This document shows positions 1 through 64,000 of a DNA stretch of 64,000 nt, piece by piece. The notes under the pieces were generated by a model. That model did not search any database. It was not told where the DNA came from and worked only from the letters and a program-made list of their open reading frames with translations. How positions within the stretch are numbered: the stretch's first letter is position 1; the number at the start of each line of letters is the position of its first letter. The position numbers were made by a program, and so were the translations under genes. This stretch comes from an uncultured Actinomycetota bacterium (GTDB lineage: Bacteria; Actinomycetota; Actinomycetes; Mycobacteriales; Mycobacteriaceae): positions 18,401-82,400 of the forward strand of contig CAVQSK010000029.1 in the NCBI GenBank assembly GCA_963715885.1, written 5' to 3'.

Positions 1-846
1 GATGTCGATGGTCGGCACGTCGATGTTCTCGCCGTATCCGACGACGAGGTAGTCGCCCGCGCGGCGCAGCATCGCTACTCCTTCTGCCGTCGCACCGCCC
101 TCGCCGACGAAGTCGACCACGGTCTCCGCGCCGTGCCCGCCGGTGAGCTCGAGCACCTGCTGTACCTGGGTGCCGTCGGCGACGACGCTTTGGTCGGCAC
201 CGATGGCCTCGGCGAGCTTGAGGGCATCGGGGTTGCGGTCCACCACGATGAGCTCAGCGGGCGACAGCGCTTTGAGCACCTGAATCCCGATGTGGCCCAG
301 TCCTCCTGCGCCGATGACAACGCAGCGGTCGCGGGGCGTGAGCCTGCGCGCGGCCTTCGCCGCGGCGTGGTAGGCGGTGAGGCCGGCGTCGGCCAGCGCG
401 GCGACGTCTGACGGTTCCAGCGAGTCGTCGATCTTGACGACGCTGCGCGCAGACGTCTTCAGATACTCGGCGTAGCCACCGTTGGTGTCGATGCCGGGGA
501 ATTGGTTTGCTTCGCAATGTACGTCATCGCCGGACCGGCAGGCGCGGCACAGCCCGCAGGTGATCAACGGATGCACGATCACCTTGTCGCCCTCGGCGAC
601 GTTGGTCACCGCCGAACCGATGGCGTGCACCCATCCCGCGTTTTCGTGGCCGATCGTGTACGGCAGCTGCACCTGTGACTTCTCGGCCCACTGGCCCTCC
701 AGGATGTGAAGGTCCGTGCGGCACACCCCCGCTCCGCCGATCTTGACGATGACATCGAAGGGCCCGGTGGGGGAGGGGGCCGCTACCTCGGCCATCTCCA
801 GGTTCTGGTGATAGCCGACGACCTGGACGGCTCGCATGGTGCTCAT
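1..846 (-). CDS. NAD(P)-dependent zinc alcohol dehydrogenase (3' end outside window)
   Basis: Manual translation MSTMRAVQVVGYHQNLE...GVCRTDLH...GHENAG...CGLCRAC...C...VIGAGGLGH: zinc ligands and Rossmann motif. Runs off the edge, so absent from the ORF track. Confidence 0.9.
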   Translation of the reverse strand, partial: MSTMRAVQVVGYHQNLEMAEVAAPSPTGPFDVIVKIGGAGVCRTDLHILEGQWAEKSQVQLPYTIGHENAGWVHAIGSAVTNVAEGDKVIVHPLITCGLCRACRSGDDVHCEANQFPGIDTNGGYAEYLKTSARSVVKIDDSLEPSDVAALADAGLTAYHAAAKAARRLTPRDRCVVIGAGGLGHIGIQVLKALSPAELIVVDRNPDALKLAEAIGADQSVVADGTQVQQVLELTGGHGAETVVDFVGEGGATAEGVAMLRRAGDYLVVGYGENIDVPTIDI

Positions 847-1587
847 GATCGTGTTCCTTTCTTGCTAACTGGGGACGGTGACGCCTGCAGCGCGACGAAC
901 GCGGGTGGTTCGTCGCCGTAGCGGGTGCGCAACAGGCCGCGACAGAAGTGGGCATTTCCGTCGATGGAGATGCGAGTCGAGCGGGCCTTCCGGAGCGCCA
1001 TCGGCACCGCGTCCGGTTCGTAGCTCTGGCCGAGATGGTCGACTAAGACGAGATCGTCGGACGCCGTGGATAATCCGAGTGCCTGGCGACGCGTCGTGAA
1101 GCGCCGTCGTCGCTTCGTCGTCGGGTAGGTCGCCGAGCGTCACGTCGCCGACCGATGCCTCGGTGCGGTCCGGATCGGCACGCAGCAATCCGGTGAGGCA
1201 GCGTTCCATCGCGGCGGTGTGCGCCTTGCGGCGGAACGTCTCACGCAGTTCGTCGAGACTCTCGTCGGCCTCGTGGCCGAAGGTGCCGCGGTAGCCGGCA
1301 TCGGCCGCCAGGCCCGTGTTGATGATCGCCGAGTCGTGGTGGTCGTCGAGTTCGACGACGACGCGCCGCGCCCAACCGAGCTTCATCAGAACGTCCTTGG
1401 CGTCCGAGGCCATCAGATAGGCGAAGTTCGGCGAACAGAACGAAGTCGGCAGCCGCAGGTGCACCTTCACGTTCCCCGCAGGGGTCACCGTCAGCGACCG
1501 CACGAACCCGAGGTCGGTGATCGGCTCGTCCAGCTCCGGGTCGACGACCGCGCCGAGCGCGTCGTAGGCCTCCTTGTACCTGCCCAT
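843..1587 (-). CDS. DUF59/metal-sulfur cluster assembly family protein, frameshifted near 1098
   Basis: LGAVVDPELDEPITDLGFV...LRLPTSFCSPNF. After a +1 shift the frame continues RRQALGLS...RISIDGNAHFCRGLLRTRY to a TGA overlapping the ADH start (ATGA). Confidence 0.8.
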
Positions 1588-1588
1588 C

Positions 1589-2626
1589 TCAGGCACCGAC
1601 CAGATTGTCGGCGCCCCGCGGCCCGACCGCGGGCTCGTCGGCGGACGGCAGTTGAAGTTCGGCCGGTACCCCGATGTCGTACATCTTCGCCGCGTTCAGG
1701 CCGAGGATTTTCTTCTTCTGCTCGGTGGTTATCGGCGCGTACTCGCTGAGTTCATCGGGAATCTGGAAGTCCACGAACGACTCGATCAGCCACCGCGGCG
1801 TCCACAGCGCGTAGTCGGAGGCGAACTGGATGCGGTCTTCGCCCACCCAGTAGAGGAGCTCGCCCATGATCTGCCCGAAGTACTTCGGCCGGGTATGGAT
1901 GAACGGCATCGCCACCGCGAGGCCGGCATGCACGTTGGGTTCCTGGGTCGCGATCCAGCAGAAGTCCTCCAGCCGTGGCAGGCCGCAGTGCTCGACGACG
2001 AAGTTCAGATCGGTGAAGTCCGACGCGACGTGGTCGACGTCGGCGACGTCGAACGCGTCGCGGTCCAGCGGCCGGATCGTCGGCCCTTTGTGCACGTGAA
2101 TGTTGCGGATGCCGAGTTCGCGGCACGCCTCGAAGTAGCGGTAGGCCCACGGGTCGTCGAGCCGCCAACCACGGGACTCGCCGTGCCACTCCGCGGTGTA
2201 GAGCTTGACCCCCTTGAGTCCGAACTTCTTGGCGTCCTCGCGGAGCTGGTAGAGGCCGGCCTCGCCGTTACGCGGATCGAAGTTGTGGTTGTACGTCAGC
2301 TTGTCCGGATGTTGGGAGGCGAGCCCGAACGCCTCGTCGGTCTGCCCGAACCCCTTGTAGTAGAACTCGCCGAGCGCGGCCGGCTGGAAGATGGCGTGGT
2401 CGACGTATCCGTCGTCGAACAGGTCCTTCATCAGCCGCTCGCCGCCCTGGTAGAGGTACTCCTCGTAGCTCCACACCTCTGATTCGGGGGATAGGTTGCG
2501 GTGATAGTCGTAGAAGCAGTCGATGAACTGCTTGCCGTGCACGTTGCGTTGATTCTCGGGCCGCGCGTCCCACAGAGCGATGTGGGCGTCGACGATGAAG
2601 TAGCTGGTGTCGTCCTTGCGGTACAT
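1589..2626 (-). CDS. Amidohydrolase family protein (type found in prm/mim monooxygenase clusters)
   Basis: IVDAHIALW, KGVKLY, IHVHKG, VEHCG, FASDY motifs. Confidence 0.9.
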   Translation of the reverse strand: MYRKDDTSYFIVDAHIALWDARPENQRNVHGKQFIDCFYDYHRNLSPESEVWSYEEYLYQGGERLMKDLFDDGYVDHAIFQPAALGEFYYKGFGQTDEAFGLASQHPDKLTYNHNFDPRNGEAGLYQLREDAKKFGLKGVKLYTAEWHGESRGWRLDDPWAYRYFEACRELGIRNIHVHKGPTIRPLDRDAFDVADVDHVASDFTDLNFVVEHCGLPRLEDFCWIATQEPNVHAGLAVAMPFIHTRPKYFGQIMGELLYWVGEDRIQFASDYALWTPRWLIESFVDFQIPDELSEYAPITTEQKKKILGLNAAKMYDIGVPAELQLPSADEPAVGPRGADNLVGA

Positions 2627-2651
2627 GGGGTGGGCTCCTCCCACGGTTGTG

Positions 2652-2667
2652 TGTGACGGCTGTCACA
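2652..2667. promoter_or_regulatory. CRP/GlxR-type binding site
   Basis: Perfect TGTGA-N6-TCACA (TGTGACGGCTGTCACA) 26 bp upstream of the amidohydrolase start. Confidence 0.75.
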
Positions 2668-2716
2668 ACCTGGTGCCGAGCCTAGGAGCGTGAGCGCAGG
2701 CTGCCGAGGCCCCTCG

Positions 2717-2733
2717 TGTCTCAATCTGAGACG
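2717..2733. promoter_or_regulatory. Palindrome, candidate site for the adjacent Fis-HTH activator
   Basis: TGTCTCA-ATC-TGAGACG in the divergent intergenic region. Confidence 0.55.
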
Positions 2734-2774
2734 TCAGACCTACTGCTTGACAGGCCGCCGGATGCCAAGGTGCT

Positions 2775-2790
2775 TGTAACGTGGGTCACA
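2775..2790. promoter_or_regulatory. Second CRP-like site
   Basis: TGTAA-N6-TCACA just upstream of the activator RBS. Confidence 0.5.
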
Positions 2791-2802
2791 GTTAGGAGCA
2801 GC

Positions 2803-4299
2803 GTGTCAGCAGGAGTGCCCGACCGGATCGAGCTGCATGAAGTGCAGCGACGGATGGCCGGCGGCCCCGAGGGGCACCCGGTCCCTCGACGGTTGCTCGC
2901 GTCGTGGCAGCGCAGCGAGGACTACGGGGTGCCGCTCGACGCGGTCGAGCCCGCCTTCACCGGCACCGACGACCTGAGCTCACTGTTCTTTCAGTGCGGC
3001 AACGAAGTGCTCGCCGATTTGCACCGGACGTTGGCCGGCGAGCCCGTCAGCATGATGCTCACCGACGCCGAGGGCGTGGTCCTGTCCCGGTTGTCGGGCG
3101 ACCACAGCCTGTTGCAGGCACTCGATGACGTCCACCTCGCGCCGGGATTCGCCTACTCGGAGCGGGAGGTCGGAACCAACGGTCTGGGCCTCGCGCTCGC
3201 CGACAGGGTGCCGACGCTCGTGCGCGCCGACGAGCACTACTCGTTGAGCCTGTGCACGTTCACGTGCGCGGCGGTCCCCGTCCTCGATCCGTCATCGGGC
3301 AGGCTGGAAGGCAGCGTCAACCTGACCACCTGGTCGCGTTCGTCCAGCGAACTCCTTCTCGCGCTTGCCCGTTCAGCGGCGAGCAACACGACCGCCCTGA
3401 TGCTCGCCCGGTCCAGGGGCCGGCAGTCGCGGCCTACCCCGCGCGGCCAGGTGTTCCGTGTCGAAATACCTAGGCTCGAGCCAGGTTCGGGAACATTGCA
3501 CGCGCTGTCGGACGCGTGGAACGCAACCGTCAACCGCGCCGAGCGGGGTATGGCGAACGGCGGCATCGTCGCTGCGGTGGGCGAGGCCGGCTCGGGCCGG
3601 GCGACGGCGCTAGCGCAAGCTGCGCGCCACACCTACCCACGCGACCGCATCCTCTCGGCCAGTGCGCCCGCCCCGACCGACGTTCAGACGTGGCTTGGGC
3701 TGTGGGCGCCCGAACTCGGCAAGTCGCACACCGTTGTGATCGTCGGCGACGTCGATCTGTTGCCGACGTGGGTCGCCGAAAGACTCCGAGACCTCGTGTT
3801 GCACAGCAGCGCAAGCGCTTCGGTGCCGTTCGCCGTAACCGCCGAACGGTTCGAAGACATTCCGCTCGCGCTAGCGGGCCTCGTTGACACGGTGGTGCCG
3901 GTACCCCCGCTGCGGGACCGGAGCGACGACGTCCTCGCCCTGGCCAACCACGTCGCCACGCGAGTGCGTGGCCGCGAACTCGCCTTCACACCGTCCGCCT
4001 CACGGGCGCTGCGCAACTACGACTGGCCCGGCAACGTCGCCGAGCTGTCCCGCGTCGTCACGCATGCCGCCGGTCGCGCCGACGTCATAGACGTCGCGGA
4101 CCTGCCCCCGCAGGTCCTGGCGGGAACAACCCGCCACCTGTCGCGGATCGAGGCGTTCGAGCGTGGCGAAATCATCCGTGTGCTGGGCGCCGAAGGTTTG
4201 ACGATGGCCGACGCGGCGGTGGAACTCGGGATGAGCCGCGCCACGCTCTACCGCAAGATCGCGCAATACGACATTCACGTCGCGCGCGACAACTCGTGA
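2803..4299 (+). CDS. GAF + degenerate AAA + Fis-HTH transcriptional activator (MimR/AcoR-like)
   Basis: GAF (ERxVGTNGLGLAL...CAAVP), YDWPGNVAEL, C-terminal LGMSRATLYRKI. GTG at 2803 follows an AGGAG RBS. Confidence 0.85.
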   Translation: MSAGVPDRIELHEVQRRMAGGPEGHPVPRRLLASWQRSEDYGVPLDAVEPAFTGTDDLSSLFFQCGNEVLADLHRTLAGEPVSMMLTDAEGVVLSRLSGDHSLLQALDDVHLAPGFAYSEREVGTNGLGLALADRVPTLVRADEHYSLSLCTFTCAAVPVLDPSSGRLEGSVNLTTWSRSSSELLLALARSAASNTTALMLARSRGRQSRPTPRGQVFRVEIPRLEPGSGTLHALSDAWNATVNRAERGMANGGIVAAVGEAGSGRATALAQAARHTYPRDRILSASAPAPTDVQTWLGLWAPELGKSHTVVIVGDVDLLPTWVAERLRDLVLHSSASASVPFAVTAERFEDIPLALAGLVDTVVPVPPLRDRSDDVLALANHVATRVRGRELAFTPSASRALRNYDWPGNVAELSRVVTHAAGRADVIDVADLPPQVLAGTTRHLSRIEAFERGEIIRVLGAEGLTMADAAVELGMSRATLYRKIAQYDIHVARDNS

Positions 4300-4363
4300 A
4301 TCTCTGCGACGGGCGAGTCTCTGAATGATGCTGATTAGCTCGGTTCGGGCTGCCCGCAGTCTC

Positions 4364-4384
4364 TAGAATCGTGCAGGGGAGGGG
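4364..4384 (+). promoter_or_regulatory. Putative -10 box (TAGAAT) and RBS for hcp
   Basis: TAGAAT at 4364-4369, GGGGAGGGG at 4376-4384, ATG at 4390. Confidence 0.45.
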
Positions 4385-4389
4385 CGCCA

Positions 4390-4869
4390 ATGGCCACGGA
4401 CATCTTCGCGAAGATCGGTGACATCAAGGGCGAATCGGTTGATGCCAAGCACAAGGACGAGATCGAGGTGCTCTCGTTCTCCTGGGGTGTCACGAACTCC
4501 GGGTCGGCCGGATCGGGCAGCGGATCAGGCGCCGGCAGGGCGACATTCCAGGATCTGTCTATCGTTCACGGCATCGACAAGGCCACTCCTGCACTCCTCA
4601 AGGCGTGCGCGACCGGACTGCACATCAAAGACGCGACGATCACCCACCGCAAGGCGGGCAAAGGGCAGCAGGAGTACCTCATCATCAGGCTGAACGACGT
4701 GACGATCACCGCCGTCAGCCACGCGGGCGCCGAAGACCAGCCATACGCCGAGTCCGTCAGCCTGAAGTTCGCCAAGGTGGATCTCGAGTACAAGCCACAG
4801 CGGCTCGACGGAACGCTCGATGAGGGCTTGCACTTCAAGTTCGACCTGAAGGCCAACAAGGTCGGGTAG
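4390..4869 (+). CDS. hcp: Type VI secretion tube protein Hcp (Hcp1 family)
   Basis: 159 aa: IFAKIGDIKGES.D..H..EIEVLSFSWG, FQDLSIVHGIDKATPALL, EYLIIRLNDVTI, ESVSLKFAKVDLEY. Confidence 0.92.
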   Translation: MATDIFAKIGDIKGESVDAKHKDEIEVLSFSWGVTNSGSAGSGSGSGAGRATFQDLSIVHGIDKATPALLKACATGLHIKDATITHRKAGKGQQEYLIIRLNDVTITAVSHAGAEDQPYAESVSLKFAKVDLEYKPQRLDGTLDEGLHFKFDLKANKVG

Positions 4870-4871
4870 CG

Positions 4872-6191
4872 GTGGAACCGTCGGAGCCGCGGGAGCTGAC
4901 GGTCGGCGAGGCCATCGCGCTGGCGATCCAGCTGCAAAAGCAGCATCACCTGGCCGAGGCAGCACAGCTCTATGCCCGGGTGCTTGATGTGGCGCCACAC
5001 CATCCAGACGCTCTTCACTACACCGGCCTGCTGGCGCACCAACAGGGCCGAACCGATGAAGCGATCAGCCTCATCGGGCAGAGCCTCGCGCTCAGCCCGA
5101 ATCAGGCGGACTGGCATAGCAATCTCGGGATTGTTTTGCAATCCAACGGCCGACTCGAGGATGCGATTGCCGAGTACGAACGGGCCATTGAGATCGACCC
5201 CGGCCACGCTAACGCGCACAGCAATCTCGGCGTCCTGCTGCGCGCCGCTGGCAGGCCGGAAAAAGCCGAGGCTGCCTACCGAACGGCAATCCGCCTGTGT
5301 CCCGACCATGTGGATGCCTACACGAACCTCGGGATTTTGCTCAATGGCCTGAACCGCGCCAAGGAGGCCTCGGAGTGCTTCTGCAAAGCGATCACGTTGC
5401 GTCCCAAACACCCTGACGCCCGGCGGTTACTTGCATTGGCGCACTGCATGATCGGCGAAGTCGGCGAAGCCGTAAAGATCCTCGAGGAATGGCTGGAGGA
5501 GGATCCCGGTGATCCGATCGCAGAACACATGCTCGCCGCCTGCACCGGCCGCGACGTGCCGTCGCGTGCGTCAAATGCGTTCGTGGAGAAGACTTTCGAC
5601 GCCTTTGCCACCAGTTTCGAGGCCAAGCTCCAGAGCCTGTCATACCGGGCGCCGGACCTCGTTGCAGCCGCACTAGCCGACACCGGAGTCGGCGCCGATG
5701 GCCGGCTCGACATTCTCGACATCGGCTGCGGGACCGGACTGTGCGGGCCACTGCTTCGTCCGTTCGCGTCGCGACTTGTCGGCGTCGACCTGTCTGCCGG
5801 GATGCTCGCCCATGCCAGAGATAAGGACGTCTACACCGACCTACAGCAGTGCGAGGTAACCGAGTTTCTGCGCGCCAGGCGTGAGGCTTTCGACGTCATG
5901 GTGTCGGCCGATACCCTGGTGTACTTCGGTGACCTGCTCGAGTTCTGCGAAGCCGCCGCCAGCGCACTGCGACCCACCGGACTGCTCGTCTTCACGCTCG
6001 AACATGCTGTAGGAGAGGACAATATCGACTACCGGCTGGAACTACACGGTCGCTACAGCCACAGTCTCGCGTACGTGAAGCGAGTGCTCACCCAGTCAGG
6101 ACTTACCGCCGAAGCCAAATCCGCGGACCTTCGCAACGAGGCCGGCGCACCCGTCGAGGGTTTGGTGGTCCGGGCGACGAAGCCGGCCTGA
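4872..6191 (+). CDS. TPR-repeat protein with C-terminal SAM-dependent methyltransferase
   Basis: About 5-6 TPRs (HSNLG.LL repeats) followed by LDIGCGTG motif I; starts 2 bp after the hcp stop. Confidence 0.88.
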   Translation: MEPSEPRELTVGEAIALAIQLQKQHHLAEAAQLYARVLDVAPHHPDALHYTGLLAHQQGRTDEAISLIGQSLALSPNQADWHSNLGIVLQSNGRLEDAIAEYERAIEIDPGHANAHSNLGVLLRAAGRPEKAEAAYRTAIRLCPDHVDAYTNLGILLNGLNRAKEASECFCKAITLRPKHPDARRLLALAHCMIGEVGEAVKILEEWLEEDPGDPIAEHMLAACTGRDVPSRASNAFVEKTFDAFATSFEAKLQSLSYRAPDLVAAALADTGVGADGRLDILDIGCGTGLCGPLLRPFASRLVGVDLSAGMLAHARDKDVYTDLQQCEVTEFLRARREAFDVMVSADTLVYFGDLLEFCEAAASALRPTGLLVFTLEHAVGEDNIDYRLELHGRYSHSLAYVKRVLTQSGLTAEAKSADLRNEAGAPVEGLVVRATKPA

Positions 6192-6275
6192 GGCACACGC
6201 CAACGGGCGGTTCGAGTAGACGGGAAGGCATGGTTCCATTCGTCGCGCGGTGCACTTGAACTGGCCGGGACCGAC

Positions 6276-6884
6276 TTATCGTTCCGGTTGCGCACTGCAT
6301 AACTGTTCTGCGACGAAATCGGCTGTCAATTCGTGCCATCGGTGCCAATGCCGAATCAGGTAATGGCCTGCCCCCTGCAACGCAAGCCATTGGGCATCGC
6401 CGCCGCGCAACCGTGCACGCTCCGTTTGAGCGCGCGACGCATCAGCGTCGGTCCAGGTGTCGGCGGTTCCGTGCAGCACTCGCAGGCGACAGCCAACCGG
6501 GATCTGGTCGGAGTCGTTTCGCGGCCACCAAGGTGCAAGCGCCACCACTGCCCCCGCATCGTGGTTGGTACTCAAGTGCGCAGCCACCCGGGCACCCATC
6601 GAATGGCCGACGAGCACTATCTGTGTCGGGTCGAACTGGCGACGAAGAGCGGCCAGCGCAGACGCGGCGTCGACGACGGCATCGCGACCTCCTTCGTTCC
6701 ATCCGCGCATCCGGTAGCGCATCCTCTGCACTTGCACCGTTGGACCAAGGCGCCGCCGTAGTGACTGCGACAGAAACGCCATTCGTAAATTGGCGGCATG
6801 CCACGGGTGGGAGGGCTGCGTGCTGTACGGCTTGCCGCCGGGGAGGACCAGCACGGCACCTGCGGATGGCACATTCGTCGTCAC
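6276..6884 (-). CDS. Alpha/beta hydrolase
   Basis: GHSMG nucleophile elbow, HGTADTW, GAGH. Confidence 0.85.
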   Translation of the reverse strand: MTTNVPSAGAVLVLPGGKPYSTQPSHPWHAANLRMAFLSQSLRRRLGPTVQVQRMRYRMRGWNEGGRDAVVDAASALAALRRQFDPTQIVLVGHSMGARVAAHLSTNHDAGAVVALAPWWPRNDSDQIPVGCRLRVLHGTADTWTDADASRAQTERARLRGGDAQWLALQGAGHYLIRHWHRWHELTADFVAEQLCSAQPER

Positions 6885-7012
6885 GATAGATATTCGTAGT
6901 CAGGCCTTTCGCGGTTTGGGTCAACACCCTGCGGTGTATCCGCAGTGTCGTTTCGCGTCGTTTCGCGTTGTGAATCCTGACATTTGACCAGGTCAGCGCG
7001 ATCTCTGTGCCT

Positions 7013-7037
7013 GGTTCGATTCCCGGCAGCTCCACCA
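7013..7037 (+). other. Isolated copy of the tmRNA (ssrA) 3' end; att-site-like scar
   Basis: GGTTCGATTCCCGGCAGCTCCACCA matches my recollection of the mycobacterial tmRNA T-arm/acceptor end. Upstream DNA is not tmRNA-like. Confidence 0.65.
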
Positions 7038-7101
7038 GAGAGGGCCCAGGTGAGGGACAAAATCCCGAGCCTGGACGCCGCCTGAGCCACGAGCAGGAAG
7101 C

Positions 7102-7126
7102 GGCTTTCATCGCCCCGGCGAAAGCC
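7102..7126. terminator. Stem-loop, possible terminator
   Basis: GGCTTT..CGCC-CC-GGCG.AAAGCC inverted repeat. Confidence 0.35.
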
Positions 7127-7218
7127 CCGTCATATTGGGCATAACGAGGCTTCCTCGATGGCCTCGCGGAGTTGTCTTCGTGAGACGATCGTCGAGTGCC
7201 CAACGAGCTGAGCATCTG

Positions 7219-7932
7219 GTGACCGTGGTCCTCGCACTTCGTTGTGCCAACGGAGTCGTGATGGCGTCCGACTCGCAAATCACCGACGGGGCTAGGGGCC
7301 TGAGCTACCCTGCGCAGAAGCTGCACCCCCTCGGCTCCCACGCCGCGTGGGGCGGCAGCGGATCGCGCGCGGTGCTCTACGACGTCGAGCAGATCTTCAA
7401 TGCCGAGGCTGACGCCGTCGTCGAGGCGCCGGACATCGGGCACGCACTGCAGGACCGGTTGCTGCCGGTGTTCAAGCATCATTACGCGAACTTCATCCAG
7501 GACGTCCCAGGGCAGAAATCCGCTGGCACACCCGCCACCTACGTACTGGCCGCGGGCTACTCCGGCGATGTTCCCTTCATCGTGGATCTTGACCCAAACG
7601 GGTTGATCGGGCATTACGAGGAGATCGGCTTCCAGGCCGTCGGCAGCGGTGCACCGATGGCCCAGCAGGCGCACGCGCTGTTGGGGCATTTCCGGATGAC
7701 CGAGCGGGACGTCGAATATGGCGTGGTGGCGGCGTTACGCGTGCTCGATGCGCTTGACGCGACGTCGCCGAGCGTCGGCGCTCCCATGGACATTTGTCGC
7801 ATCAGCCCGGACGGGGCTCGGCACTTCAGCCCGGACGAGGTCGAGGGGGTTCGCAATCAGGTGAGTCGGTGGGTTGAGCTCGAAAACCGAACACTGGATC
7901 AGCTTTTCGATGCGAAGAAGCTCAGCATCTAG
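7219..7932 (+). CDS. Proteasome beta-like Ntn hydrolase
   Basis: GTG start gives (M)TVVLALRCANGVVMASDSQIT with N-terminal Thr; also AVGSG and SVG motifs. Confidence 0.75.
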   Translation: MTVVLALRCANGVVMASDSQITDGARGLSYPAQKLHPLGSHAAWGGSGSRAVLYDVEQIFNAEADAVVEAPDIGHALQDRLLPVFKHHYANFIQDVPGQKSAGTPATYVLAAGYSGDVPFIVDLDPNGLIGHYEEIGFQAVGSGAPMAQQAHALLGHFRMTERDVEYGVVAALRVLDALDATSPSVGAPMDICRISPDGARHFSPDEVEGVRNQVSRWVELENRTLDQLFDAKKLSI

Positions 7933-8127
7933 CGTGCGGCAGCGGGCCGTGCTCGTGCGTCGCAGTGTTTCGGTTTTCAACCGCACGTGATCGCACTGTC
8001 CCACAGCTTGTTAGTAGTCAAGTGGGGTGATCTTCAGGAAGCGCCGAGCTGACGGAGTCGGCGGCTAACGCCACGTTTCGCTCCGCTAGCTCGGCATCCT
8101 CACCGGTACGAGGACGGTTAGTAAGGG

Positions 8128-8283
8128 TTAGTAGTAGTGGCGCCGGCCGCCTACAGGGCGTCCCGCTGAACCCAGGATCGCGAGAACGACGCCGATGATC
8201 AGCAGGACTATTCCGATGGTCCACAAAATCGATATCTTCAGCAAGAATCCGGCAATGAGCAAGATGATTCCAAGAACGATCAC
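8128..8283 (-). CDS. Small membrane protein, DUF6131-like (51 aa)
   Basis: MIVLGIILLIAGFLLKISILWTIGIVLLIIGVVLAILGSAGRPVGGRRHYY; below the ORF-track cutoff. Confidence 0.8.
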   Translation of the reverse strand: MIVLGIILLIAGFLLKISILWTIGIVLLIIGVVLAILGSAGRPVGGRRHYY

Positions 8284-8360
8284 GATGGGGGCCTTTCTAT
8301 TTCGCGCAGGCTGTGCGCTGTCGGATACGTCGAGCCGTTGCGCGACTCTGGCTCCAGTCC

Positions 8361-8401
8361 ACCACCCCTAAGAGGGGTAGTACTACACCCCTAGGGAGGT
8401 A
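8361..8401. promoter_or_regulatory. Tandem 18-bp imperfect palindromes (pair 1)
   Basis: ACCACCCCTAAGAGGGGT at 8361 and TACACCCCTAGGGAGGTA at 8384. Confidence 0.6.
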
Positions 8402-8472
8402 ATCTAGAGCACCGCGACCATGTTGTTCTTTAACCAAGCTCGACTTGAGCAGTCAGCCGATGAGCAACACAA

Positions 8473-8901
8473 TCAGAGTGATTGGGTAGGAGCTGGTTCG
8501 TCGTTCGTGCAGCGAAGATCGCGCAACGCGTCGGAGAGGGTGGGATAGATCACCAGGATGGCGTCGATTCCGAGCAGCCTGATCGGCCTGCTGGTGGCTG
8601 CCCCATCGGCGACGATCCCGAATCGCACTGACATCGCATCAGCCGCCTCCTGCGCCGCCACCAGAACGCTCATTCCCACGGAGGCAAGGAAGTTCACCTC
8701 GGTGAGGTCAACGATGAGTCCGGTCGGCGCATTTCTGAGCGCATCACAGATCGCCTTTGTGAGCTGTGGTGCGCTGAGCATGTCAACCGCATCACTAGCG
8801 GACAACACCACGAGCCGGTCGCTCCAGCATTCCTGCACCTCGAAGCGGCGTTGGTGTGCGGAGACGGCGGAGTTGGCCGGTTCGGCGGGATGATCGACCA
8901 T
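8473..8901 (-). CDS. STAS-domain anti-sigma factor antagonist
   Basis: LIVDLTEVNFLASVGMSVL motif with conserved Ser. Confidence 0.88.
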   Translation of the reverse strand: MVDHPAEPANSAVSAHQRRFEVQECWSDRLVVLSASDAVDMLSAPQLTKAICDALRNAPTGLIVDLTEVNFLASVGMSVLVAAQEAADAMSVRFGIVADGAATSRPIRLLGIDAILVIYPTLSDALRDLRCTNDEPAPTQSL

Positions 8902-9019
8902 TGTGTAACCCCTCTTTGATCATTCGGAAGATGATCATGGCTGTGGGCCCTTCCGGGTCGCGCCGCCATGCGCGTGGAAAGTCGGTCCGGTCGAGCGGTT
9001 GCTCGAGTTGCCCCCAGTC

Positions 9020-9060
9020 AACACCCCTAGGGAGGGTGTGGTTACACCCTTAAGGAGGTA
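9020..9060. promoter_or_regulatory. Tandem 18-bp imperfect palindromes (pair 2)
   Basis: AACACCCCTAGGGAGGGT at 9020 and TACACCCTTAAGGAGGTA at 9043; same 23-bp spacing as pair 1. Confidence 0.6.
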
Positions 9061-9071
9061 CTTTGACGTGC

Positions 9072-9740
9072 ATGGCCTCCCGCGCGAAACGTCCGATCAC
9101 CGTGGCGCTCGTGGACGACTACGACGTGGTGCTGATGGGCGTGGCCAACATGTTCAATCAGTACCGCGACCGTGTGGTTGTCGCCGAGCTCGACTCGAAT
9201 GAGCCTCTCGAGGACCCCGTCGACATCGTTCTGTACGACTCTTTCGCCCAACCGGAATCGGATCACGAAGAAATCGCCGTTCTGGTCGCCAATCCGCGCG
9301 CACGCCGAGTCGTGGTGTACACGTGGAACTTTCACCCGGACCTTATCCGCAGCGCCCAGCAACATGGTGCGCACGGCTACATATCCAAGACGCTGCCTGC
9401 GCGAGAGTTGGTAACGGCACTGGAGGCGGTGCATGCCGGAGAGACGGTCATAAGTGATGTGCCGCCGCGGGCGCGCAGCGCCGTAGGACTCGATTGGCCG
9501 GGCCGAGGCGAGGGCCTCAGCGACCGAGAGTCAGAGATCCTGGCCCTCATCACCCAGGGCAAGAGTAATGCCGAGGTCGCGAAGCTGACATATCTCAGCC
9601 CTAACACCGTGAAGTCGTACATCCGATCGATTTACCGCAAGATCGGAGTCGGCAGCAGGACCCAGGCTGTCCTATGGGGTGTTAATCACGGCTTCACACC
9701 CGACCATCACCGCATCGAACATTGGCGGGGCGGTCCGTGA
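9072..9740 (+). CDS. NarL/LuxR-family response regulator
   Basis: Receiver domain VALVDD...LYD...GYISK plus LuxR HTH LSDRESEIL...SNAEVA...LSPNTVKSY. Confidence 0.9.
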   Translation: MASRAKRPITVALVDDYDVVLMGVANMFNQYRDRVVVAELDSNEPLEDPVDIVLYDSFAQPESDHEEIAVLVANPRARRVVVYTWNFHPDLIRSAQQHGAHGYISKTLPARELVTALEAVHAGETVISDVPPRARSAVGLDWPGRGEGLSDRESEILALITQGKSNAEVAKLTYLSPNTVKSYIRSIYRKIGVGSRTQAVLWGVNHGFTPDHHRIEHWRGGP

Positions 9741-9800
9741 GCGCTATCTTCAGCTACGCGCCGACGAGTTGACCTCGGTAGACGATCCTGTCCTGCGCGC

Positions 9801-10868
9801 TCAGGGCACACGACGCGATGAGATCAAACCCTCTGTCAGGTCGCGTCGCAGAAGATCGAGCATCGAGCGTCGACGCAAAGGTGGGCTGTCGGTGTGAATC
9901 CGGTGCGCGACGCCGTTCAGAAGATCTGCCAAGGCGTCCGTCGAGGACCATTGCGGATCCCAGCTGAGTTGGCCGCGGGCGCGGGAGCAATCCAATAGAG
10001 GCACGGTAAACGCCATGTCGAGCCAGCCGCGATCGATATGTTGCAGCCGTGCCCGCCAACTCAGATCTACGAGCGTTCCAAGCAGACCGGACGGGATGTG
10101 GACGGGCCGCGCGTCGAGCGCGTCTGCTACATCGTCTCGTCCGACCGGCGGTTCGGCGGCGAGGTTGAACGGGCCCGAGGCGCGCCTATCAATCACGCGC
10201 GAAATCGCGTCGGCGACATCATCAGCATGAATGAGCGGAATACATAGGCGCCGATCAAGCGGCAGAAGCGGCAGCCGCGGAACTAGTTGCATCGGTAAGT
10301 ATCCCGGCAGTCCGTACCGCATCAGCCCGCTGGCCGCGGCTCGCTGCAGGATAAAGCCGGGACGCATCCGGGCGATCGGAACGGCCGCGCTTCCGAGCCG
10401 CTGTTCGTATTCGTCGAGAATCGCTTCCGCTGCTGACTTGTCGCGGCTGTACGGCGAGGATTGGATTCCTGTCGTCGGCCAAGATTCATCCACCCGCTTG
10501 CCATAACTTCCGGCGGCATAGGTTCCCACCGAGGACATATGAACCAGCTGACCGACGCTGCTGGCATGAGCAGCCTGGAGCACTGCGGAGGTGCCACCTA
10601 CGCCCAGACGAGTCAGATAACGCGTGTCACGGGTGGGTTGAAACCCCCACGCGAGATGCACGACGACGTCGGCGCCGTCAAACACCCGATGCAATTCAGC
10701 GATGGCATCGTCCTCAGCGAGGTCGAGTGAGCACCAGCTGGCCCGCTGGTAGACACCCTTCTGCATAGGTGGCCGGCGTACTACTCCGACGACTTGGTGC
10801 TCGGCGGGGAGCGCGCCGAGCAGCGCGGTTCCAACGTTGCCACTCGCTCCGGTGATCACGACGCGCAT
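9801..10868 (-). CDS. NAD-dependent epimerase/dehydratase
   Basis: ITGASGNVG, HLAW, SSVGTY, YSRDK. Confidence 0.88.
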   Translation of the reverse strand: MRVVITGASGNVGTALLGALPAEHQVVGVVRRPPMQKGVYQRASWCSLDLAEDDAIAELHRVFDGADVVVHLAWGFQPTRDTRYLTRLGVGGTSAVLQAAHASSVGQLVHMSSVGTYAAGSYGKRVDESWPTTGIQSSPYSRDKSAAEAILDEYEQRLGSAAVPIARMRPGFILQRAAASGLMRYGLPGYLPMQLVPRLPLLPLDRRLCIPLIHADDVADAISRVIDRRASGPFNLAAEPPVGRDDVADALDARPVHIPSGLLGTLVDLSWRARLQHIDRGWLDMAFTVPLLDCSRARGQLSWDPQWSSTDALADLLNGVAHRIHTDSPPLRRRSMLDLLRRDLTEGLISSRRVP

Positions 10869-10895
10869 GGATGTGCCTCCCTGCAGTGACTGAAG

Positions 10896-11042
10896 CTAGC
10901 TCGGTGGATCGTTGGCGGCGTTTTCGGCCGCCTGCGTTGAACCGGTCGGATGGTCGGTGTCGCGGGGGCCGCCGCTGTCCGGTTCGCTGGTCTCGGCCCG
11001 GGTAATGCCGGCGTTGCGTTCGTCCCGATCATCGATGGCCAT
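10896..11042 (-). CDS. Small hydrophilic hypothetical protein (48 aa)
   Basis: MAIDDRDERNAGITRAETSEPDSGGPRDTDHPTGSTQAAENAANDPPS with a GAGAGGGG RBS; sits between co-oriented genes. Confidence 0.55.
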   Translation of the reverse strand: MAIDDRDERNAGITRAETSEPDSGGPRDTDHPTGSTQAAENAANDPPS

Positions 11043-11162
11043 GTCGGCCCCTCTCGCTCAACGATCCTTCTGGCGATGCCGAAATCTCTTGCGGCTTCCG
11101 AACATTCACGCGGCAGAACAACGGGTGGGTGACGTCATCGACGCCAACCCACCCGACTGCAC

Positions 11163-12104
11163 TCATTTGGTCACTGCGCCGTTGGTCGCGATCTCGACCT
11201 CTGCGGTGGCCTGAATGAGAGCCAACAGCTCCTTGTCCAAACCCGGCGAGAACTCTTCGCGCCGCTCCGGTGAAATTGTCATCGGAAACCCTTCGGGCAT
11301 CACGGCGGTGCTCAGCTCGGTTCCGTCGTTCGACGGCGATGCACCTCGATAGAGCTTGTCCGCCTGGCTTTCGTCATCAGCACTGAAGGTGTACTGGATG
11401 CTCTGCAGGCCCATGTCGAGGAGCTTCTTGACCTCGGGGAACTGCGCGGCATTCGTCTTGGGGATCGGCAGCGCCGCACCCCAGTTCACCCCGAGGCTCT
11501 CCAGAGCCTTGGCGAACGCATTCTCATGAGCCTGATCGCGAACGATCAGATAGGCGATCGTAGAACGGGCTGTCTTATTGTCTGTCATCTCGTAGATCCG
11601 GCACTTCTGCAGCCGCCCGGTCGACTCCAACATGAGGTTGTACAACAGGTCAAGCACGAGGTTTCCGCTGTTGTACACGTAAGACCCGCTCCACGGGTTT
11701 CCGGCCGCATCGACCGGCAGAGCTCCCTGCGCTCCAACCAGATAGTGGTGAATGTTGCCGGTGTCCAAAGCAATTTTCAGCGGCGTCGCGCCCTTGGCAC
11801 CCGGCTTGTCAACCGAATCGGTCTTCCTGCCCTTGTACTCAGGTGACCCGTCCAGCAGGCGGGAGATGGTCGTGCCGATCAGTTCCACATGGCTGATCTC
11901 TTCGGTGCCGACGCCCTGCAGTAGATCTTTGTACGGCTTGGACGTCTTGTCGCCGCGAAAGTTCATGCTCTGGAACAGGTACTGCATCATCGTCCGCATT
12001 TCACCGAACTGGCCGCCCAGGCCTTCCTGCAGTGCGTTGGCAGCGGCGGGATCCGGTTCGTCGACGACGATCTCGTTGATGAGTTGCTGGGTGTGTAGGT
12101 ACAT
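11163..12104 (-). CDS. Manganese catalase family protein
   Basis: GGQFGEMRTMMQY, GTEEISHVE, AESTGR-like LESTGRLQ, RDQAHENAF metal ligands. Confidence 0.92.
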   Translation of the reverse strand: MYLHTQQLINEIVVDEPDPAAANALQEGLGGQFGEMRTMMQYLFQSMNFRGDKTSKPYKDLLQGVGTEEISHVELIGTTISRLLDGSPEYKGRKTDSVDKPGAKGATPLKIALDTGNIHHYLVGAQGALPVDAAGNPWSGSYVYNSGNLVLDLLYNLMLESTGRLQKCRIYEMTDNKTARSTIAYLIVRDQAHENAFAKALESLGVNWGAALPIPKTNAAQFPEVKKLLDMGLQSIQYTFSADDESQADKLYRGASPSNDGTELSTAVMPEGFPMTISPERREEFSPGLDKELLALIQATAEVEIATNGAVTK

Positions 12105-12167
12105 GATTCTCCTTAGTGAGCTTGGCTTGTCCGCGCCCCGTCAATCGGCACACTGGTCGTCTGACTG

Positions 12168-12450
12168 TCAGCGGACCGGGGCCGTTTGGTGTGCTGTGTG
12201 TGTCCTGCTATCTGTGCCGACGGGTTGGCCGGTGTCATCGCGAGTGCGGCCCAGCGCGGCGCCGAGTGCGATCATCGCGACCGCGAGCCCCAGATGCAGG
12301 CAGTTGTCGGCGTTGTCGACGGGAACGAAGTTGGCCCCGGAACGAAGCCGCGCAGGCCGACGGCCAGAAAAACTACGCCAACTGCGAGGGCTGCCTTTTG
12401 GACCGGCGTCCCGAAGTTGAACGTGGATCCGGGGATGTAGGCACAATGAG
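12168..12450 (-). pseudogene. DUF4383-like membrane protein remnant with internal deletion
   Basis: N-terminal TPVQKAALAVGVVFLAVGLRGFVPG joined out of frame to C-terminal ANFVPVDNADNCLHLGLAVAMIALG. Confidence 0.6.
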
Positions 12451-12594
12451 TTGCTGTCAAATTGAATCGCTTCCAGTTGTGGTTTACCGACGGTGCTCCG
12501 CGGTCTGGAAGCGAACGGCTCCGGTGTGATACCCGTGCTGTGGCCATGCAAACGTCGGCGTACGGAGCTGGTTCTCCACCCTCGTCACAAGAGT

Positions 12595-12620
12595 GATTGC
12601 CTCGTGGGCCGCTCGGGTAG
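12595..12620 (+). promoter_or_regulatory. SigF-type promoter candidate
   Basis: GATT-N16-GGGTAG upstream of the SDR. Confidence 0.4.
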
Positions 12621-12757
12621 TCGATATCACGGTGCATCCTGCGCCGACCCAGTGCCGTCAACGCCGAAAGGGCGAACGAACCTCAATGACTATCAATGAC
12701 ACCAGTACTGGAGCCGTCAGCCGCCGCATGAGGGTGGTTTGGTCGAAAGGAAGATTA

Positions 12758-13597
12758 ATGGGGTTTCCAAAGCAGCAGCAAGAGGTCCCGGGCGTGCAGT
12801 CGGCTATGAGTCCCGTTCCGGACTGCGGCGAGAACAGCTACCGCGGCTCGGATCGGATGGCAGGCAAGCGCGCGGTGATCACAGGAGGCGACAGCGGTAT
12901 CGGTCGTGCCGTGGCCATCGCCTATGCCCGCGAAGGCGCCGATGTGTTGATCGCCTATCTCAACGAAGACGAGGACGCCGCGGAGGTGGCGCGCCTCGTT
13001 CAGGACGCCGGGCGCAAGTGTGTACTGGTACGCGGCGACCTGGCCGAGCCGGCTCATTGCCGAGCGGTAATCGACCGTGCCGCTACCGAATTCGGCGGGA
13101 TCGATGTGCTGGTGAGCAACGCGGCGTTCCAGATGTCGCACAGTGACCTCGAGGAGATCAGCGACGAAGAGTGGGACTACACGTTCCGGCTCAACGTCGG
13201 AGCTTACTTCTACTTGGTCAAGGCCGCCTTGCCGCATATGGGTCCTGGATCGTCGGTGATCGGCAGTTCGTCGGTGAACTCCGACATGCCCTCCCCGACG
13301 CTGGCGCCATACGCGGCGACCAAGGCTGCGATCTCCAACTTTTCGGCCAGCCTGGCCCAACTGTTGGGGGAGAAGGGCATTCGGGTGAACAGCGTCGCAC
13401 CGGGCCCGATCTGGACTCCGCTGATTCCGGCCACCATGCCCGAGGAAAAGGTCGCCAATTTCGGTGACGACACACCGCTGGGCCGAGCGGGCCAACCCGC
13501 CGAGCTTGCGCCCGTGTACGTATTGCTGGCCGCCGACGAAGGCAGTTACATCTCCGGTGCGCGGGTGGCGGTCACCGGCGGCCGACCCGTTTTGTGA
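12758..13597 (+). CDS. SDR oxidoreductase (YdaD/general stress protein 39 type)
   Basis: TGGDSGIGRA, NAA, YAATK, VAPGPIWTPL; AAAGGAAG RBS. Confidence 0.9.
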   Translation: MGFPKQQQEVPGVQSAMSPVPDCGENSYRGSDRMAGKRAVITGGDSGIGRAVAIAYAREGADVLIAYLNEDEDAAEVARLVQDAGRKCVLVRGDLAEPAHCRAVIDRAATEFGGIDVLVSNAAFQMSHSDLEEISDEEWDYTFRLNVGAYFYLVKAALPHMGPGSSVIGSSSVNSDMPSPTLAPYAATKAAISNFSASLAQLLGEKGIRVNSVAPGPIWTPLIPATMPEEKVANFGDDTPLGRAGQPAELAPVYVLLAADEGSYISGARVAVTGGRPVL

Positions 13598-13841
13598 GCG
13601 CCGGCGATTGTCATCGCAGGGTCAGGGACAGGACCGCGCGATTGAGCCGTCGGCGCGGCCAGCCGGTGATGCCCACGCTGCGGAGTACCGCACGCGCGGC
13701 GTTGCGACCGCACACGCTGAGAGTGTCAACCATCGCTGAAATACCCACTGGGCGGTCTGCAACTCGTGAGGCTGCACACCCCTGGTGGGTAGAGAAAAGG
13801 GTAGACGCGTCCTCATAACCACACAGCTCGACAAGTCACCC

Positions 13842-16049
<2,208 letters not shown>

Positions 16050-16114
16050 GGTGTTCTCTCCTGAAGTGTTTGAGCGGATAGAACGGGGGTCTCGAACGAT
16101 GAGTTACGCGGGCA

Positions 16115-16140
16115 TTACCCCGTGAGGCGGTTGGCTAATC
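16115..16140 (-). promoter_or_regulatory. SigF-type promoter candidate for glgX
   Basis: Minus strand GATT-N16-GGGTAA. Confidence 0.5.
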
Positions 16141-16283
16141 GAGTGGCTCGAGAGCGCGTACCACGTACTGCGCTGGGGGCGGGAGGACGGCGGCCCAACA
16201 ACGATGGGCACATGTTGGCGCTCTCGAGCCTGGGCCTTTTCGCGCCAACACCTACGTCAACAAACCCCGCCCAGGCCTAGCGG

Positions 16284-17744
16284 CTATGGCAGCACGCTTT
16301 TCATCAACATCACGTTGTATGCGGACCACAGCGACAGATTGAAGTACAGCTCTTTGCCCGTCGACCAGGGATGGAGATACGGCGCGTAGATGCCGCCGGG
16401 GAACTGCGCTGACGGCACGAGCAATTGCTCTGGACTCCACGGTCCTTGCGGAGCCGGCGCAGTCCTTGCCACGACGTCGTTGGCACCGTTGCCGTAAAGC
16501 ACCAGGTATTGCTTGAGATAGGTGTTGTATTGGGCCGACATCTCTCCGACCGGGCCCGGGATGACCGGCGTGGCGGCCGCCGGATTGTTCGGGACCCAGG
16601 AATTCTGAGAGGAGCTCCAATACTCGTACTTGGTGAGGTCCGGAACGGAACCCGGGGGGACCCGCGACACAAACGCCGGACCGCCGCGCCCCGGCGGTGT
16701 CCCGAACGAGTAGAGATAGGGGTCGCCGGGCCCAGGCCGAAGGAACGCCCCCTGCTGGAAGTTCTCGTTTCCCGGAACGTACGGGACTCCCGCAATGCCG
16801 TCCGGCGCAGGCGTGCGGACGGTTCCGGGGTAGGTCCCCCAGTGCTCGCCGTTATCAGGGGACACTGCAATTGCCGAGAAGTTCGTCGTCCATCGGCCGT
16901 CGCTGTCCCAGTTCTTGATGGACATGACGTTGACGTATTGGGTTTTACCGACGGAGATGCCGGCGGTCGGAATGATTCCCTTCTCCGTTGGCGCCCACTT
17001 GATGCTGTTGATGATCTGCTTGGAAAGGCCAGGCGCCCATACGGGTGAGCCGGAGTATCTGTTGGAGACCGCGCCATTCGGCACGGAGATTGTTTTGGCC
17101 AGAGAACCGTCTTGGCTGCGGAACAACGTGTTGTACCGCCATTGCTGGCCGCGGACGCTGCAATAGCCGTACGTGTCGCCGAAAGCCATCAGCACCTGAC
17201 GGTTGACGGGATCGCCGTTGTCCCACATGATCCCGAGGTCGGTCCCGGTGATGGCGAAACGTCGGATGGTGTCGTTTGGGCTGTCCGGTCCGGTCACCCA
17301 GCCGACCACCGATGTTCCAGGCGGCGGGGCTGCGGCAGGCACCGGCGGCGGCGCAGCTGCGGCTGCAGCCGGAACCTGCGCGGTTGCGTTTGGGGGCGGT
17401 GGGTTGCCCGTGCCGGGAGGTATGGGAGAAGGCATCACCCCCGCTTGCTGTTGCACCCGCGCGGAGCGTGGAGATAGCGCGTTGAGGATGGCCAACGGCA
17501 GCTGACCCAGCCTGGGTAGCGGCGCGCGTTCATTCGTGTTGGGAGGTCTGTGCCCTGTCGGTAGGCCGCCGGACGACGAGGGCAAGGACGGAGTGGGCGG
17601 CGGAGCCGCAGGGGGTTGGGCAGCGGCGGCAGCACCTGTGCAGGGCTCTGCGAACGCTGGTGGCGCGACACCGATTGCAACGCTGAGTCCGATAGCGGCC
17701 GCCGACGCCACCGATATCGATGCGATTCGAGGACGCGGCGGCAT
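16284..17744 (-). CDS. Secreted DUF4185 protein (D-arabinanase-like family) with Pro-rich linker
   Basis: Signal peptide, Pro/Ala-rich stretch, ITGTDLGIMWD, FGDT, GEMS, YAPYLHP. Confidence 0.85.
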   Translation of the reverse strand: MPPRPRIASISVASAAAIGLSVAIGVAPPAFAEPCTGAAAAAQPPAAPPPTPSLPSSSGGLPTGHRPPNTNERAPLPRLGQLPLAILNALSPRSARVQQQAGVMPSPIPPGTGNPPPPNATAQVPAAAAAAPPPVPAAAPPPGTSVVGWVTGPDSPNDTIRRFAITGTDLGIMWDNGDPVNRQVLMAFGDTYGYCSVRGQQWRYNTLFRSQDGSLAKTISVPNGAVSNRYSGSPVWAPGLSKQIINSIKWAPTEKGIIPTAGISVGKTQYVNVMSIKNWDSDGRWTTNFSAIAVSPDNGEHWGTYPGTVRTPAPDGIAGVPYVPGNENFQQGAFLRPGPGDPYLYSFGTPPGRGGPAFVSRVPPGSVPDLTKYEYWSSSQNSWVPNNPAAATPVIPGPVGEMSAQYNTYLKQYLVLYGNGANDVVARTAPAPQGPWSPEQLLVPSAQFPGGIYAPYLHPWSTGKELYFNLSLWSAYNVMLMKSVLP

Positions 17745-18125
17745 GTCACACCTTTCCAGGGGCGGACGTCGCGTTGACGTCGGCAGTTTGGCTGATGTGA
17801 CGATAGTGATTTGTGTGACTTTTGTGATCAGTGATCCATTGATAGGTATCCATCCGTGACCGTGTCGCAACCCATCTGGTTCACTGCCGCTCGGCTCCGG
17901 GGCGCCGCCCGGTCGGGTGGAGCCCGTCCTCGCCGGCCCTGCTGCGTCAGTCCGCGACTGGTGGTCGCAATCGTCGACCTCCATGAACGTTCGACGCGCA
18001 CATCCTCGAAATCTGTGCCGTTCCAATCGGCTTCGCACCAACAAGACCCGCGCAGCTGAAACCCAAATCCGCCCGGCCTGCCGGTCATGAAACGCCGCTT
18101 CGCTGTCGCCAGCGGCGGCGTCGGT

Positions 18126-18986
18126 CTACCGCTTGATCGCAGTCACCAGCAGGTATTCGGCCTGGTAGGCGGTGCTGCTCTGCCCGGTTGCGGTGTTCCA
18201 GTTCTCGAGCAGAGTCAGGAAGTCGCGGTCCAGCTCTGCCACTCGCTCAGGCCTGTCCTCGTTGAACCGGTAGGCCGCGATAACGGGCCCGTAGTTTCGC
18301 TTCCAGTACTCGCGGAACTCAAGCGGACTGGCGCAGTGGTCGATCAGGACCGTCTCGCGGCGGGTCGTCAGCCCGGTTACCTTGTCGGCGAACAGTTCTC
18401 GGACATGATCCCCGTCGCCCCACAGCGGCGGGGGACTGGCGCCGACTGGGGGCGCGGGCGCGTATGGCTTCATCGTCGCGAACAGGTTGCCGATAAGACC
18501 TTCTGGCGTCCAATTGATCATTGCGATCGTTCCGCCGGGCCGGACCACCCGGATCAACTCGTCGGCGGTCACCTGGTGATGCGGTGCGAACATCGCCCCG
18601 ACGCACGACATCACGACGTCGAAGCTGTTGTCGGCGAACGGCATTGCTTCCGCGTCCGCCTCGACCCAGTCCAGCTCGGCGCCGCGCTCGGCGGCGACGG
18701 CGCGGCCGGCCTCGAAGAGCTCGGGCGTCAGGTCGCTCGCGGTCACTATTGCGCCCGCCTCAGCCGCTGGGATGGCGGCGTTGCCGGATCCGGCGGCGAC
18801 GTCCAGGACACGCTGTCCGGTTCGGACGTCACAGGCCCTGACCAACCGTGGCCCGAGCTCGGGGATCAACTCCGCGGCCACGGCCGGGTAATCGCCCGAC
18901 GCCCATAGCGCGCGGTGTTTGGCTTTGAGCTGGCGGTCGGCTTCCTGTTGAGTCGGCGACAGCGCGCTGACATGTGCAGTGCTCAT
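18126..18986 (-). CDS. Class I SAM-dependent methyltransferase
   Basis: KHRALWASGDY, VLDVAAGSG, DAEAMPF, GAMFAP. Confidence 0.9.
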   Translation of the reverse strand: MSTAHVSALSPTQQEADRQLKAKHRALWASGDYPAVAAELIPELGPRLVRACDVRTGQRVLDVAAGSGNAAIPAAEAGAIVTASDLTPELFEAGRAVAAERGAELDWVEADAEAMPFADNSFDVVMSCVGAMFAPHHQVTADELIRVVRPGGTIAMINWTPEGLIGNLFATMKPYAPAPPVGASPPPLWGDGDHVRELFADKVTGLTTRRETVLIDHCASPLEFREYWKRNYGPVIAAYRFNEDRPERVAELDRDFLTLLENWNTATGQSSTAYQAEYLLVTAIKR

Positions 18987-19071
18987 CGATGTACTCCTCG
19001 AATCTCTCGGTGATGTGCGACGGGGCGGGTGCCCGGCTGCAGCAACGATCAGGGATCGAGGGGTTGGCCGA

Positions 19072-19090
19072 CATCGGGAAGAGCTACCTA
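19072..19090 (-). promoter_or_regulatory. Candidate LuxR box upstream of the methyltransferase
   Basis: Minus strand TAGGTAGCTCTTCCCGATG, 15/19 identical to 21822-21840. Confidence 0.6.
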
Positions 19091-19128
19091 CATTGCCGAC
19101 GACGGCCCGTCGGACCTTGGTGAATGCT

Positions 19129-21732
19129 TTAGGTGAGGATGCCGACTTCTCTGGCGCGACGCACGGCGTCACGGCGCTTTGTCACGTCGAGTTTGGTCAG
19201 GATCGCCGAGACGTGGTGGTCCACAGTCTTGACGGAGAGGAACAGCTGCTTGGCCAGTTCGGCGTTGGTCAGGCCGTCCTCCAGGAGCCGCAGGACCTCG
19301 ACCTGGCGCGTCGTCAGACCCGCGGGATTGGCCAGGGTCGTCGCGCGCCGGGGCGCTGGCACCACCTTGGCGCCCTGGGCCCGCAGGTCGGAGCGCACCT
19401 TGGCGGCGACGGCGTCCGCCCCGAGGCGGTCGAGCACATCGAGCGCACGACGGGCGAGCTTCGGGTCGCCGGAGTCGATGAGCGCCAGCGCAGCATCGTA
19501 CGGGCTCGACAATGCGTGGAACGTGTCCGCGGCGGCCGCATGCTTCCCGTCGAGGACCAGCCGGTATGGCTCAGCCACGGTGTCGTAATGATGCCCGGCG
19601 GGCTGAACGGTCGCGCCGATGCGGCGCAGCCACATCGCCAATTCGCCGCGCGCCCATTCGAGGCCGGTGACCGGCGCGCTGTCAAGCAACGAACGGAATT
19701 CGGCCAGGCGGTCGTCGACGACGCCCGTCAACCAGATCCGTTCGACGATCGCCGCAGCAACCGGAAGCATCCTCACCAATTCGCCGAAACGGCATGCGAG
19801 GAGCCAGGCTTCGTCGATCCCGCCGTCGTCTTTTCCAGTACGACGCAACGAAACCAGTCCGCGGATGAGCAGTGGCCAGGTCCGAGCCAACGGCGCACTG
19901 GGATTGTCGAGTACGGTGTCGGCGTCGGTGAGCGCGTCATCCCAATCGCCGACAAGCAGTTTCAGCCGACTTCGCGAACCGAGCTGGACCACGTGGCACA
20001 CGGGCAGGTCGTGCTCGACCATCAGGGGAATGCATATGTCGAGAAGGTCAGTCGCCTCGCCGAGACGTCGTTGCTCGACGTCGAAATAGCTGAGATTGGT
20101 GTAACCGCTGGAATAGATCTCATCGATGTGCCGGGGACCCGCAGCGAGTGTCGAGAGTATCGAGGCCCGCGCCGTCTGCCGGCTGGAGAGCACGGCGCAG
20201 AAGCCCTCGATGAGTCCCACGCGTACGGACAGCGTGACATCCCCGGTGTTGCAGACGATTTCGCGGGCACGCACCAGAAGTTTCGTCGCCGTGTCGAGCT
20301 GGCTGGATTGGACCGCCAGAAACGCCTGCATCGCAAAGGCGTGCCCCAGCTGCGTGAGCACCGCGGGGTCGCGGGTTTCGGCACCGCCCTCGAGCGTTGC
20401 GATTGCCTCCGCGACGTGGTCGTTGGCGGCCTCGCGGTTGCCGTTGTACCACTCATAGACCGCCAGTGAATGGTGGTCGGCGCTGACGGCAATGTCGGCG
20501 CCCATGGCCTGCCGTATGTGCATCGCGCGGCGGCACGCCACGATCGCGTCGTCGAGGCGGTCTGTGAGGTAATACTCGGCCGCGAGCAGTTCGAGCAGTT
20601 CGGCTTCGGTCTCGACGGGTAGCGCATCTCCACGGTCCAGCGCGATCCGGAAGAACTCGGTGGCCTGCGTGTGCGCACCCGCCCTTGCTGCCGCGCGTCC
20701 GGCATCGGCTGCCGCGATGGTGATCAGGTTCCTGTCGCCTGCACCGAGTGCGTGGTGGGTGATGACCGCAGGGTCGGCATGCGCCGAGGCCTGATGGGCG
20801 TCGATGAAGCGACGGTGTAGGGCCGGCTCGGCGCCCGGCGGGATGACGCTCGTGACCGCTCGCCGGCACAGGTCGTGGCGGAAGGCCACGCCGCGCGCGT
20901 CCCGCCTGATGAGCTTGGCCTCGTCGAGGGCGCGCAACGCGGGCAAGGTGACGCCGAGGTCGGTCATCAGGTGATCGGGGATGGATCCCGGCGCGCACGT
21001 GAGCAAATTGAGTAGATCCCACGCGGCGATGTCGAGACCGGCTGTGCGGGCCAGAATGGCGTCGCGCACGGTGGTCGGCAGATCCGCTCCGTGGTGGTCG
21101 AGCATCTCGCACACGAAGAAGGCGTTGCCGCCGGTGACCCGATGCAGCCAGGCCGGGTCGACGTCGCGATCACCCACCAGTGTGGTGATGGCCTCCAGGC
21201 TCAGCGGCGGCACGATCAGGGATTGCGCGTGCGGGGAGCGTGCAACGTCACCGAGCAGCGACCGCAGCGGATGGGTGACACCGACCTCATCGTCGCGGGC
21301 GATGCCTATGGTCAGAAGCTGAGTCTGAGCCGCGCGCCGCAGTAGAAACCGGAACAGGTCGATGGTGCCCTGATCGGCCCACTGCAGGTCGTCGAGAACC
21401 AGGACCGACGGCTGCGTTCTGAGCTCGTTGAACACCGACGCGAAGATGTCGTAGGGCTGATCGCTGTCACGCAACAGCTGCGCAGTGGTGGCCCCGAACT
21501 GGTCGGCGAGGTCGTGCAGCGGTCCCAGCGGTCTCGGCGTGGACAGTGGGTCGCAAGCTCCCCACAGCACCCGCGCGTCGCCGTCCAACCGTCCGACGAA
21601 TGCCTCGACGAACGACGTCTTGCCGCCGCCGGACTCGCCGCACACCATCACCGCGCCGCCGCGTCCGGCGCGAGCCGCGGCTGCCCGGGTCGCGAGCCAT
21701 TCGAGTTCGTGCTCGCGTTCCGTCAGCTTCAC
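19129..21732 (-). CDS. Large ATP-binding LuxR-family (LAL-type) regulator
   Basis: GESGGGKT P-loop, LDDLQWAD, TPR-like middle region, C-terminal LTTRQVEVL...LSVKTVDHHVS. Confidence 0.92.
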   Translation of the reverse strand: MKLTEREHELEWLATRAAAARAGRGGAVMVCGESGGGKTSFVEAFVGRLDGDARVLWGACDPLSTPRPLGPLHDLADQFGATTAQLLRDSDQPYDIFASVFNELRTQPSVLVLDDLQWADQGTIDLFRFLLRRAAQTQLLTIGIARDDEVGVTHPLRSLLGDVARSPHAQSLIVPPLSLEAITTLVGDRDVDPAWLHRVTGGNAFFVCEMLDHHGADLPTTVRDAILARTAGLDIAAWDLLNLLTCAPGSIPDHLMTDLGVTLPALRALDEAKLIRRDARGVAFRHDLCRRAVTSVIPPGAEPALHRRFIDAHQASAHADPAVITHHALGAGDRNLITIAAADAGRAAARAGAHTQATEFFRIALDRGDALPVETEAELLELLAAEYYLTDRLDDAIVACRRAMHIRQAMGADIAVSADHHSLAVYEWYNGNREAANDHVAEAIATLEGGAETRDPAVLTQLGHAFAMQAFLAVQSSQLDTATKLLVRAREIVCNTGDVTLSVRVGLIEGFCAVLSSRQTARASILSTLAAGPRHIDEIYSSGYTNLSYFDVEQRRLGEATDLLDICIPLMVEHDLPVCHVVQLGSRSRLKLLVGDWDDALTDADTVLDNPSAPLARTWPLLIRGLVSLRRTGKDDGGIDEAWLLACRFGELVRMLPVAAAIVERIWLTGVVDDRLAEFRSLLDSAPVTGLEWARGELAMWLRRIGATVQPAGHHYDTVAEPYRLVLDGKHAAAADTFHALSSPYDAALALIDSGDPKLARRALDVLDRLGADAVAAKVRSDLRAQGAKVVPAPRRATTLANPAGLTTRQVEVLRLLEDGLTNAELAKQLFLSVKTVDHHVSAILTKLDVTKRRDAVRRAREVGILT

Positions 21733-21821
21733 GGTGGGGATAGTACCGGTTACCGAAGTGGTCTGACCAGCGAAAACGTCGGGATGATCCGCGGGTCGGG
21801 TGCGGGATGCCCGCGCCGAAA

Positions 21822-21840
21822 TAGGGATGTTTTCCCGATG
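21822..21840 (+). promoter_or_regulatory. Candidate LuxR box upstream of DUF4242
   Basis: TAGGGATGTTTTCCCGATG. Confidence 0.6.
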
Positions 21841-21932
21841 ACCGTCCGCCCTCAATGACCGAACGTGATTGGCGTCCTTCCGATCCGGACGGCCAGTGAT
21901 TCAAGACAACTCAGTCAAGACAGGAGAATGAA

Positions 21933-22244
21933 ATGCAACGCTTCATCATCGAACGGGACATTCCCGGCGCGAGCGATCTCACCGAGGATCAGCTGGCGGA
22001 TATCGCCACCAAATCGAACGCGACGATTGAGTCTCTCGGCGTGCCGTACCGCTGGGTGACCAGCTACGTCGCCGGCGACAAGATCTACTGCATCCACGAA
22101 GCCGACGAGGAATCCACGATCCGCGAGCACTCTCGCCGAGGCGGATTCCCCGCGAACGTCGTCGCGACCGTCGCGGGAGAGTTCGGACCCCACTCCGCCG
22201 AGTTGGCCACCGGGGCTCACCGGAACGGGGGCAGCGAAAAGTGA
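21933..22244 (+). CDS. DUF4242 domain protein
   Basis: FIIERDIPG, RWVTSYV, KIYCIHEA, REHSRRGGFPAN. Confidence 0.85.
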   Translation: MQRFIIERDIPGASDLTEDQLADIATKSNATIESLGVPYRWVTSYVAGDKIYCIHEADEESTIREHSRRGGFPANVVATVAGEFGPHSAELATGAHRNGGSEK

Positions 22245-22647
22245 ACGCACGCAACAAGGTCGCCGCCGTACTGAGCGGTGCTGACCGGATTGCCTCGTCA
22301 ACCCAGTTGTGAATCAAGCCATTTCATCGGAAAGGAAACCCTCATACCCGTTGATCGCCGGCTGGGCACCCGCGATGGTGCTCGGCTGGCGCCGGCCCGG
22401 CCCGGTGCTCGAAGGCTGAGGCGACGGTGGTGGTTGCCGGCTCTGACAATTGTCTCCACCGACCGAGGCCGAACCCACCACCGCGAGGATTGCGACGAAG
22501 GTCTGAGGGGCAGGCACCCTGACCGGGGCACGCTTGGCCCATTGCCACCTCGAGCGACGCGGTTGACTCGATTGCATCCACGGCGTATGCACGCGTGGGC
22601 GTTACGCTGTTTGCTGATTCAATTGCGTCGGCCCTGCGGAGGCACCT

Positions 22648-23331
22648 GTGTCTCAACGTCGCTCACCACGGGAGTTGTTGCGCAATAACGGGTTGCTGAT
22701 CGCCTGCCTGGGACTGTTCGCGGTGTTCTTCGTCGGCATGGTCGTGTCCGGGGCGGCGACGTACAACCAGGAACAGCAGGAGCACGGCTCACAGGAGCAG
22801 GTCTCGGTTTTGAAGTACCTGACCACCGGTGACTTCGTGGAAGCGACATTTGAGAACTGGGAATCCGAGTTTCTCCAGATGGGCATGTATGTCGTGTTGA
22901 CTGCGTTCCTGTATCAGAAGGGCTCGTCTGAGTCGAAGCCGATGAATGAGCCGGCGCCCCAGGACCAGGACCCACGAAAAGTGAGCACGAATCCGGGGAC
23001 GCCGTGGCCGGTCCGTAAAGGGGGTTGGGTGCTCGCGCTGTATGAGCACTCCTTGTCGATCGCGTTTTTCGCGCTGTTCTTCGCGTCGATGGCACTGCAC
23101 GCTATCGGTGGGGTCAAAGCGTTCAACGACGAGCAGCTTCAACACGGCGGGGCCGCGATCTCGGTGTGGCGCTACGTGACCACGTCGCAGTTCTGGTTTG
23201 AGTCGATGCAGAACTGGCAGAGCGAATTCATCGCTGTCGCAGCGATAGTGGGATTTTCGATCTTCCTGCGGCAGCGCGGCTCTGCGGAATCAAAGCCGGT
23301 TGCCGAGCCGCACCGGCATACCGGTGCCTAA
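22648..23331 (+). CDS. DUF6766-like membrane protein
   Basis: Internal repeat FENWESEFLQ / MQNWQSEFIA, ending RGSAESKPV. Confidence 0.8.
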   Translation: MSQRRSPRELLRNNGLLIACLGLFAVFFVGMVVSGAATYNQEQQEHGSQEQVSVLKYLTTGDFVEATFENWESEFLQMGMYVVLTAFLYQKGSSESKPMNEPAPQDQDPRKVSTNPGTPWPVRKGGWVLALYEHSLSIAFFALFFASMALHAIGGVKAFNDEQLQHGGAAISVWRYVTTSQFWFESMQNWQSEFIAVAAIVGFSIFLRQRGSAESKPVAEPHRHTGA

Positions 23332-23332
23332 C

Positions 23333-24040
23333 TCACTTCTCTCTCGCGGCTTGGGCTCTGATCCTTTGATGGGCGGTCAGTAGTAACCGGTCGAACTCCG
23401 GGCGTGACGGCAGAGAAGCCTCGCCCTGGTTGAGCGTACGGATATCGGCCAGCAGTTGTTCGGCCAAGGCGCGCAGCTTCACGTTGGATTCTTGGGAGCG
23501 CCATCGCAAGAGATCGAAGGCTGCCTCGGCGTCGATGCGATAGACGTACATCAACACGCCTTTGGCCTGATCGATAGCAGCCCGGCTATGAGAGATCTCA
23601 GCGACTGCCTCGGAAATGCTGGACTCACGGGCGTCGGCTGTGGGCGTGACGTCGATGTAGAAGCCTTGCGTACCGATGACTTTGCCGCTGTTGTCGTGGA
23701 GGCGTTCACCGATGACCACGACGTCGCGGATGGCGCCTTGGGTGGTGATGATGCGGTGGCGGGTGCTGAACGGCTTGTGAGTTTGACGGATGTCGTCGAG
23801 CGTCGCCGCGACGTGTTCGAAGTCGTCAGGGTGTTTGTGAGAGAGCACCAGCTCAGTGGTCGGGGTGACGGTTCCGGGTTGATATCCGTGGATCAGCTGC
23901 ACTTCGGCTGACCACTCCCACCGTTCGTCGGCGAAGTAGAAGCGATACCAGCCGATATGTTGCAGAGCGCCGCCGGTGAGGGCCTTCTGCAGCGATGAGC
24001 TGTCCTCCGGGTCGGAGTTCACGTAAGGAAAATAGTCCAT
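23333..24040 (-). CDS. PAS + ANTAR domain protein
   Basis: WEWS..HGY...LSHKHPDD (PAS_3); SRAAIDQAKGVLM..AFDLLRWRSQ..NVKLR (ANTAR). Confidence 0.9.
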   Translation of the reverse strand: MDYFPYVNSDPEDSSSLQKALTGGALQHIGWYRFYFADERWEWSAEVQLIHGYQPGTVTPTTELVLSHKHPDDFEHVAATLDDIRQTHKPFSTRHRIITTQGAIRDVVVIGERLHDNSGKVIGTQGFYIDVTPTADARESSISEAVAEISHSRAAIDQAKGVLMYVYRIDAEAAFDLLRWRSQESNVKLRALAEQLLADIRTLNQGEASLPSRPEFDRLLLTAHQRIRAQAAREK

Positions 24041-24220
24041 GCGCGTGCCGACGGAGGCAGCATCGACGTGGCAATCTCGGCTGGTCGAGCGGCAGCGCCC
24101 AGGGCTGCGCTGCTTCTCAACGTCAGGGTTGCACCCCGGGCCCGCCTAGCGGAGCCTTCAAGCGCAACCAAAGTCGACGCCCGCTGCCATGGTGGTGCCC
24201 GGTGGTTAGCGTTCGCAAAC

Positions 24221-25012
24221 CTAAATACGAGCGAGCAGCTCGGGTGTCTGAGCTTGTTTCCGCAGCGTAGCCAGGGATCGGGACAGCAGGCGCGACACGT
24301 GCATCTGGGATATCCCGAGGCGTTCGGCGATCTGGGTCTGGGTCATGTTCGCGAAGAACCGAAGCTGGAGCACGGTTTGCTCGCGTCGGGGCAACGCCGC
24401 CAAGAGTGGGCGCACCGTTTCGGCGTCGAGCACCTTATCCAGGTTGGCGTCAAGGTCGCCGAAGCTTCGGGCGACCGACCGGCCGTCGTAACCATCTGCG
24501 GGCGCCGGCACATCTGACGACAGGGTGGAGTATGCGCTGGCCGCAATGGTGGCCTGCAGCACCTCTTCGCGCTCGATACCTAGATGGGTTGCGATCTCGC
24601 CGGCGGTGGGAGCGCGCCCCAGCTGTTGAGACAACTCATCGCGTGCCCTTTTGAGCTGGAAGTTGAGGTCTTTGAGTCGGCGCGGAACTTTGACCGACCA
24701 CCCGTGGTCGCGGAAGTACCGGCGCACCTCACCCATCATGGTCGGCACCGCGAATGCCAGGAAATCGGCACCACTTTCGACATCGAAGCGGTTCACCGCG
24801 TTCATCAACCCGACGCGCGCGACTTGGACGAGGTCTTCAAGTGGTTCTCCGCGATTTCGGTATCGCCGTGCGATGTGGTCGGCCAGCGGTAGGCAGCGTT
24901 CGATTATCGAATTTCGTTGACGCTCAAAGGGAATTGATTCCTTTTCGAGCGTACTGAGATGGCGAAGCATCTCGGTCACTTCCCCGTAGTCGGTGTGCGT
25001 AGTAGACGTCAT
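24221..25012 (-). CDS. SigB/SigF/SigG-family sigma factor (SigF paralogue)
   Basis: LPLADHIARRY..RGEP.EDL.Q, AVPTMMGEVRRYFRD, ISQMHVSRLL. Confidence 0.92.
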   Translation of the reverse strand: MTSTTHTDYGEVTEMLRHLSTLEKESIPFERQRNSIIERCLPLADHIARRYRNRGEPLEDLVQVARVGLMNAVNRFDVESGADFLAFAVPTMMGEVRRYFRDHGWSVKVPRRLKDLNFQLKRARDELSQQLGRAPTAGEIATHLGIEREEVLQATIAASAYSTLSSDVPAPADGYDGRSVARSFGDLDANLDKVLDAETVRPLLAALPRREQTVLQLRFFANMTQTQIAERLGISQMHVSRLLSRSLATLRKQAQTPELLARI

Positions 25013-25109
25013 TTTCAGGCGGTCCTGTCGGTTGCGGAGTACTCAAGAAAGGCAGGTCGAACCGCCAAAAAGTGCGAATCGCGCAAGTGGCGGGCCGACG
25101 GTTTGTGCG

Positions 25110-25279
25110 CTAGTTCAGCGCGTCTTTCATCTTGTGGACCGCGTCCGTGGCACCCGACATAGCTCATCCAGCTTGCCGTCGTTTTCGACGCCCTTGTCCC
25201 TTATCCGCTCGCCCAGACTCTCTTTGACCTTGCCGCCAAACTCGTCAATGTTGCTGCAGGCATTCTTCTCGGCAGCCAT
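25110..25279 (-). pseudogene. CsbD-family stress protein, frameshifted
   Basis: IDEFGGKVKESLG...ENDGKLD; typical tail AVHKMKDALN* lies in another frame. GTTT-N16-AGGTAT promoter at 25338-25363. Confidence 0.6.
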
Positions 25280-25399
25280 GACTAACCCCTTTGATCGGAT
25301 GGATTGCCAAGGCTCGAGCCTGAACCTTGCGAGCGGTATACCTCGGCAAGGGCGATTTGAAACCCCGCCACGACCAGCGAGGAGCATAGGCGGGCGTAA

Positions 25400-25555
25400 C
25401 TACGTCTCGTCGGCGACCTGAGTTCGACTCTGATGCCGACCCGGCGCTTCCGGATCATCGTCCTGGTGATCCAGTTTGTCCTTGAGTTCCCGTTGCTCCT
25501 CGGTCGCTTTGGTGGCGTCCTTCGGCGTGGGTGGAGGGTTGCTGATCTGCTCCAT
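25400..25555 (-). CDS. Small charged hypothetical protein (51 aa)
   Basis: MEQISNPPPTPKDATKATEEQRELKDKLDHQDDDPEAPGRHQSRTQVADET; GGAGG RBS and GTTT-N15-GGGACA upstream (25603-25627). Confidence 0.6.
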   Translation of the reverse strand: MEQISNPPPTPKDATKATEEQRELKDKLDHQDDDPEAPGRHQSRTQVADET

Positions 25556-25898
25556 GCCAAACCTCCGAGTGCGGGAAGCGCCAGGGGTACTGCGCGTCGG
25601 GTTGTCCCGATTGCCGCGCGGCTAAACCCCGGGCCGTCGCCGCAGGGTTCGGCGAAGATATGGGATCGGTAGCAGGCGATCAGTCGATCCAGATTGTGAA
25701 CATCTGTCTCTGCAGGGGCGAGCGGCCGGCGGCTGGTCAAACCTGCCAGCTGATACCGATATTCCGTGGCTCAGGCTGTCACTACCAATACCAGGATAAG
25801 TAGGGCGGTCCTCGCTGATCCCCAAGAAGGAATTCGCAATGCGCGCGGTGCGCTCATGGTGGTCGTAAGTATCAGCTCACACGAGCAAGGAGGACGCA

Positions 25899-26363
25899 AT
25901 GTCCACGATCCACTTCCACAAAACGACCACCTCGACTCCGGAACAGTTCATCGCTGGGCTTACCGACTTCGGACCGGGCCGCTCGAAGCTCTTTACAAAG
26001 AGTGCCGATGCATATCTCAAGGTGCACCACCAGGGCCCCCATGAGGCCGACGTCACCGAGGGCTCGGGCGGCGTCTGGGAACGCCTGCATTACGACTGGT
26101 CCGATCCCGATCACGTCAAGCTCACGACCACCGACTCCAACATTTGGGGCGGCGCCTCGGGTTACACCTACACGTTCGGGCGGCAGCCCGACGGGACGAC
26201 CGACGTAGACGTCGTCGTGGTTCGCGAGGGCAAGAACCTCAAGGGACGGGTGCTCGGGGGAGTGCTCGGAACCATCGGCAAGCGCGTATTGCGAAAGGCG
26301 TTCGCACACAGCGTCAAGGCCATCGAAGCCCGCAGCAACGCAAGCGTCGCGGACCTCTCGTAG
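25899..26363 (+). CDS. Hypothetical protein, probable SRPBCC/START-like fold
   Basis: Good AGGAGG RBS; LTDFGPGRS, DVTEG, WERLHYDWS, SNIWG. Confidence 0.7.
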   Translation: MSTIHFHKTTTSTPEQFIAGLTDFGPGRSKLFTKSADAYLKVHHQGPHEADVTEGSGGVWERLHYDWSDPDHVKLTTTDSNIWGGASGYTYTFGRQPDGTTDVDVVVVREGKNLKGRVLGGVLGTIGKRVLRKAFAHSVKAIEARSNASVADLS

Positions 26364-26493
26364 AGCGCTTAAGGCGTCCACCAAGACGGCGTCGGCCGCC
26401 GCCTTGCCGGCGCTTCGCATCGACCGTGGGGGATAGGGCGCGGATTCGGCCGGAATTCATCCATAGGGCCCACGGTCGGCGGCAGACGCAGTG

Positions 26494-27438
26494 TTATGCC
26501 GAGGCTGCCAGGGCCTTCTCGTCCTCGTCGGCGAACGCGTCCTCCAGCTGCAGCGGCGAGTAGTCGACGTCGATGTCCCCAACCGGCCGGCCGCGGGCGC
26601 TACTGATGGTGCCGAGTCGTCGCATGCCCTTGTCGGTCGCGTACTGCATGAACTCGTCCATCGTCAGGTCGAAGGGGATGTTGTCGGCTTCGTAGAGGGC
26701 GAAGCCCTCTTCGGTGTTGCGTAATGCCAACGGAATGAGCTCGTTCATACGTGTTTCGAATACTGCCCAGTTGGCATCGTCGGCGGCGACGTGGCGACGG
26801 CAGGTGAATGTGCCCCACGCCATGTGGCGTCGCTCGTCGTCACCGATGCGCCGCACCAGCTCCTGCATGCCGGGAAGAATGCCACGGTCGACGCAGATCT
26901 TGTGCCACGCATAGTATCCCGTCAAGGCCATCATTCCTTCGATGACGTGGTTATAGGTCGCCGACGCCCGAACCTGGGCGGCCGGCGAGGGATCACTCGA
27001 AAGCGCGTCCAGTGATTCTGGCAGCTCCTCGTAGAACATCTTCCGGTAGGACGGAAGGTCGTCGAGGTAGCCGTGCAGGTCGTCGGTAATTCCGACGGCG
27101 TCGAGCCACAGGCGGAATACCTGGGTGTGTTTGGCCTCTTCGAATGCGAACTGCGTCAGATACATTTCGTCGCCGAGCCGCCCTTCGGCCCGCATCGCGG
27201 CCATGAACGGCTGGATGTCCTCGGTGACCGCTTCTTCGCCGGCGATGAATTCGGCACACAGCCGAGTGGCCCAGTCCCGTTCGTCCTCCGACAGCGACTC
27301 CCAGTCCACCCGGTCGCGGGAGAAGTCGATGTCGGCCGGATCCCAGAACTTCGCGTTGCCCCCGGCGAATAGCTTCAACGGCAGGCTGTTCCAGTTGAGG
27401 CCGCCCGCGCCGATCGAGTGTGAACGTGTCCGTGTCAT
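26494..27438 (-). CDS. R2-like ligand-binding oxidase (R2lox, Rv0233-like)
   Basis: [38 protein letters not shown]. Confidence 0.92.
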
Positions 27439-27456
27439 GGGTTTGGCCTCCTCAGG

Positions 27457-28158
27457 TCATGGGTGTTGGGGCAGTGGCCGTTTCGCCGTCGGGCCGGCGG
27501 TGCGGGGCTGTGGGGCTGCCGAAGAGAAAGCGGCTGCCAGGACTGCGACGAGCCTGCGCACGGCCAGTGCCGGCTGCTCCGGCGTTGGCTCGTCAAGTCC
27601 CAGGATCGGATCCATACCGCGCACGTACGGCGCCAGCGCCAGATGCGGAAAGATCATCAACAGCAGCGATAACAACGCGTCGGTATCGCTGTCCGCGCGC
27701 AGGTCGCCACGTGCGTGCGCGTCGCGCACGAGCGGCCTCAGAACCTCCAAGTAGTGGCGGTGAATGACGGTCCGCACGCTGATGCGGGCGTCGGTGTCGA
27801 CCTCCAAACTCGCCGCGGCATGAAGCGAACGTTCCCGCGGATGATCGGCGAAATACGCGACCCAGCTGTCGAGAAGGTCCGTCAGAAATTCGAAGAACGG
27901 TCTGTTCGGGTCGAGCTCGCGGATGCGGGTCTCCATGTAGGAACGCACGCGCTGGCTACCGACGTCGGCGATGAACGCGTAGAGGTCGCGCTTGTCCGCG
28001 AAGTATTGGAACAGGCTTCCCTTCGCTACTCCTGCGCGCCGAGCGATGACGTTCAGGCTGCCTCGTGAGAAGCCGTGCGCGCCGAACTCGGCCTCTGCGG
28101 CTTCTACGACGGCTGCGCGACGAATCGGATCGACGCGGGCCCATGTCACCGTTGGCAT
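27457..28158 (-). CDS. TetR-family regulator (Rv0232-like)
   Basis: AEAEFGAHGF..SLNVIARRAGVAKGSLFQYF. Confidence 0.92.
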   Translation of the reverse strand: MPTVTWARVDPIRRAAVVEAAEAEFGAHGFSRGSLNVIARRAGVAKGSLFQYFADKRDLYAFIADVGSQRVRSYMETRIRELDPNRPFFEFLTDLLDSWVAYFADHPRERSLHAAASLEVDTDARISVRTVIHRHYLEVLRPLVRDAHARGDLRADSDTDALLSLLLMIFPHLALAPYVRGMDPILGLDEPTPEQPALAVRRLVAVLAAAFSSAAPQPRTAGPTAKRPLPQHP

Positions 28159-28176
28159 CGGGTGCTCCTAGGGTCG

Positions 28177-28191
28177 ATGACCACTGGTCAT
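28177..28191. promoter_or_regulatory. TetR operator candidate
   Basis: ATGACCA-C-TGGTCAT palindrome overlapping a minus-strand TAGTAT -10 box, 19 bp above the tetR start. Confidence 0.7.
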
Positions 28192-28374
28192 ACTACTGTG
28201 AGCCACGTCATGGTCAAGGCCCGATATGTAAGGCAAGGCGGTGATGGATTGCTCAAGAGTCGGGCGCGACGCTGATGTCGAGGCCGACCAGCATCCGCGG
28301 TCGCCAGACCAAGTGTCGCCGGTCGCGAATGAGCCCCGCACGTCGCGCTGGTGCGCCGGAGCGCGTGCGAACTC

Positions 28375-29178
28375 TCAGCTATCTCGCGCTGCCACCGCGG
28401 CGAGATCGGCTGCGAGGCTGACGAGCTCAGGTTGGATGCCCGGGACGGCCGCCATGGCTCCGGTCGACTCCAAGTTGAGCGGGGCGCCCGCGTAGTCGGT
28501 GCATATCGCTCCCGCCGCGCGAGCGATCGCATGCCCGGCGACGACGTCATACGGGTTGTTATGGGCAAGCACCATGCCCTGGATCTGGCCGCTGACAAGC
28601 CAGGCCCAGAGCACCGACGCTGCGCCGACGCAGCGAAAGCGCAGCGCCCGTCGGTGCACGCTCATCGTCAGTTCGAGATACGCGTCCAGCCGGGGGCCGC
28701 CCCGGTGGAACGCGTCGCCCATCCCGATGATTGCGTCCTCGAACGAGCCAACGTCGGCCAGCGCACCGGAGTCGACTCGAACGCCGAGGAACGGCAGGTC
28801 GATCACGCCCACTGTCGGCACGCCCTCCTCGAGCAGGCCGAGCATCACTCCGCACAGCGGTGACCCGGTCGCGTAGTTGATAGTCCCGTCGAGCGGATCC
28901 GCGACCCAGACCTTGCCCGAGTCGAGGGCGGCCCCGCCGCCCTCTTCGCCGTAAAAGCCGATATCCGGAGTGGATGTCGCGAGCGAGCGCTGCAGCGCCG
29001 ACTCACTGGCCAGGTCGACGTCGGTAAGGAAGTCCTTGGCCGCCTTGTCGATCCGCTCGTGCGGCCGATCACGCCTGTCCCGCAGGATCGCGACCGCTTC
29101 GTCCACCGCGGCGTGCGCTGCCGCCAGCTCTTCCCTCACGCGGGCATCGTAGTTCCGCACTCGTCGTCCCAGCACCAC
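28375..29178 (-). CDS. Inositol monophosphatase family protein
   Basis: DFLTDVD, GEEGG, WVADPLDGTINY, PYDVVAG. Confidence 0.88.
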   Translation of the reverse strand: MVLGRRVRNYDARVREELAAAHAAVDEAVAILRDRRDRPHERIDKAAKDFLTDVDLASESALQRSLATSTPDIGFYGEEGGGAALDSGKVWVADPLDGTINYATGSPLCGVMLGLLEEGVPTVGVIDLPFLGVRVDSGALADVGSFEDAIIGMGDAFHRGGPRLDAYLELTMSVHRRALRFRCVGAASVLWAWLVSGQIQGMVLAHNNPYDVVAGHAIARAAGAICTDYAGAPLNLESTGAMAAVPGIQPELVSLAADLAAVAARDS

Positions 29179-29223
29179 CTGACGCTCGGCTCTTGGCTAT
29201 TCCGGCGGTCCCCTAGATCACTC

Positions 29224-29281
29224 TTGACAGCAGATGTGCGCTAGGTCACACTATCAGACGTCAGACGTCAGACGTCAGACG
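29224..29281 (+). promoter_or_regulatory. SigA-like promoter plus 4x TCAGACG direct repeat
   Basis: TTGACA at 29224, 17 bp, CACACT at 29247; (TCAGACG)4 at 29254-29281. Confidence 0.65.
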
Positions 29282-29294
29282 AAAGGGTGAAGCT

Positions 29295-29997
29295 GTGGCG
29301 CTTCCCGAGGAACTCGCGGACATGCTTCTCGAGTCAATCGTGGACGGGCAGTTTCCAATCGAGTCGGTCCTCCCCTCGGAGGGGGAATTGGCCCTGAAAT
29401 ACGGGATGAGCCGATTGACTGTCCGCGAAGCGGTGCGCATCTTGCGGGCGCAGAACATCGTGACCATTCGTCGCGGGCGCGGCACCTTCGTCAACCAGCC
29501 GCAGGCGTGGATGTCGCTGGATGCTGTCGTGCGGGTCGAGAGACGCCGGTCGCCCACAGCGCGGGTATCGGGACGCCTGATCGAGGCGAGGCGGATGGTC
29601 GAGGTCGGGGCAGCGCAGTTGGCGGCCACCAACCGGTCGAAGGAGGATCTCGACTCACTGGCCGCCAGCATCGAAGAAATGCGACTTGCCAATGGGTTGA
29701 ACCGGGTCGATCTCTTTGTCGAGGCGGACATCGCCTTTCATGACGTGATCATGCACGCGACCGCAAACATGTTCATTCCCTTCATGTTTGAGCCGTTCGG
29801 CAATCTGCTGGTCAATGCCCGCACCGAGACATCATCAATCCCGGAGATCCAGGTCAACGCAATCGCTGCACACGAAGCAATTCTCGAGGCACTCACCGCC
29901 GGTGCATCCCGAGCGCAGTCGCGACGCCATGGAGGCACACATGAATCAAACCGAAGCCGATCTGCGCCGATACGTCCTCGACGCCGATCAGCGCTGA
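29295..29997 (+). CDS. FadR/GntR-family regulator, +1 frameshift near 29905
   Basis: LPSEGELALKYGMSRLTVREAV, ADIAFHDVI; expected tail RDAMEAHMNQT lies in the next frame. Confidence 0.85.
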
Positions 29998-30081
29998 CCC
30001 GCGGCGTCATCCCAGTCGGAGAAACGAAATGACGATCACCCGCCCGACCGAACCCACCCCGGCCACTTTGAGCTGTACCTG

Positions 30082-30946
30082 ATGCTGCTCACTGGCACCG
30101 AAACCCTGCACCTCGCCGCTAAACAGGGGTGGGCTCTGCCCGCGTTCGCGGTCTACAACCTGGAGATGGTCCAGGCGGTTGTGACCGCCGCCGAAGAGGC
30201 CGACCGACCCGTGCTCCTCCTCGCGGGGTCGAGTCACTTCCAACATGCCGGTCAGACAGCGCTGATGAACATGGCGCTGACTGCAGCGGACTCAACGTCA
30301 GCCGCGATCGGCGTGCATCTGGACCATTGCAGGGACCTGCCGGAAATGCAGCGCTGCCTCGACGCCGGCTACTCGTCGGTGATGATTGACGGCTCGCATC
30401 TGAGCTTCGACGACAATGTCCGGTTCACGCATCAGGCGGCCACACTCGCCCATCGCGCCGGTGCCTGGATCGAGGCCGAACTCGGCGCAGTGCCGGGGGA
30501 CGAGGACGTCTCCACGAATGCACTTCCGTCGCAGAGCATGACCGACCCGCGCCAGGCGCGCGAATTTGTCGAGCGTACCGAGATCGATGCGCTGGCAGTG
30601 GCGGTCGGCAACGTGCACGGATTCACCGCCGACCCGATCACCCTCGATCTGGAACGGCTCAACGCTATTGCGGAGCAGTGCCCGGTTCCCCTGGTCCTGC
30701 ATGGCGCGAGCGGACTGCCGGCCGGACAGCTTCGGGGCGCCCTCAGTTGTGGTGTTGCCAAAGTCAACGTCAACGCTGAATTGCGCCGCGCCTACCTCGT
30801 CGCAGTCGAACGCTCACTACCGCAGGCGATGTCGAACGCCGACGCCGTCGCGGTATGGAGGGCGGGACGCGCCGCCGTCACGGCCGCGGCGCTACGAACC
30901 ATCGACTCGTTGTCACCTCAACCTGCGAAACACCAAGCACCAATGA
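30082..30946 (+). CDS. Class II fructose/tagatose-bisphosphate aldolase (end uncertain; reads in frame into glpX as assembled)
   Basis: [42 protein letters not shown]. Confidence 0.88.
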
Positions 30947-30987
30947 GCACGTTCGACCGCGCATGCACACTCCAGAAAGGCACCACC

Positions 30988-32029
30988 ATGGCTACCCCGC
31001 TGGACACCACGCTTTACATGCGCCCGGATCGCAACCTGGCCCTGGAGTTGGTGCGAGTCACCGAGGCCGGCGCGATGGCGGCCGGCCGCTGGGTGGGCCG
31101 CGGCGACAAGGAAGGCGGCGACGGTGCCGCCGTCGACGCGATGCGCCAACTCGTCTCCTCGGTGTCGATGCGCGGTGTGGTCGTCATCGGCGAGGGTGAA
31201 AAAGACGAAGCGCCAATGCTTTACAACGGCGAAGAGGTCGGCAACGGGCTGGGCCCGGATTGCGACTTCGCCGTCGATCCCGTCGACGGGACCACGCTGA
31301 TGGCCAAAGGGTTGCCGAACGCGATCTCAGTCCTCGCGGTGGCCGAACGCGGCGCGATGTTCGACCCGTCGGCGGTGTTCTACATGGACAAGATCGCCGT
31401 GGGTCCGGACGCCGCCGACGCCATCGACATCACCGCACCCATCTCGGAGAACATCCGCAGCGGTGGCCAAGGCGAAGAAGTCCTCGGTGTCCGATCTGAC
31501 GGTGTGCATTCTGGATCGCCCCCGCCATGCTGAGTTGATCGCGCAGGTCCGCGAGACCGGCGCGCGGATCAGGCTGATCTCCGACGGCGACGTCGCCGGC
31601 GCGATCGCCGCGGCGCGGCCGGAATCGGGTACCGACCTGCTGATCGGAACCGGTGGAACACCCGAAGGCATCATCGCCGCGGCCGCGATGCGCTGCATGG
31701 GGGGAGCACTGCAAGCCCGTCTGGCGCCCACCGATGACGCCGAACGCCAGAAGGCGATCGACGCCGGCCACGACCTCGACCGCATCCTGTCCACTGAAGA
31801 CCTGGTCTCGGGTGACAACGTGTTCTTCACCGCCACCGGCGTCACCGACGGTGATCTGTTGCGCGGTGTCCGCTACAGCGGCGGTGGCGCCCACACCCAG
31901 TCGATCGTGATGCGGTCCAAGTCGGGCACCGTCCGCGTCATCGAGGCCTACCACCGCCTCGACAAACTCCGCGAATACGCCAGCATCGACTTCACCGGCG
32001 ACGACAACGCACCCGCCCCGATGCCATGA
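30988..32029 (+). CDS. glpX: Class II fructose-1,6-bisphosphatase GlpX, +1 frameshift near 31459
   Basis: [53 protein letters not shown]. Confidence 0.9.
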
Positions 32030-32699
32030 AGCCACCCCGCATCACCGCCCAATACGGCTGGCCTTCGCCCCCGGGAAAGACCTGTCCTCGACGGGGGTCT
32101 GTTTCGATGAGCCGGCGAGGCCGTTGGGGTTCAACACAATTGACTGCTGGATCTGTTGGCAGCGGATTGGCTGCGCTCTCGCCTCGTGCGGCAGTCACTC
32201 GTGATTCGCGTTTATCTCCGGTGCAGAAATTCCTCCGATGCGTCGATAAGACATGTTCGGGACTGCCAAATGTGTCGGGCCGTTTCGCCAGGCCAAGCAG
32301 CGCGGTTGATCTGTCGCGCAGGCACTTTGCGGGTCGAAATGGGGTGCCCATCGCTCTCGGCTTCGGCGCGGTCACGCCGCCCGTCGTCGGTCCATCTCTC
32401 TTTGCTCGCCGCCCTGATCGTGGAGCGGCCGCGACCACGAAGATCAGCCGTTTCCGACGGGTTCGGAGTATTGACATGGCGTACGCCGAGGAGTTGCCTG
32501 ATGAATAGCTGAATAACCAGCCGGCCTTGGGCCGGTGTCGTCCCCGAACTGGCAGCGGCACCGCGAAAACGTATGCCGCCCATGAATTATTCGTAGACCT
32601 CAAGAGACAACTACGCCGCCTTGCGGCCCGCATCGTCTATGCCGTCCCTACCGCCTATTTTGTCCCCGTTTTTCGCCCCTCTCATGATTGGAGGCTGTT

Positions 32700-34140
32700 A
32701 TGGCCAGATCCCGAACGCCCGTCGATTCATTAGGTGAATTAGGTGATCGCACGATCCGCAAGGTCAAGCGGCGGGTATTGCCGCTGATCGTTTTTCTGTA
32801 CTTCATCGCGTTCCTCGATCGGAACAATGTTGGCTTCGCGAAGCTGACGATGAGCGAGGACATCGGCCTCAGCGCTTCCGCTTACGGGTTGGGCGCCGGG
32901 ATCTTCTTCATCGGGTACGCCATCTTCGAGATCCCCAGCAACGCCGGCATGGTGCGGTTCGGTGCCCGCAAGTGGATCGCCCGGATCCTGGTGACGTGGG
33001 GCTTCTTCGCCACGGCTATGGCGGCAGTGACGGGCGAGACCTCTTTCTACATCATCCGGTTCCTGCTGGGCGCCGCGGAGGCCGGGTTCTTCCCGGCGAT
33101 CATCCTGTATCTGACCATGTGGTTCCCTGCCCGCCAACGGGTCGCGGTGCTGGGGATCTTCATTCTTGCCCAGCCGATCGCCAACGCGATCGGCGCGCCG
33201 ATCTCGGGCCTGCTGTTGAAGATGGACGGCATCTGGGGTCTGGCCGGTTGGCAGTGGATGTACATCATCGAGGGTGTTCCCGCGATGCTGATGGCCTTTG
33301 TGGCGCTGAAGGCAATGACGGATTACCCCAGGGATGCGATGTGGCTGACCCTCGAGGAACGCACATGGCTGCAGGACAAGATGGACGCCGAGGACGCGGC
33401 CAAGGGGACCGGGCACAAGCACAGCTTCATGGCCGGTCTGAAGGACCCCCGCTCCTTGATCTTTGCGGCCCTGTACTTCGGTCTGGTGATGGGCATCTAC
33501 GGGCTGAGCCTGTGGCTGCCGTCCATCGTCAAGGCCATGGGTGACCTGTCGAACACACAGGTCGGGTTCATCGTCCCGATTCCGTATGTGTGTGCCGCGC
33601 CGTTCGTCTGGTTCTGGAGCCGGCACTCGGACCGCACCGGTGAACGCGTCGGTCATACCTCGGGGGCGATGTTGCTGGGCGCCGTCGGGCATGGTCGCCT
33701 CCGGGTTCCTGATCCAGTCCAGCCCAGTCCTGGCGTTGGCCGCGATCTGCGTCGCCGCAATGGGTATCTTCGCGGCGATCTCACCGTTCTGGGAGCTTCC
33801 GGCCGCCGCTTTGGCCGGGGCGGCAGCGGCGTCGGGCATTGCGCTGATCAACTCGCTGGGCAACCTGGGCGGGTTCGTCTCGCCGTACGCGGTCGGTGTG
33901 TTGGTCGACAAGACCGGTGATTCGAAGTACGGGTTGCTGATGTTGGCCGCGGTGTTGTTCATCACCGCCACCGCCACCTTCCTGTACGGCCGGACGATCC
34001 ACGCCGGGAAGGTGCCGACCGGCTCGCACGAGGACCTGCTCGCCAAGGAGGTGGCCGCCTTCGACCTCGCCGCCGAAGAACTGCACCACCGGGGCGACCC
34101 GGACATCCCACCCACTACTCCACGAGAGAAGACACCGTAA
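32700..34140 (+). CDS. MFS transporter (ACS/tartrate-type), +1 frameshift near 33688
   Basis: DRNNVGFA, GAGIFFIGY..FEIPSN, RFLLGAAEAGFFP; C-half INSLGNLGGF in the next frame. Confidence 0.88.
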
Positions 34141-35859
34141 TGGCGACGTGCCGATCCCAACAGTGGTACGCCGGGCCGGACCCGCGGAACAACTACCTGC
34201 ACCGCGCGTGGATGCGCCGCGGGGTACCGGACCACGCCTTCGACGGCCGCCCACAGATCGCCATCGCCAACACCGCCTCCGACTTGACGCCGTGCAACGC
34301 GCACTTCGACGAGGTCGCTGTCAGCGTCAAACAGGGCGTGTACGAGGCCGGTGGAATTCCGCTGAACCTGCCGGTGATGTCGCCGGGGGAGACGCAGATG
34401 CGGCCCACCGCGATGCTGTGGCGGAACCTGGCGGCGATGTCGATCGAGGAAGTGTTGCGCGGCAACCCCGTCGACGGGGTGGTCCTGCTGGGTGGTTGTG
34501 ACAAGACCATCCCCGCGCTGCTGATGGCCGCGGCCTCGGTGGACTTGCCGGCCCTTGTGCTGCCGGGCGGTCCGATGCTGACCGGGCATTTTCGGGGAGC
34601 GGCACTGGGCTGCGGCACGGACGTGTGGCGCTTCGGTGAGGAGGTCCGCGCCGGTCTGATGTCCCAGGAGGACTTCCGCAAGTCCGAATCGGGGATGATC
34701 CGCAGCAAGGGGCACTGCAACACGATGGGCACCGCCTCGACGATGGCCGTCATGGCCGAGGCGCTGGGGACAACGATCCCCGGAGTCGCCGGCACCCCCG
34801 CCCCGGACAGCCGGCTTCTCGAGCACGCCCACGCCGCCGGCCGGTTGGCGGTGGAGATGGTCCAGGCAGCAGCGGCGGCTCAGCGACGTCATCACGCTCG
34901 CGTCGTTCCACAACGCGATCGTCGCGTTGGCCGCCACCGGAGGATCCACCAACGCAGTCGTACACCTGCTGGCGATCGCCGGGCGGCTGGGGATCGAGCT
35001 GCGGCTGGAGGACTTCGACCGGATCGGTTCCACGGTGCCGCTGCTGGTGAACGTTCAACCTGCCGGCACGTACCTGATGGACGACATGCACCGGGCCGGT
35101 GGGCTTCTCGCTGTCCTCGGGGAGGTGAAGGACCTGCTCGACCCGACCGCCGTGACCGTCACCGGCCGGTCGCTGACGGACTACCTCGGGGACGCCCAGA
35201 TCTGGGACGAGGACGTCATCCACCGCCGGAACGCCCCGCTGATGGACAACGCCGGCATCGCGGTACTCCGGGGCACCCTGGCGCCCAACGGCGCAGTGAT
35301 CAAACCGGCTGCCGCGTCGAAGGATCTGCTGGTGCACCGGGGCCGGGCGGTGGTGTTCGACAGCATCGAGGACTTCCACGCCCGTATCGACGACCCCGAC
35401 CTGGACATCGACGAGACCTGCGTGATGGTGCTGCGCGGTTGCGGACCCAAGGGATATCCAGGTATGCCGGAGGCCGCGAACACCCCACTGCCGGCCAAGC
35501 TGCTCGCCGCCGGTGTTCGGGACATGATCCGGATCTGTGACGGCCGGATGAGCGGCACCGCCTACGGCACCGTCGTGCTGCACGTGGCGCCGGAATCGGC
35601 TGCGGGCGGGCCGCTTTCACTCGTCCGCGACGGCGACATGATCAGCCTGGACGTCCCCGGCAGGCGGATCGACCTGGATGTGCCCGCCGAGGAATTGCAG
35701 CGCCGTCAACCCTCGCCGGCGGCGGCGGCCTCCTATTGCGCGCCGCTGCGGGGCTGGCAGCAGTTGTACGTCGACCACGTGATGCAGGCCGACCGGGGAG
35801 TGGATCTGGACTTCCTCGTCGGCTCCAGCGGCGACACCGAGACCCGCGATTCGCACTAG
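34140..35859 (+). CDS. IlvD/Edd-family sugar-acid dehydratase, +1 frameshift near 34867
   Basis: PCNAH, GGCDKT, CNTMGTASTM, GGSTNAV, GPKGYPGMPE, DGRMSGTAYG. Confidence 0.9.
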
Positions 35860-35899
35860 CGATGATCGCGACGACTTATTCGATAGCCGACCCGGAGTA

Positions 35900-36777
35900 G
35901 TGATGTCTGAGCCCACCACCCTTCTTTCCGCTGTCCCAGTACCCTTTGACACCGACGGTGACCTGGACGTCAAGGGCCAGGAGACGCTGCTGCGCCACCT
36001 GAAGGACACCGGCATCGCCGGCGTGTTCATCGCCGGCACCACCGGGGAATTCACCGCGCTGGACGACGACGAGCGAGCCGTAGTCCTCGCGCGTCGCGCT
36101 CGAGGTGTACGGAGCGGATGCGGTGTACATCCACGTCGGCGCCGCGGCCGCCCGGCAGGCCGAAAAACTCACCGCCCAGGCCGTTGCGCTCGGTGCTCGG
36201 AACCTCGCCGCGATCACCCCGTACTACCTGCCGGCCGGCCCCGCGGCCTTGATCGACTATTACCGCCGGTTGGACGCCGTCGCCGGTAGCGCCCGGATGT
36301 ACATCTACCTGTACGCCGCCCGGACCGGCAGCACCGTCACGCCCGGACCAACTCGCCGAACTAGCCACGATTCCGTCCGTCGCCGGGGCGAAGATCAGCG
36401 GTGAACCGACATCCTGTGTGCGGCAATATGTTCGGGCAGCCCCAGACGACTTCGAGGTGTACTGCGGCAACGACATCGAATTCGGCGACTTCGTTCGCGC
36501 CGGCGGCACCGGTGCGGTGTCCGGGGTCTCCAGTGTCTTCCCGCGACCATTCCTGGACATGGCAGATGCGCTGCACCGCAGTGACGACCAGGCGGCCGCC
36601 GCGGCGCAGGACCGCATCAAACAGGCCGTCGAAGCCGCCAACGGGGCCGACATCGCTCTGCTCAAGGCGGGCCTGTCCCTCCAAGGCCTCCCGGCAGGTC
36701 CGACCCGGGTTGCGCTCGACAAGCCAACTCCCGCGCAGCTGGAAACCCTGCGCACCGCAGTCCAGGACCTGACATGA
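35900..36777 (+). CDS. DHDPS/NAL-family class I aldolase, two +1 frameshifts (near 36092 and 36344)
   Basis: GTTGEF, TPYY, IYLY, GAKISG (Schiff-base Lys) across three frames. Confidence 0.8.
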
Positions 36778-36895
36778 CAACATCTACCCGCCAACGGAAC
36801 TCGTCCCCGTCGCCGCGAAACCTATTCCTGGACAGGGTAATTCCCACGATGCATCTCTGTCCGATGAACATTCCCACCGGAAGGCAGCCCCTCTC

Positions 36896-37666
36896 ATGAG
36901 TTCTCCACTCCCGACCGAGCGCACCGCCGTCGTCACCGGCGGCGCATCACCCCGCGGCATCGGCCGGGCGACCGCCGACCGGCTGGCCCGCGACGGGTGG
37001 TCCGTGGCGATCCTGGACATCGACGAGGGCGCCGCCAAACTCGCGGCCGCCGAGCTGGCCGACAGGTACTCGGTATCCACCCTCGGTGTCGGCGCCGACA
37101 TCTCCGACGAGAACTCGGTGCAAGAGGCCATCGCGCAGGTCGAGTCAGCCCTGCCGCCAATCATCGGGCTGGCCAATATCGCCGGGGTCAGCTCACCGAC
37201 CGAATTCATGGACGTCACACCGGCCGAGTGGGACCGGGTGTTCAACGTCAACATGCGCGGCACATTTCTGGTCACCCAACGCGTTTTGCCCGCAATGATC
37301 GATGCCGGGGTCGGCCGGATCGTCAGTGTCTCCTCCATCTCCGCGCAGCGTGGTGGCGGGACGTATTCGAAGGTGCCCTACAGCGCGTCCAAGGCGGCCG
37401 TGATCGGGTTTTCGCGGGCATTGGCCCGGGAGATGGGCCCGCACAACATCACGGTGAACTCCGTGGCCCCCGGGCCGATCGACACCGAGATCATGGGTGG
37501 CACGCTGACCGACGAGCGCAAGGCGCAGATGAGCGCCGACATCCTCCTGGGCCGGGTCGGCACCGTGCAGGACGTTGCCGCCCTGCTGACCTTCCTGATG
37601 AGTGAGGACGCCGGCTACATCACCGCGGCGACGTACGACATCAACGGCGGCCTGCAAATCTCATGA
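36896..37666 (+). CDS. SDR oxidoreductase
   Basis: TGGASPRGIG, NIAG, YSASK, PGPIDT. Confidence 0.9.
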   Translation: MSSPLPTERTAVVTGGASPRGIGRATADRLARDGWSVAILDIDEGAAKLAAAELADRYSVSTLGVGADISDENSVQEAIAQVESALPPIIGLANIAGVSSPTEFMDVTPAEWDRVFNVNMRGTFLVTQRVLPAMIDAGVGRIVSVSSISAQRGGGTYSKVPYSASKAAVIGFSRALAREMGPHNITVNSVAPGPIDTEIMGGTLTDERKAQMSADILLGRVGTVQDVAALLTFLMSEDAGYITAATYDINGGLQIS

Positions 37667-37694
37667 CTTTCTTTACCCAACCCGAGGAGCTGGG

Positions 37695-39157
37695 ATGACC
37701 GCGAAGATCTCCGACACCCACCGCCCGTCCGCCGAGGAAGTCCTCGCCGCCTCGCCGCCAGTGCGGCACGAACCCGCTGCGCGGGAACATATCAGGGCCG
37801 CTCACACCGCGGCCGGTCGGCGGATCGCCGCCCTCGACGACGACCCCACCGGCTCGCAGACGGTGCACGACGTCTCGGTCGTCACCGTGTTCGAGGATGC
37901 CGAATACGCGGCCGCTCTTGCCGAACCCGGTTCCACCTGCTTCGTGCTGACCAACACCCGCAGCCTGCCCGAGGACGCGGCGGTCGAACTCACCAGCCGC
38001 GTCGCCGGCAGCCTGTTCACGCTCGGGGAGACCCTGGGCGCACCCGTCGAGGTGGTCAGCCGCAGCGATTCCACCCTGCGCGGCCACGTCCTCGCCGAGA
38101 TGCAGGCCATCGACGCCGCCCGCCGCCGGGTCACCGGCACCGGATTCGACGGCGTGTTGCTGGTGCCCGCCTACTTCGAGGCCGGCCGGTTCACCGCCGG
38201 TGACATCCATTGGGCCAACGTGGCCGGGGAACCGGTTCCGGTCGGCGACAGCGAGTTCGCCAAGGACGCCACCTTCGGCTACACCTCGTCCAACCTGCGG
38301 GAATTCGTCGCCGAGAAAAGCAACGGCACGATCACCGCGGACCAGGTCCACTCCATCTCGCTGACCGACATCCGCGAGGGCGGACCCGACCGGGTCGCCG
38401 ACATCCTCGCCGCGGTCACCGGCGGCGCGTTCGTCGTGGTCAACGCCACCGACTACGCCGACCTGGAGATCGTCGTCCTCGGCGGGCTTCAGGCACAGGA
38501 GCGGGGCAAGTCGTTCGTATACCGGTGTGGTCCTTCGTTCCCCCGTGCTCTGGCCGGGCTCGAACCTCAAGGCCCGCTCACCGCGGCCCAGATCTGGCCG
38601 ACCGGTCGTCCGGGCGGCCAGGGGCTCGTTGTCGTCGGTTCGCATGTTGGCCTGACCAGCCGGCAGGTCGCCAAGGCGCAGGAACGTGGCGGGCTCACCG
38701 AAACCGAACTGCGACGTCCCGACCCTGCTGGATCCCGACCGGCGCGACGCCCACGTCGCCGCCATCGGGCAGGCAGGTCATCGAGGCCCTCGCCACCTCC
38801 GATGTGCTGCTGTTCACCAGCCGTACCCTGATGCGCGGCGGCGACGCCGACGACAGCCTCGCCATCTCCCGCAACGTCTCCACCGCGGTCATCGAGGTCG
38901 TCCAGGCCGCACTCGCCGCGCACCCGGCATGGGTCGTCGCCAAAGGCGGCATCACCTCCCACGACGTCGCGGTCCGTGGCCTCGGCATCCGGCGCGCCGA
39001 GGTCGTCGGCCAACTGTTCCCCGGCATGGTGTCGGTCTTCCGCCCCATCGAGGCGGCACCCGAAGCCGTCGGTATCCCTTACGTCGTGTTCGCCGGCAAC
39101 GTCGGTGACGACAACAGCCTCGCCGACGTCGTCGACCTCTTCGCCGGACGGCGATGA
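37695..39157 (+). CDS. Four-carbon acid sugar kinase (DUF1537/OtnK-like), two +1 frameshifts (near 38711 and 38773)
   Basis: LDDDPTGSQT, TNTRSL, SRSDSTLRGH, VVGSHV, KGGITSHD, FAGNVG. Confidence 0.85.
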
Positions 39158-39206
39158 CCCCTCCGGCACCTCGCTCAATCCACCACTCGCAGAAGGAAAT
39201 AACGAT

Positions 39207-40094
39207 ATGACGAACGTCGGATGGATCGGTCTGGGAGCCATGGGTTCTCCCATGGCATCTTTCGTCGCGAAGGCCGGACACGCGGTCACGGCCTTCGATA
39301 TCGACCCGCAGAAGGCTGCGGCCCTAGCCGGTGACGGCGTCAAATCCGCGGCCACCGTCAGTGACGCGGCGGTCGACGCCGATGTGCTGGTGTTGATGGT
39401 CGCCACCGCCGAGCAGGCCGAATCGGTGCTTTACGGGGACGGCAAGGCCGCCGCGGCACTCAAACAGGGCAGCGTCGTGCTGCTGATGGCCACGGTCGGA
39501 CCAGCAGCCGTCGAGGACTGGGCACGGCGCCTGGCCGTGACCGGCGTGCAGATCGTCGACGCGCCGGTGTCCGGGGGTGCCGCTAGGGCCGGGCAGGGTG
39601 ATCTGCTGATCATGGTCAGCGGCTCGGAGACCGCGCTGGCCACGGCGCAACCGTTGCTGGACGTGATGGCCCGCAATGCCCCCGTCGTCGGCACGGAACC
39701 CGGGGACGGGCAGAAGGTCAAACTCGTCAACCAGTTGCTGTGCGGCGTGCACATCGCGGTCGCCGCGGAGGCCCTTGCCTACGCCGAGGCGCTCGGCCTG
39801 GACGCCGGTGAGACCTGGGAAGTGCTCCGGCACGGCGCGGCCGCATCGTTCATGCTCGACGACCGCGGTGCCCGGATGATCGACAATCCGAACAACGACA
39901 TCCGTTCCGCCATAGACATTTTCGTCAAAGACATGGGCCTGGTCATCGAAGCGGCCCGCGCGAAGGCATACCCCACCCCGCTGGCCTCCGCGGCTGAACA
40001 GCTCTACCTCGCCAGCCGCCGCGCCGGCCTCGGACGCGCCGACGACTCCTCCGTCATCCAGGTCCTGCGCGGCACCGCCACCGCGTCGACCTGA
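39207..40094 (+). CDS. NAD(P)-dependent beta-hydroxyacid dehydrogenase (LtnD/3-HIBADH family)
   Basis: IGLGAMG, DAPVSGG, KVKLVNQLL, IFVKDMG. Confidence 0.88.
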   Translation: MTNVGWIGLGAMGSPMASFVAKAGHAVTAFDIDPQKAAALAGDGVKSAATVSDAAVDADVLVLMVATAEQAESVLYGDGKAAAALKQGSVVLLMATVGPAAVEDWARRLAVTGVQIVDAPVSGGAARAGQGDLLIMVSGSETALATAQPLLDVMARNAPVVGTEPGDGQKVKLVNQLLCGVHIAVAAEALAYAEALGLDAGETWEVLRHGAAASFMLDDRGARMIDNPNNDIRSAIDIFVKDMGLVIEAARAKAYPTPLASAAEQLYLASRRAGLGRADDSSVIQVLRGTATAST

Positions 40095-40179
40095 CGACGG
40101 CACGGATGCCCACCTGAGTCGGTCCCCTCGACGTCTGCGCAATGCCTTCGACCAACAGGAGCTAACAGGAGGAAAAAAT

Positions 40180-40971
40180 ATGTCCGATTCGACCGACTAC
40201 ACGTCGTTGTTCCGGCTCGACGGCCGCAAGGTTGTCGTCGTCGGTGGCGGCAGCGGGCTTGGCCGGGCCGCCAGCATCGCGCTGGCGCAGTACGGCGCCA
40301 ATCTGGTGGTCGCCGATGTCAACGTGGAAGGTCTGAAGGACACCGTCGCGGAGATCGAAGCGCAGGGCTACAGCGCCGAATCCACCGAAATCGACGTCAC
40401 CGACACCGAATCCGTCGTCGCTCTGGCGGCCGCACATCCCGATACGGAGGTTCTGGTGGCCACACCCGGGATCAACGTGCGCAAGCAGGTACTGGACACC
40501 ACTGACGACGAGTTCGACCGGGTCATCGACGTCAGCCTCAAAGGCACCTACCGGCTCGCCAAGGCGTTCGGGCCGGGACTTGTCGCCCGCGGCAAGGGCA
40601 GCATCATCAACTTCTCCAGCTTCCGCGCGCTGGTCGTCGAGCCGGGTCAGGGGCTGTACGCCGCCGCCAAAGGTGGGGTGCTGCAATTGACGAAGGTCCT
40701 GGCGGCCGAACTCGGTCCGTTCGGTGTGCGGGTGAACGCCGTCGCACCCGGCCCGTTCGAGACACCGCTGACGCAGCAGATCAAGTCCGATCCCGACTGG
40801 TACGGCGCCTACGCGGACAAGACCGCGTTGAAGCGCTGGGCCACGCCCGACGAGATCGTCGGCGCGATACTGTTCCTGGCATCGGACGCATCCACGTTCG
40901 TGACCGGCACCCTGCAGTTGGTCGAAGGCGGATGGACCGCCGTCGACGGCCGCTTCGTCCCTAAGGTCTAA
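40180..40971 (+). CDS. SDR oxidoreductase (gluconate 5-dehydrogenase-like)
   Basis: GGGSGLG, YAAAK, PGPFETPL. Confidence 0.88.
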   Translation: MSDSTDYTSLFRLDGRKVVVVGGGSGLGRAASIALAQYGANLVVADVNVEGLKDTVAEIEAQGYSAESTEIDVTDTESVVALAAAHPDTEVLVATPGINVRKQVLDTTDDEFDRVIDVSLKGTYRLAKAFGPGLVARGKGSIINFSSFRALVVEPGQGLYAAAKGGVLQLTKVLAAELGPFGVRVNAVAPGPFETPLTQQIKSDPDWYGAYADKTALKRWATPDEIVGAILFLASDASTFVTGTLQLVEGGWTAVDGRFVPKV

Positions 40972-40974
40972 CGC

Positions 40975-42393
40975 ATGACGGGGCTTCAAGCTAGCGGGCA
41001 CACCGTACTCGCTGAGGCCGACGGTAGCGCCTATCAGTCGCTGCGGCAGCGACCGGTGACACGGGCTGAGCGCTACGCCCTTGGCAAGAGTCTGCGCAAG
41101 CGGGTACCCAGGCGCTCACTAGCCGACTGGGAACCACCCTCCGACCGGCCCGACCCGATCCAACAGATCATGGTCAGCCACCAGGGCAGGGCCGACCGCC
41201 TGATCCCGGTCCGGGTCGGGCGCATGATCGCCTCGCCGTACGGCTTTCTGCGCGGCACCGCCGTGGTAATGGCCGAGGACGTCGCACACCTGCCATCCAC
41301 GGGTATCACCCCAGTGGTCTGCGGTGACTCCCACCTGGGCAACTTCGGGTTCTACGCCTCGCCGGAGCGGGACCTGGTGATCGACCTGAACGACTTCGAT
41401 GAGGCCCACCCGGGCGGCTGGGAGTGGGACCTACGCCGGTTGGTAGCCAGCATCTGGGTCGCCGGGCGCCAGAACGGGCTCTCCGAGGAGCAGTGCGGCG
41501 CGTCGGCGCGGTCCTGTGTCGCCTCCTACCGCCAGGAGCTGTGCCGGCTGGCCGACCAGCCGCTCTTCTCGCGCTCCTTTGTCCGCCTGGACGTCGACCG
41601 GCTGGCCGCTGATGCCGCCGGTCCATTGCAGCTAGAGGTGGCGCGCTCGGCCAAGCGGGCGCGTAACCGCACCAGCGACCGCGCGCTGCCCCGGTTCACC
41701 CGCGAGGTGGACGGCGTCCGGAAAATCGTCGAGGAACCGCCACTGATCACTCGGCCCCCGGAGCAGGAGGCGGCGTTGCTGGCCGAGGCGCTCGACGAGT
41801 ACCTACAAACCCTTTCCCCGCATTGGCGTCGTGTGCTCGGCGGCTACACCCTGGTCGACGTCGCGCACAAGGTAGTCGGGGTGGGCAGTGTCGGGCTGCG
41901 GGCTTACGTGGCGCTGTTGGAGGGTTCCTCTGCGGATGACGTAGTGTTCCTGCAGCTCAAGCAGGCCCGCCGGTCGGTGTTGGCGCGCTACGTGCACGGC
42001 GAGTCGGCGTGGCACGCGCATCAGGGGCAGCGGGTAGTGGAGTACCAGCAGGCTCTGCAGACGGTAAGCGACCCGCTGCTGGGCTGGACCACGATGGACG
42101 GGCGGCAGTACTACGTCCGGCAGTTCCGGAACATGAAGGGCACCATCCCGATCGACGCGATGGACGCGGCCGCATTGACCGACTATGCGGGAGTGGTGGG
42201 TCAGTTGCTGGCCAAGGGACACGCCCGGACCAGCGGCGCCTCGATGATCTCTGGTTACATGGGCCGCACGGATCGAGTGGACATGGCGCTATGCACATTC
42301 GCCCGGCGCTACGCCGACCAGACCGAAGCCGACCACGCGGCGATGGTCGCCGCCGTTGACCGCGGCATGCTGCCCGTCGAGCGTGGGGTCTAG
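40975..42393 (+). CDS. DUF2252 family protein
   Basis: RVGRM.ASPYGFLRG, CGDSHLGNFG, DLNDFDE, KVVGVGSVG, LQLKQA, YVRQFRNMKG. Confidence 0.88.
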   Translation: MTGLQASGHTVLAEADGSAYQSLRQRPVTRAERYALGKSLRKRVPRRSLADWEPPSDRPDPIQQIMVSHQGRADRLIPVRVGRMIASPYGFLRGTAVVMAEDVAHLPSTGITPVVCGDSHLGNFGFYASPERDLVIDLNDFDEAHPGGWEWDLRRLVASIWVAGRQNGLSEEQCGASARSCVASYRQELCRLADQPLFSRSFVRLDVDRLAADAAGPLQLEVARSAKRARNRTSDRALPRFTREVDGVRKIVEEPPLITRPPEQEAALLAEALDEYLQTLSPHWRRVLGGYTLVDVAHKVVGVGSVGLRAYVALLEGSSADDVVFLQLKQARRSVLARYVHGESAWHAHQGQRVVEYQQALQTVSDPLLGWTTMDGRQYYVRQFRNMKGTIPIDAMDAAALTDYAGVVGQLLAKGHARTSGASMISGYMGRTDRVDMALCTFARRYADQTEADHAAMVAAVDRGMLPVERGV

Positions 42394-42723
42394 CGCCGCG
42401 CTGGCTAGGTGTACAGACCACGCGCCGTCGCGCCGTTTCGACTGTGCCTACAAACCGCCAACCGCACTGGTAATCGTGCTGCGTCCTCGATGGCGGTCAC
42501 CCGATCCCGCCGCCTACAGGCTGACTAGACCCGCCGTTCGTCGCGATCCCGGCGTCGGGCCTAGCGCGACCGCTGGGCCAACAAGGACTCGTTCACTGTG
42601 GGCGTTTGTGCGTGCACTCATGTTTGGGCACGAGAGCGGATGCCTCGATGCAGCCGCGGATGCGGCGGTAACCCTGCCCGTCGAAGACGACCGAGTGCCA
42701 ACCCGAACACGAACTACCGGCAA

Positions 42724-44728
42724 TTACGTTTGCCCTAGCCTGAAGGGACCAACGATGCCGCCTGCCAAATGAGGGCTGTTATCCGAAGGCAAGGGCCATA
42801 TCGGCCCCGCCGAGGGGAGCGACTCGGCAACCATGGCGGACTCGCCAGTTGATGCCTCCTCGGTATCTGGCGCAATGACGGCGGGATCGATTCGGAGAAC
42901 CGCGTAGCCCGCAACTGCGCCGGCACCGAATCCCGGGGCGAAGACCCGGGTCGGCTTGGTGATCACTTGATCGCGGACCGCGTCGTGGATTGCCAGCGGA
43001 ATGCTCGCCGAGGAGGCATTGCCCACCCGCTCGATGTTGAAATACAGCTGATCCGGGGACAGACCGGCGGCCTTTGCCAGGTCGATCACCATGGTCTTGT
43101 TGGCCTGGTGCGGGATGATCAGTTCGATGCTGGCCAGCAGCGACTCTGCGTCCCCATCCGGGTCGGGCAGGGCCCTGATGTCGTCGAGCATCTGCATGAG
43201 GTAGCGCCCGGCGAGCGCCTTGACCTCCGGGCCGTAGACCGTGATGTTGTTGGCGAACGCGGGGTTGGGCCACAGGATCGAGTTGACCTGGCTGGTCGGA
43301 CCGCTGGCATAGGTCTGCATGTACTCGATATCCGGCGGCGAACCCTCGGGCGCGACGCCGAGGACAATGGCGGACGCGCCGTCGCCGAAGATCATCCGGG
43401 ACGGCCGGACGTTGCCGATCTTGTTGGAGAACTTTTCCGCGCACACCACGAGCACCGGCCGCCGCACCAGCTGGAGAATTCTCGTGGCCTCGGCCAGCCC
43501 GTAGCTCAGGCCGGCGCACGCGGCGACGAGGTCGAACGAGCAGTGGGTCTGCTGGATGCCCAACTGGCCGGAGAGCCAGGTCGCGACCGACGGTATCAGC
43601 CGATCGCTGGTGCAGGTGCACACGATAACCGCGCCGACCTGGTCTGGACCCACCTGAGCGTGAGCCAGCGCCGACCGGGCGGCCCGCAACGAGATGTCCT
43701 CGAGGCTGTCGGCGGTGTAACGGCGCGCCTCGATGCCGGTCTTGGCACTGATCTCGTCGGCTGACATGGGCGACCAGTTGTAGGCACTGTTGCGGATCAG
43801 GTCCTCGTTGGTGCACACCCGTTCACCGTGCACTGCGGCGATGGCCTCGATGCGAGGTTGCACTGCCAAATCCTGGCGCACGTTGAGGGCGGGGTAGGGC
43901 CGAATGGGCGCGTGAACCTCGGGGGCGACCGTGTGGGTCTTCTTCGGGGCGGGCCCCGAAGCGACGCGGGACAGAAACTGGTGGACATCAAGATCACGCG
44001 GATGGAACACCACCACGTAGTCGTCGTCGCGCAACTCTCCGACAGGGACCAGGGCGGCCTCGCTACGCGACCACGGGTACTGGTTGTGCAGGACCATCGA
44101 CCAGCGGCGCAGCGCCTCCAGCTCGGCCACATCCTCGTTGCAGTCGATGATCTCGGCGTAGCTGTACCGGCGGAAGTCGGGGTCATATCGATTCAGCCGC
44201 AGAGTTTGATTAGCGGGGTCAGACAGCAGATCGGCAACCGTGGGTACCACGGCCGACAGCTTGGTCGCGTGGTTCTTACGATGGCCGAACACGTCGAAGA
44301 GGATCTCGAAGATGCTGTCCTCGACCTCGGCGTCCCACTGCGCCGCAAGACCCGGATAGGCAGACTGCACCGCGGTCACCTTCGTTTCGCGATCTTCCCA
44401 CGGCGTCTGGATGGGGATGTAGATGTCGTCGCGGCTACGCGGCACGTCGGCCCACCGGGTGGGCCGGACGTCGTACATCGTTAGTTTGTAAGCGGTTGGC
44501 CCAGAACAGGTTGAGCGCCATGTCCCGCATCAGTTCGAACTTGCTTTGATAGGCGCCGGTCTTGATCCGCTCGAGGATATCGCTCCCCGTGGGCGCCTTG
44601 GAATCGAAGTCCCGCCGGACGACCGCGTCGAGCTGCTCGAGGCTTTCGAAGGTGGAGAAGTCGAGATCAGGAAAACAATTGGCGGGAAAAACGATCTTGC
44701 CATGCTTGTTGATTTCGAAGGACTGCAT
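42724..44728 (-). CDS. Ketoacyl-ACP synthase III-like protein with long N-terminal extension, +1 frameshift near 44491
   Basis: AACAG (Cys), IPHQAN (His), GNASSASIP (Asn). The 97-aa upstream ORF joins as NRYKLTMYDVRP if one base is removed. Confidence 0.82.
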
Positions 44729-44805
44729 TGCCGATCACCTGTTTCGATGGGACGTTGGGCGGGTTGGATATAGCGCTAGGCGATGAGGGAGCGGACCGAC
44801 AGTCA

Positions 44806-44920
44806 TCACATGTCCAGACCGCCATTTACCCCCCAAACCTGCCCAGTGATATAGCCCGAGGCGTCCGCAGCCAGGAAGTGCACCACTCGTGCGACCTCCC
44901 ACGGTTGGGCCAGCCGACAC
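44806..44920 (-). pseudogene. C-terminal remnant of a FabG/PhaB-type SDR reductase
   Basis: RLAQPWEVARVVHFLAADASGYITGQVWGVNGGLDM*; 5' part replaced by IS DNA. Confidence 0.75.
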
Positions 44921-44924
44921 CGAC

Positions 44925-45600
44925 GTTGGGATTTGATTCTGCCGGCCGAGCTGTGGGTGTTGCCGGTCGAGTTGGGTCGGCGCCGTTGGATGATCCGGTG
45001 TTTTTCGCGCCGTTCGCCGCGTGTTTCGATGCCCGGATCGGTGCCCCGTCGATACCGATGGAGGCCTATCTGCGGTTGATGTTTCTGAAGTTCCGGTGCG
45101 GGCTCGGCCATGAGTCGTTGTGCCGGGAGGTGGCCGATTCCATTCCCCGGCAACGGTTTTACCGGTTTCCGTTCGGGACCCGGTACCGCACTCGACCACT
45201 CGATGAAAATCACCACCCAGCGCGGCGACGATGCAGTCCCAGGGTTGAATTTGGCGGTGCTGGCCAAGGCGGCCGCCGCGAAGCTGCTGCGCACCGACAG
45301 GTCCGCGCCACACCACCGTTGTGGCCGCTGATGTGGCGTATCCGATCGATTCGGGTCTGTTCGCCAAGGCGATCGGCTCGATGGCCCGCACCGTGGTGCG
45401 GATCAAAGCCGGCGCGAGCGCACTCAGACCGGTGATCGGCGGCGTTCGGCGGGGCGGCGAGCCCGCTCGATCGCCGCCAAGCTGCGGCTGACGGCAGCAC
45501 CGTGACCATGCCCAGGCCGGGTTGCGCCGTATAACCGGTGAACTGGCCGGGATCCTGAAGCCGCCGGTCGCGAGGCCACCGCTGTGCTACTTTGCCATTG
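44925..45600 (+). mobile_element. Degenerate transposase (ISNCY/IS5-like)
   Basis: WDLILPAEL, LDDPVFFAPF, PSIPMEAYLRLMFLKFR.GLG.ESLCREV.DSI; multiply frameshifted. Confidence 0.75.
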
Positions 45601-45609
45601 ACCAACGAT

Positions 45610-45756
45610 GGCGTCGTCGATCGGACCATCCCCAGCCTTGGCGTCATCGATGCCGTCGGGGAAGGAAGCCTCGTGTTGCGCCAACTCGCTCCCGGCGTCA
45701 CCGTCGATGATGTCATCGCAGTAACCAGCGTCGAAGTCGCGGTGGAACTGTCATGA
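45610..45756 (+). pseudogene. C-terminal remnant of 3-oxoacid CoA-transferase subunit B (ScoB-like)
   Basis: [38 protein letters not shown]; its TGA overlaps the thiolase ATG. Confidence 0.65.
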
Positions 45757-46937
45757 GCGCGGCGAACACCTCAGTTATCGTGGCCGGTGCACGAACCCCG
45801 GTCGGGCGCCTGATGGGATCGCTGTCCGAATTCTCGGGCTCCGAGCTCGGTGGCATCGCGATCAAGGCAGCACTGGCCAAGGCGGGTGTGTCCGGTGATC
45901 AGGTCCAGTACGTGATCATGGGGCAAGTGCTCACTGCCGGCGCCGGCCAGATACCGGCTCGCCAGGCCGCCGTTGCCGGTGGCATTCCGATGTCGGTGCC
46001 TGCCCTGACCATCAACAAGGTGTGCCTGTCCGGTATCGATGCCATTGCCTTGGCGGATCAGTTGATTCGAGCCGGCAACTTCGACGTGGTGGTGGCCGGC
46101 GGCCAGGAATCGATGACGCAGGCGCCGCATATGCTCGAGAAGTCCCGGTCGGGCTTCAAGTACGGCGATGTGACGTTGACCGACCACCTCGCCTACGACG
46201 GGCTCTACGACATCTTCACCGATCAGACGATGGGTGCGCTCACCGACGACGGGAATACGCTCACCCGCGAAGAGCAGGATGAGTTCGCAGCCTGCTCGCA
46301 TCAACGCGCGGCGGCGGCCTGGAAGAACGGACTGTTCGACGAGGAGGTCGCTGCGGTGTCCGTCCCTCAACGCCACGGTGACCCCGTGGTGTTCGCCCGG
46401 GACGAAGGCATTCGCGCGGACGTCACCGCGGAATCCCTCTCGGCACTGCGGCCGGCGTTCTGCAAAACCGGCACCATCACCGCGGGTAACTCCTCATCGA
46501 TAAGTGACGGTGCGGCAGCGGTCGTGGTGATGAGCAAGGCCAAAGCTATTGAACTGGGCCTGGATTGGCTCGCCGAAATCGGTGCGCACGGTGTGGTGGC
46601 CGGACCGGAGTCGAAGCTGCAGCAGCAGCCGGCCAATGCCATCGCGGCGGCCTGCGTACGGGAACGCCTTGACCCGGCCTCGCTTGATCTGATCGAGATC
46701 AACGAAGCCTTCGCCGCAGTCGGTATCGCGTCCACACGCACACTGGGCCTGGATCGGTCGACGGTAAACGTCAACGGCGGCGCCATCGCCATCGGTCATC
46801 CGCTCGGCATGTCCGGCGCGAGGATTGCCTTGCACCTCGCGCTGGAATTGAAGCGGCGTGGCGGCGGAGTCGGAGTTGCCGCACTGTGCGGCGGTGGTGG
46901 ACAGGGGTCTGCATTGATCTTGCGCGTTCCCGCCTAG
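45753..46937 (+). CDS. Acetyl-CoA C-acetyltransferase (thiolase)
   Basis: [41 protein letters not shown]. Confidence 0.93.
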
Positions 46938-47610
46938 TGTCCTCCACCTGTGTCCTCCGCTTGAAATCCTCGCGATATATTTGGCGAGGGAGTCGAGGAT
47001 CTCTTCGACGGTCTTTGTTCAGCGGAACGGTTTCGGGTCGTCATTCCACGCGTTGATCCAATCGCGGACGTCGTTCTCCGGTGCGGTCACGCTCTTGATT
47101 AACGCCGCGGGGGCAGCAGTTGGTCGGTGAGAAACCGAACCAGCGTTCCACCTGGTTGATCACGAGGAGCCGGTCCGGGTGAAGGGCATGTGGAGGCGGC
47201 GGTGTTTGGCGAGCCATTCGTTGACGGCTGGGTCATGTGCGTTGCGAGATGTCGCAAATCAGGTGGACGTCCAGTTCGGCGGGTACGGCCTAATCGAGGC
47301 GATCATGAACTTGGTGAACTCGACAGCGCGGTGACGGATCTCGGATCACCGTCCCGTTGGCGATGTCGAGGCGCTGCGTAGCTCGCCGCGGTCGGCGCGT
47401 CGTGTTCACCGCGGTGGGTGTGTGTGATGAACCTGACCACCGGCAAGTCGTGCACATCGCGCTCGTGGGTCTGCCGTCGGGCGGCGAGCAGCCTGGTGAT
47501 GCGTGGTGAGCGCAGTCGTGGATGCGCTGTTCGGGCATGCCGGGCACATCGGCAGCACCGGTTGGCAGCGGTCCAGCGCCTGCATCTGGTTCTGCTCGCG
47601 GGCGACGTCT
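46938..47610 (-). mobile_element. Degenerate IS630-family transposase
   Basis: QMQALDR.QPVLPM, LDIANGTV, RHRAVEF, ELDVHLICD, INQVERWF, WNDDPKPFRWTKT..EIL; many frameshifts. Confidence 0.8.
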
Positions 47611-47689
47611 GCTAGGGAGCGCAACCTGGCGCCACGGGTGACCGGGTCGCTAGTCGGCTTCAGCAGGCGCCGGCGGGAACCGTGCTGAT

Positions 47690-47972
47690 CGGCGACCCGG
47701 GACGAGGCGTTCGCCAGCTACCAGGTGCCGGTCACCCGCTCGCTGGAAGATGCAGACATCACGCTCGCGAGGGTCTGGCGCTTCCGCGATAAACCCCGGG
47801 TCACAACCGAGTGCTCTGCAGATCGAGCGCGCCGCGCTCCCCGATCGCTCCGTAATTGGCCGCGAGCCAAGACTGGACCAGCATCGACCGCGACTACGAA
47901 CAGATCCCCGTCAACATGCAGACCCTCTTCGACGACCTGGCCCTCACGATCCCGGCGCCGCTCGCCGCTTGA
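47690..47972 (+). mobile_element. Probable C-terminal remnant of another actinobacterial transposase
   Basis: WTSIDRDYEQIPVNMQTLFDDLAL resembles transposase C-termini I recall; family not assigned. Confidence 0.4.
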
Positions 47973-48033
47973 CGATTCCAACCACGTGCGGCCCACATCG
48001 ACAACGAATTGTCGATCGGCAATCCTCAAGCGG

Positions 48034-48822
48034 CTAGCGCGCGAACATCAGCGCGCGCTTGACCTCCTGGATGGCCTGGGTGACCTGGATGCCGCGCGGG
48101 CAGGACTCGGTGCAGTTGAAGGTGGTGCGGCAGCGCCACACCCCGTCGACCTCGTTGAGGATGTCCAGCCGCTCCGCGGCGGCCTCGTCTCGGCTGTCGA
48201 AGATGAACCGGTGGGCGTTGACGATGGCGGCCGGGCCGAAGTAGCTGCCCTGGGTCCAGTAGACCGGGCAGCTGGTGGTGCAGCAAGCGCACAGGATGCA
48301 CTTGGTGGTGTCGTCGTAGCGGGCGCGGTCGGTCTGGCTTTGAATCCGTTCCCGCGTCGGCTCGTTGCCGCTGGTGATGAGGTAGGGCTTGACCGCTCGG
48401 TAGGCGTCGAAGAACGGCTCCATGTCCACCACGAGGTCCTTCTCCACCGGCAATCCGCGGATCGGTTCGATGGTGATGGTGAGCTTTTTGCCGGGCTTGT
48501 TGGGCAGCAGGTCACGCATCAGCACCTTGCATGCCAGCCGGTTGACGCCGTTGATCCGCATTGCATCGGAGCCGCATACCCCGTGCGCGCAGGACCGGCG
48601 GAAGGTCAGCGTGCCGTCCAGGTACCCCTTCACGTAGTGCAGCAGGTTGAGCAGCCGGTCGCTGGGCAGGCACGGCACGCGGAAGCTCTGCCAGCCGGCG
48701 GCGTCGGGATCCTCGGGATTGAAGCGGGCGATCTTCAGCGTCGCCATCACCGCGCCCTCGGGGACGGGCGGCAATGGAGGATCTGCGGGGTCGCTCGTCT
48801 TGTCGATGACCGGTGCGCTCAT
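48034..48822 (-). CDS. sdhB: Succinate dehydrogenase iron-sulfur subunit
   Basis: RRSCAHGVCGSD, CILCACCTTSCP, CRTTFNCTESCP. Confidence 0.95.
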   Translation of the reverse strand: MSAPVIDKTSDPADPPLPPVPEGAVMATLKIARFNPEDPDAAGWQSFRVPCLPSDRLLNLLHYVKGYLDGTLTFRRSCAHGVCGSDAMRINGVNRLACKVLMRDLLPNKPGKKLTITIEPIRGLPVEKDLVVDMEPFFDAYRAVKPYLITSGNEPTRERIQSQTDRARYDDTTKCILCACCTTSCPVYWTQGSYFGPAAIVNAHRFIFDSRDEAAAERLDILNEVDGVWRCRTTFNCTESCPRGIQVTQAIQEVKRALMFAR

Positions 48823-48823
48823 G

Positions 48824-50578
48824 TCAGTACTTCCGTTCCATCGGTTGATACCGGGTCTGCACCACCGGCTTGTAGTCCAGTCGGATGTCGGAGAGCAGCT
48901 CAGCGCCCTGCTTGTAGGCCATGGTGTGGCGCATGTAGTTGGTGTCGTCGCGGTTGGGGTAGTCCTCGCGGGCATGCCCGCCGCGGGACTCCTTGCGGTT
49001 GAGGGCGCCGACCACCGTCACCTCGGCAAGTTCGAGCAAAAAGCCCAGCTCGATCGCTTCCAGCAGGTCGCTGTTGTAGCGTTTGCCTTTGTCGTGCACC
49101 GTGATTCGGGAGTAGCGCTCCTTGAGCGCGTGGATATCGGTGAGCGCCTGCTTGAGTGTTTCCTCGGTGCGGAACACCGCGGCGTTGTTGTCCATCGACT
49201 GTTGCAGGGCGCCGCGGATGTCGGCGACGCGCTCGTTGCCGTGCTCGGAGAGGATGTCGCCGACCCAGGAGACCACCATGGCGGCCGGGTCGGTCGGCAT
49301 GGCGACGTGGTCGTGTCCCAACGCGTAGTTGGCCGCGGCGATGCCGGCGCGACGCCCGAACACGTTGATGTCCAGCAGCGAGTTGGTGCCCAGCCGGTTG
49401 GCGCCGTGCACCGACACACACGCGCACTCGCCCGCCGCGTACAAGCCGGGCACCACGGTGGTGTTGTCGCGCAACACGTTGCCGGTGATCGTGGTGGGGA
49501 TGCCGCCCATCACGTAGTGACACGTCGGGTAGACCGGCACCAGCTCGGTGACCGGGTCCACGCCCAGGTAGGTGCGGGCGAACTCGGTGATGTCGGGCAG
49601 TTTCGCCTCGAGCACGTCGGCGCCCAGATGGCGCACGTCGATGTAGACGTAGTCCTTGTGCGGGCCGGCGCCGCGGCCTTCGAGCACCTCGAGCACCATC
49701 GAGCGCGCGACGATGTCGCGCGGAGCCAGGTCGACGATGGTCGGCGCGTAGCGCTCCATGAAGCGCTCACCGTCGCCGTTGAGCAGCCGGCCGCCCTCAC
49801 CACGGACCGCCTCGGAGATCAGGATGCCCAGCCCGGCCAGACCCGTCGGGTGGAACTGGTGAAACTCCATGTCCTCCAACGGAAGTCCCTTGCCGAACAC
49901 GATGCCCAGCCCGTCGCCGGTCAGGGTGTGGGCGTTGGAGGTGGTCTTATACATCCGGCCAGACCCGCCGGTGGCGAACACGATCGCCTTGGCATGAAAG
50001 ACGTGAATGTCGCCGGTGGCCAGCTCGTAGGCGATGACACCGGTCGCCACCGGCCCGCCGGGAGTTTCCGTCATCGCGATGTCCAGGGCGTAGAACTCGT
50101 TGAAGAACTCGACGTCGTGCTTGACGCAGTTCTGATACAGCGTCTGCAGGATCATGTGGCCGGTGCGGTCGGCCGCGTAACAGGCCCGGCGCACCGGCGC
50201 CTTGCCGTGGTCGCGGGTGTGCCCGCCGAACCGGCGCTGGTCGATGCGGCCCTCGGGGGTGCGGTTGAACGGCATCCCCATCTTTTCCAGGTCGAGCACC
50301 GCGTCGATGGCTTCCTTGCACATGATCTCCACGGCGTCCTGGTCGGCGAGGTAGTCGCCGCCCTTGACGGTGTCGAAGGTGTGCCACTCCCAGTTGTCCT
50401 CTTCGACGTTGGCCAGCGCCGCGCACATGCCGCCCTGCGCCGCGCCGGTGTGGCTGCGGGTCGGGTAGAGCTTGGTCAGCACCGCGGTGCGCGCCCGCGG
50501 ACCGGCCTCGACCGCGGCGCGCATGCCCGCGCCGCCGGCACCGACGATCACGACGTCGTAGCGATGTTCGGCAATCAC
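48824..50578 (-). CDS. sdhA: Succinate dehydrogenase flavoprotein subunit
   Basis: GAGGAG, RSHTGAAQGG (covalent FAD His), QFHPTG, HYVMGG, HGANRLG, RKESRGGH. Confidence 0.96.
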   Translation of the reverse strand: MIAEHRYDVVIVGAGGAGMRAAVEAGPRARTAVLTKLYPTRSHTGAAQGGMCAALANVEEDNWEWHTFDTVKGGDYLADQDAVEIMCKEAIDAVLDLEKMGMPFNRTPEGRIDQRRFGGHTRDHGKAPVRRACYAADRTGHMILQTLYQNCVKHDVEFFNEFYALDIAMTETPGGPVATGVIAYELATGDIHVFHAKAIVFATGGSGRMYKTTSNAHTLTGDGLGIVFGKGLPLEDMEFHQFHPTGLAGLGILISEAVRGEGGRLLNGDGERFMERYAPTIVDLAPRDIVARSMVLEVLEGRGAGPHKDYVYIDVRHLGADVLEAKLPDITEFARTYLGVDPVTELVPVYPTCHYVMGGIPTTITGNVLRDNTTVVPGLYAAGECACVSVHGANRLGTNSLLDINVFGRRAGIAAANYALGHDHVAMPTDPAAMVVSWVGDILSEHGNERVADIRGALQQSMDNNAAVFRTEETLKQALTDIHALKERYSRITVHDKGKRYNSDLLEAIELGFLLELAEVTVVGALNRKESRGGHAREDYPNRDDTNYMRHTMAYKQGAELLSDIRLDYKPVVQTRYQPMERKY

Positions 50579-50581
50579 GAC

Positions 50582-51079
50582 CTAACCCCCGATGTTCGCG
50601 TCGAAGGTAACCAGCACGTAGGTGCCCAGCACCAACGTGAACCCGGTTGCCAGCAGCAGCAGCGAATTCAGATAGAACTTGGTGGTGTTCTTGCGGGCGT
50701 AGTCACCGATGATCGTGCGCATGCCGTTGGCGCCGTGCACCATCGCCAGCCACAGCAGGGCCATATCCCAGATCTGCCAGAACGGCGAGGCCCAGCGCTG
50801 CGCGACGTAGTTGAAATCGATGCGGTACACCCCGTCGCTCCACATCAGCATGATGAACAGGTGGCCGAGCGCGAGAAAGACGAGGGCGACACCAGAAAAT
50901 CTCATGAACAGCCACGCGTACTTCTCGAAGTACGGGACGCCCCTGGGCCGCCGCGGTGCACGCGGATGGTCCAGGCCGGCCGGGCGGTCGTGCTCTTTTT
51001 CCAGCACCGGTGCCACCCGGCCCTCGCGGTGATGCGGTGTCCAGGGCACTCCCGCCGACCCACCCGCTGGCGCGCTCAC
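50582..51079 (-). CDS. sdhD: Succinate dehydrogenase hydrophobic anchor
   Basis: EKYAWLFMRFSG, GHLFIM, VHGANGMRTIIGDY. Confidence 0.92.
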   Translation of the reverse strand: MSAPAGGSAGVPWTPHHREGRVAPVLEKEHDRPAGLDHPRAPRRPRGVPYFEKYAWLFMRFSGVALVFLALGHLFIMLMWSDGVYRIDFNYVAQRWASPFWQIWDMALLWLAMVHGANGMRTIIGDYARKNTTKFYLNSLLLLATGFTLVLGTYVLVTFDANIGG

Positions 51080-51504
51080 CAGAACCGCTCCGCCATGTGC
51101 ATGCCGATCACACCCAGCGCCGGGATGAAGACCGCCAAAAAGACGCCGACCACGATCCACAGCATCACCCGCTGATAGCGCGGGCCATGCTGCCAGAAGT
51201 CGATCAGGATGATCCGGATGCCGTTCAGCCCGTGGTAGAGCACCGCGACGACCAACCCGATCTCCATCAACCCGACCAGCGGCGTCTTGTACGTCTCGAT
51301 GACTTCGTTGTAGGCCTGCGGACTGACCCGCACCAGCGCGGTGTCCAGCACGTGCACGAACAGGAAGAAAAAGATCGTCGCCCCGGTAATGCGGTGCAGC
51401 ACCCACGACCACATACCGGGATCACCGCGATAAAGGGTGCGCCGAGGCGACGGTTTGGTTCGCGGAGCCGGTACCGCCGGACTCGCGGGTGTCGCAGTAC
51501 TCAT
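51076..51504 (-). CDS. sdhC: Succinate dehydrogenase cytochrome b556 subunit
   Basis: YRGDPGMWSWVLHRITG, HVLDT, YHGLNGIR. Confidence 0.92.
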   Translation of the reverse strand: MSTATPASPAVPAPRTKPSPRRTLYRGDPGMWSWVLHRITGATIFFFLFVHVLDTALVRVSPQAYNEVIETYKTPLVGLMEIGLVVAVLYHGLNGIRIILIDFWQHGPRYQRVMLWIVVGVFLAVFIPALGVIGMHMAERFW

Positions 51505-51960
51505 CGGGGCCCCCAACGCCATCGGTGAACGGAATCCACATCTGCACTCTTGACGATTACGACACCGTCGGCATCGGCGACGACGACATCGCCGGGTGCG
51601 ACCACCACGCTGCCGACGGCTACCGGCTCGCCGAGTCGGCCGGGGCCGTTCTTGTAGGGCCCCGTAGGAGTGACGTTGCGTGCTAAGACGGGTAGTCCGA
51701 GCGCGGCCAGGGCGTCGGTATCGCGAATGGCGCCGTCGATGACGAAGCCTACTAATCCGAGCATTTTCGCTCGGATTCCGATCAGGTTGCCGATGAGCGC
51801 GCGCGTTGTGTCCCCGGAGCCGTTGACTACCAATACATCTCCAGATTTGGCCGCATCGAATGCTCTGTGGAGGAAGAGATTGTCACCGAGCGCCGTCCAT
51901 ACGGTGAATGCACGGCCGGCCAATTGCGCGCCTGCCCAGAGGGGGTGACGGGTACGGTCA
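51501..51960 (-). pseudogene. RraA/HMG-aldolase family protein, N-terminally damaged
   Basis: LAGRAFTV..GDNL..H, GDVLVV, ALIGN, DGAIRD, VVAPGDVVVADADGVV; its stop overlaps the sdhC ATG. Confidence 0.75.
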
Positions 51961-52141
51961 CAGTGCGTCGAACGAGCTCGTCGCAAACCACACACGTGAG
52001 TACCGAAACATTTCCGCCCACCCTTCCAACCCGTGCCCAAATTTCAGTTTCGTTGTCCACACGAGGTCCAATTGGGCATCGGTTTGAGACACATCTGCGG
52101 CCTGCTTGACGGTGTTGGGCGGGACGCCAGGCCGGTCACCT

Positions 52142-52500
52142 TCACCCCTTCTCGACAACACGTGTCTTGTAGAGGCTGGCGACGACGGTGGTGATGACCA
52201 GTGTCACCACGATGACCGCCAGGCTGAACAGGGTGGGGATCTCGGGGACGTTAACGTGCTCACCGCCGTTGATGTACTCCGTGAGCCAGCCCGCGAAGAA
52301 TTCCAGCCCGTACTGCCCGCAGTGGAAGAACCAAACCCAAAGGCTGAAAGCACGGCGAGTCCTACATAGAACGACAACGCAATCGCGCATTCGCGCTTCG
52401 TCGGTTGACGGAGTCGGCGGGCGCTAAACACCACGTCGAATAGCAGGACGGCCATCGTCACACCCAAGATGACGAACCACTCGAGCTGGACCTGTGCATC
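52142..52500 (-). pseudogene. TerC-family membrane protein remnant with large internal deletion
   Basis: GQYGLEFFAGWLTEY joined directly to INGGEHVNVPEIPTLFSL. Confidence 0.72.
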
Positions 52501-52664
52501 AGGCGCGCCCGGTCGTCGCGAACGCAGGTCTCTTCCACCGCGATGGCGCGGCGCGGTCGTCCGATGACGGTCGACGTGATGACGACACCGCGGCGAAGGA
52601 ATACTCCCCTCCGCCTCCCAGTAACGACGCCGACATGCACTGCGACCGCTCGAAAGCGTGGCTG

Positions 52665-54068
52665 TTAGAAAAGTACAACGAACACCAGCCAGAGAATGAC
52701 CGGTGCAATAACGGTAACCGCCGCGGCGTAAAGCAATAGCTGTCGGAAGAATTTGGTCTTGTCTACCCCTTGGGCGTTGGCCAAAACGAGTGCGCCGTTG
52801 GTGGAGAACGGGCTGACGTCGACGATGGTCGACGACACCGCAAGCGCGGCGACGAAGCCCACCGCGCCGACCCCAGTGCCTCCTTGCAGGAACGGGACAG
52901 CGAGCGGGATGATCGATCCCAGCACAGCCGTGGATGAAGCGAAGGCCGAGACGATGGCGCCGATGATGCACAGCAGCAGCGCCGCGATCAGCGGAGACGC
53001 GAGACCTGCGACGCTGTCGCCAACGTAATCGATGGTGCCCATGGCGGTAAGCACGCCGACGTAGGTGCTGACCCCGGTGATGAGCAGGATCTCCGGCCAG
53101 GTGATCTGCCCGACGGCTCGTTTCTGCGAATGCGGTGACATCAGCGCCAGTACCAAGGCCACCGTCAGCGCAGTGAAACCGATGTCGGTGTCGAAGACCA
53201 CGGTCAACGCGGCGAAGGTGGCAAGTCCGACCAGCGTGAGGATCTGGTACGGACGCGAGTGACCGGCAGGTGTCTCGGGGGGCTCGTCGACCAGAAGGCT
53301 ATCGGCGTCACCTTGTACTTCGTGTTTCCACTCGGTGAGGGCCTGCCCCTCGGCGTCTCCATATACTCCTGCGCCGCCCTGCGGGGTGGCCACGGTGACG
53401 TGACCTGGGGGAGTCAGCGTGGGGTCGTCGCCATCGTCTGGAAGCCCATCACCGGCGCGGCGTTTCATCAATTTGCGGCCGCCCAGCACGATAAACAGAG
53501 CGATCGACACCACGAGGTTAACGGTGAAGCTGGCCAAGAAGACGATGATCTGATCGAACGGCAGACCGGCGCCCTCGACAACCTTGGCCGTGATGCCACC
53601 GTAGATGCTGATCGGGGAGAAACCACCGGCCTGCGCGCCGTGAATCACTAGCAGACCCATCATCAACGGGCTGATTTTGTACTGGAAGGCAAAACCCAAA
53701 GCGATCGGTGCAACGATGGCCACGGCGCCTGGGCTCACCGCGCCGACGGAGGTCAGGACAGCGGCAATCAAGAACATGATCCACGGGATCGCCCAGATCC
53801 GACCGCGAACAGCGCGAACGGCGAGATCAACCAGCCAGTCGATTGTCCCGTTGTTCTGCGCGATGGCGAACAGGTACGTGATGCCAACCAGGGTCAGGAA
53901 CAGCCCGCCGGGGAAGCCGTCGATGACATCGTCCGCTGCCATGTCGGCTACCAACGTGCCAACCAGGAACGCGCCGACGAACGCCAGGACACCCATGTTG
54001 ACTGGGACCAGCGTCGCCACAACGAACATGGCCACCAGCGCCAGGATCGAGATCAGCTCGGGCGACAT
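52665..54068 (-). CDS. MatC-family dicarboxylate carrier (SLC13-like permease)
   Basis: VNMGVLAF, FPGGLFLTLVGITYLFAIAQNNGTIDWL, GGFSPIS, DVSPFSTNGAL. Confidence 0.85.
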   Translation of the reverse strand: MSPELISILALVAMFVVATLVPVNMGVLAFVGAFLVGTLVADMAADDVIDGFPGGLFLTLVGITYLFAIAQNNGTIDWLVDLAVRAVRGRIWAIPWIMFLIAAVLTSVGAVSPGAVAIVAPIALGFAFQYKISPLMMGLLVIHGAQAGGFSPISIYGGITAKVVEGAGLPFDQIIVFLASFTVNLVVSIALFIVLGGRKLMKRRAGDGLPDDGDDPTLTPPGHVTVATPQGGAGVYGDAEGQALTEWKHEVQGDADSLLVDEPPETPAGHSRPYQILTLVGLATFAALTVVFDTDIGFTALTVALVLALMSPHSQKRAVGQITWPEILLITGVSTYVGVLTAMGTIDYVGDSVAGLASPLIAALLLCIIGAIVSAFASSTAVLGSIIPLAVPFLQGGTGVGAVGFVAALAVSSTIVDVSPFSTNGALVLANAQGVDKTKFFRQLLLYAAAVTVIAPVILWLVFVVLF

Positions 54069-54112
54069 AGCCACCTCCCCAGTGCCGCGGGACCTTGATC
54101 CGCGGGCCATTG

Positions 54113-54143
54113 AATCAGTAAGTTGATTGGGCTGAGTCAACTC
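54113..54143 (-). promoter_or_regulatory. Shared operator, copy 1 (GAGTTGACTC-N5-AATCAACTTACTGATT on minus strand)
   Basis: The 16-mer at 54113-54128 is the exact reverse complement of those at 58919 and 61427. Confidence 0.75.
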
Positions 54144-54202
54144 GATTCGGCGTCGGGAGTCAACGCTTTCGTCATCGGAAGCTCTTGTCTGGAGGTATTG
54201 GG

Positions 54203-55390
54203 ATGCCCGGTCCATTGGATGGCATTACGGTCGTCGATCTTTCCAGGGCGCTGGCCGGCCCGCATGCAGCGATGATGCTCGGGGACCTCGGAGCGCGGGT
54301 GATCAAGGTCGAGTCGCCGGGCACCGGCGACGACACGCGTGGGTGGGGCCCACCGTTTGTTGGGCCAGAAGATGCACGCGAGTCGACGTACTTCCTGTCC
54401 TGCAACCGTAATAAAGAGTCGATCGTCCTCGACCTGAAGAGCGATGACGGAAAGACCACCCTCACCAGGCTGATCCGGGCGTGCGATGTTCTGGTCGAGA
54501 ATTTCCGGCCCGGTGTGCTCGACCGCCTCGGGTTCCCAGCAGATCGGCTTCGCGAGCTGAACCCTCGGCTCGTTGTCCTGGCAATCTCCGGCTTCGGGCA
54601 CGACGGCCCACAGGGCGGCAGGGCGGGTTACGACCAGATCGCCCAGGGAGAGGCGGGTCTGATGAGCCTAACCGGGCCTTCTCCCGACGAACCGACCCGA
54701 ATCGGGGTCCCCATCGGCGATCTGCTGGCCGGAATGTACGGAGCGTACGGCGTGGTCGCAGCGTTGTACGAGCGCGCACAGACCGGCCACGGCGGCATCG
54801 TCCGGACCAGTTTGTTGGCCGCGATTGTCGGCGTCCATGCCTTCCAGGGCACCCGCTATACCGTGGCCGGTGAGGTTCCGCACGCCCAGGGCAACCATCA
54901 TCCGTCGCTTGCACCGTACGGCTCCTTCCGCTGCCGCGACGCGATCGTGCAGGTCGCCGTCGGCAGCGACGGCCTGTGGCAGGCATTCGCCCCGCTTGTC
55001 GGTATCGATCCGGCCGACACGCTGTTCGCCGACAACGCGGTTCGGGTCCAGCACCGGCAGGCGTTGATCGAACTGATCAACGACGCGTTCGCCGATCGTC
55101 CGGTCGTTGAACTTCTCGCCGACCTCGACAAGGCTGGCATCCCGGCGGGCGAGGTCAGAACTCTCGACCGGGTATATGAGTGGGATCAAACCCAGTCGCA
55201 GGGACTGCTGCTCGAGGTCGATCACTCGACCCTGGGGAAGATCAACCTGCCCGGACCGCCGCTCCGGTTTGACGCGCACTCCGTCACCGCCGATCACCGA
55301 CCTCCGCCCACCCTCGGGCAGCACAACGAAACAGTGCGCCATTGGCTCGACGAGCTCGAACAGCCGTCCCGAGCGGGGTCGACAGTGTGA
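54203..55390 (+). CDS. Class III CoA-transferase (CaiB/BaiF)
   Basis: DLSRALAGP, RVIKVE, GDDTR, NRNKES, ENFRPG, GYDQIAQ, PIGDLLAG. Confidence 0.92.
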   Translation: MPGPLDGITVVDLSRALAGPHAAMMLGDLGARVIKVESPGTGDDTRGWGPPFVGPEDARESTYFLSCNRNKESIVLDLKSDDGKTTLTRLIRACDVLVENFRPGVLDRLGFPADRLRELNPRLVVLAISGFGHDGPQGGRAGYDQIAQGEAGLMSLTGPSPDEPTRIGVPIGDLLAGMYGAYGVVAALYERAQTGHGGIVRTSLLAAIVGVHAFQGTRYTVAGEVPHAQGNHHPSLAPYGSFRCRDAIVQVAVGSDGLWQAFAPLVGIDPADTLFADNAVRVQHRQALIELINDAFADRPVVELLADLDKAGIPAGEVRTLDRVYEWDQTQSQGLLLEVDHSTLGKINLPGPPLRFDAHSVTADHRPPPTLGQHNETVRHWLDELEQPSRAGSTV

Positions 55391-56877
55391 GTGACCGCCT
55401 GAGCGCCGAGGAGTTGATTGAACTTGTACTTGATCCAGGCTCGTTTGAGCGTTGGGACGAGCCGGTGGTCCCAACGCCTGGCCTGGATCCGGGCTATGAA
55501 GCGGAGCTGACGCGCGCCCGAACGAAGACAGGGTTGGACGAGGCTGTGGTGACCGGTGAGGGCCGCATCGCCGGTCGGCGGATCGCGCTAATCGCCTGTG
55601 AGTTCGGCTTTCTTGCAGGTTCCATCGGTGTCGCCGCCGCCCAGCGTCTTGTCCGGGCGATCGTACGAGCCACCGAGGAACGCCTTCCGCTACTGGCAGC
55701 GCCCACCTCCGGGGGAACACGGATGCAGGAGGGAACAATCGCATTCGTCCAGATGGTGAAGATCAGCATCGCGGTCGTTCGACACCGCTCCGCCGGATTG
55801 CCCTACCTGGTGTATATCCGGAACCCCACCACCGGTGGGGTCTTCGCGTCATGGGGCTCACTGGGTCATGTCACCGTCGCCGAGCCAGGTGCTTTGATCG
55901 GCTTCCTCGGTCCCAGAGTCTACGAGGCGTTGCACGGTGAAGCATTCCCGGTCGGCGTCCAGGTCGCCGAAAACCTGTTGGAACAAGGGGTCATTGATGC
56001 CGTTATCCCGGCCGGTCAGCTGGCCGCGGTGGCCGAGCGAGCGTTGGACGTCCTCGACTACCACCGCACCACGATTCGACCGTTACCTGAGATCGAAGAC
56101 GAACCGGTCTCTGATGTCCCGGCGTGGGATTCGATCCAGCGATCCCGGCAGTCAGGTCGGCCGGGGATCAGGGAATTGATGGAGTATGCCGGCACCAAAA
56201 TCACCCCATTGGAAGGCACTGGCGCGGGCGAGATGGAGCCCGGCTTGTACTGCGCACTGGTCAAGTTCGGACAAGCGCCATGCGTCGTCCTCGGCCACGA
56301 CCGGCAAGCCGAAGAACTCGGCCCGATGGGCCCGGCCGGTCTTCGAGAGGCCAGGCGAGGATTCGCGCTAGCCAGAGAGCTCGGACTTCCGGTGGTGACT
56401 GTGATAGATACCGCTGGTCTGGCACTGTCCAAGGAGGCCGAAGAAGGTGGACTCGCCGGCGAGATCGCCCGCTGTCTGGGCGAATTGGTGATGCTGCCCG
56501 CACCGACGGTCTGCCTGATATTGGGCCAAGGATCCGGCGGTGGCGCCTTGGCCTTGCTGCCAGCGGACCGTGTGATCAGCACTCAACACGGTTGGTTGTC
56601 TCCGCTACCTCCCGAAGGGGCTTCCGCGATCATGTACCGAACCACCGATCGAGCGCCCGAGATCGCCCAGAGCCAGGGCGTTCGATCGCTCGATCTCCTG
56701 CGTGACGGGATCGTTGATCGAGTCATTGCTGAGGAGCCCGACGCCACCCAAGCGCCAGAAGAATTGATGCGGAGGCTTGGGCGTGTCCTCGAACAAGAGA
56801 TATCAGCTTTGCTTTTGACCGACCCGGACAAGCGCTTGGCGGACCGGCTGGACCGGTATCACCGTCTGGGGGTCTAG
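55387..56877 (+). CDS. Fused beta/alpha acyl-CoA carboxyltransferase (AccD3-like)
   Basis: FGFLAGSIG, SGGTRMQEG, PTTGGVFASW, GFLGPRV, VIDTAG, GQGSGGGA; no biotin carboxylase or carrier gene nearby. Confidence 0.88.
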   Translation: MSDRLSAEELIELVLDPGSFERWDEPVVPTPGLDPGYEAELTRARTKTGLDEAVVTGEGRIAGRRIALIACEFGFLAGSIGVAAAQRLVRAIVRATEERLPLLAAPTSGGTRMQEGTIAFVQMVKISIAVVRHRSAGLPYLVYIRNPTTGGVFASWGSLGHVTVAEPGALIGFLGPRVYEALHGEAFPVGVQVAENLLEQGVIDAVIPAGQLAAVAERALDVLDYHRTTIRPLPEIEDEPVSDVPAWDSIQRSRQSGRPGIRELMEYAGTKITPLEGTGAGEMEPGLYCALVKFGQAPCVVLGHDRQAEELGPMGPAGLREARRGFALARELGLPVVTVIDTAGLALSKEAEEGGLAGEIARCLGELVMLPAPTVCLILGQGSGGGALALLPADRVISTQHGWLSPLPPEGASAIMYRTTDRAPEIAQSQGVRSLDLLRDGIVDRVIAEEPDATQAPEELMRRLGRVLEQEISALLLTDPDKRLADRLDRYHRLGV

Positions 56878-57108
56878 GTGACAGGGCGGACAAAGTGCGA
56901 CCTCGATGACATTGGCCCGCAGCAGCAAATGGATGCATGAGCTGGTGTCACATGAGGGGTTGACGTCCCTGGCCAGCATCGGCGCGACCATCGTCCTCGA
57001 CCGGTGGAGGTTGGCCGACTGTGTGGTGCTGCGCTCATGGTCGCCCACGCTCGCCCGCCAGATCGGGGCTGCGGCACCATCCCCGGGTAGATTGGGATGA
57101 ACGAATAG

Positions 57109-57945
57109 GTGCCCGCATATGGCGCTAGGTCTTCACGCCCGAACGGACGATCCATGATGAGAACTAGGGTTACGTCTGGCACCCCAGACGACGGCGACCC
57201 CAACTCGGTTGTCGATCGGCCGCTGCGATCGGGGCCCCCGAAAGCAGCCCAACTCATCGTCGCTGATCTACGTCGGCAAATCATTAGGGGGGACCTGCGC
57301 GGTGATGACTCACTTCCCTCTGAGAACGAATTGATGCGGCTCTATGGCGTGTCTCGTCCCACGCTGCGCGAGGCGCTGCGTGTGCTTGAATTCGAAGGAT
57401 TGCTGACAGTGCGACGCGGAGCCAGGGGGGGTTCCACGGTCCATGTCCCCACTGGGGAGGCGGCGGCGCGTTCGATGGCGCTCGTGTTGGAGCACCGCGG
57501 CGCAACTCTTGCCGATGTGGTCGAGGCCCGATCGGCCATCGAACCTGCCTGCGCCAGATTGGTCGCCGAGCGCGGCAAGAAGGCGCATCTGCTCCGCTTG
57601 AAGCAGGACCTCGCATCCAGTGCCAACGGGGGTTCGGATAGTACGCAATCCAGCGGCTTCCACGAACTACTCGTTGACCTCGCTGGCAACCAAACCCTGA
57701 CGCTGATGTATGGGATGCTTCGTCTTGTCCTGAACGAGTCCACCACGGGCGTGCAGCTCGTCGAGTGCACGGACACCCGCAATCTGACCGGGCGACGACG
57801 GGCGCACGACGCCCACCAGCATCTGGTCGATCTGATCGAGAGGAAGGACGGCGATCAGGCCGAGGGATTTTGGGCTGAGCATCTTCGCGGGGGCTATCTC
57901 GCCCGTAAACCGCCGGGCGCAACGCCTTTGAATTTCAGTGCATGA
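57109..57945 (+). CDS. FadR/GntR-family regulator (start uncertain)
   Basis: LPSENELMRLYGVSRPTLREALRVL, FHELL..AGNQTL, HQHLVDLI. Confidence 0.88.
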   Translation: MPAYGARSSRPNGRSMMRTRVTSGTPDDGDPNSVVDRPLRSGPPKAAQLIVADLRRQIIRGDLRGDDSLPSENELMRLYGVSRPTLREALRVLEFEGLLTVRRGARGGSTVHVPTGEAAARSMALVLEHRGATLADVVEARSAIEPACARLVAERGKKAHLLRLKQDLASSANGGSDSTQSSGFHELLVDLAGNQTLTLMYGMLRLVLNESTTGVQLVECTDTRNLTGRRRAHDAHQHLVDLIERKDGDQAEGFWAEHLRGGYLARKPPGATPLNFSA

Positions 57946-57959
57946 GATCGCCGGGTTCG

Positions 57960-58450
57960 GCCGTTCTGGCCGCGGTGAGTATGGGGTCGTGGCTCTGATC
58001 GGACATCAGTGCATAGATGCCGTCCGCGCGGTGGTGGGCCGACCGTACGGCCTCGTTCCCGTAGCCCCTGACAAGGTCGACGATCTCTCGGGGGGGTGGG
58101 GAAGTGTCCGGTGGCCTGGAGGCGGTAGGAGTGCGATTCCAGGCAGGAAGCCATCGAGCCGTTCATGCAGGAGTGCGGATAGATAGATCAGCGCCGGATT
58201 GCCGAATATCGCGAAGGTCGCTGTGTGAAAGGACATTTCGCGTTGGATGAGCTGCTCGATGGTCAGCGTAGGGATGGGTTCCATGTCGGCGCAGACCTGC
58301 AGTGCACCGATGCGGTCGTTTATGGGAGGTTTGGCCAGCGCCCACAAGCGCGGAATGGAGCGCTGCGTTCGCTTGAAACCGTTCGGCGGTCGTCGCCCGA
58401 GGGTCGGGCAGCGCCGTTCGGTGGGAGCGGGGCGATCGTTCACGGCTTTG
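57960..58450 (-). pseudogene. Possible decayed GntR FCD-domain remnant
   Basis: EMSFHTATFAIFGNPAL and EIVDLV fragments in different frames. Confidence 0.35.
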
Positions 58451-58661
58451 CTTCATAACAGGTCGATCCTCCGGTTGACAGGTAGGTGTCGAAAACCAGA
58501 GGTCTTGTCTGCCCTGTGGGCCGAGGGCGCCGGGTGCCTGCACTGTGCAATCGAACCGTGATGATGACGCCGACGCGGGGGACTACTCCCCTCCATGTAG
58601 TAGAAACTGTCCTGGAGAACGACACCGATGGCCAGATGACGTGCGTCACACTGACCTGTTT

Positions 58662-58937
58662 GTCCCATGCTCGCTGCCGCACTGACCGCACACCCCGGCG
58701 GCTCTTTCGGGGTGAGGACCCCGACTTGCGAGTGGGAGTTTTGCCCACCACCTAACGCACGACGATCGAAAGACGAACCCAATTCGTTGGGTCCCGGAAG
58801 TTGGGTCGCCACCTGTTGTGCGCGGACGACCCCACGCCTAAACGATCGACGCGCGGTACCGACAAGTCTTGATCGCCGAAGCATTGACTGATCCGGATCA
58901 CCCGAGTTCACTTAACGCAATCAACTTACTGATTAAT
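58662..58937 (+). repeat. ~270-bp duplicated upstream region, copy A (before gltA)
   Basis: Collinear with 61185-61445 from GTCCCATGCTCGCTGC to AATCAACTTACTGATTAAT, with scattered substitutions and indels. Confidence 0.9.
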
Positions 58938-59031
58938 GCGGAACGCCTAGCGCCTACCTTCCGTTACCGGACGACGGCTCGATCCGTGGAGCGAAGTCCC
59001 CGGGTTGACTCAACGAGATGGAGCGAACGAG

Positions 59032-60456
59032 ATGTCCAAGGTCACACACATCGTCCCACCAGCGGGTACACCCACCGAAGGCGAGCCCGACCCAACGGCG
59101 GATAAGCCCTCCACCTCCGAAACATCGAGGATGCCGACGTCCGACCAGATTTCGGGGCCGGACCCTTCAGGGGCACAGCGTGCCGTCATCCACTACGGTG
59201 ACGGAGAACTCGAACTGAAAGTTGTCCCAGCGACAGAAGGCGCCCCCGGCGTCGAAATATCCAAACTGCTGACGACACTGGGGGTCATCACGCTCGATCC
59301 CGGGTTCACCAACACCGGCTCGACCACCTCGGCCATCACCTACATTGACGGCGATGCCGGCATCCTGCGCTACCGCGGGTACCCAATCGAACAGCTCGCT
59401 CAGTCATCCAGCTTCCTGGAAACCAGTTACCTCCTGATTTACGGCGAACTGCCGACCAGCCCCGACCTGGAGGCCTTTACCAACCGGATCAGCCGGCACA
59501 CGATGCTGCACGAAGACCTCAAACGGTTCTTCGACGGGTTCCCGCGCAACGCCCACCCGATGCCTGTCCTGTCGAGCGCGGTCGGCGCGCTGTCCACCTT
59601 CTACCAGGACTCGCTGGATCCGTTTAACCCCGAACAGGTGGACCTGTCCACCATCCGGTTGCTGGCGAAACTGCCCACCATCGCTGCCTACGCCTACAAG
59701 AAGTCGGTCGGCCAGCCCCTGCTGTACCCAGACAACTCGCTCAGTCTGGTCGAGAATTTCCTCCGGATGTCGTTCGGGTTCCCGGCCGAGCCCTACGAGG
59801 TCAATCCGAAGTTGGCCAAGGCCCTCGATCAGCTGCTGATATTGCACGCTGACCACGAACAAAACTGTTCGACATCCACAGTGCGACTTGCGGGGTCGTC
59901 AAATGCGAACCTGTTCGCGTCGATCTCCGCCGGGATCAACGCCCTGTTCGGACCCTTGCATGGCGGGGCGAACCAAGCGGTGCTGGAGATGCTCGAGTCC
60001 ATCCGTCGCGGCGGTGGCACCGTCAACGAGTTTGTCCAAAAAGTCAAGAACCAAGAGCCCGGCGTCAAGCTGATGGGCTTCGGCCATCGTGTCTACAAAA
60101 ACTACGACCCACGTGCGGCGCTGGTCAAAACAACAGCGCACGAGGTGCTCGACGACCTCGGCGGCGACGACGAACTGCTTGACCTCGCCCAACAATTGGA
60201 GGAAGTCGCCTTGGCGGACGAGTACTTCATCACCCGCAACCTCTATCCCAATGTGGATTTTTACACCGGGCTGATCTATAAGGCCATGGGGTTCCCCACC
60301 CCGATGTTCACGGTGCTGTTCGCGTTGGGTCGCCTACCCGGCTGGATCGCCCAGTGGCGAGAAATGATCAACGACCCGGCCACCAAGATCGGCCGACCGC
60401 GGCAGGTTTACACCGGGTACACCGAGCGCGACTACATCCCCACAGCAGATCGCTAG
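59032..60456 (+). CDS. gltA: Citrate synthase (GltA2-type; start could be later)
   Basis: DPGFTNTGS, AHPMPVL, HADHEQNCST, GPLHGGAN, MGFGHRVYK, YPNVDFY. Confidence 0.95.
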   Translation: MSKVTHIVPPAGTPTEGEPDPTADKPSTSETSRMPTSDQISGPDPSGAQRAVIHYGDGELELKVVPATEGAPGVEISKLLTTLGVITLDPGFTNTGSTTSAITYIDGDAGILRYRGYPIEQLAQSSSFLETSYLLIYGELPTSPDLEAFTNRISRHTMLHEDLKRFFDGFPRNAHPMPVLSSAVGALSTFYQDSLDPFNPEQVDLSTIRLLAKLPTIAAYAYKKSVGQPLLYPDNSLSLVENFLRMSFGFPAEPYEVNPKLAKALDQLLILHADHEQNCSTSTVRLAGSSNANLFASISAGINALFGPLHGGANQAVLEMLESIRRGGGTVNEFVQKVKNQEPGVKLMGFGHRVYKNYDPRAALVKTTAHEVLDDLGGDDELLDLAQQLEEVALADEYFITRNLYPNVDFYTGLIYKAMGFPTPMFTVLFALGRLPGWIAQWREMINDPATKIGRPRQVYTGYTERDYIPTADR

Positions 60457-60576
60457 CCTTCAGCGCCGACAGACGTCGATCACTGCTGAGACCGCTATGA
60501 TGCCTGCCTACGCAGCGGGACATCGCGATTGCAGACGGCATAGCGTGACGGATACCGAGGTTCGGTGGGTCGCAGA

Positions 60577-61153
60577 ATGAATCGATTCCATCGGGCGCTA
60601 TTGCGCCAGCGCGAAGTGGGAGAAACTGATGCTGGAAAGCCTCCTGCCGGACGCTCTGGGCGGGGTCTCCCTCGGAGACAGCGTGCTGGAGCTAGGACCA
60701 GGGCCTGGCCTGACTACCCTGGCCTGGCACACATCTCCGCGGGTCACGGCCGTCGAGATCGACGGGAAACTAGCACAGATGGCGCGGGAACGGACGCGCT
60801 CGTTGGGGCAACGTCGAGGTGGTCGAAGGGGATGCGACTGCGCTGCCATTCGATGACGCGCGGTTCGCTCTGTCGTCTGCATGACTATGCTGCACCATCT
60901 GCATCACGCGGCGGCGCAAGATCGGCTGTTGGCCGAGGCGCGTCGCGTACTGCTGCCGGGTGGAGTGTTATGCGGGTCGGACAATCTCGGACAACGGGGA
61001 TCAGGTTTCCGGTTGATCCACCTCGGTGACAGTCGGACAGTTGTCGACCCGGAGACGCTTCCGGCCCGGCTGACGAGCGCCGGGTTCGATCGTGTCGATG
61101 TTAGGACTGGTTCGCGCTTGGCCTTTCACGAATACACCAGCAAGACTGTCTGA
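60577..61153 (+). pseudogene. Class I SAM methyltransferase with three frameshifts
   Basis: VLELGPGPG, TAVEID, GDATALPF, MLHHL; shifts near 60595, 60805 and 60867. Confidence 0.75.
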
Positions 61154-61184
61154 CCGATTAACGGCGAGAATAGAGCGACGAGTC

Positions 61185-61445
61185 GTCCCATGCTCGCTGC
61201 TGCGCTGACCGCGCACCCCTGCGGCTCTTTTGAGCGCCCGACATGCGAGTGGGGTTTTGCCCACCTAACGCACGACGATCGACGAACCCATTCCTTGATC
61301 CCGGAAGTTGGATCGCCACCTGTTGTGCGGGGACGGCCCCACGTCTAGACGATCGACGCGCGGTACCGACAAGGTCTTGACCCCAGAAGCATTGACTGAT
61401 CCGGATCACGCGAGTTGACTCGACACAATCAACTTACTGATTAAT
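61185..61445 (+). repeat. ~260-bp duplicated upstream region, copy B (before sucC)
   Basis: Collinear with 58662-58937. Confidence 0.9.
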
Positions 61446-61714
61446 AGGCTGTGCGGATCGCCCACCTTAAGGAGGTCTTGATGTCCAGTGACCTGACATG
61501 ACTTGTCGAGCTACGCAAGGTCAGTGGGGCGGCATGCCGGCAATCTGCCCCACGATGTCGAGAAGATCGCCGCAAGCATGGCCCAACACCCCTCACGGTG
61601 AGTTGACAAGCCGGGCCCGCAGAAATCCAGCGATCTGGCGGACCCAGACCCGGGACAAGACCGCCATAGCTGGGGACAACTGCACGGATCGCCACCGCCA
61701 AGTTAGGAGAACAC

Positions 61715-62884
61715 GTGGATCTGTACGAGTACCAGGCCAAGGAACTGTTCGCCGCGCACGGCGTCCCGGCTCCTGCCGGCATCGTCGCCCGCACCGTCGA
61801 CGAAGCGGTTGAGGCCGCGACCCGGTTGGGCACCCCCGTGATGGTGAAATCACAAGTCAAGATGGGTGGCCGCGGCAAGGCCGGCGGGGTGAAGTTCGCC
61901 AAGACGATCGATGATGTCCGTTCGCATGCCGACAACATCCTCGGTCTGGACATCAAAGGTCATATCACCCGGCAGATCCTGATCACCCCGGCCAGCGACA
62001 TCGCCGAGGAGTACTACGTCTCGTTCCTGCTGGACCGCTCCAACCGCACCTTCCTAGCGATGGCCACCCGCGAGGGCGGCATGGACATAGAGCAACTCGC
62101 CGAGGAACGCCCGGAGGCGCTGGCCAAGATCCCGGTCAGCGCACTTACCGGGATGGACGCCGCCAAGGCCGCCGAGATTGCCGACGCCGGCAAGTTCCCC
62201 GACGAGGTTCGTGAACAGATCATCGCCATCCTGGTCGGGCTCTGGGACGCATTCGTCTCGGAGGACGCCACCCTGGTCGAGGTCAACCCTCTGGTGAAGA
62301 TCAAGGACGGCACCGTGGTCGCGCTGGACGGCAAGGTCTCCCTCGACGAGAACGCCGACTTCCGTCACCCGGACCACGCAGCCCTCGCGGACAGCTCCGC
62401 GGAGAACCCGCTCGAGGTGGAGGCGAAGGAAAAGGGCTTGAACTACGTGAAACTCGACGGCCAGATCGGGGTCATCGGCAACGGTGCGGGCCTGGTGATG
62501 TCGACCCTGGACGTGGTGGCTTACGCCGGGGAATCGCACGGTGGGTTGACCCCGGCGAACTTCCTGGACATCGGGGGCGGCGCGAGCGCCGAGGTGATGG
62601 CCAACGGCCTGCACATCATCCTGTCCGATCCCGATGTCAAGGCGGTGTTTGTCAACGTGTTCGGCGGGATCACGGCGTGTGATGCGGTGGCGAACGGCAT
62701 CGTTGGTGCGCTGGAGATGCTGGGCGACGAGGCCACCAAGCCGCTCGTGGTCCGTCTCGACGGGAACAACGTCGAGGAGGGTCGGCGCATCCTGAACGAG
62801 GCTGCGCACCCACTGGTGACGCAGGCCGAGACCATGGACAAGGGCGCCGACAAGGCCGCCGAGCTTGCGAATGCTGGAGTCTGA
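61715..62884 (+). CDS. sucC: Succinate-CoA ligase beta subunit
   Basis: [47 protein letters not shown]. Confidence 0.95.
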
Positions 62885-62887
62885 ACA

Positions 62888-63769
62888 ATGGCCATTTTTC
62901 TGAACGAATCCTCCCGCGTCATCGTGCAGGGTATGACCGGTGCCGAGGGCACCAGGCACACCCGCCGGATGATCGCCTCCGGCACCACCGTTGTCGGCGG
63001 GGTGAACGCCCGAAAGGCCGGGACCAGCGTCGATTTCGACGGCACCGCGGTGCCGGTGTTCGGTTCTGTGGCCGAGGCGATGGACAAGACCGGCGCTGAT
63101 GTCTCGGTGCTGTTCGTGCCGCCCGCGTTCACCAAGGACGCGATCATCGAGGCGATCGACGCCGGCATCGGGCTGGCCGTGGTCATCACCGAGGGTGTCC
63201 CCGTGCACGACTCCGCGGTCGCCTGGGCGCACGCGGTGGCAACCGGCAACAAAACCCGGATCATCGGGCCGAACTGTCCCGGCATCATCTCGCCCGGCAA
63301 GTCCAACGCGGGCATCATCCCGGCCAACATCACCGGCCCCGGCAAGCTCGGTCTGGTGTCGAAGTCCGGCACCCTGACCTACCAGTTGATGTACGAACTG
63401 AGGGATCTCGGGTTCTCCACCGCGATCGGCATCGGTGGTGATCCGATCATCGGAACCACCCACATCGACGCGCTGCAGGCGTTCGAGGCCGACCCGGAGA
63501 CCGAGGCCATCGTGATGATCGGTGAAATCGGCGGTGATGCCGAGGAACGTGCGGCCGCGTTCATCGCCGACAACGTCACGAAGCCGGTCGTCGGGTACGT
63601 CGCCGGGTTCACCGCTCCCGAGGGTAAGACCATGGGCCACGCCGGAGCCATCGTCTCCGGCTCGTCGGGTACCGCCCAGGCAAAGAAGGACGCGCTCGAG
63701 GCCGCCGGGGTAAAGGTCGGCAAGACACCATCGGAAACCGCGCTGATTGTCCACCACAGCCTTGGTTGA
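62888..63769 (+). CDS. sucD: Succinate-CoA ligase alpha subunit
   Basis: [33 protein letters not shown] (phospho-His). Confidence 0.95.
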
Positions 63770-63794
63770 ACGAACACGGTGAGGTGAAGGTCAT

Positions 63795-64000
63795 GGCGGG
63801 TACCCCAGACCTCCGTTCCTAGGGTCGAAGCTGCGGAACTTCCTGCTGGGCGGTGGGGGCTGGCCCTACCTGCTGGTGCCGTTCATCCCGATCGCCATCG
63901 GGCTTAGAAAATCCCACGCTGACGCGCCGATAGTTTTCGCCGCTTTGGCCTGTGATACCCACCGCAGCTCTGCTGGGGCGAGCGACCGAGGACCTTGCCT
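63795..64000 (+). pseudogene. Ca2+/H+ antiporter (CAX-type) N-terminus, frameshifted, runs off the window
   Basis: YLLVPFIPIAIGL...PIVFAA, then in another frame IPTAALLGRATEDLA. Confidence 0.6.

Follow-up and report, generated by a model that had tools for sequence, protein, structure and literature searches.

Type VI secretion systems (T6SS) are viewed as machines of diderm bacteria, and to our knowledge their protein Hcp has been accorded significance only as the tube, a chaperone or a secreted marker of a working T6SS. The closest described counterpart of the Hcp considered here is Hcp1/TssD of the Pseudomonas aeruginosa H1-T6SS (PA0085; 1y12), a protein of the same family, length class and, judged by sequence, fold, with which it has in common an N-terminal GDIKGES...EI.VLS.SWG block. 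Unlike the H1-T6SS, the present locus belongs to a mycolate actinobacterium in whose genome no sheath, baseplate or spike was found and, unlike H1 Hcp1, this type of Hcp is almost always coupled to a TPR methyltransferase; we know of no TPR methyltransferase in the H1 cluster.

A second point of comparison is the auxiliary hcp islands of T6SS-positive Gram-negative bacteria, which need a complete T6SS elsewhere and in which the neighbouring gene encodes an effector accompanied by an immunity gene. As in those islands, the hcp gene described here lies away from a main cluster and beside the gene of a presumed interactor of the Hcp ring. In contrast to them, TssC is absent from 43 of the 44 pair-bearing genomes tested, the adjacent gene encodes a SAM methyltransferase of cytoplasmic appearance, and no immunity-like gene is present; the pair is not an auxiliary hcp-effector island. 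The methyltransferase itself resembles OGT and SPINDLY in placing an N-terminal TPR superhelix before a C-terminal transferase domain, likely a shared logic, but it is not a member of that family, its predicted catalytic domain being a Rossmann class I SAM methyltransferase rather than a GT-B glycosyltransferase. The same two-domain architecture is found under the JGI product name 'Predicted TPR repeat methyltransferase', which many of the homologues bear and which we take to denote COG4976. In the literature searched, the COG of TPR repeat methyltransferases is mentioned only in a genome description, and neither an Hcp-methyltransferase pair nor a TPR-methyltransferase in T6SS clusters is described.

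Layout of the locus and its host genome

The window, by which is meant the whole 64-kb stretch of DNA analysed, carries the following features at this locus:

4317..4389, + strand: upstream region travelling with the module (CTGAAT/CTGATT repeat, TAGAAT, RBS)
~4320-4340, + strand: repeated CTGAAT/CTGATT motif, within the upstream region
4364-4369, + strand: -10-like TAGAAT, seen in the sequence; candidate
4376-4384, + strand: purine-rich RBS GGGGAGGGG, seen in the sequence and kept in the actinobacterial alignment
4390..4869, + strand: hcp, 159-aa Hcp/TssD-family protein (T6SS inner-tube fold); ATG 4390, TAG 4867-4869
4872..6191, + strand: methyltransferase gene, 439 aa; GTG 4872, TGA 6189-6191
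4872..5546, + strand: TPR half, residues ~11-225, from multiple Pfam TPR families and an AlphaFold2 model
5577..6191, + strand: predicted class I (Rossmann) SAM methyltransferase domain, residues 236-439 (Methyltransf_11/25/12/23/31)

Both open reading frames are complete and are separated by 2 bp, as the initial annotation of this DNA had described. The sequences that it had noted as a good -10 box and RBS are both present, with TAGAAT conserved in eight of the nine actinobacterial copies in the alignment (at this site L008 lacks one base), but a strict sigma-70 scan returned no -35/-10 pair, so that the hexamer is best described as a -10-only candidate. The upstream region may nonetheless serve as the promoter of the two genes. 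With the closest relatives, homology at the nucleotide level (84-94%) starts between 4317 and 4346 and ends between 6186 and 6195, at the stop codon of the methyltransferase gene; it comprises the putative promoter, hcp and the TPR-SAM methyltransferase gene only, a module of ~1.87 kb with unrelated flanks. No Rfam match was obtained between 3800 and 7600, and no tRNA or tmRNA lies within the 64-kb window.

The host is a mycobacterium with a genome of 6.97 Mb (99.75% complete) in which PPE genes are present. A chimeric or contaminated contig, the objection raised alongside the initial annotation, is ruled out by these genes, by the composition of contig C29 (tetranucleotide correlation of 0.996 with the genome) and by genus-typical flanks, both flanking genes having nucleotide matches of 73-79% in many genomes of the same genus.

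The initial annotation had recorded no T6SS genes in 64 kb, an observation that holds genome-wide for TssB/C/E/F/G, TagJ, VgrG, PAAR and the sheath. A profile search of the whole genome for machine genes, which covered TssC (PF05943), TssB (PF05591), TssF (PF05947), VgrG/Phage_GPD (PF05954) and PAAR (PF05488), found none of them. When the nearest T6SS cluster supplied 12 proteins as tblastn queries, matches in the genome were confined to Hcp (67%), the methyltransferase (64%) and housekeeping Clp ATPases, and none was returned for TssB, C, E, F or G, TagJ, VgrG, DUF2169 or the PAAR toxin. The host genome thus lacks the sheath, TssE/F/G baseplate and VgrG/PAAR spike of a working T6SS. It likewise lacks the phage-type sheath of an eCIS or phage tail (PF04984; no match in the whole genome).

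The Hcp protein and the TPR-methyltransferase

The product of hcp, which bears a Gly/Ser-rich loop SGSAGSGSGSGAG, is assigned to the Hcp/TssD family by two profiles, with both cut-offs exceeded: PF05638 (E 1.3e-39; score 135.9 bits, cut-off 23.5; all 129 profile positions covered) and TIGR03344 (72.6 bits against 58.9). Its best solved relative is the P. aeruginosa Hcp1 structure (E 5e-41; aligned residues 1-146), and matches extend to another 15 Hcp-family chains or Hcp fusions with solved structures. The protein is 63-68% identical to the Hcps of real T6SS clusters in Vicinamibacterales, and in sister lineages the Hcps of such pairs reach 85-87% identity to T6SS-embedded Hcps. Every conserved position of the tube-forming copies is retained, and no alignment column discriminates pair Hcps from T6SS-locus Hcps. 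Lys 20, 22, 80, 91, 100 and 129 were considered as methylation sites, being kept in methyltransferase-linked Hcps and absent from PA0085, and were rejected as not diagnostic because they are also common in 46 other Hcp1-family representatives; no single Hcp residue stood out as a likely methylation site in the alignment comparison. By eye, no signal peptide is evident in the translation of either gene.

The TPR half of the methyltransferase is modelled as a superhelix of 13 helices spanning residues 11-225, or ~6.5 TPR units (AlphaFold2; mean pLDDT 90, pTM 0.78), with TPR-consensus Asn at residues 84, 118 and 152, and both its top sequence matches and its top Foldseek matches are SPINDLY and OGT. 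The C-terminal domain is, by its predicted fold of alternating strands and helices (pLDDT 89.4), its motif I and its strand-2 acidic residue, a class I SAM-dependent methyltransferase; motif I (D283-I-G-C-G-T-G289) and D306 are invariant across 32 sequences. The substrate class cannot be read from this fold, as Foldseek matches the domain model to generic class I methyltransferases only (TM 0.6-0.76). By sequence, the best PDB match is METTL27 (6e-8), and uncharacterised methyltransferases are also among the best matches. The fold neighbours include small-molecule, lipid, RNA and protein methyltransferases and are mostly enzymes of the first three kinds, and hence the case for a protein substrate comes only from the TPR arm and the gene linkage.

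Two further candidates were set aside. The pair does not belong to a known anti-phage defence system, PADLOC giving no match for Hcp and only weak generic matches for the methyltransferase (mad2, 6.8e-10, on the methyltransferase core; TPR). P0159, a 568-aa protein combining Hcp, TPR and methyltransferase parts, was dismissed as a natural gene fusion and read as an assembly frameshift artefact because out-of-frame stretches flank both ends of its Hcp part.

Distribution and descent of the pair

The methyltransferase gene adjoins hcp in 66 of 71 related loci outside T6SS clusters. These pair loci are labelled as Actinomycetota, Acidobacteriota, Alpha- and Betaproteobacteria, Verrucomicrobiota and Methylomirabilota, and the pair occurs in at least five phyla of soil bacteria with diderm, monoderm and mycolate envelopes; the description 'orphan' given to this Hcp by the initial annotation therefore understates a recurrent system. 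Three arrangements of the pair occur, the methyltransferase gene lying on the strand of hcp, either downstream or upstream of it, or being convergent with it, and in the neighbourhood comparison of pair loci neither a recurrent third gene nor recurrent biosynthetic genes were seen beside the pair. All four Vicinamibacterales genomes that are methyltransferase-positive and TssC-negative have hcp 8-352 bp from the methyltransferase gene. Of the 44 pair-bearing genomes tested, the single one with TssC is a low-quality MAG of 1.9 Mb. The pair is also scarce, with one other match among 400 Actinomycetota species and four among 80 within the genus. Hcp can persist alone, since five related loci have no methyltransferase, and a Mycobacterium MAG (L019) that retains hcp but, of the methyltransferase gene, no more than the initial ~56 nt suggests loss of the latter.

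Within the Vicinamibacterales (Acidobacteriota), an orthologous methyltransferase gene is part of canonical T6SS clusters, where clpV and vgrG flank it, in the order tssB-tssC-hcp-tagJ-tssE-tssF-tssG-clpV-[TPR-MT]-vgrG-DUF2169-...-PAAR toxin-TsiV, which we take to agree with the gene order of the P. aeruginosa H1 cluster. In a sample of 121 genomes from this order, the gene was found in eight of the ten TssC-positive genomes and, in seven of those eight, on the strand of tssC and 8.5-10 kb downstream of it. This placement leads us to favour, with some reserve, a view of the pair as a sub-module of a T6SS cluster, now living alone, and of the methyltransferase as an in-cluster accessory gene. 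The initial annotation had envisaged a two-gene module taken from a proteobacterial-type T6SS locus and kept intact. Its intactness and T6SS origin agree with these findings, orthologues of both genes occurring in one cluster type, but in the clusters the two genes are not adjacent, having tagJ-tssE-tssF-tssG-clpV between them, and the clusters found are acidobacterial.

Inheritance of the two genes is joint: a single deep bipartition is common to the trees of Hcp and the methyltransferase, and in both the window copy falls in an Actinomycetota-only clade. Both gene trees are unrooted, and the direction, from cluster to pair or from pair to cluster, is thus not proven. The mycobacterial copy nests among pair copies from Acidobacteriota, Alphaproteobacteria and Verrucomicrobiota and, given also that the adjacent pair is widespread in at least five phyla, it was most likely acquired as a ready-made pair and not excised from a T6SS locus in a mycobacterium. 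Branching in the methyltransferase tree is mostly by phylum, which indicates that transfer between phyla is infrequent. In every relative examined, the module occupies a different genomic place, and the flanking genes are unlinked in relatives of the same genus, so that no clean insertion site can be reconstructed; alignments of the relatives show neither terminal repeats at the module ends nor a mobility gene. Neutral evolution of the pair, an outcome that the initial annotation had left open, is not observed. In the T6SS-less mycobacterial clade, the median dN/dS of Hcp is 0.195 and that of the methyltransferase 0.181, with a range of 0.09-0.32 over 55 pairs, and both genes are under purifying selection.

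Proposed role and its alternatives

The reading that we consider the more probable one is that of a self-contained hcp and TPR-SAM methyltransferase module of T6SS descent, kept without the machine, in which the enzyme would have Hcp as its partner or substrate, a relationship suggested solely by the linkage of the genes. Selection acts on the pair in soil bacteria from several phyla that lack the machine, and the pair therefore probably has a job of its own in them. Hcp is predicted still to assemble a cytoplasmic hexameric ring, as its sequence is indistinguishable from those of tube-forming copies. With a build resembling that of the arm by which OGT and SPINDLY bind their substrates, the TPR superhelix would dock either on Hcp itself or on some protein that the ring holds, and the Rossmann domain would move a methyl group from SAM to the docked Hcp or ring-held protein; the TPR arm probably binds the Hcp ring, which the enzyme would then modify or make use of. 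In T6SS-bearing Acidobacteriota, methylation could tune the tube protein, whereas T6SS-less hosts may have kept ring and modifier for a function free of secretion, such as a methylation-controlled ring chaperone or scaffold. The full proposal, an autonomous, secretion-independent system of a cytoplasmic Hcp ring and its dedicated modifying TPR-methyltransferase that acts in Acidobacteriota as a post-translational regulator of the T6SS tube, unrecognised so far, is plausible and is put forward tentatively, at somewhat less than even chances.

An enzyme for the synthesis or modification of a small molecule or lipid, with the Hcp ring as carrier or binder of the compound or of the enzyme, and so a partner and not a substrate, appears unlikely. 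The structural neighbours of the domain, mostly small-molecule or lipid methyltransferases (UbiG, toxoflavin, DhpI, NodS and PE N-methyltransferase), and the sequence matches to METTL27 and uncharacterised methyltransferases would suit such an enzyme. A 6.5-unit TPR superhelix like the protein-substrate arms of OGT and SPINDLY would not, and the pair has no recurrent biosynthetic neighbours, while in T6SS clusters the gene is placed among structural genes, with clpV and vgrG on either side. Considerably less probable is a relic, in decay or hitch-hiking, that a lost or transferred T6SS cluster has left behind and that has no function in the mycobacterium. Both genes are indeed T6SS-cluster genes, the pair is rare in Actinomycetota and within the genus, and L019 has a mere stub of the methyltransferase gene, but a relic would hardly display intact reading frames in most loci, the low dN/dS of the T6SS-less clade, adjacency maintained across several phyla in three gene orders, and a conserved promoter region in the actinobacterial copies.

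Export or assembly of Hcp by an unrecognised machine (ESX/type VII, or a contractile or non-contractile device), with Hcp acting extracellularly and the methyltransferase as a maturation factor, is more doubtful again. No sheath of either type, baseplate, spike or PAAR was found in the genome, a signal peptide is not evident by eye in either translation, the pair has no conserved third gene, and its hosts range over diderm, monoderm and mycolate envelopes, all of which argue against such export; in its favour are the retention of every conserved tube position by Hcp and the ESX-associated PPE genes of the host. The least probable account is that of a selfish or conflict element, perhaps an addiction-like pair whose self-polymerising Hcp is held in check by the methyltransferase, or else a decoy for incoming T6SS effectors or a poison of phage tail-tube assembly. 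A compact unit, with its own putative promoter and an unrelated context in every close relative, would fit this account, as would soil hosts that live among T6SS-armed neighbours; the PADLOC results, the lack of mobility genes and terminal repeats, and a methyltransferase tree that mostly tracks phyla argue against it.

Returning to the favoured module of Hcp and its modifying enzyme, the locus illustrates a near-canonical Hcp maintained by purifying selection where the machine is absent, mycobacteria included, and nearly always with one specific enzyme, which raises the question of what role an Hcp ring has in a T6SS-less cell. Should it be true that the cluster-encoded TPR-methyltransferase methylates the T6SS tube protein, a new layer of T6SS control would be added in Acidobacteriota. 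Caution is advised where a gene of an Actinomycetota genome is labelled 'Type VI secretion system tube protein', as the label is no indication of a T6SS. Contig C3 of the same mycobacterial genome carries a second Hcp-like gene, a distant one.

The pair in a chromosome without a secretion machine

The hcp and methyltransferase genes stand between a regulator and a proteasome-type gene, as follows (window coordinates).

865-2644, minus strand: amidohydrolase-DUF59 operon
2716-4299, plus strand: regulator with GAF, AAA-lid and Fis-type HTH regions, divergent from that operon
4364-4369, plus strand: TAGAAT, -10-like, upstream of hcp, read from the sequence
4376-4384, plus strand: purine-rich ribosome-binding site upstream of hcp, read from the sequence
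4390 (ATG) to 4867-4869 (TAG), plus strand: hcp, intact ORF, 159 aa
4872 (GTG) to 6189-6191 (TGA), plus strand: TPR-SAM methyltransferase gene, intact ORF, 439 aa
7135-7932, plus strand: stand-alone proteasome-subunit-like gene (PF00227, E 1.2e-10)

The initial annotation of an intact Hcp gene followed 2 bp later by an intact TPR-SAM methyltransferase gene is borne out, both ORFs being co-directional and both products matching their profiles. Hcp covers the whole of the Pfam T6SS_HCP profile (E 1.3e-39), scores above the NCBIfam curated cut-off for TssD and has Pseudomonas aeruginosa Hcp1 (PA0085; 1y12) as its closest solved structure (E 5e-41), while profile searches divide its neighbor into about 6.5 TPR units and a class I SAM methyltransferase domain. 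The good -10 box and ribosome-binding site described earlier stand in part: TAGAAT, kept in 8 of 9 aligned actinobacterial copies, and the purine-rich site are present, but a strict -35/-10 scan upstream of hcp returned no match, so the region is regarded as a putative promoter.

The window occupies G000:C29:18401-82400 in the source assembly (6.97 Mb in 38 contigs; 99.75% complete, 4.1% contamination), and the absence of T6SS genes first claimed for these 64 kb extends to the whole genome, in which profile searches detected no TssB, TssC, TssF, VgrG/Phage_GPD, phage-type sheath or PAAR. Twelve proteins from the nearest genuine T6SS cluster, used as tblastn queries against this genome, recovered Hcp (67%) and the methyltransferase (64%); the ClpV query led to housekeeping ClpB/ClpC-like matches, and the remaining proteins had no match. 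The tetranucleotide composition of the contig follows that of the genome (r 0.996), the flanking regulator and proteasome-type gene find nucleotide matches of 73-79% in many congeneric genomes (at least 15 for the latter), and PPE genes are present in the assembly. On these grounds the module belongs natively to a mycobacterial chromosome, and contamination is rejected. The pair alone (63% GC; r 0.90) falls inside the spread of random 1.8-kb pieces.

Homology to the closest relatives (84-94% nucleotide identity) starts at 4317-4346 and ends at 6186-6195, the methyltransferase stop codon, and the flanks beyond find no match in any compared relative's locus. The upstream regulator, which has no Pfam match to the sigma-54 activator ATPase core, does not travel with the module: in G293, a genome of the same genus, its orthologue and the module are on different contigs. 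Neither a transposase nor a terminal repeat nor a tRNA was observed at the module, and these borders indicate a compact, relocating unit. About 0.8 kb downstream, a stretch at 6920-7075 (core 7011-7037, CTGGTTCGATTCCCGGCAGCTCCACCA) resembles a tRNA 3' end; no tRNA or tmRNA was called there, nor was there an Rfam match. The surrounding ~150 nt are repeated several times in the source genome and recur in many others of the genus, and may represent an integration-site remnant or a repeat element.

Distribution, phylogeny and relation to canonical clusters

The metagenome protein collection contains 5,946 Hcp homologues, of which the top 120 are 74-100% identical, and a scan of GTDB species genomes yielded 246 relatives. 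The best 80 of these 246 (63-92% identical) come from Actinomycetota (Mycobacterium, Gaiellales and others), Acidobacteriota, Alpha- and Betaproteobacteria, Verrucomicrobiota and Methylomirabilota, with one record labelled Chloroflexia and one labelled cyanobacterium; most relatives are MAGs, and taxon labels are those of the record titles. Co-occurrence of the two genes extends beyond Actinomycetota to several other phyla, an orthologous methyltransferase (53-96% identity) adjoining Hcp in 66 of the 81 loci compared (L005-L085). It mostly follows hcp in the same direction; in three betaproteobacterial loci it precedes hcp, again co-directionally, in two it is convergent, and no third gene recurs beside the pair among these loci. 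The others comprise ten T6SS clusters and five solo Hcp genes. In L019 (6001-6544), from a Mycobacterium MAG, Hcp (74% identity) is followed by a methyltransferase gene cut down to its initial ~56 nt, and no methyltransferase was detected at any other site of the genome; the partner gene seems to have been lost.

TssC was found in 1 of 44 pair-bearing genomes tested, a 1.9-Mb MAG labelled Actinobacteria (L043; G237:C68:2879-3781) with the pair and the TssC gene on separate contigs, possibly a binning error. Sampled Actinomycetota seldom carry the module, with no occurrence in 200 members of the family, one weak match in 400 genomes of the phylum and, by nucleotide search, matches in 4 of 80 genomes of the genus, one of which carries the whole module.

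In the unrooted Hcp tree (81 rows) the window belongs to a clade of 16 that is exclusively Actinomycetota (support 91/93) and nested among pair copies from Acidobacteriota, Alphaproteobacteria and Verrucomicrobiota; T6SS-locus copies intermingle with pair copies beside a second actinobacterial clade. The methyltransferase tree (60 rows, also unrooted) has the same deep split (support 99), with the window in a group of 12 actinobacterial copies (support 100) and the Alpha- and Betaproteobacteria each forming a single group. On this agreement, the two genes have moved as a unit, and seldom from one phylum to another.

The ten T6SS loci, all acidobacterial, have the content of canonical clusters (TssB, TssC, Hcp, ImpE/TagJ, TssF, TssG), and in all five such genomes tested a full-length methyltransferase orthologue (57-64% identity), split by frameshifts in one, lies on the same contig. 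It sits between clpV and vgrG, as in L101, where the order is tssB-tssC-hcp-tagJ-tssE-tssF-tssG-clpV-TPR-methyltransferase-vgrG-DUF2169-...-PAAR-like toxin-TsiV. Among 121 evenly drawn genomes of the order Vicinamibacterales, the methyltransferase was present in 12, TssC in 10 and both in 8, in seven of which the methyltransferase follows tssC, co-directionally, at a distance of 8.5-10 kb; two genomes have TssC without the methyltransferase, and four the reverse, each with Hcp 8-352 bp from the enzyme. There the enzyme is thus either inside a T6SS cluster or beside Hcp. One of these four pairs (G775:C5:68005-69939; 352 bp apart) is far more divergent (Hcp 38% and methyltransferase 44% identity), so the pair family extends well past the set of at least 63% identity studied. 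The proposed derivation from a proteobacterial-type T6SS locus is upheld as to the cluster, in which both genes have orthologues, but the clusters found are acidobacterial. With both trees unrooted, the simplest history would derive the pair from such a cluster through loss of the five genes that separate hcp from the methyltransferase gene, along with all the rest.

Possible functions and other Hcp-like proteins

The two genes form a T6SS-related module that is co-inherited, under selection and kept in hosts without a T6SS. Pair-type and T6SS-locus Hcps are indistinguishable by sequence comparison: mean identity is 0.68 between the sets and 0.70 within the pair set, some pair-type proteins are 85-87% identical to cluster copies, and no column at least 85% conserved in both differs in residue. 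Hcp would thus still form rings. AlphaFold2 models the methyltransferase (pLDDT 90, pTM 0.78) as 13 TPR helices with a C-terminal Rossmann domain; SPINDLY and OGT, in which a TPR superhelix holds protein substrates, match it best in structure. Motif I for SAM binding and the acidic residue that follows strand 2 do not vary. The TPR arm probably binds Hcp or its cargo, and the enzyme would methylate whichever is bound, modulating the tube protein in Acidobacteriota and, in hosts elsewhere, providing a ring and modifier with an independent cytoplasmic role.

Methylation of a small molecule, with Hcp as a carrier, is an alternative to this protein-directed reading; the methyltransferase domain modelled alone (pLDDT 89) matches only generic class I enzymes, mostly small-molecule ones. 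The pair might instead be a functionless relic, as the truncated Mycobacterium copy could suggest, but Nei-Gojobori estimates of dN/dS for each gene, from 55 sequence pairs of the T6SS-less mycobacterial clade, argue against neutral evolution (median 0.195, range 0.09-0.32, for Hcp; 0.181, 0.135-0.245, for the methyltransferase). Export by an unrecognised machine would suit the cluster-like Hcp, and a selfish or decoy element the relocating borders; against these stand, in turn, the empty whole-genome searches and the bare ends of the module. The literature searched contains no description of an Hcp-TPR-methyltransferase pair, nor of a TPR-methyltransferase in T6SS clusters.

A second Hcp-like gene in the source genome (G000:C3:153148-153462; L002:1387-1842, minus strand) encodes 151 aa (PF05638, 54 bits; 28% identity to the first Hcp) and lies, from translations read by eye, between RluA-like pseudouridine synthase and short-chain dehydrogenase genes with no adjoining methyltransferase. 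Its small family comprises 57 proteins, some of them named from Mycobacterium sp. The representative library also contains many proteins of 1,000-2,100 aa (P0246-P0261 and others); these carry six tandem Hcp domains each, 30-42% identical to the window Hcp, and could be single-chain pseudo-hexameric Hcp rings.

Follow-up and report, generated by a model that had tools for sequence, protein, structure and literature searches.

Within the 64,000-nucleotide stretch of DNA analysed here (the window), positions 28375-40971 hold a rare and modular island for sugar-acid catabolism from a Mycobacterium-like soil actinobacterium. Judged from sequence comparison, the core of this cluster probably corresponds to the published three-step tetronate route, to which optional modules are attached, and the cluster is probably controlled by a GntR/FCD repressor. 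The tetronate assignment is based on the observations that the best model of the dehydrogenase is L-threonate dehydrogenase, that DenD and HIBADH genes neighbour the related kinases, and that OtnI and OtnC are absent from all 80 kinase loci surveyed. Every gene family that an earlier note had listed from the sequence of this segment is matched by Pfam.

Homologues of the plant LTD domains form the core of the cluster

Three proteins of the cluster correspond to domains of Arabidopsis LTD (At1g18270), an LtnD1-LtnD2-OtnK-OtnC fusion. The dehydrogenase, the kinase and the aldolase share 41%, 38-39% and 41% identity, respectively, with the matching LTD domains, and the DDDPTG motif of the kinase and the metal-site motifs of the aldolase are common to the bacterial and plant proteins, which bears out the likeness to a plant HIBADH-DUF1537-aldolase fusion that had been noticed earlier. 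Unlike in LTD, the three are encoded here by separate genes, with a single dehydrogenase domain.

The DUF1537 kinase (37695..39157, plus strand; Pfam SBD_N and NBD_C), a candidate 2-oxo-tetronate kinase, is single-copy in the genome and belongs to the 'DDDPTGSQ' subtype, which is an intact protein of 486 aa in the relatives. The subtype is LTD-homologous and not that of YgbK/3OtnK: 91% of the kinase's length aligns with the corresponding domain of plant LTD (E ~1e-80), whereas E. coli YgbK (3OtnK) gives no significant BLASTP alignment with plant LTD. The kinase has no sequence match in the PDB and reaches no NCBIfam equivalog. Its genome neighbourhood, the check suggested in the earlier note, was surveyed at 80 loci with related kinases, and the conserved partners are LtnD-like genes and equivalog-level DenD genes. 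Specifically, an HIBADH (LtnD-like) gene adjoins the kinase in most of the loci, and D-erythronate dehydrogenase (DenD; 430 bits with NF043036, whose cut-off is 325) lies beside it in 21 of the 80; an SDR takes this position in 22 loci, and the two never occur together. OtnI or OtnC is found near the kinase at none of the 80 loci, and tblastn searches with E. coli OtnI, OtnC and OtnK return no match either within the cluster or close to these kinases. Consistent with the absences noted previously (PdxA2, RuBisCO-like protein and OtnI/OtnC), all ORFs of 28375-40971 are assigned and include no OtnI, PF00596 OtnC, PdxA or RuBisCO-like gene, nor does Pfam detect an AP_endonuc_2 (OtnI) ORF in this segment. 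In the remainder of the genome, the E. coli OtnI and OtnC queries match only other contigs at 28-31% identity (tblastn), and OtnI-like genes are confined to contigs C4, C12 and C16.

The HIBADH-family, LtnD-like dehydrogenase gene (39207..40094, plus strand; NAD_binding_2 plus NAD_binding_11) is intact, and its product is matched to the second LtnD domain (LtnD2) of LTD. Among NCBIfam models the protein scores highest with that of L-threonate dehydrogenase (NF043037), where its 277 bits stay under the equivalog cut-off of 350 bits; it thus belongs to the L-threonate dehydrogenase type at the family, not the equivalog, level. Directly upstream of the kinase gene, the intact SDR1 gene (36896..37666, plus strand; adh_short_C2) encodes a classical FabG-like SDR whose best PDB matches are FabG-type and not 4DYV, a relative of Ltn3D; SDR1 is a candidate second tetronate (D-erythronate) dehydrogenase.

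The PF01116 class II aldolase-family protein ('FBA2'; 30082..30990, plus strand; F_bP_aldolase, 271 bits) is encoded by a separate gene 6.7 kb upstream of the kinase gene. In its alignment with the C-terminal domain of LTD (E 8e-44), the metal-site motifs HxDH, NVHG and LHGASG are aligned. The protein groups with kinase-adjacent aldolases, with in-frame kinase-aldolase fusions found in other bacteria (L027, P0202 and P0225) and with the plant domain, with moderate clade support (82/84), and stands apart from the paralogues of its own genome, including an FbaA-like gene on contig C25, and from E. coli GatY and FbaA. We consider it a candidate 2-oxo-tetronate-4-phosphate decarboxylase of the 2OtnC type.

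The cluster recurs with a variable set of modules

At least seven further MAG loci from Actinomycetota/Mycobacterium share this gene order at 85-93% nucleotide identity, so that chance does not account for the arrangement. Of 200 genomes sampled from the genus, 12 carry the kinase. Between near-identical clusters, the dehydratase, the lyase, the aldolase and glpX are variably present, indicating that they are separable modules. In particular, the aldolase is missing from five of the seven syntenic relatives, and it may thus not be an obligatory step; three whole genomes of aldolase-less relatives contain no orthologue (best match 30-40%). Overall, the cluster represents an accessory island that is both rare and modular.

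A PF01116 gene lies near the kinase in only about nine of the 80 loci. Most of the loci, including near-identical clusters in genomes without a PF01116 orthologue, pair the kinase only with LtnD and/or DenD, which suggests that the DHAP step is perhaps performed by another enzyme. Two Arthrobacter loci (L022 and L066), whose kinases are 66-68% identical, have no PF01116 gene within 10 kb, and fungal HIBADH-HIBADH-kinase fusions have no aldolase domain. It is conceivable, though on balance doubtful, that the DDDPTG kinase usually works without a dedicated lyase or decarboxylase, the DHAP step falling to a class II aldolase of housekeeping type or to an enzyme so far unrecognised, with possible contributions from the conserved GlpX, the IMPase-family protein or the SDRs, and that a FabG-like SDR may replace DenD in mycobacterial and Arthrobacter clusters.

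The glpX gene (30988..32029, plus strand), encoding a class II fructose-1,6-bisphosphatase, is the second copy in the genome, with 81% amino acid identity to the housekeeping FBPase on contig C21, and its orthologue in L028 scores above the cut-off of the FBPase equivalog (TIGR00330, 370 bits). The aldolase ORF, whose catalytic domain is intact, has no stop of its own here and continues in frame into glpX, and glpX is kept in the cluster of five relatives that have no aldolase, three of which carry no aldolase orthologue anywhere in the genome. Together with the scarcity of PF01116 genes near the kinase, these features would fit a gluconeogenic FBP aldolase/FBPase pair formed by the PF01116 protein and GlpX, with DHAP arising from the kinase product through another class II aldolase (housekeeping or paralogous) or partly spontaneously. 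We regard this as unlikely, as the aldolase clusters with kinase-adjacent, kinase-fused and plant LTD aldolases rather than with the FbaA-like gene or the other paralogues, and as the published 2OtnC, in the accounts given in PMC12540250 and PMC12994016, carries exactly the F_bP_aldolase Pfam domain.

The further genes of the cluster are of sugar-acid type. The MFS acid-sugar transporter of the D-galactonate-transporter subfamily (32688..34140, plus strand; MFS_1) has an orthologue in L028 that scores 312 bits with TIGR00893. For the IlvD/Edd-family, L-arabinonate-dehydratase-like dehydratase (34140..35859, plus strand), the L028 orthologue reaches 829 bits with NF004784 (cut-off 539) and 755 bits with the L-arabinonate dehydratase model NF009559 (cut-off 882). 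The DHDPS/NAL-family lyase (35900..36777, plus strand), a candidate 2-keto-3-deoxy-acid aldolase, reaches no NCBIfam equivalog, and the cluster contains no aldehyde dehydrogenase gene. SDR2 (40180..40971, plus strand; intact; adh_short_C2) is polyol/gluconate-5-dehydrogenase-like, its best PDB matches being galactitol dehydrogenase and gluconate 5-dehydrogenases, and six syntenic loci have it downstream of the dehydrogenase gene. The IMPase-family phosphatase gene (28375..29139, minus strand; Inositol_P, 133 bits) is intact and divergent from gntR, shows 90% amino acid identity to L028 with no indel, and is kept beside gntR in the syntenic loci; among NCBIfam models HisN comes first, but its 110 bits are well short of the 275 bits required.

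Twelve nucleotides before the start of the GntR/FCD regulator gene (29295..29997, plus strand; Pfam GntR and FCD), the heptamer GTCAGAC (GT-N3-AC) is repeated in four tandem copies (29253..29283, plus strand). Within the cluster this array occurs only here, and the relatives differ at this place by indels; it may possibly serve as a GntR operator. The spacer between glpX and the MFS gene (32030..32687) is where blastn alignments to the relatives break: a portion of about 430 nt (32044-32471) has no counterpart in them and is unique in its own genome, its ORF has no Pfam match and the spacer has no Rfam match.

The pentonate/hexonate-type dehydratase, the gluconate-5-dehydrogenase-like SDR, the acid-sugar MFS and the two phosphatases, the want of a characterised equivalog match for the kinase, and the promiscuity that C4-route enzymes can show toward C5/C6 acids (PMC12994016; Ltn3D/3OtnK/3OtnC act on gluconate in vitro) would also suit a single route for an ascorbate- or pectin-derived C5/C6 acid, in which C5/C6 keto-acid sugars are the substrates of the kinase and of both SDRs and aldolase-type cleavage precedes dephosphorylation by GlpX/IMPase, but this is decidedly improbable in view of the tetronate-specific partners, LtnD-like and equivalog-level DenD genes, conserved over the 80 kinase loci, the separability of dehydratase, lyase, aldolase and glpX, and the FabG-like nature of SDR1, away from 4DYV.

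Single-base insertions break six genes of the assembled cluster

Compared with all five to seven syntenic relatives, the window carries eight specific single-base insertions in the cluster, and the frameshifts to which the earlier note alluded are therefore present in the assembled sequence. Six of the 11 genes are broken: gntR (at 29905, near the 3' end, absent from 7/7 relatives; the assembled ORF extends to 30032, and reading through gives a stop-free product with 89% identity to L028), glpX (31459, absent from six relatives; FBPase_glpX is split over two frames), the MFS gene (33687, absent from seven relatives), ilvD/edd (34870, absent from five relatives; ILVD_EDD_N and ILV_EDD_C lie in two frames), the DHDPS gene twice (36090 and 36341; DHDPS fragments lie in two frames, and reading through gives 85% identity to the L028 orthologue, which is intact at 292 aa) and the kinase gene twice (38713 and 38767, with its two Pfam domains in two frames). 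None of the broken genes contains a nonsense codon, and the LtnD-like dehydrogenase and the aldolase domain are unaffected. With six genes broken, including the kinase gene, the operon as assembled cannot work.

Real recent decay and local assembly or consensus error are about equally likely. In the case of error, the insertions would have arisen in a few assembly patches (through low coverage, a mixture of strains or long-read bridges left unpolished), and the operon of the organism would be intact and working. In line with this, all eight events are insertions with zero deletions, none lies within a homopolymer of three or more bases, and removal of each extra base restores full-length frames that are 85-97% identical to the relatives and free of nonsense codons. 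Among substitutions specific to the window, codon position 3 is still preferred (20/19/45), although this bias is somewhat relaxed (0.54 versus 0.60-0.69 in the relatives). Dense 1-bp indels that are likewise rich in insertions mark two further patches of the genome, but these hot spots are dispensable accessory operons as well, and GC content at the hot spots is ordinary. Decay is further favoured by the density of frameshift events, which is about 15 times that of the genome at large (4 versus 0.27 expected per 12.6 kb; GC3 frame-HMM), by a comparison with relatives at 80-91% identity, in which about 9.4 kb of coding DNA flanking the cluster showed no disruptive frameshift, and by a test for a mixed-haplotype consensus artefact, which is not significant.

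Proposed pathway and comparison with known systems

In the three-step tetronate reading, which we favour, the MFS transporter would import L-threonate and/or D-erythronate. From family membership and genome context, the LtnD-like HIBADH enzyme would oxidise the substrate at C2 to a 2-oxo-tetronate, with SDR1 probably in the role of DenD. The DDDPTG-subtype kinase may then phosphorylate C4, as suggested by the homologous kinase domain of plant LTD and by the DenD/LtnD neighbourhood, and the PF01116 protein would convert 2-oxo-tetronate 4-phosphate to DHAP and CO2, as reported for Arthrobacter 2OtnC. The second glpX (FBPase) may direct DHAP-derived carbon into gluconeogenesis. The IlvD/Edd dehydratase and the DHDPS-family lyase would constitute a separate, optional non-phosphorylative (Dahms-type) branch that takes a C5/C6 (or C4) sugar acid to pyruvate and a small aldehyde.

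The route had been put forward as undescribed, in the order oxidation, phosphorylation and aldol cleavage. However, as described in PMC12540250 and PMC12994016, Guo, Shen, Zhang and Huang 2024 (BBRC 695:149440) had already characterised in vitro a three-step bypass from LtnD/DenD through 2OtnK and an F_bP_aldolase-domain 2OtnC to DHAP, in Arthrobacter sp. ZBG10 and others, and there the last step yields DHAP by decarboxylation rather than by aldol cleavage. Yamamoto et al. 2025 tie this route to the plant fusion as a premise (PMC12540250). The three-step route and its plant link are thus already described, and the cluster is probably a further instance. It resembles the Arthrobacter sp. ZBG10 route in the clustering of the same three Pfam families without OtnI or a PF00596 decarboxylase, a likeness by family and by common homology to plant LTD. 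It differs in adding a second glpX, an IMPase-family gene, two SDRs and a dehydratase/lyase pair, in having a classical SDR in place of DenD and an aldolase that is optional among close relatives, and in the frame breaks of the kinase and five further genes.

With the four-step LtnD/DenD-OtnI-OtnK-OtnC pathway (E. coli ygbJKLM; Zhang et al. 2016 PNAS), the cluster has in common the LtnD-type first step, the kinase superfamily and DHAP as end product, yet it contains neither OtnI nor a PF00596 OtnC, and its kinase is not YgbK-type at the BLASTP level. The parallel dehydratase branch proposed earlier has its IlvD/Edd and DHDPS genes in the cluster, but as a novelty it is preceded by the C4/C5/C6 sugar-acid 'metabolic funnel' clusters of Paracoccus and Roseovarius (Watanabe et al. 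2026; PMC12994016), in which C4 genes stand with C5/C6 dehydratase genes. These likewise combine tetronate genes with an IlvD/Edd-family dehydratase and downstream non-phosphorylative enzymes, and the DHDPS-family lyase that follows the dehydratase in the window recalls the Dahms-type YjhG/YjhH pair. However, the Paracoccus/Roseovarius clusters use the four-step route with the SDR Ltn3D, whereas the window cluster is of the three-step type and has no aldehyde dehydrogenase.

Should the kinase indeed operate without a dedicated lyase and a FabG-like SDR stand in for DenD, the last and the first step of tetronate catabolism would together form a variant not described before.

Organization of the cluster

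The cluster spans 28375-40971 of the window, and Pfam scans of its open reading frames (ORFs) recovered all of the gene families that had been noted there before. An IMPase-family gene without frameshift (28375-29139, minus strand) diverges from gntR. The remaining genes, all on the plus strand and assigned by Pfam, encode a GntR/FCD regulator (29295-29997, with an extra base at 29905), a PF01116 class II aldolase-family protein whose catalytic domain is intact (from 30082), GlpX (30988-32029, extra base at 31459), an MFS transporter (32688-34140, extra base at 33687), an IlvD/Edd dehydratase (34140-35859, extra base at 34870), a DHDPS-family lyase (35900-36777, extra bases at 36090 and 36341), a first SDR (SDR1, 36896-37666), the DUF1537 kinase (37695-39157, extra bases at 38713 and 38767), a HIBADH-family dehydrogenase (39207-40094) and a second SDR (SDR2, 40180-40971); SDR1, the dehydrogenase and SDR2 are without frameshift. 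As previously claimed, the scan of ORFs in 28375-40971 found no OtnI, PF00596 OtnC, PdxA or RuBisCO-like gene. In the 6.97-Mb genome, E. coli OtnI and OtnC queries gave matches on other contigs only, at about 30% identity, and the cluster kinase is the sole DUF1537 gene. A DUF2252 gene lies 3' of the cluster and is not constant in relatives.

Several non-coding and junction features accompany the genes. The aldolase ORF lacks a stop of its own, and its variable 3' tail reads through into glpX, whose ATG at 30988 is in the same frame; an aldolase-FBPase fusion of about 650 aa would be encoded at 30082-32029 but for the +1 insertion at 31459. In two related loci, L028 and L013, aldolase and glpX also overlap but are out of frame with each other, and the tail of the aldolase is unconserved. 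Four tandem GTCAGAC heptamers (GT-N3-AC core) at 29253-29283, 12 nt 5' of the gntR start, create three GACGTC palindromes in a region that is indel-variable among relatives, and may represent a putative operator or a microsatellite. They were rejected as an operator common to the whole cluster, because within it they are found before gntR only. Within the glpX-MFS spacer, about 430 nt (32044-32471) have no counterpart in syntenic relatives, are unique in their own genome and match neither Pfam nor Rfam. An RNA element in the 658-nt spacer and rRNA at 48-51.5 kb of the window were both discarded, each giving no Rfam match.

The cluster as a probable member of a known three-step tetronate pathway family

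The earlier note had proposed an undescribed route of oxidation, phosphorylation and aldol cleavage. That route is already in print, and the list of known DUF1537 routes given with the proposal was incomplete, as the three-step route was missing from it. Specifically, Yamamoto et al. 2025 (PMC12540250) credit the three-step bypass LtnD to 2-OtnK to 2-OtnC to DHAP, in Arthrobacter sp. ZBG10, to Guo, Shen, Zhang and Huang (2024, BBRC 695:149440) and give 2-OtnC an F_bP_aldolase domain; the same 'three-step' route is described by Watanabe et al. 2026 (PMC12994016). The supposed aldol cleavage appears in these two papers as a decarboxylation to DHAP. In addition, the Arabidopsis fusion protein At1g18270 (LTD) joins exactly the LtnD, 2-OtnK and 2-OtnC modules (PMC12540250), and a bacterial model for the plant enzyme, which had been offered as new, already exists in the literature. 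Since both are related to LTD, we infer that the cluster enzymes are probably orthologous to the characterised Arthrobacter enzymes. We read the locus, which lies in a Mycobacterium-like genome, as a new member of this known pathway family, one that is rare and modular.

The kinase and its dehydrogenase partners

Among NCBIfam models, the dehydrogenase fits L-threonate dehydrogenase best, at 277 bits against a cut-off of 350. The kinase reaches no characterised equivalog, scoring 57 bits for D-threonate kinase, and has no PDB sequence match. A scan with one genome per species found the kinase type in 80 loci, nearly all from Actinomycetota. The genome-neighbourhood check that had been suggested for the kinase, carried out by related-locus retrieval, tblastn and de novo clustering, identified a HIBADH gene as its usual neighbour across these 80 loci. 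In 21 of them the kinase adjoins an extended-SDR gene that is an equivalog of D-erythronate dehydrogenase (DenD; NF043036, 430 bits against a cut-off of 325), and none of the 80 kinases has an E. coli-type OtnI or OtnC in its vicinity. Because its partners LtnD and DenD both make 2-oxo-tetronate and no isomerase accompanies them, the kinase is best read, from this gene context, as a 2-oxo-tetronate kinase. Additionally, the gene adjoining the kinase is a classical SDR like SDR1 in 22 loci and is DenD in 21, the two never occurring together, a distribution which suggests, with shared ancestry allowed for, that SDR1 may take the DenD role. An alternative assignment of SDR1 as an SDR-type L-threonate 3-dehydrogenase is not supported, as the structures it matches best are those of FabG, and 4DYV, a relative of Ltn3D, falls outside the top 60.

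Two other arrangements recur around the kinase. In loci L060-L074 (Rothia, Kocuria, Brachybacterium, Luteococcus), a compact form consists of a GntR gene on the minus strand, a GntP permease, the kinase and an LtnD-like gene, often with a 3HCDH-family dehydrogenase or DenD upstream and with no lyase. In L022 and L066 (Arthrobacter), L013, L016, L052 and L076, the kinase and LtnD lie beside AP_endonuc_2, a fused Dak1-Dak2 kinase, a 3HCDH-family dehydrogenase, an SDR and a second MFS gene, a set that resembles the D-ribonate/erythrulose route of M. smegmatis (Rib2D-OrnI-DerK). On this evidence, tetronate modules seem to move along with ribonate ones. The AP_endonuc_2 and Dak genes found beside the kinase in the Arthrobacter loci are not in the window.

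Relation to the plant fusion protein

The likeness of the cluster's parts to the plant fusion was correctly recognised. LTD of Arabidopsis thaliana (1373 aa) contains two PF03446 domains, DUF1537 and PF01116. A search for proteins related to the kinase but longer than it recovered land-plant LTDs, which match 91% of its length at 38-39% identity. The dehydrogenase and the PF01116 protein each share 41% identity with their LTD counterparts, LtnD2 and the C-terminal domain respectively, and the metal-site motifs align in the latter pair; E. coli YgbK has no significant similarity to LTD. A maximum-likelihood tree places the window aldolase with kinase-adjacent aldolases (Kribbella, L032) and an in-frame-fused one (L027), with support of 82/84. 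The plant domains and two fusion proteins (P0202, P0225) share its unresolved group; the four PF01116 paralogues that the genome encodes fall elsewhere, as do GatY and FbaA of E. coli.

Fusions involving this kinase subtype take several forms (among P0121, P0123-P0129, P0202, P0225 and locus L027:392-2448). They include fungal HIBADH-HIBADH-kinase proteins of about 1120 aa, which lack the aldolase domain, bacterial kinase-PF01116 fusions and one fusion of the kinase with a glycerate kinase (857 aa, 69% identity).

The last step of the pathway

Among the seven syntenic relatives, the PF01116 gene is present in L013 and L028 only and absent in the other five, and it lies nearby in only about 9 of the 80 kinase loci. 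The genomes of three of these five have no PF01116 orthologue, their best matches being at 30-40%. In loci without this gene, the last step may fall to another class II aldolase or be partly non-enzymatic, or else the kinase product may have another fate. This wider pattern, in which most kinases of the subtype have no recognisable last-step partner, is the more useful lead.

Accessory modules and conservation

GlpX scores at equivalog level as a class II FBPase and shares 81% identity with the housekeeping copy on contig C21; beside a DHAP-yielding route its simplest role would be gluconeogenic. The dehydratase passes model NF004784 and falls just short of the L-arabinonate dehydratase cut-off; followed by the DHDPS-family lyase, it resembles the Dahms-type logic of YjhG/YjhH. 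Because the dehydratase is absent in some otherwise identical clusters, we read it and the lyase as a separate optional branch. The D-ribonate route of M. smegmatis was rejected as an explanation for this branch, since it is not of the IlvD type. SDR2 resembles polyol and gluconate-5-dehydrogenases. Watanabe et al. 2026 (PMC12994016) describe clusters with C4 genes beside C5/C6 non-phosphorylative genes and read them as funnelling sugar acids that share an origin in ascorbate.

At the DNA level, the cluster was not detected in 24 sampled genomes of the genus, the housekeeping glpX being the sole match. When 200 genomes sampled from the genus were searched with the protein, 12 gave the kinase, and about seven of these were orthologous (78-100% identity). 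The window's gene order is kept in seven loci (L011-L014, L016, L021 and L028) at 85-93% nucleotide identity, and parts of the cluster occur on two short contigs (L015, L017); all of these come from Actinomycetota or Mycobacterium MAGs. Within this set, L014 has no dehydratase, L021 has no glpX, dehydratase or lyase, and L011 carries glpX at the opposite cluster end. L028 and L012, in which every gene is intact, give reference lengths of 486 aa for the kinase, 572 aa for the dehydratase, about 290 aa for the lyase, about 483 aa for the MFS transporter and 346 aa for GlpX. The window itself is a mosaic whose segments match scattered sites in same-genus genomes and in cluster-sharing MAGs, and it holds second copies of housekeeping-type genes, glpX included, a composition consistent with a putative accessory island. 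The locus shows that the three-step route moves as an island that is modular and, in this genus, rare, being present in about 6% of the genomes sampled.

Single-base insertions in the cluster

The window carries eight single extra bases that all 5-7 syntenic relatives lack. All eight frameshift sites are insertions, and none lengthens a homopolymer of three bases or longer. With the inserted bases removed, the frames are full-length, have no internal stop and are 85-97% identical to L028. Window-specific substitutions number 20, 19 and 45 at codon positions 1, 2 and 3; the position-3 share is 0.54, against 0.60-0.69 in each relative, and constraint on the cluster is therefore only mildly relaxed.

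The insertions are about equally likely to be real decay of the operon or a local consensus artefact. Decay is favoured by the confinement of damage to dispensable operons, and an artefact by the insertion-only, non-homopolymer spectrum without nonsense codons. Mycobacterial Ku/LigD end-joining can add single nucleotides and could yield such a spectrum naturally. Two other hot spots of the genome, C33:125-130 kb (L139) and C38:2-6.5 kb (L138), scored against relatives at 86-90% identity, likewise contain dense 1-bp indels, mostly insertions, in accessory operons encoding an Opp-type ABC transporter, Rieske oxygenases, a ferredoxin reductase and a GMC oxidoreductase. Contig C4 near 377.5 kb was also flagged by a GC3-based frame HMM.

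A consensus of mixed haplotypes, in which the inserted base would be the union of two haplotypes, fits two of the eight sites against 7-13% by chance, which is not significant. Genome-wide sequencing noise was rejected, as the frame HMM gives 98-182 candidates in 6.97 Mb (0.18-0.33 per 12.6 kb), far below the 2-4 in the 12.6-kb cluster. Poor quality of the whole window was rejected because the flanking genes each align in one frame; the roughly 9.4 kb of coding sequence around the cluster that has relatives at 80-91% identity contains no disruptive frameshift, apparent +1 events at 44489 and 54198 lie at or before gene starts, and one at 51178 belongs to a relative. Loss of coverage related to GC is not supported, GC being ordinary at the hot spots. 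As assembled, the cluster is non-functional, and this genome may carry a dead copy.

Implications

The three-step route now extends to Mycobacterium-like actinobacteria, where its island can combine with a further FBPase and with a dehydratase branch of the pentonate type. L-threonate is one of the main breakdown products of plant ascorbate, and the soil bacteria that consume it have a part in carbon turnover around plants.

Follow-up and report, generated by a model that had tools for sequence, protein, structure and literature searches.

What are additional copies of sdhCDAB, gltA and sucCD doing around a small dicarboxylate module, and do they belong to it? A preliminary description of this DNA (a stretch of 64,000 nucleotides, here called the window) had proposed a malonate-utilisation regulon at 48034-63769, and our Pfam and NCBIfam profile searches recover the gene content that it listed. 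The features are:

48034..48825 (start approximate), minus: sdhB, iron-sulfur subunit (Pfam Fer2_3/Fer4; NCBIfam NF004616, 344 bits, cut-off 228)
48824..50578, minus: sdhA, flavoprotein subunit (TIGR01816, 984 bits, cut-off 727)
50582..51016 (start approximate), minus: sdhD, membrane anchor (Pfam Sdh_cyt; L010 gene calls)
51076..51504, minus: sdhC, cytochrome b subunit (comparison with the housekeeping locus on C3)
51501..51950, minus: RraA-like fragment, HMG/CHA aldolase / oxaloacetate decarboxylase family (Pfam RraA-like)
52142..52615, minus: TerC-family remnant, a pseudogene with a frameshift and an internal deletion (nucleotide similarity to C12 and C19)
52665..54069, minus: matC, MatC/CitMHS-type dicarboxylate carrier (PF07158 MatC_N, 208 bits; PF03600, 119 bits)
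54092..54166, minus: putative promoter/operator facing matC, shared with the divergent caiB (box comparison)
54203..55390, plus: caiB, class III CoA-transferase (PF02515, 399 bits)
55387..56877, plus: CT, fused AccD-AccA-type carboxyltransferase (Pfam Carboxyl_trans and ACCA)
57109..57945, plus: GntR/FCD (FadR-subfamily) regulator (Pfam GntR and FCD)
58651..58970, plus: cassette 1, upstream of the gltA 5' UTR (16-mer at 58919-58934)
59032..60456, plus: gltA, type-II citrate synthase (NF004126, 686 bits, cut-off 505)
60565..61153, plus: SAM-methyltransferase remnant, frameshifted (comparison with L109 and L110)
61185..61503, plus: cassette 2, upstream of sucC (16-mer at 61427-61442)
61715..62884, plus: sucC (NF001913, 529 bits, cut-off 370)
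62888..63769, plus: sucD (Pfam CoA_binding and Ligase_CoA)

All four sdh genes, in the order sdhB, sdhA, sdhD, sdhC, lie on the minus strand, and the carboxyltransferase (CT) is a fused AccD-AccA protein of 496 aa. The same layout occurs on an independent metagenome contig, L010 (98.4% identity over 16 kb), and on the 452-kb contig L108, which rules out an assembly artefact. The truncated RraA-like gene and the TerC remnant between matC and sdhC, and the broken methyltransferase between gltA and sucC, are additions to the earlier gene list.

The core module and its probable substrate

The core module comprises four genes, matC and the divergent caiB-CT-GntR, and relatives such as L009 carry these alone. 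A second, native operon, with GntR divergent from matC-caiB-CT, is present on contig C20 of the same genome. The matC start codon and ribosome-binding site were read directly from the sequence. The true start of GntR is probably near 57334; the protein is 203 aa in the L010 and L108 gene calls.

By sequence similarity, CaiB is nearest to the SUGCT-type succinyl-CoA:dicarboxylate transferases. It reaches the cut-off of no equivalog model in NCBIfam, the best being NF052585 (SUGCT; 320 bits, cut-off 750), and alignment to PDB 9br7 and 4ed9 shows that the catalytic Asp (D173) is conserved. Its matches include SUGCT (320 and 290 bits), mesaconate transferase (237 bits) and YfdE-type acetyl-CoA:oxalate transferases (252 and 237 bits). 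The closest characterised CoA-transferases use succinyl-CoA.

CT is matched by the NCBIfam accD and accA models below their cut-offs, and its PDB matches are the beta and alpha CT subunits of ACC. It aligns with biotin-dependent ACC carboxyltransferases at E 5e-44 versus 3.5e-6 for biotin-independent MdcD, keeps all the ACC-type motifs, and scores 51 bits against the MdcD model (cut-off 278) and 30 bits against the MdcE model (cut-off 237). CT had been called biotin-partner-less, and the Pfam and NCBIfam searches indeed found no BC/BCCP gene near it; this says little about biotin, since carboxyltransferase subunits in this genus routinely use biotin-carrying subunits encoded elsewhere. A CT paralog on contig C15 of the same genome is 58% identical and stands without a neighbouring caiB. 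Fused CT occurs as one copy in most genomes of the genus, and the best identity of the window CT within the genus is 61%. In the CT tree it groups with caiB-linked and barbiturase-linked sequences, apart from both the C15 paralog and a mostly caiB-less Nocardioides clade. The comparisons indicate that the window CT is foreign to the genus and belongs to the caiB-linked branch.

What, then, does the module act on? Of 80 actinobacterial loci, 49 have caiB immediately upstream of CT. At 11 of the 49, which span several actinobacterial families, a barbiturase-clade gene follows on the same strand; the other 38 have no barbiturase within 6 kb either side of CT. Rhodococcus (L014) has the gene order caiB-CT-barbiturase-amidase-PucR regulator, and its barbiturase reaches 760 bits with PDB 5hwe ('Barbiturase') and ~330 bits with cyanuric acid hydrolases. 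Barbiturase and ureidomalonase together yield malonate and urea (PMC3758960), and the linkage points specifically to malonate. No MatC homologue occurs within 6 kb either side of CT at any of the 80 loci, and a genome search found no barbiturase in the window's own genome. The substrate of the module is probably malonate or a very close analogue. The malonate-type substrate first proposed thus gains support from the MatC-family carrier, the GntR/FCD regulator and the conserved caiB-CT pair, in line with the barbiturase at 11 loci.

Arrival of the TCA cycle genes

The window sdhCDAB duplicates 3.5 kb of the housekeeping operon on contig C3, with 99.6% nucleotide identity (2 non-synonymous and 6 synonymous differences). 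SdhA is 100% identical to the product of C3:184820-186568, SdhB is identical to its C3 counterpart, and SdhC and SdhD each show a single residue change. The suggestion that the module has a distinct Sdh of its own, with a different malonate Ki, is therefore excluded, as is a malonate-insensitive enzyme. Of the idea that the extra Sdh offsets malonate inhibition, altered enzyme properties must be dropped, and dosage or co-induction are the sole remaining roles.

The duplicate, which shares its orientation with matC, was inserted into the RraA-like gene that lies downstream of the carrier gene; the junction lies at 51531, where the insertion cut the RraA-like 3' end. The RraA-like fragment is truncated at both ends (positions 36-185 of 222 in the NCBIfam model PRK06201, below cut-off) and is probably a pseudogene. 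At the nucleotide level the TerC remnant is 72-74% similar to C12 and C19. Its fragments found no match in Pfam; a full-length 349-aa ORF on C12 carries what we take to be TerC motifs. Homology to the housekeeping sdh locus starts only ~27 nt upstream of the sdhC ATG, so the native promoter was left uncopied. This debris, 1.1 kb in all, separates sdh from matC, and a simple scan of the minus strand across the matC-sdhC interval found nothing terminator-like. With no native promoter, with the debris in front and with no copy of the shared 16-mer before it (a genome-wide search placed the three sites elsewhere), sdh would be co-regulated through presumed read-through. Recent segmental duplicates (a thiolase at 94%, a KAS-III-like gene at 96%, and others) make contig C29 a mosaic, so the sdh copy could be a passenger; the contig also holds pseudogene fragments of RraA, TerC, the methyltransferase, a DUF772 transposase and sucC.

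GltA is 74% identical to the housekeeping copy on C15, and SucC and SucD are 67% and 74% identical to those on C31. The gltA and sucC products are closest to Nakamurella proteins, and the sequences mark gltA and sucCD as foreign, of Nakamurella-like origin. The gltA-methyltransferase-sucCD block sits between GntR and a downstream Na/Ca-exchanger gene; L109 and L110 have an intact copy of the methyltransferase (191 aa). Close relatives differ in the make-up of the cluster: icd is found in some (as an addition in L109 and L110) but not in others, IS elements occur, and L009 has an additional 2-oxoglutarate dehydrogenase E1 fragment and the end of sdhB. These extra pieces indicate that TCA genes were gathered by at least two independent routes. 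DNA rearrangements, comprising the foreign block, copies of a 5' region and the sdh insertion, built the cluster in this lineage.

A shared operator-like element

The genome, 6.97 Mb in all, contains the 16-mer AATCAACTTACTGATT at exactly three sites, ahead of matC, gltA and sucC. The 17-mer CAATCAACTTACTGATT likewise has exactly three copies, at 54113 (minus strand, facing matC), 58918 and 61426, against a chance expectation of about 0.001 occurrences. This bears out the claim of a common cis-element before matC, gltA and sucCD. The identical palindrome of the preliminary description stands as one 16-mer at three sites; its dyad is imperfect, AATCA-N6-TGATT, within ~75 nt of homologous putative promoter/operator sequence. 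In the divergent matC/caiB region the element points towards matC, and the matC-facing region holds the boxes AAGCGTTGACT and CGAGTTGACT as well as the 16-mer (54113-54128). The same boxes are found in L009, an 87% relative. A scan for sigma-70-like promoters across the region recognised none.

Cassettes 1 and 2 are each ~300 nt long and 86% identical to each other. Cassette 1 runs from a terminator-like hairpin through about 200 nt to the putative promoter/operator boxes, and cassette 2 ends with a matC-like ribosome-binding site and ATG that now opens a 6-codon remnant ORF (61481-61501). Both derive from a matC-type 5' region (terminator, promoter/operator, ribosome-binding site, ATG). The boxes are invariant in the three paralogous copies and in the relatives, whereas the spacers and the remaining cassette sequence show 14-35% divergence. 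Among the relatives examined, the gltA cassette is present only in the window, L010 and L108; L107 and L110, whose gltA loci are 94% identical, lack it, an empty site that shows the gltA copy of the element to be an addition. The sucC cassette was found on each of the five independent contigs that reach upstream of sucC (L010, L108-L110 and the window). The sequences indicate that gltA acquired its cassette separately from sucCD. A search of 48 further genomes of the same genus and 32 from other families of the order, 80 in total, found no copy of the cassette.

A proposed route and its alternatives

We interpret the malonate module as the seed of a small TCA regulon that works through a CoA-transferase and CT route, a reading that we prefer but hold tentatively, at somewhat less than an even chance. 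With the module's element copied before foreign gltA and sucCD, and with a fresh sdh duplicate, it looks like a regulon caught mid-assembly. In the route that we infer, with substrate, CoA donor, biotin independence and co-regulation all deduced, MatC would import the dicarboxylate and the SUGCT-like class III CoA-transferase would make malonyl-CoA, most likely from succinyl-CoA. The fused CT, as the proposed malonyl-CoA decarboxylase, would remove the free carboxyl group to give acetyl-CoA, which GltA would take. The succinate released by the transferase would be recharged by SucCD, making activation ATP-dependent overall. The GntR/FCD protein may control the module via the conserved AATCA-N6-TGATT region, and the extra Sdh, made together with the carrier, could offset competitive inhibition by malonate through its amount, not through altered properties.

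The same module might instead use acetyl-CoA as donor: malonate and acetyl-CoA would give malonyl-CoA and acetate, and malonyl-CoA would give acetyl-CoA and CO2, a closed catalytic cycle of the kind that malonate decarboxylase runs with acetyl-ACP and malonyl-ACP, and the TCA genes would merely raise general capacity to oxidise the product. Nearly all 49 caiB-CT loci are without sucCD nearby, so the donor must be one that every cell has, and the acetyl-CoA-using YfdE-type transferases are close to CaiB. We nevertheless think this unlikely, as the best CaiB matches are succinyl-CoA-dependent, and the cassette-bearing sucCD of every variant seen would be hard to explain if succinyl-CoA were uninvolved. 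The succinyl-CoA donor of the original proposal is plausible on these same grounds.

Are the TCA genes simply passengers in a gene-accretion hot spot, and the shared sequence a duplicated intergenic stretch with no functional regulon? The many recent segmental copies from other contigs and pseudogene fragments on C29, the almost unchanged sdh copy, and the variation in icd and IS elements among close relatives would all fit. Yet the boxes are 100% conserved amid diverged surroundings, the cassettes stand precisely before intact genes in the correct orientation, and the gltA cassette was gained separately. The TCA genes also came by two routes, foreign transfer and internal duplication, and gltA, sucCD and sdh are all intact while unrelated neighbours decayed, which makes mere passengers a rather improbable account. 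We give quite a low probability to another dicarboxylate (methylmalonate, ethylmalonate or a glutarate-type acid), or to CT being half of a biotin-dependent carboxylase or transcarboxylase with its biotin-carrying subunit encoded elsewhere. SUGCT-type transferases do accept several dicarboxylates, CT is closest to ACC CT subunits and has all their motifs, and the genus-wide CT paralog is without an assigned function. Against this, the barbiturase linkage indicates malonate specifically, E. coli-type CT acts on acetyl-CoA/malonyl-CoA, and the 25 neighbour families most widely shared by the 80 loci include no biotin-carrier or biotin-carboxylase gene.

Relation to known systems

In the oxidative pyrimidine (barbiturate) pathway of Rhodococcus, as in other actinobacteria, caiB-CT directly upstream of barbiturase would consume the malonate released, whereas in this barbiturase-free genome malonate would enter via MatC. 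CaiB shares its fold family, ~40% full-length identity and the catalytic Asp with the SUGCT class III transferases, but scores far below their equivalog cut-off, and malonate is its proposed acceptor. The genus-wide fused CT paralog is presumably mycobacterial AccD3 (Rv0904c / MSMEG_5642). The window CT has the same fused AccD-AccA architecture but lies in the foreign, caiB-linked branch. The function of AccD3 'awaits further study' (PMC5311964).

Acyl transfer also comes first in MdcACDE, the biotin-independent malonate decarboxylase, and in the Na+-pumping Mad system of Malonomonas; AccD/AccA-like subunits (MdcD/E and MadC/D, respectively) then take CO2 off a malonyl thioester. The chemistry proposed here for CT is that of MdcD/MdcE on malonyl-ACP, although CT resembles the MdcD and MdcE models weakly. 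Unlike these systems, the module has no ACP (MdcC), MdcA or prosthetic-group genes, and its thioester carrier would be free CoA. Rhizobium matABC/matR shares the MatC-family carrier, a GntR-type regulator and the route from malonate through malonyl-CoA to acetyl-CoA. It uses the AMP-forming synthetase MatB and the MCD-family MatA, whereas here a class III CoA-transferase would activate and a fused AccD/AccA-type CT would decarboxylate; and, unlike in Rhizobium, TCA genes bear the cis-element of the module.

A candidate malonate pathway and regulon

The cluster may combine an undescribed route from malonate to acetyl-CoA in Actinobacteria with a malonate-responsive regulon built by promoter capture, a joint reading that we offer tentatively and rate as somewhat less than even. 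The route would be ACP-free, biotin-independent and widespread in Actinobacteria, pairing a SUGCT-like class III CoA-transferase (CaiB) with an AccD3-type fused carboxyltransferase (CT), and the pair would also complete the oxidative pyrimidine (barbiturate) pathway, suggesting a function for the orphan AccD3 family. In the regulon, gltA and sucCD, both gained by horizontal transfer, would have received copies of the module's operator in front of them, and a duplicated sdhCDAB would have been fused behind matC; the CoA donor would thereby be recharged, acetyl-CoA drained and Sdh inhibition titrated out.

A preliminary description had proposed a malonate-utilisation regulon wired to its own Sdh, citrate synthase and SucCD. 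Its gene list is borne out by Pfam and NCBIfam, but three broken genes (RraA-like, TerC-family and methyltransferase) were overlooked. The features are as follows.

48034-51504, minus strand: sdhB, sdhA, sdhD and sdhC (Pfam and NCBIfam)
51501-51950: RraA-like gene, broken, truncated at both ends
52142-52615: TerC-family remnant with an internal deletion
52665-54069, minus strand: matC, MatC_N/CitMHS carrier (PF07158 MatC_N, 208 bits versus a cut-off of 23)
54113, minus strand, towards matC: 17-mer CAATCAACTTACTGATT
54203-55390, plus strand: caiB, class III CoA-transferase (PF02515, 399 bits)
55387-56877, plus strand: CT, 496 aa, AccD-like half and AccA-like half fused (PF01039 and PF03255)
57109-57945, plus strand: GntR/FCD regulator (Pfam GntR and FCD)
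58918, before gltA: the same 17-mer
59032-60456, plus strand: gltA, type-II citrate synthase (NF004126, 686 versus a cut-off of 505)
between gltA and sucC: methyltransferase gene, frameshifted (intact in the related loci L109 and L110)
61426, before sucC: the same 17-mer
61715-63769, plus strand: sucC and sucD (sucC: NF001913, ADP-forming succinyl-CoA synthetase, 529 versus 370)

SdhA exceeds its equivalog cut-off (TIGR01816, forward flavoprotein of Sdh, 984 versus 727). A Pfam search of the TerC fragments gave no match; they are assigned from their nucleotide similarity to a full-length gene. Being truncated at both ends, the RraA-like gene is rejected as the source of a functional oxaloacetate decarboxylase for the pathway.

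Predicted functions of the enzymes

To our knowledge, only two malonate routes are known, MatAB and the ACP-based Mdc/Mad complexes. As in the Rhizobium-type Mat system, there is a MatC carrier and a GntR-family regulator like MatR (a match at family level only), but MatB, the AMP-forming malonyl-CoA synthetase, is absent from the cluster, and no acyl-CoA synthetase gene occurs between 44000 and 64000. MatA (MCD family, PF05292) has no match in the whole genome, a family that is also silent in 14 of 14 control genomes. Mdc/Mad differs in that the CT stays below the cut-offs for MdcD and MdcE (TIGR03133, 51 versus 278 bits; TIGR03134, 30 versus 237), and nothing in the whole genome exceeds the cut-offs of these models. 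The cluster genes include no Mdc/Mad ACP subunit, MdcA transferase or prosthetic-group gene.

So, what might the two enzymes do? In alignments with SUGCT and 4ed9, residue D173 of CaiB coincides with the Asp of the GV..D motif; this Asp is catalytic in class III CoA-transferases. CaiB is most like SUGCT and other succinyl-CoA-dependent enzymes and lies below every equivalog cut-off (for NF052585, succinate-glutarate CoA-transferase, it scores 320 bits and does not reach the cut-off of 750). The CT retains ACC-type motifs and is far nearer to ACC carboxyltransferase subunits than to MdcD, with scores below the equivalog cut-offs (181 versus 317 bits for accD and 150 versus 357 for accA). Only from position 56 onwards does it match the 285-position accD model, so it lacks the N-terminal part, the site of the Zn-ribbon in E. 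coli. No BC or BCCP gene occurs in the cluster or among the 25 most widespread neighbour families. From the gene context, not from the CT sequence, we infer biotin-free decarboxylation of malonyl-CoA by the CT. A role for SucCD in recharging the CoA donor fits with sucCD always carrying the cassette described below.

The caiB-CT pair and barbiturase in Actinobacteria

The CT family is very large in Actinobacteria. Among 80 CT loci surveyed in named genomes, 49 have a class III CoA-transferase gene directly upstream on the same strand, and an AtzD/barbiturase-family gene lies downstream in 11 of these (hosts: Rhodococcus, Intrasporangium, Frankiales, Cryptosporangium, Jatrophihabitans, Nonomuraea and several MAGs). 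The barbiturase-family gene also occurs in three of the 31 loci without caiB, in two of which the contig ends just upstream of the CT. In Rhodococcus sp. BP22, the gene order is caiB-CT-barbiturase-amidase-PucR regulator-amidase, and its barbiturase matches the solved structure 5hwe, ‘Barbiturase’, at 760 bits, compared with ~330 bits for cyanuric acid hydrolases. Malonate and urea are the products formed from barbiturate by barbiturase and ureidomalonase (PMC3758960).

In a maximum-likelihood tree with weak deep-branch support, the window CT clusters with caiB-linked sequences, apart from the C15 paralog (on another contig of the same genome, without caiB beside it) and a mostly caiB-less Nocardioides clade. 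The tree served for topology only; caiB adjacency was taken from the neighbourhood presence table. The genome also holds a native operon on contig C20 (matC-caiB-CT divergent from GntR), and a second, caiB-linked CT copy occurs in a minority of the genus. The caiB-less fused-CT paralog (C15:91527-92990) is present in 208 of 249 sampled genus genomes, and we take this genus-wide paralog to be mycobacterial AccD3. The function of AccD3 is stated to await study (PMC5311964).

Malonate is the best-supported substrate, based on the caiB-CT/barbiturase comparisons, the MatC carrier and the GntR/FCD regulator. Independent comparative evidence supports both the malonate idea of the preliminary description and its proposed replacement of MatB by the transferase and of MatA by the carboxyltransferase. 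For the AccD3-type family, the caiB-linked branch points to malonyl-CoA decarboxylation as a hypothetical activity. The CoA-transferase and CT pair would constitute a third malonate route. It would also identify the step lacking downstream in the barbiturate pathway and offer a function for a carboxyltransferase family without one.

Other neighbourhoods vary. In a Frankiales MAG, an amino-acid-kinase-family gene (L017:11544-12581), possibly a carbamate kinase, lies between the CT and barbiturase genes and hints at a variant fate of the ureido group. On the conjugative Paenarthrobacter plasmid pYJN5-2 (L007), the pair adjoins an amidase and an amidohydrolase; this caiB is missing from the distributed annotation. 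Streptosporangiaceae loci (L028, L042, L053, L065, L072, L076, L080-L082, L084, L087, L090) share a carbon-nitrogen hydrolase and two small conserved ORFs beside caiB-CT, and six of the 12 (L028, L072, L081, L082, L084 and one more) have a HyuB-type hydantoinase/caprolactamase-like gene. This set may represent another cyclic-amide pathway ending in malonate.

A shared element in copied 5' regions

Across the 6.97 Mb of the genome there are exactly three copies of the 17-mer CAATCAACTTACTGATT, and allowing up to one mismatch adds no site genome-wide. The element is an imperfect dyad, AATCA-N6-TGATT, inside ~75 nt of homologous sequence. An alignment of the sequences upstream of matC in the window and in the related locus L009 with those upstream of gltA and sucC reveals three (nearly) invariant boxes, AAGCRTTGACT, CGAGTTSACT and the 16-mer dyad element, with strongly diverged spacers between them; the pattern is a footprint of constraint. 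Before gltA and sucC, the boxes are the 3'-terminal part of ~300-nt cassettes (86% identity between the two), each of which opens with a terminator-like hairpin. The sucC cassette runs on into a matC-like RBS and ATG, now the start of a 6-codon ORF (61481-61501). This hairpin-to-ATG content marks the cassettes as derivatives of an entire matC-type 5' region.

An Rfam scan of the long leaders and the region (E ≤ 0.1) found no family. Promoter prediction over 17 kb recognised no sigma-70-type consensus site, so promoter boxes and operator boxes are not separable. The native C20 module has a different operator and hence gives the dyad no independent support. The cassette is absent from 80 other genomes searched (48 of the same genus and 32 of other families of the order). 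That gltA and sucCD are co-regulated with matC, as first proposed, is supported by the conservation and orientation of the boxes and by comparison with the empty site, and the putative GntR-controlled regulon is known here from its sequence footprint only.

A second GntR/FCD gene, 52% identical to that of the window, lies ~16 kb past the window end (C29:98124-99487, on the contig carrying the window), divergent from a fragment of a sucC pseudogene that two stop codons interrupt. Their intergenic region contains a related dyad, ATCAGGTAGCTGAT (ATCA-N6-TGAT), with an IS-like repeat directly after. These may be the remains of another GntR-controlled sucCD.

Order of assembly

Related loci preserve simpler arrangements. 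L009, whose CT is 87% identical, has only matC divergent from caiB-CT-GntR; the boxes are shared with the window, and a Na/Ca-exchanger gene comes next. In the window this exchanger gene follows sucD, placing the gltA-methyltransferase-sucCD block between GntR and the exchanger gene. L009 also contains a 2-oxoglutarate dehydrogenase E1 fragment and the end of sdhB. In L107 and L110, gltA has 94% nucleotide identity, and homology ends at 58971 and 58968, respectively (in L107 it picks up again further upstream); the gltA cassette is absent, leaving an empty site. L109 and L110 carry the cassette before sucC, and the lack of the gltA cassette indicates that sucCD was captured first and gltA afterwards.

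L010 and L108 are 98.4-98.6% identical with the same layout as the window, L108 inside a 452-kb contig, which excludes an assembly error and favours a chromosomal island. A plasmid origin of C29 is rejected given this 452-kb contig and a search that found no plasmid similar to C29, which is more likely chromosomal.

After sucCD, the 94%-identical relatives encode a monomeric isocitrate dehydrogenase (L109:6200-8437, L110:8087-10325) and a 1153-aa kinase/AAA/MalT-like regulator. Both are missing from the window, and L108 retains only a 64-aa fragment of the dehydrogenase. No copy of the 16-mer precedes icd in L109 or L110.

Origin of the TCA cycle genes

Housekeeping copies of all three TCA units are present elsewhere in the genome. 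Those of gltA (C15) and sucCD (C31) have 74% and 67% protein identity to the window copies. The nearest relatives of the window gltA and sucC products are Nakamurella proteins (79-88%), above the housekeeping copies, so both genes are foreign. The best match to the CT among 250 sampled same-genus genomes is 61%, and metagenomic relatives reach 81-98%.

The sdh block (48027-51531) is instead 99.6% identical to a copy on contig C3, with 12 substitutions and two single-base indels, both outside ORFs. Coding differences comprise two non-synonymous and six synonymous changes: SdhA and SdhB have the same protein sequence as their housekeeping counterparts, with a single-residue difference in each of SdhC and SdhD. 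The enzyme is thus the housekeeping one, excluding both a malonate-insensitive Sdh and a different malonate Ki, and the Sdh part of the preliminary description needs to be revised.

Is sdh a member of the regulon? Its insertion removed the 3' end of the RraA-like gene. The homology to C3 reaches only ~27 nt beyond the sdhC ATG in the 5' direction, which means that the native promoter was not carried along. The block has no cassette of its own and is separated from matC by 1.1 kb of pseudogene debris; a link to the regulon would thus require read-through from the matC promoter across this interval, between matC and sdhC, in which a simple scan saw no terminator. The alternative, that the recruited genes are passengers rather than regulon members, keeps some probability for sdh in particular, and it draws support from the mosaic nature of C29, which contains many recent segmental copies of genes from other contigs.

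If the joint reading of an undescribed malonate route and a captured regulon holds, the locus would be a natural, documented example of regulon assembly by promoter capture, with an empty site persisting in relatives. It exhibits steps of regulon building, in the cassette copied to new genes and the pre-insertion state kept in relatives, with foreign and duplicated central-metabolism genes apparently gathered around a pathway whose own substrate is a poison for one of them. We found no description of the enzyme pair or the regulon in an incomplete literature library, which is not proof of absence. The system combines known kinds, malonate catabolism and GntR regulons; its evolutionary history is well documented, and its biochemistry and regulation are entirely inferred.

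Just upstream of the cluster, 42779-46943 holds recent segmental copies of other contigs, including a KAS-III-like gene (96% identical to C30) and a thiolase (94% to C12), between which lies a DUF772 transposase fragment (44728-45435). Past the window end, self-comparison of C29:84666-85787 gives matches at multiples of 144 bases with 86-92% mutual identity, suggesting a tandem array of about eight 144-bp units.

Follow-up and report, generated by a model that had tools for sequence, protein, structure and literature searches.

A 16-bp motif repeated within a mycobacterial metabolic island is the predicted operator of the island's own GntR/FadR-type regulator

Which factor reads a 16-bp sequence that recurs unchanged in a single gene island of an uncultured mycobacterium? 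In the window (the whole stretch of 64,000 nucleotides that was analysed, whose numbering is used here), the original prediction of three exact copies of AATCAACTTACTGATT was confirmed, with one copy on the minus strand (54113–54128) and two on the plus strand (58919–58934 and 61427–61442), while 0.02 matches at up to 3 mismatches are expected in the shuffled window. These are the only exact occurrences in the 6.97 Mb genome, and all of them lie within one island. As had been noted, the motif is AT-rich in a high-GC genome (25% G+C versus 65.8%). Its description as a palindrome held for the 5-nt arms, AATCA and TGATT, which are complementary, but not for the centre, ACTTAC, which is non-symmetric and has a single orientation relative to the upstream element, so that the 16-mer is an imperfect palindrome only. 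At up to 3 mismatches, 9 additional matches without any pattern were found in the genome, and two such candidates, on contig C31 (position 106341, 2 mismatches) and in the window (8254–8269, 3 mismatches), apparently lie within coding frames and were judged to be chance. The island gaps that precede rraA/sdh and gntR have no additional degenerate site when up to 5 mismatches are allowed, and neither the 16-mer nor its 14-nt core appeared in any paper found by full-text literature search.

The island, a movable metabolic island that moves horizontally in Mycobacterium, encodes a candidate cognate protein for the motif. This is a GntR/FadR-subfamily regulator with a GntR winged helix-turn-helix (wHTH) and an FCD domain (57154–57945, plus strand; following the orthologs, we take ATG 57154 and not GTG 57109 as its start), with Pfam E-values of 1.9e-17 (GntR) and 2.5e-17 (FCD) for 57109–57945. 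Its best NCBIfam and PDB relatives were NanR, PdhR, LldR and GlcC, with no NCBIfam equivalog match above the cut-off, and its segment GVSRPTLREA, which we take to be the recognition helix, presumably resembles those of PdhR and LldR.

Copy 1 is located in 134 bp of DNA between two divergent genes, one for a MatC-like dicarboxylate carrier (MatC_N and CitMHS; 52665–54068, minus strand), the first gene downstream of it on that strand, and one for a family III CoA-transferase of the CaiB/BaiF type (54203–55390, plus strand), whose closest NCBIfam models, the succinate-glutarate, oxalate and mesaconate CoA-transferases, were all below cut-off. The latter is followed by a fused AccD/AccA-like carboxyltransferase (55342–56877, plus strand, start approximate). 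Downstream of matC, on the same strand, are genes for an RraA-like aldolase/decarboxylase (51501–52040), an Sdh membrane anchor (50582–51412) and an SdhA flavoprotein (48824–50578), which may be co-transcribed with it. Copy 2 precedes a type I citrate synthase gene, gltA (59032–60456, plus strand; above the NCBIfam cut-off), which is called accessory by its island context. Copy 3 precedes sucC (61715–62884) and sucD (62888–63769), both on the plus strand (61715–63769), which encode an additional succinyl-CoA synthetase; the genome has another on contig C31, with 67% identity between the two SucC proteins. The distance from the end of each copy to the start codon downstream is 44 nt for matC (ATG), 97 nt for gltA (ATG 59032) and 272 nt for sucC (61715); the promoters at these places are putative.

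The 16-mer is part of a longer module. A GAGTT(G/C)ACT element had been described before every copy at a constant distance, and the measured gap was exactly 6 nt at 3/3 sites. At all three, the proximal element is itself preceded, at exactly 17 nt, by a second, distal TTGACT, so that the shared module, TTGACT-N17-TT(G/C)ACT-N6-16-mer (51 bp), is longer than first described. For copy 1 the proximal TTGACT, within GAGTTGACTC, is at 54135–54140 and the distal one at 54158–54163 (both minus strand), the latter being kept in 8/8 matC/caiB intergenic regions. The upstream part of copy 2 (58884–58912, plus strand) has the distal TTGACT at 58884–89 and a proximal TTCACT at 58907–12, and that of copy 3 (61392–61420, plus strand) has TTGACT at 61392–97 and at 61415–20, each pair with the 17-nt spacer. 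The composite TTGACT-N17-TT[GC]ACT is confined in the genome to these three places. In the matC, gltA and sucC direction, a consensus scan found no promoter at any of the three sites and no canonical −10 (TAnnnT/TATAAT) at 16–19 nt from either TTGACT. The −35-like TTGACT is present and conserved. On the plus strand of copy 1, a −10-like TAAGTT was seen by eye 18 nt after TTGATC, facing caiB and in the caiB direction only.

We compared the locus with eight orthologous islands, from one other Mycobacterium species and seven metagenome contigs, in which 16 further sites were read. The motif was present upstream of the orthologous matC/caiB pairs in 8/8 cases, and thus its absence there, which had been named as evidence against an operator, was not encountered. 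In the original prediction the motif itself also appeared conserved, as the 54.1-kb copy lacks the rest of the long repeat. The comparison agrees: the matC copy shares only ~37 bp with copies 2 and 3, and the 16-mer was identical (16/16) at 15/16 further sites, while both spacers (N6 and N17) and the 3′ flank are variable. The remaining site, at locus L058, has two changes, both in the centre, with intact arms. Among 301 genomes of the genus, the exact 16-mer was found only in G000 and G316, both of which carry the island with the FCD-type GntR, and these are also the only two with a GntR ortholog of >70% identity. The orthologous island GntRs have 66–98% overall identity with a nearly invariant wHTH segment, and GntR is the sole regulator gene present in every orthologous island for which gene calls are available; the smallest islands retain only matC, caiB, (the carboxyltransferase), gntR and the site. 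Co-occurrence of motif and island fits GntR and the other island genes alike and does not by itself single out GntR.

The useful GntR orthologs came from the genus genome search and from metagenome proteins. A related-locus search of genome contigs with GntR gave alphaproteobacterial homologs only (26–29% identity), and the plasmid collection gave only weak single-gene matches (72–77% identity). In the metagenomes, the loci with an exact 16-mer were judged chance among the matches listed. Five listed loci passed a screen for high G+C or an island protein, and these had neither a TTGACT element nor island genes, except for one weak carboxyltransferase match on a 35% G+C contig.

An association was also found near other regulators of the family. 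Of 39 near-matches elsewhere in the genus, four, each in a different genome, precede other FCD-GntR genes of at least two lineages by no more than 50 bp, against ~0.02 expected if placement were random. The regulators there are paralogs only 35–40% identical to the island GntR, and the related 16-mers are without TTGACT elements and in the opposite orientation. At GntR-homolog loci, motif-like sites (up to 4 mismatches) occur at about eight-fold the genome rate, and GATCAGGTAGCTGATT lies 61 bp before the start of the genome's own 54% GntR paralog.

The original prediction offered two alternatives, the operator of the local GntR or the site of a global regulator. We prefer the first, since the motif is confined to the island, is conserved, co-occurs with the GntR and is found near other FCD-GntR genes; judged from this sequence evidence, the 16-mer is probably the operator of the island-encoded regulator, which itself probably acts as a repressor. 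The binding, the sign of the regulation, the promoter geometry and the ligand in the following model are what we infer. A GntR dimer would bind the pseudo-palindrome AATCA-N6-TGATT, which lies 6 nt downstream of the conserved −35-like TTGACT at the putative matC, citrate synthase and sucCD promoters and, on the opposite strand, would cover the −10-like TAAGTT of the caiB–carboxyltransferase–gntR operon. Because the site adjoins TTGACT and covers TAAGTT, we propose that binding would occlude RNA polymerase and repress four transcription units, the regulator's own included; repression by occlusion is a guess, as no canonical −10 lies at 16–19 nt from either TTGACT. A ligand at the FCD domain, probably the malonate-like dicarboxylate that MatC imports or the corresponding CoA ester, would release GntR from DNA. 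One signal could then induce the carrier, the CoA-transferase, the carboxyltransferase, the spare citrate synthase, the succinyl-CoA synthetase and perhaps succinate dehydrogenase.

In several respects the locus has the features of FadR-subfamily operators. A regulator with a GntR wHTH and an FCD domain is encoded at the locus, the site is A/T-rich and palindromic within the usual ~12–20 bp (16 bp, with a non-symmetric centre), copy 1 lies upstream of the regulator's own operon with copies 2 and 3 before the next two transcription units, and in orthologous loci the 16-mer has changed less than the intergenic DNA around it. Known FadR-subfamily GntR repressors of organic-acid catabolism are PdhR, LldR and GlcC and, for malonate, MatR (Rhizobium) and MdcY (Acinetobacter), and the regulon of the Rhizobium mat system includes a MatC-type carrier. 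The island resembles these repressor systems in its wHTH–FCD regulator and in an A/T-rich 16-bp pseudo-palindrome at its own operon and at adjacent catabolic and transport genes, and resembles the mat system in the MatC-type carrier of its predicted regulon. Unlike the malonate systems, it has a CoA-transferase and a carboxyltransferase in place of matA/matB or mdc genes, and its predicted regulon, unlike those of the organic-acid repressors, takes in spare TCA-cycle enzymes (citrate synthase, SucCD, perhaps Sdh). The operator also departs from theirs, as its halves AATCAAC/ACTGATT give AC..AC on one strand around an asymmetric centre. No GT-N(0-3)-AC core was found in the 16-mer on either strand: AATCA-AC-TT-AC-TGATT has two AC and no GT..AC pair.

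The described cores of the subfamily are NyGTM-N0-1-KACNy, TKGT/ACMA boxes and GT-N(2-3)-AC, with exceptions such as NanR and BioR (PMC4494728). MatR has been placed in the FadR/VanR group (PMC2018728). The FadR-like operators predicted for Mycobacterium smegmatis (Vindal et al. 2007, PMC2018728), which share with our motif the genus, the regulator subfamily and the autoregulatory position, are mostly (T)GGT-N-ACC(A) or GT..AC, and none resembles the 16-mer.

The alternative that survives best, though unlikely in our view, is that the whole 51-bp module is a specialised promoter rather than a repressor operator, with the 16-mer as a promoter or initial-transcribed element for RNA polymerase with an alternative sigma factor, or with an activator at the repeated TTGACT. 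The pair of TTGACT elements with its exact 17-nt spacing, found nowhere else in the genome and conserved across islands, would suit such a promoter, as would the constant orientation relative to matC, gltA and sucC, the lack of a canonical −10 in the scan and the asymmetric centre; a fixed orientation to TTGACT with an asymmetric centre is also what a copied promoter would be expected to have. However, the islands share neither a sigma factor gene nor a second regulator gene, 16 invariant positions exceed the usual need of core promoter elements, and the related 16-mers directly upstream of FCD-GntR genes elsewhere are reversed and without TTGACT.

It is quite unlikely, too, that the 16-mer is the target of a host transcription factor encoded outside the island, whether global or not, whose motif is degenerate, while the GAGTTGACTC palindrome is the real GntR site. 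Many sites before unrelated operons, as a global regulator would have, were not found genome-wide, and the original alternative of a global regulator's site is not supported, the three exact sites being all in one island. CRP/GlxR-type sites (TGTGA-N6-TCACA) are similar in being 16 bp with 5-nt inverted arms 6 nt apart, as well as in the proximity to TCA-cycle genes, but the arm here is AATCA rather than TGTGA. The 16-mer does not behave as a global regulon, because only three genomic sites exist and relatives that lack the island have none. What could favour this reading is GAGTTGACTC itself, which is conserved 4 nt past the TTGACT hexamer and matches NyGT-Nx-ACNy, the GT..AC core, better than the 16-mer does (PMC4494728), and could be the real GntR site. 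Against this, it occurs 9 times in the genome, mostly away from these sites, close variants of the 16-mer elsewhere are not in excess, and the motif is absent from the 299 genus genomes without the island; a host factor would therefore be one without other strong targets.

An RNA-level element appears very unlikely. A 5′ hairpin in three mRNA leaders (AAUCA, loop ACUUAC, UGAUU) that affects stability or translation would agree with the ability of the arms to pair, with both L058 changes falling in the loop and, if the distal TTGACT is the −35, with a 16-mer at about +1. Yet the predicted fold is very weak (two copies at −1.8 to −1.9 kcal/mol, the third at ~−4.9 with flanking bases paired too), one copy is no different from shuffles, the loop does not vary, although a simple hairpin has no need of a constant loop, the stem is broken in the variants next to GntR genes, and an Rfam search of 52000–64000 gave no match at E ≤ 1. 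Finally, that the repeat is a non-functional leftover of a recent intergenic duplication, which copies 2 and 3 in their ~277-bp cassette (86% identical) might suggest, is hardly credible and already disfavoured by the footprint pattern, since the matC copy shares so little with the other two, G316, L056 and L058 keep only ~55 bp around the motif upstream of sucC and not the remaining cassette, and the 16-mer is constant while neighbouring bases change.

If the 16-mer is indeed the operator of the island GntR, the three promoters would make up a clean regulon of a so far uncharacterised FadR-type regulator from a mycobacterium, and the operator would be an exception to the GT..AC rule. This would help to predict regulons in Mycobacterium, a genus with dozens of FadR-like regulators that are without a known site, and it would give a handle on why a mobile island carries its own citrate synthase, SucCD and Sdh beside a dicarboxylate carrier. 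Reporter fusions, together with the operator and the regulator, could help to identify the inducer. The mechanism itself, a local repressor and its operator, is routine, and we most likely have an ordinary local switch with a somewhat unusual sequence. A further-reaching version is doubtful: the 16-mer might represent a non-canonical operator class, AATCAAC-TW-ACTGATT, without the GT..AC core, used by a Mycobacterium clade of FCD-type GntRs. Within the mobile island, a single sensor of a malonate-like dicarboxylate would then control the spare citrate synthase, succinyl-CoA synthetase and succinate dehydrogenase, which would perhaps form an inducible 'spare TCA segment' that accompanies the uptake and CoA-activation of a compound poisoning the housekeeping cycle.

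Other features of the intergenic DNA were also examined. A MITE or other interspersed repeat was rejected, with two copies of the cassette and three of the 16-mer all within 7.3 kb; neither the cassette nor the intergenic stretches recur elsewhere in the genome, and a search of 60 genus genomes did not find the cassette. Self-tblastx and blastn gave nothing convincing for pseudogene remnants in the gaps 57946–59031 and 60457–61714. The spacer region of copy 2 contains a perfect 12-bp palindrome, TGATCCGGATCA, at 58889–58900.

Exact copies of the 16-mer AATCAACTTACTGATT were found at 54113-54128 (minus strand), 58919-58934 and 61427-61442 (both plus strand), ahead of matC, gltA and sucC, respectively (copies 1, 2 and 3), as the original prediction had placed them, and no fourth exact copy was detected when the whole 6.97-Mb source genome (65.8% G+C) was scanned. 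Only 0.02 matches at up to 3 mismatches are expected in the shuffled window, and the three-site observation is real and non-random. A match with 2 mismatches on another contig of the genome, C31, sits within an apparent coding frame. GAGTT(G/C)ACT precedes every copy at a spacing of exactly 6 nt, which confirms the constant distance first claimed, and a second TTGACT lies exactly 17 nt 5′ of the first at all three sites. The module is therefore longer than first described, and in full reads TTGACT-N17-TT(G/C)ACT-N6-AATCAACTTACTGATT (about 51 bp). Its TTGACT-N17-TT(G/C)ACT part occurs genome-wide at these 3 sites only, with about 0.2 occurrences expected by chance, as estimated from base composition. 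The description of the 16-mer as a palindrome holds for its complementary arms, AATCA/TGATT, and not for its asymmetric 6-nt centre, ACTTAC. The 16-mer lies 44 nt from the start codon of matC, 97 nt from that of gltA and 272 nt from that of sucC.

Copy 1 is located in the 134-bp region common to matC (MatC-like carrier, 52665-54068, minus strand) and the divergent plus-strand genes for a family III CoA-transferase (caiB-like, 54203-55390), a fused AccD/AccA-like carboxyltransferase (ending at 56877) and a GntR regulator with an FCD domain, whose start was taken at 57154, as in its orthologs. Further along the plus strand are gltA (type I citrate synthase, 59032-60456), sucC (61715-62884) and sucD (62888-63769). 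This sucCD pair is the second in the genome; the SucC of the other pair, on C31, is 67% identical, and the SucD of that pair clusters at at least 90% identity with proteins of Mycobacterium ulcerans and M. alsense, which places the source in Mycobacterium as GTDB defines it. On the same strand as matC and 3′ of it (48824-52040) lie another succinate dehydrogenase set, the second, and an RraA-like gene, encoding the SdhA flavoprotein (48824-50578), an Sdh membrane anchor (50582-51412) and an RraA-like aldolase/oxaloacetate decarboxylase (51501-52040); the 624-bp gap between them and matC holds no 16-mer. These spare TCA enzymes of the island are more unusual biology than the predicted 16-mer switch. 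Two stretches of 1.1–1.25 kb flanked by gntR, gltA and sucC (57946-59031 and 60457-61714) showed a weak codon-position G+C signal, no ORF with a Pfam domain and, by self-tblastx, no pseudogene remnants.

Of 301 genomes from the genus, only the source genome and G316, a genome of another Mycobacterium species, had a GntR ortholog of more than 70% identity (the next best match in another genus genome showed 47–48% identity), and the exact 16-mer was confined to the same two. The G316 island is rearranged, with the motif and sucC-sucD-gltA as one unit and matC divergent from caiB-carboxyltransferase-gntR, and it carries the exact 16-mer at both promoters. A metagenome protein search retrieved twelve GntR orthologs (67–98% identity, then a gap down to about 52%). 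Scanning metagenomes for the exact 16-mer gave chance matches only, among the matches listed. The metagenome contigs L055-L058, L079/L080 and L082 hold the same island genes, and L081, with a 75% identical GntR ortholog, stops short of the matC/caiB region. Some of the contigs add 2-oxoglutarate dehydrogenase, malate dehydrogenase-like and sdh genes, and some have IS110, integrase or Mrr-type neighbours, which suggests that the locus is a mobile "accessory TCA" island. Mobile-element or defence-type neighbours (a DUF772 transposase fragment, an Mrr-TPR protein, an IS110 transposase and a phage-type integrase) were seen at 44728-45435, at positions 2240-4036 of L083 (a stretch of source contig C29) and in L055, L057 and L082; such surroundings in different genomes are consistent with horizontal transfer. 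The island has a G+C of about 0.60 versus a genome mean of 0.658.

The original prediction had staked itself on the presence of the motif ahead of orthologous matC/caiB pairs, and the exact 16-mer was found at all 7 matC sites read. In total we read 16 further sites in eight other islands (7 matC, 2 gltA and 7 sucC), 15 of which were identical to the 16-mer at 16/16 positions; the sole changed site, that of sucC in L058, reads AATCAGCATACTGATT and differs at two centre positions. The alignments show free variation in the N6 spacer, the N17 spacer and the 3′ flank, but not in either TTGAC element or in the 16-mer, and the regulators hardly differ among orthologs in their wHTH segment. Copies 2 and 3 sit at the 3′ end of a non-coding cassette of about 277 bp, duplicated ahead of gltA and sucC (58662-58960 and 61185-61468, 86% identical) and beginning with a terminator-like hairpin (61209-61224 at copy 3). 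The cassette is absent elsewhere in the source genome, and a search of 60 genus genomes did not find it. It is kept entire only in the closest relatives, L055 and L082; in G316, L056 and L058 only the last ~55 bp 5′ of sucC, the module itself, is kept. Thus, the cassette is a lineage-specific duplication and the module the conserved part, which bears out the earlier view that the motif is conserved apart from the long repeat.

As co-occurrence cannot separate GntR from the other island genes, we examined near-matches elsewhere. All 39 matches at up to 2 mismatches in the 299 genus genomes lacking the island were retrieved; 35 had no GntR homolog within 1.5 kb, and 4 (L064, L072, L078 and L068) lay 20–45 bp ahead of an FCD-GntR gene start, with about 0.02 expected under random placement if each mycobacterial genome has ~45 FadR-like genes (PMC2018728). 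The four genes are 35–40% identical to the island regulator; those at L064, L072 and L078 are mutual orthologs, and that at L068 is separate. Their related 16-mers read AATCCACTAACTGATT, AATCAACTAACTGTTT and AATCATCTTACTCATT (L072 being the same locus as L048), and one site lies in a promoter region common with an aldehyde-dehydrogenase-like gene, judged from its first codons. At 20 loci with GntR homologs, the island and its G316 ortholog left out, 7 sites at up to 4 mismatches were detected (one inside coding sequence), where the genome-wide rate predicts about 0.9. Ahead of the genome's own GntR paralog (54% identity, C29:98091-98849), GATCAGGTAGCTGATT lies 61 bp from the start of the gene. 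The common form of the GntR-associated sites is AATCAAC-TW-ACTGATT. Those found ahead of FCD-GntR genes in other Mycobacterium genomes may point to an operator class of broader use within the genus.

Conservation with the island and the GntR-adjacent near-matches make the local FadR-type GntR the best supported of the two regulators originally proposed, and the 16-mer is probably its operator. Read towards caiB, the 16-mer includes a TAAGTT that follows a conserved TTGATC by 18 nt, and GntR on copy 1 would cover the -10 of its own operon (caiB-carboxyltransferase-gntR). The GntR genes at L064, L072 and L078 show the same geometry (the motif oriented likewise, then 20–40 nt to the start codon). 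From the position of the site and the usual behaviour of the subfamily, we infer that the regulator would repress by occlusion. Its effector, at a reasonable guess, would be a malonate-like dicarboxylate or its CoA ester, because the island encodes a MatC-type carrier, a CoA-transferase and a carboxyltransferase that distantly resembles malonate decarboxylase subunits. A CCGCGG-N-CCGCGG inverted repeat around GGATCAAGG (54086-54107), between copy 1 and the matC ribosome-binding site, is kept in 8/8 islands, and its opposite strand gives the TTGATC -35-like hexamer facing caiB.

Operators of the FadR subfamily have been described as A/T-rich palindromes with TKGT/ACMA boxes or GT-N(0-3)-AC (PMC4494728), whereas the 16-mer shows AC..AC on one of its strands and lacks a GT..AC pair. 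The adjacent GAGTTGACTC comes closer to this pattern and might be an additional contact or, indeed, the true GntR site. Operators predicted for M. smegmatis GntR proteins did not resemble the 16-mer, and no paper was found containing it or its 14-nt core. The 16-mer and GntR are predicted to be a further example of a familiar switch type, with a non-canonical site. A possible alternative is that the module serves as a specialised promoter or an activator module, as its two TTGACT elements are both conserved and a -10 is not apparent: in the matC, gltA and sucC direction, where the 16-mer begins 6 nt after TTGACT, no TAnnnT was found 16–19 nt from either TTGACT, and a consensus promoter scan at the sites returned no promoter. 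The site of a global regulator is unlikely, as there are only three sites in the genome. A dispersed repeat (the cassette has no further genome copies), an Rfam RNA (Rfam search) and a stable RNA hairpin (folding) were not supported.

Between their two TTGACT elements, the gltA and sucC modules have the perfect 12-bp palindrome TGATCCGGATCA (58889-58900 and 61397-61408), a possible second site for protein binding. G316 keeps it, L056 has it with one change (GGATCCGGATCA), L058 does not keep it, and the matC module lacks it. The leader of about 270 nt separating copy 3 from sucC (61443-61714) has a comparable length and conserved patches in all islands and may be structured or regulatory; in the closest relatives a strong SD (AAGGAGG) is followed by a 6-codon ORF (MSSDLT, ~61481-61501), and no conserved ORF of greater length was seen in it. 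Outside the window, the region of the 54% FCD-GntR paralog (C29:98091-99487; L083:16092-17488) adjoins stop-containing sucC-like fragments, a TauE gene and an FCD-only ORF, and a similar GntR and sucC fragment is found at the start of contig C30, which suggests repeated or decayed copies of the island module.
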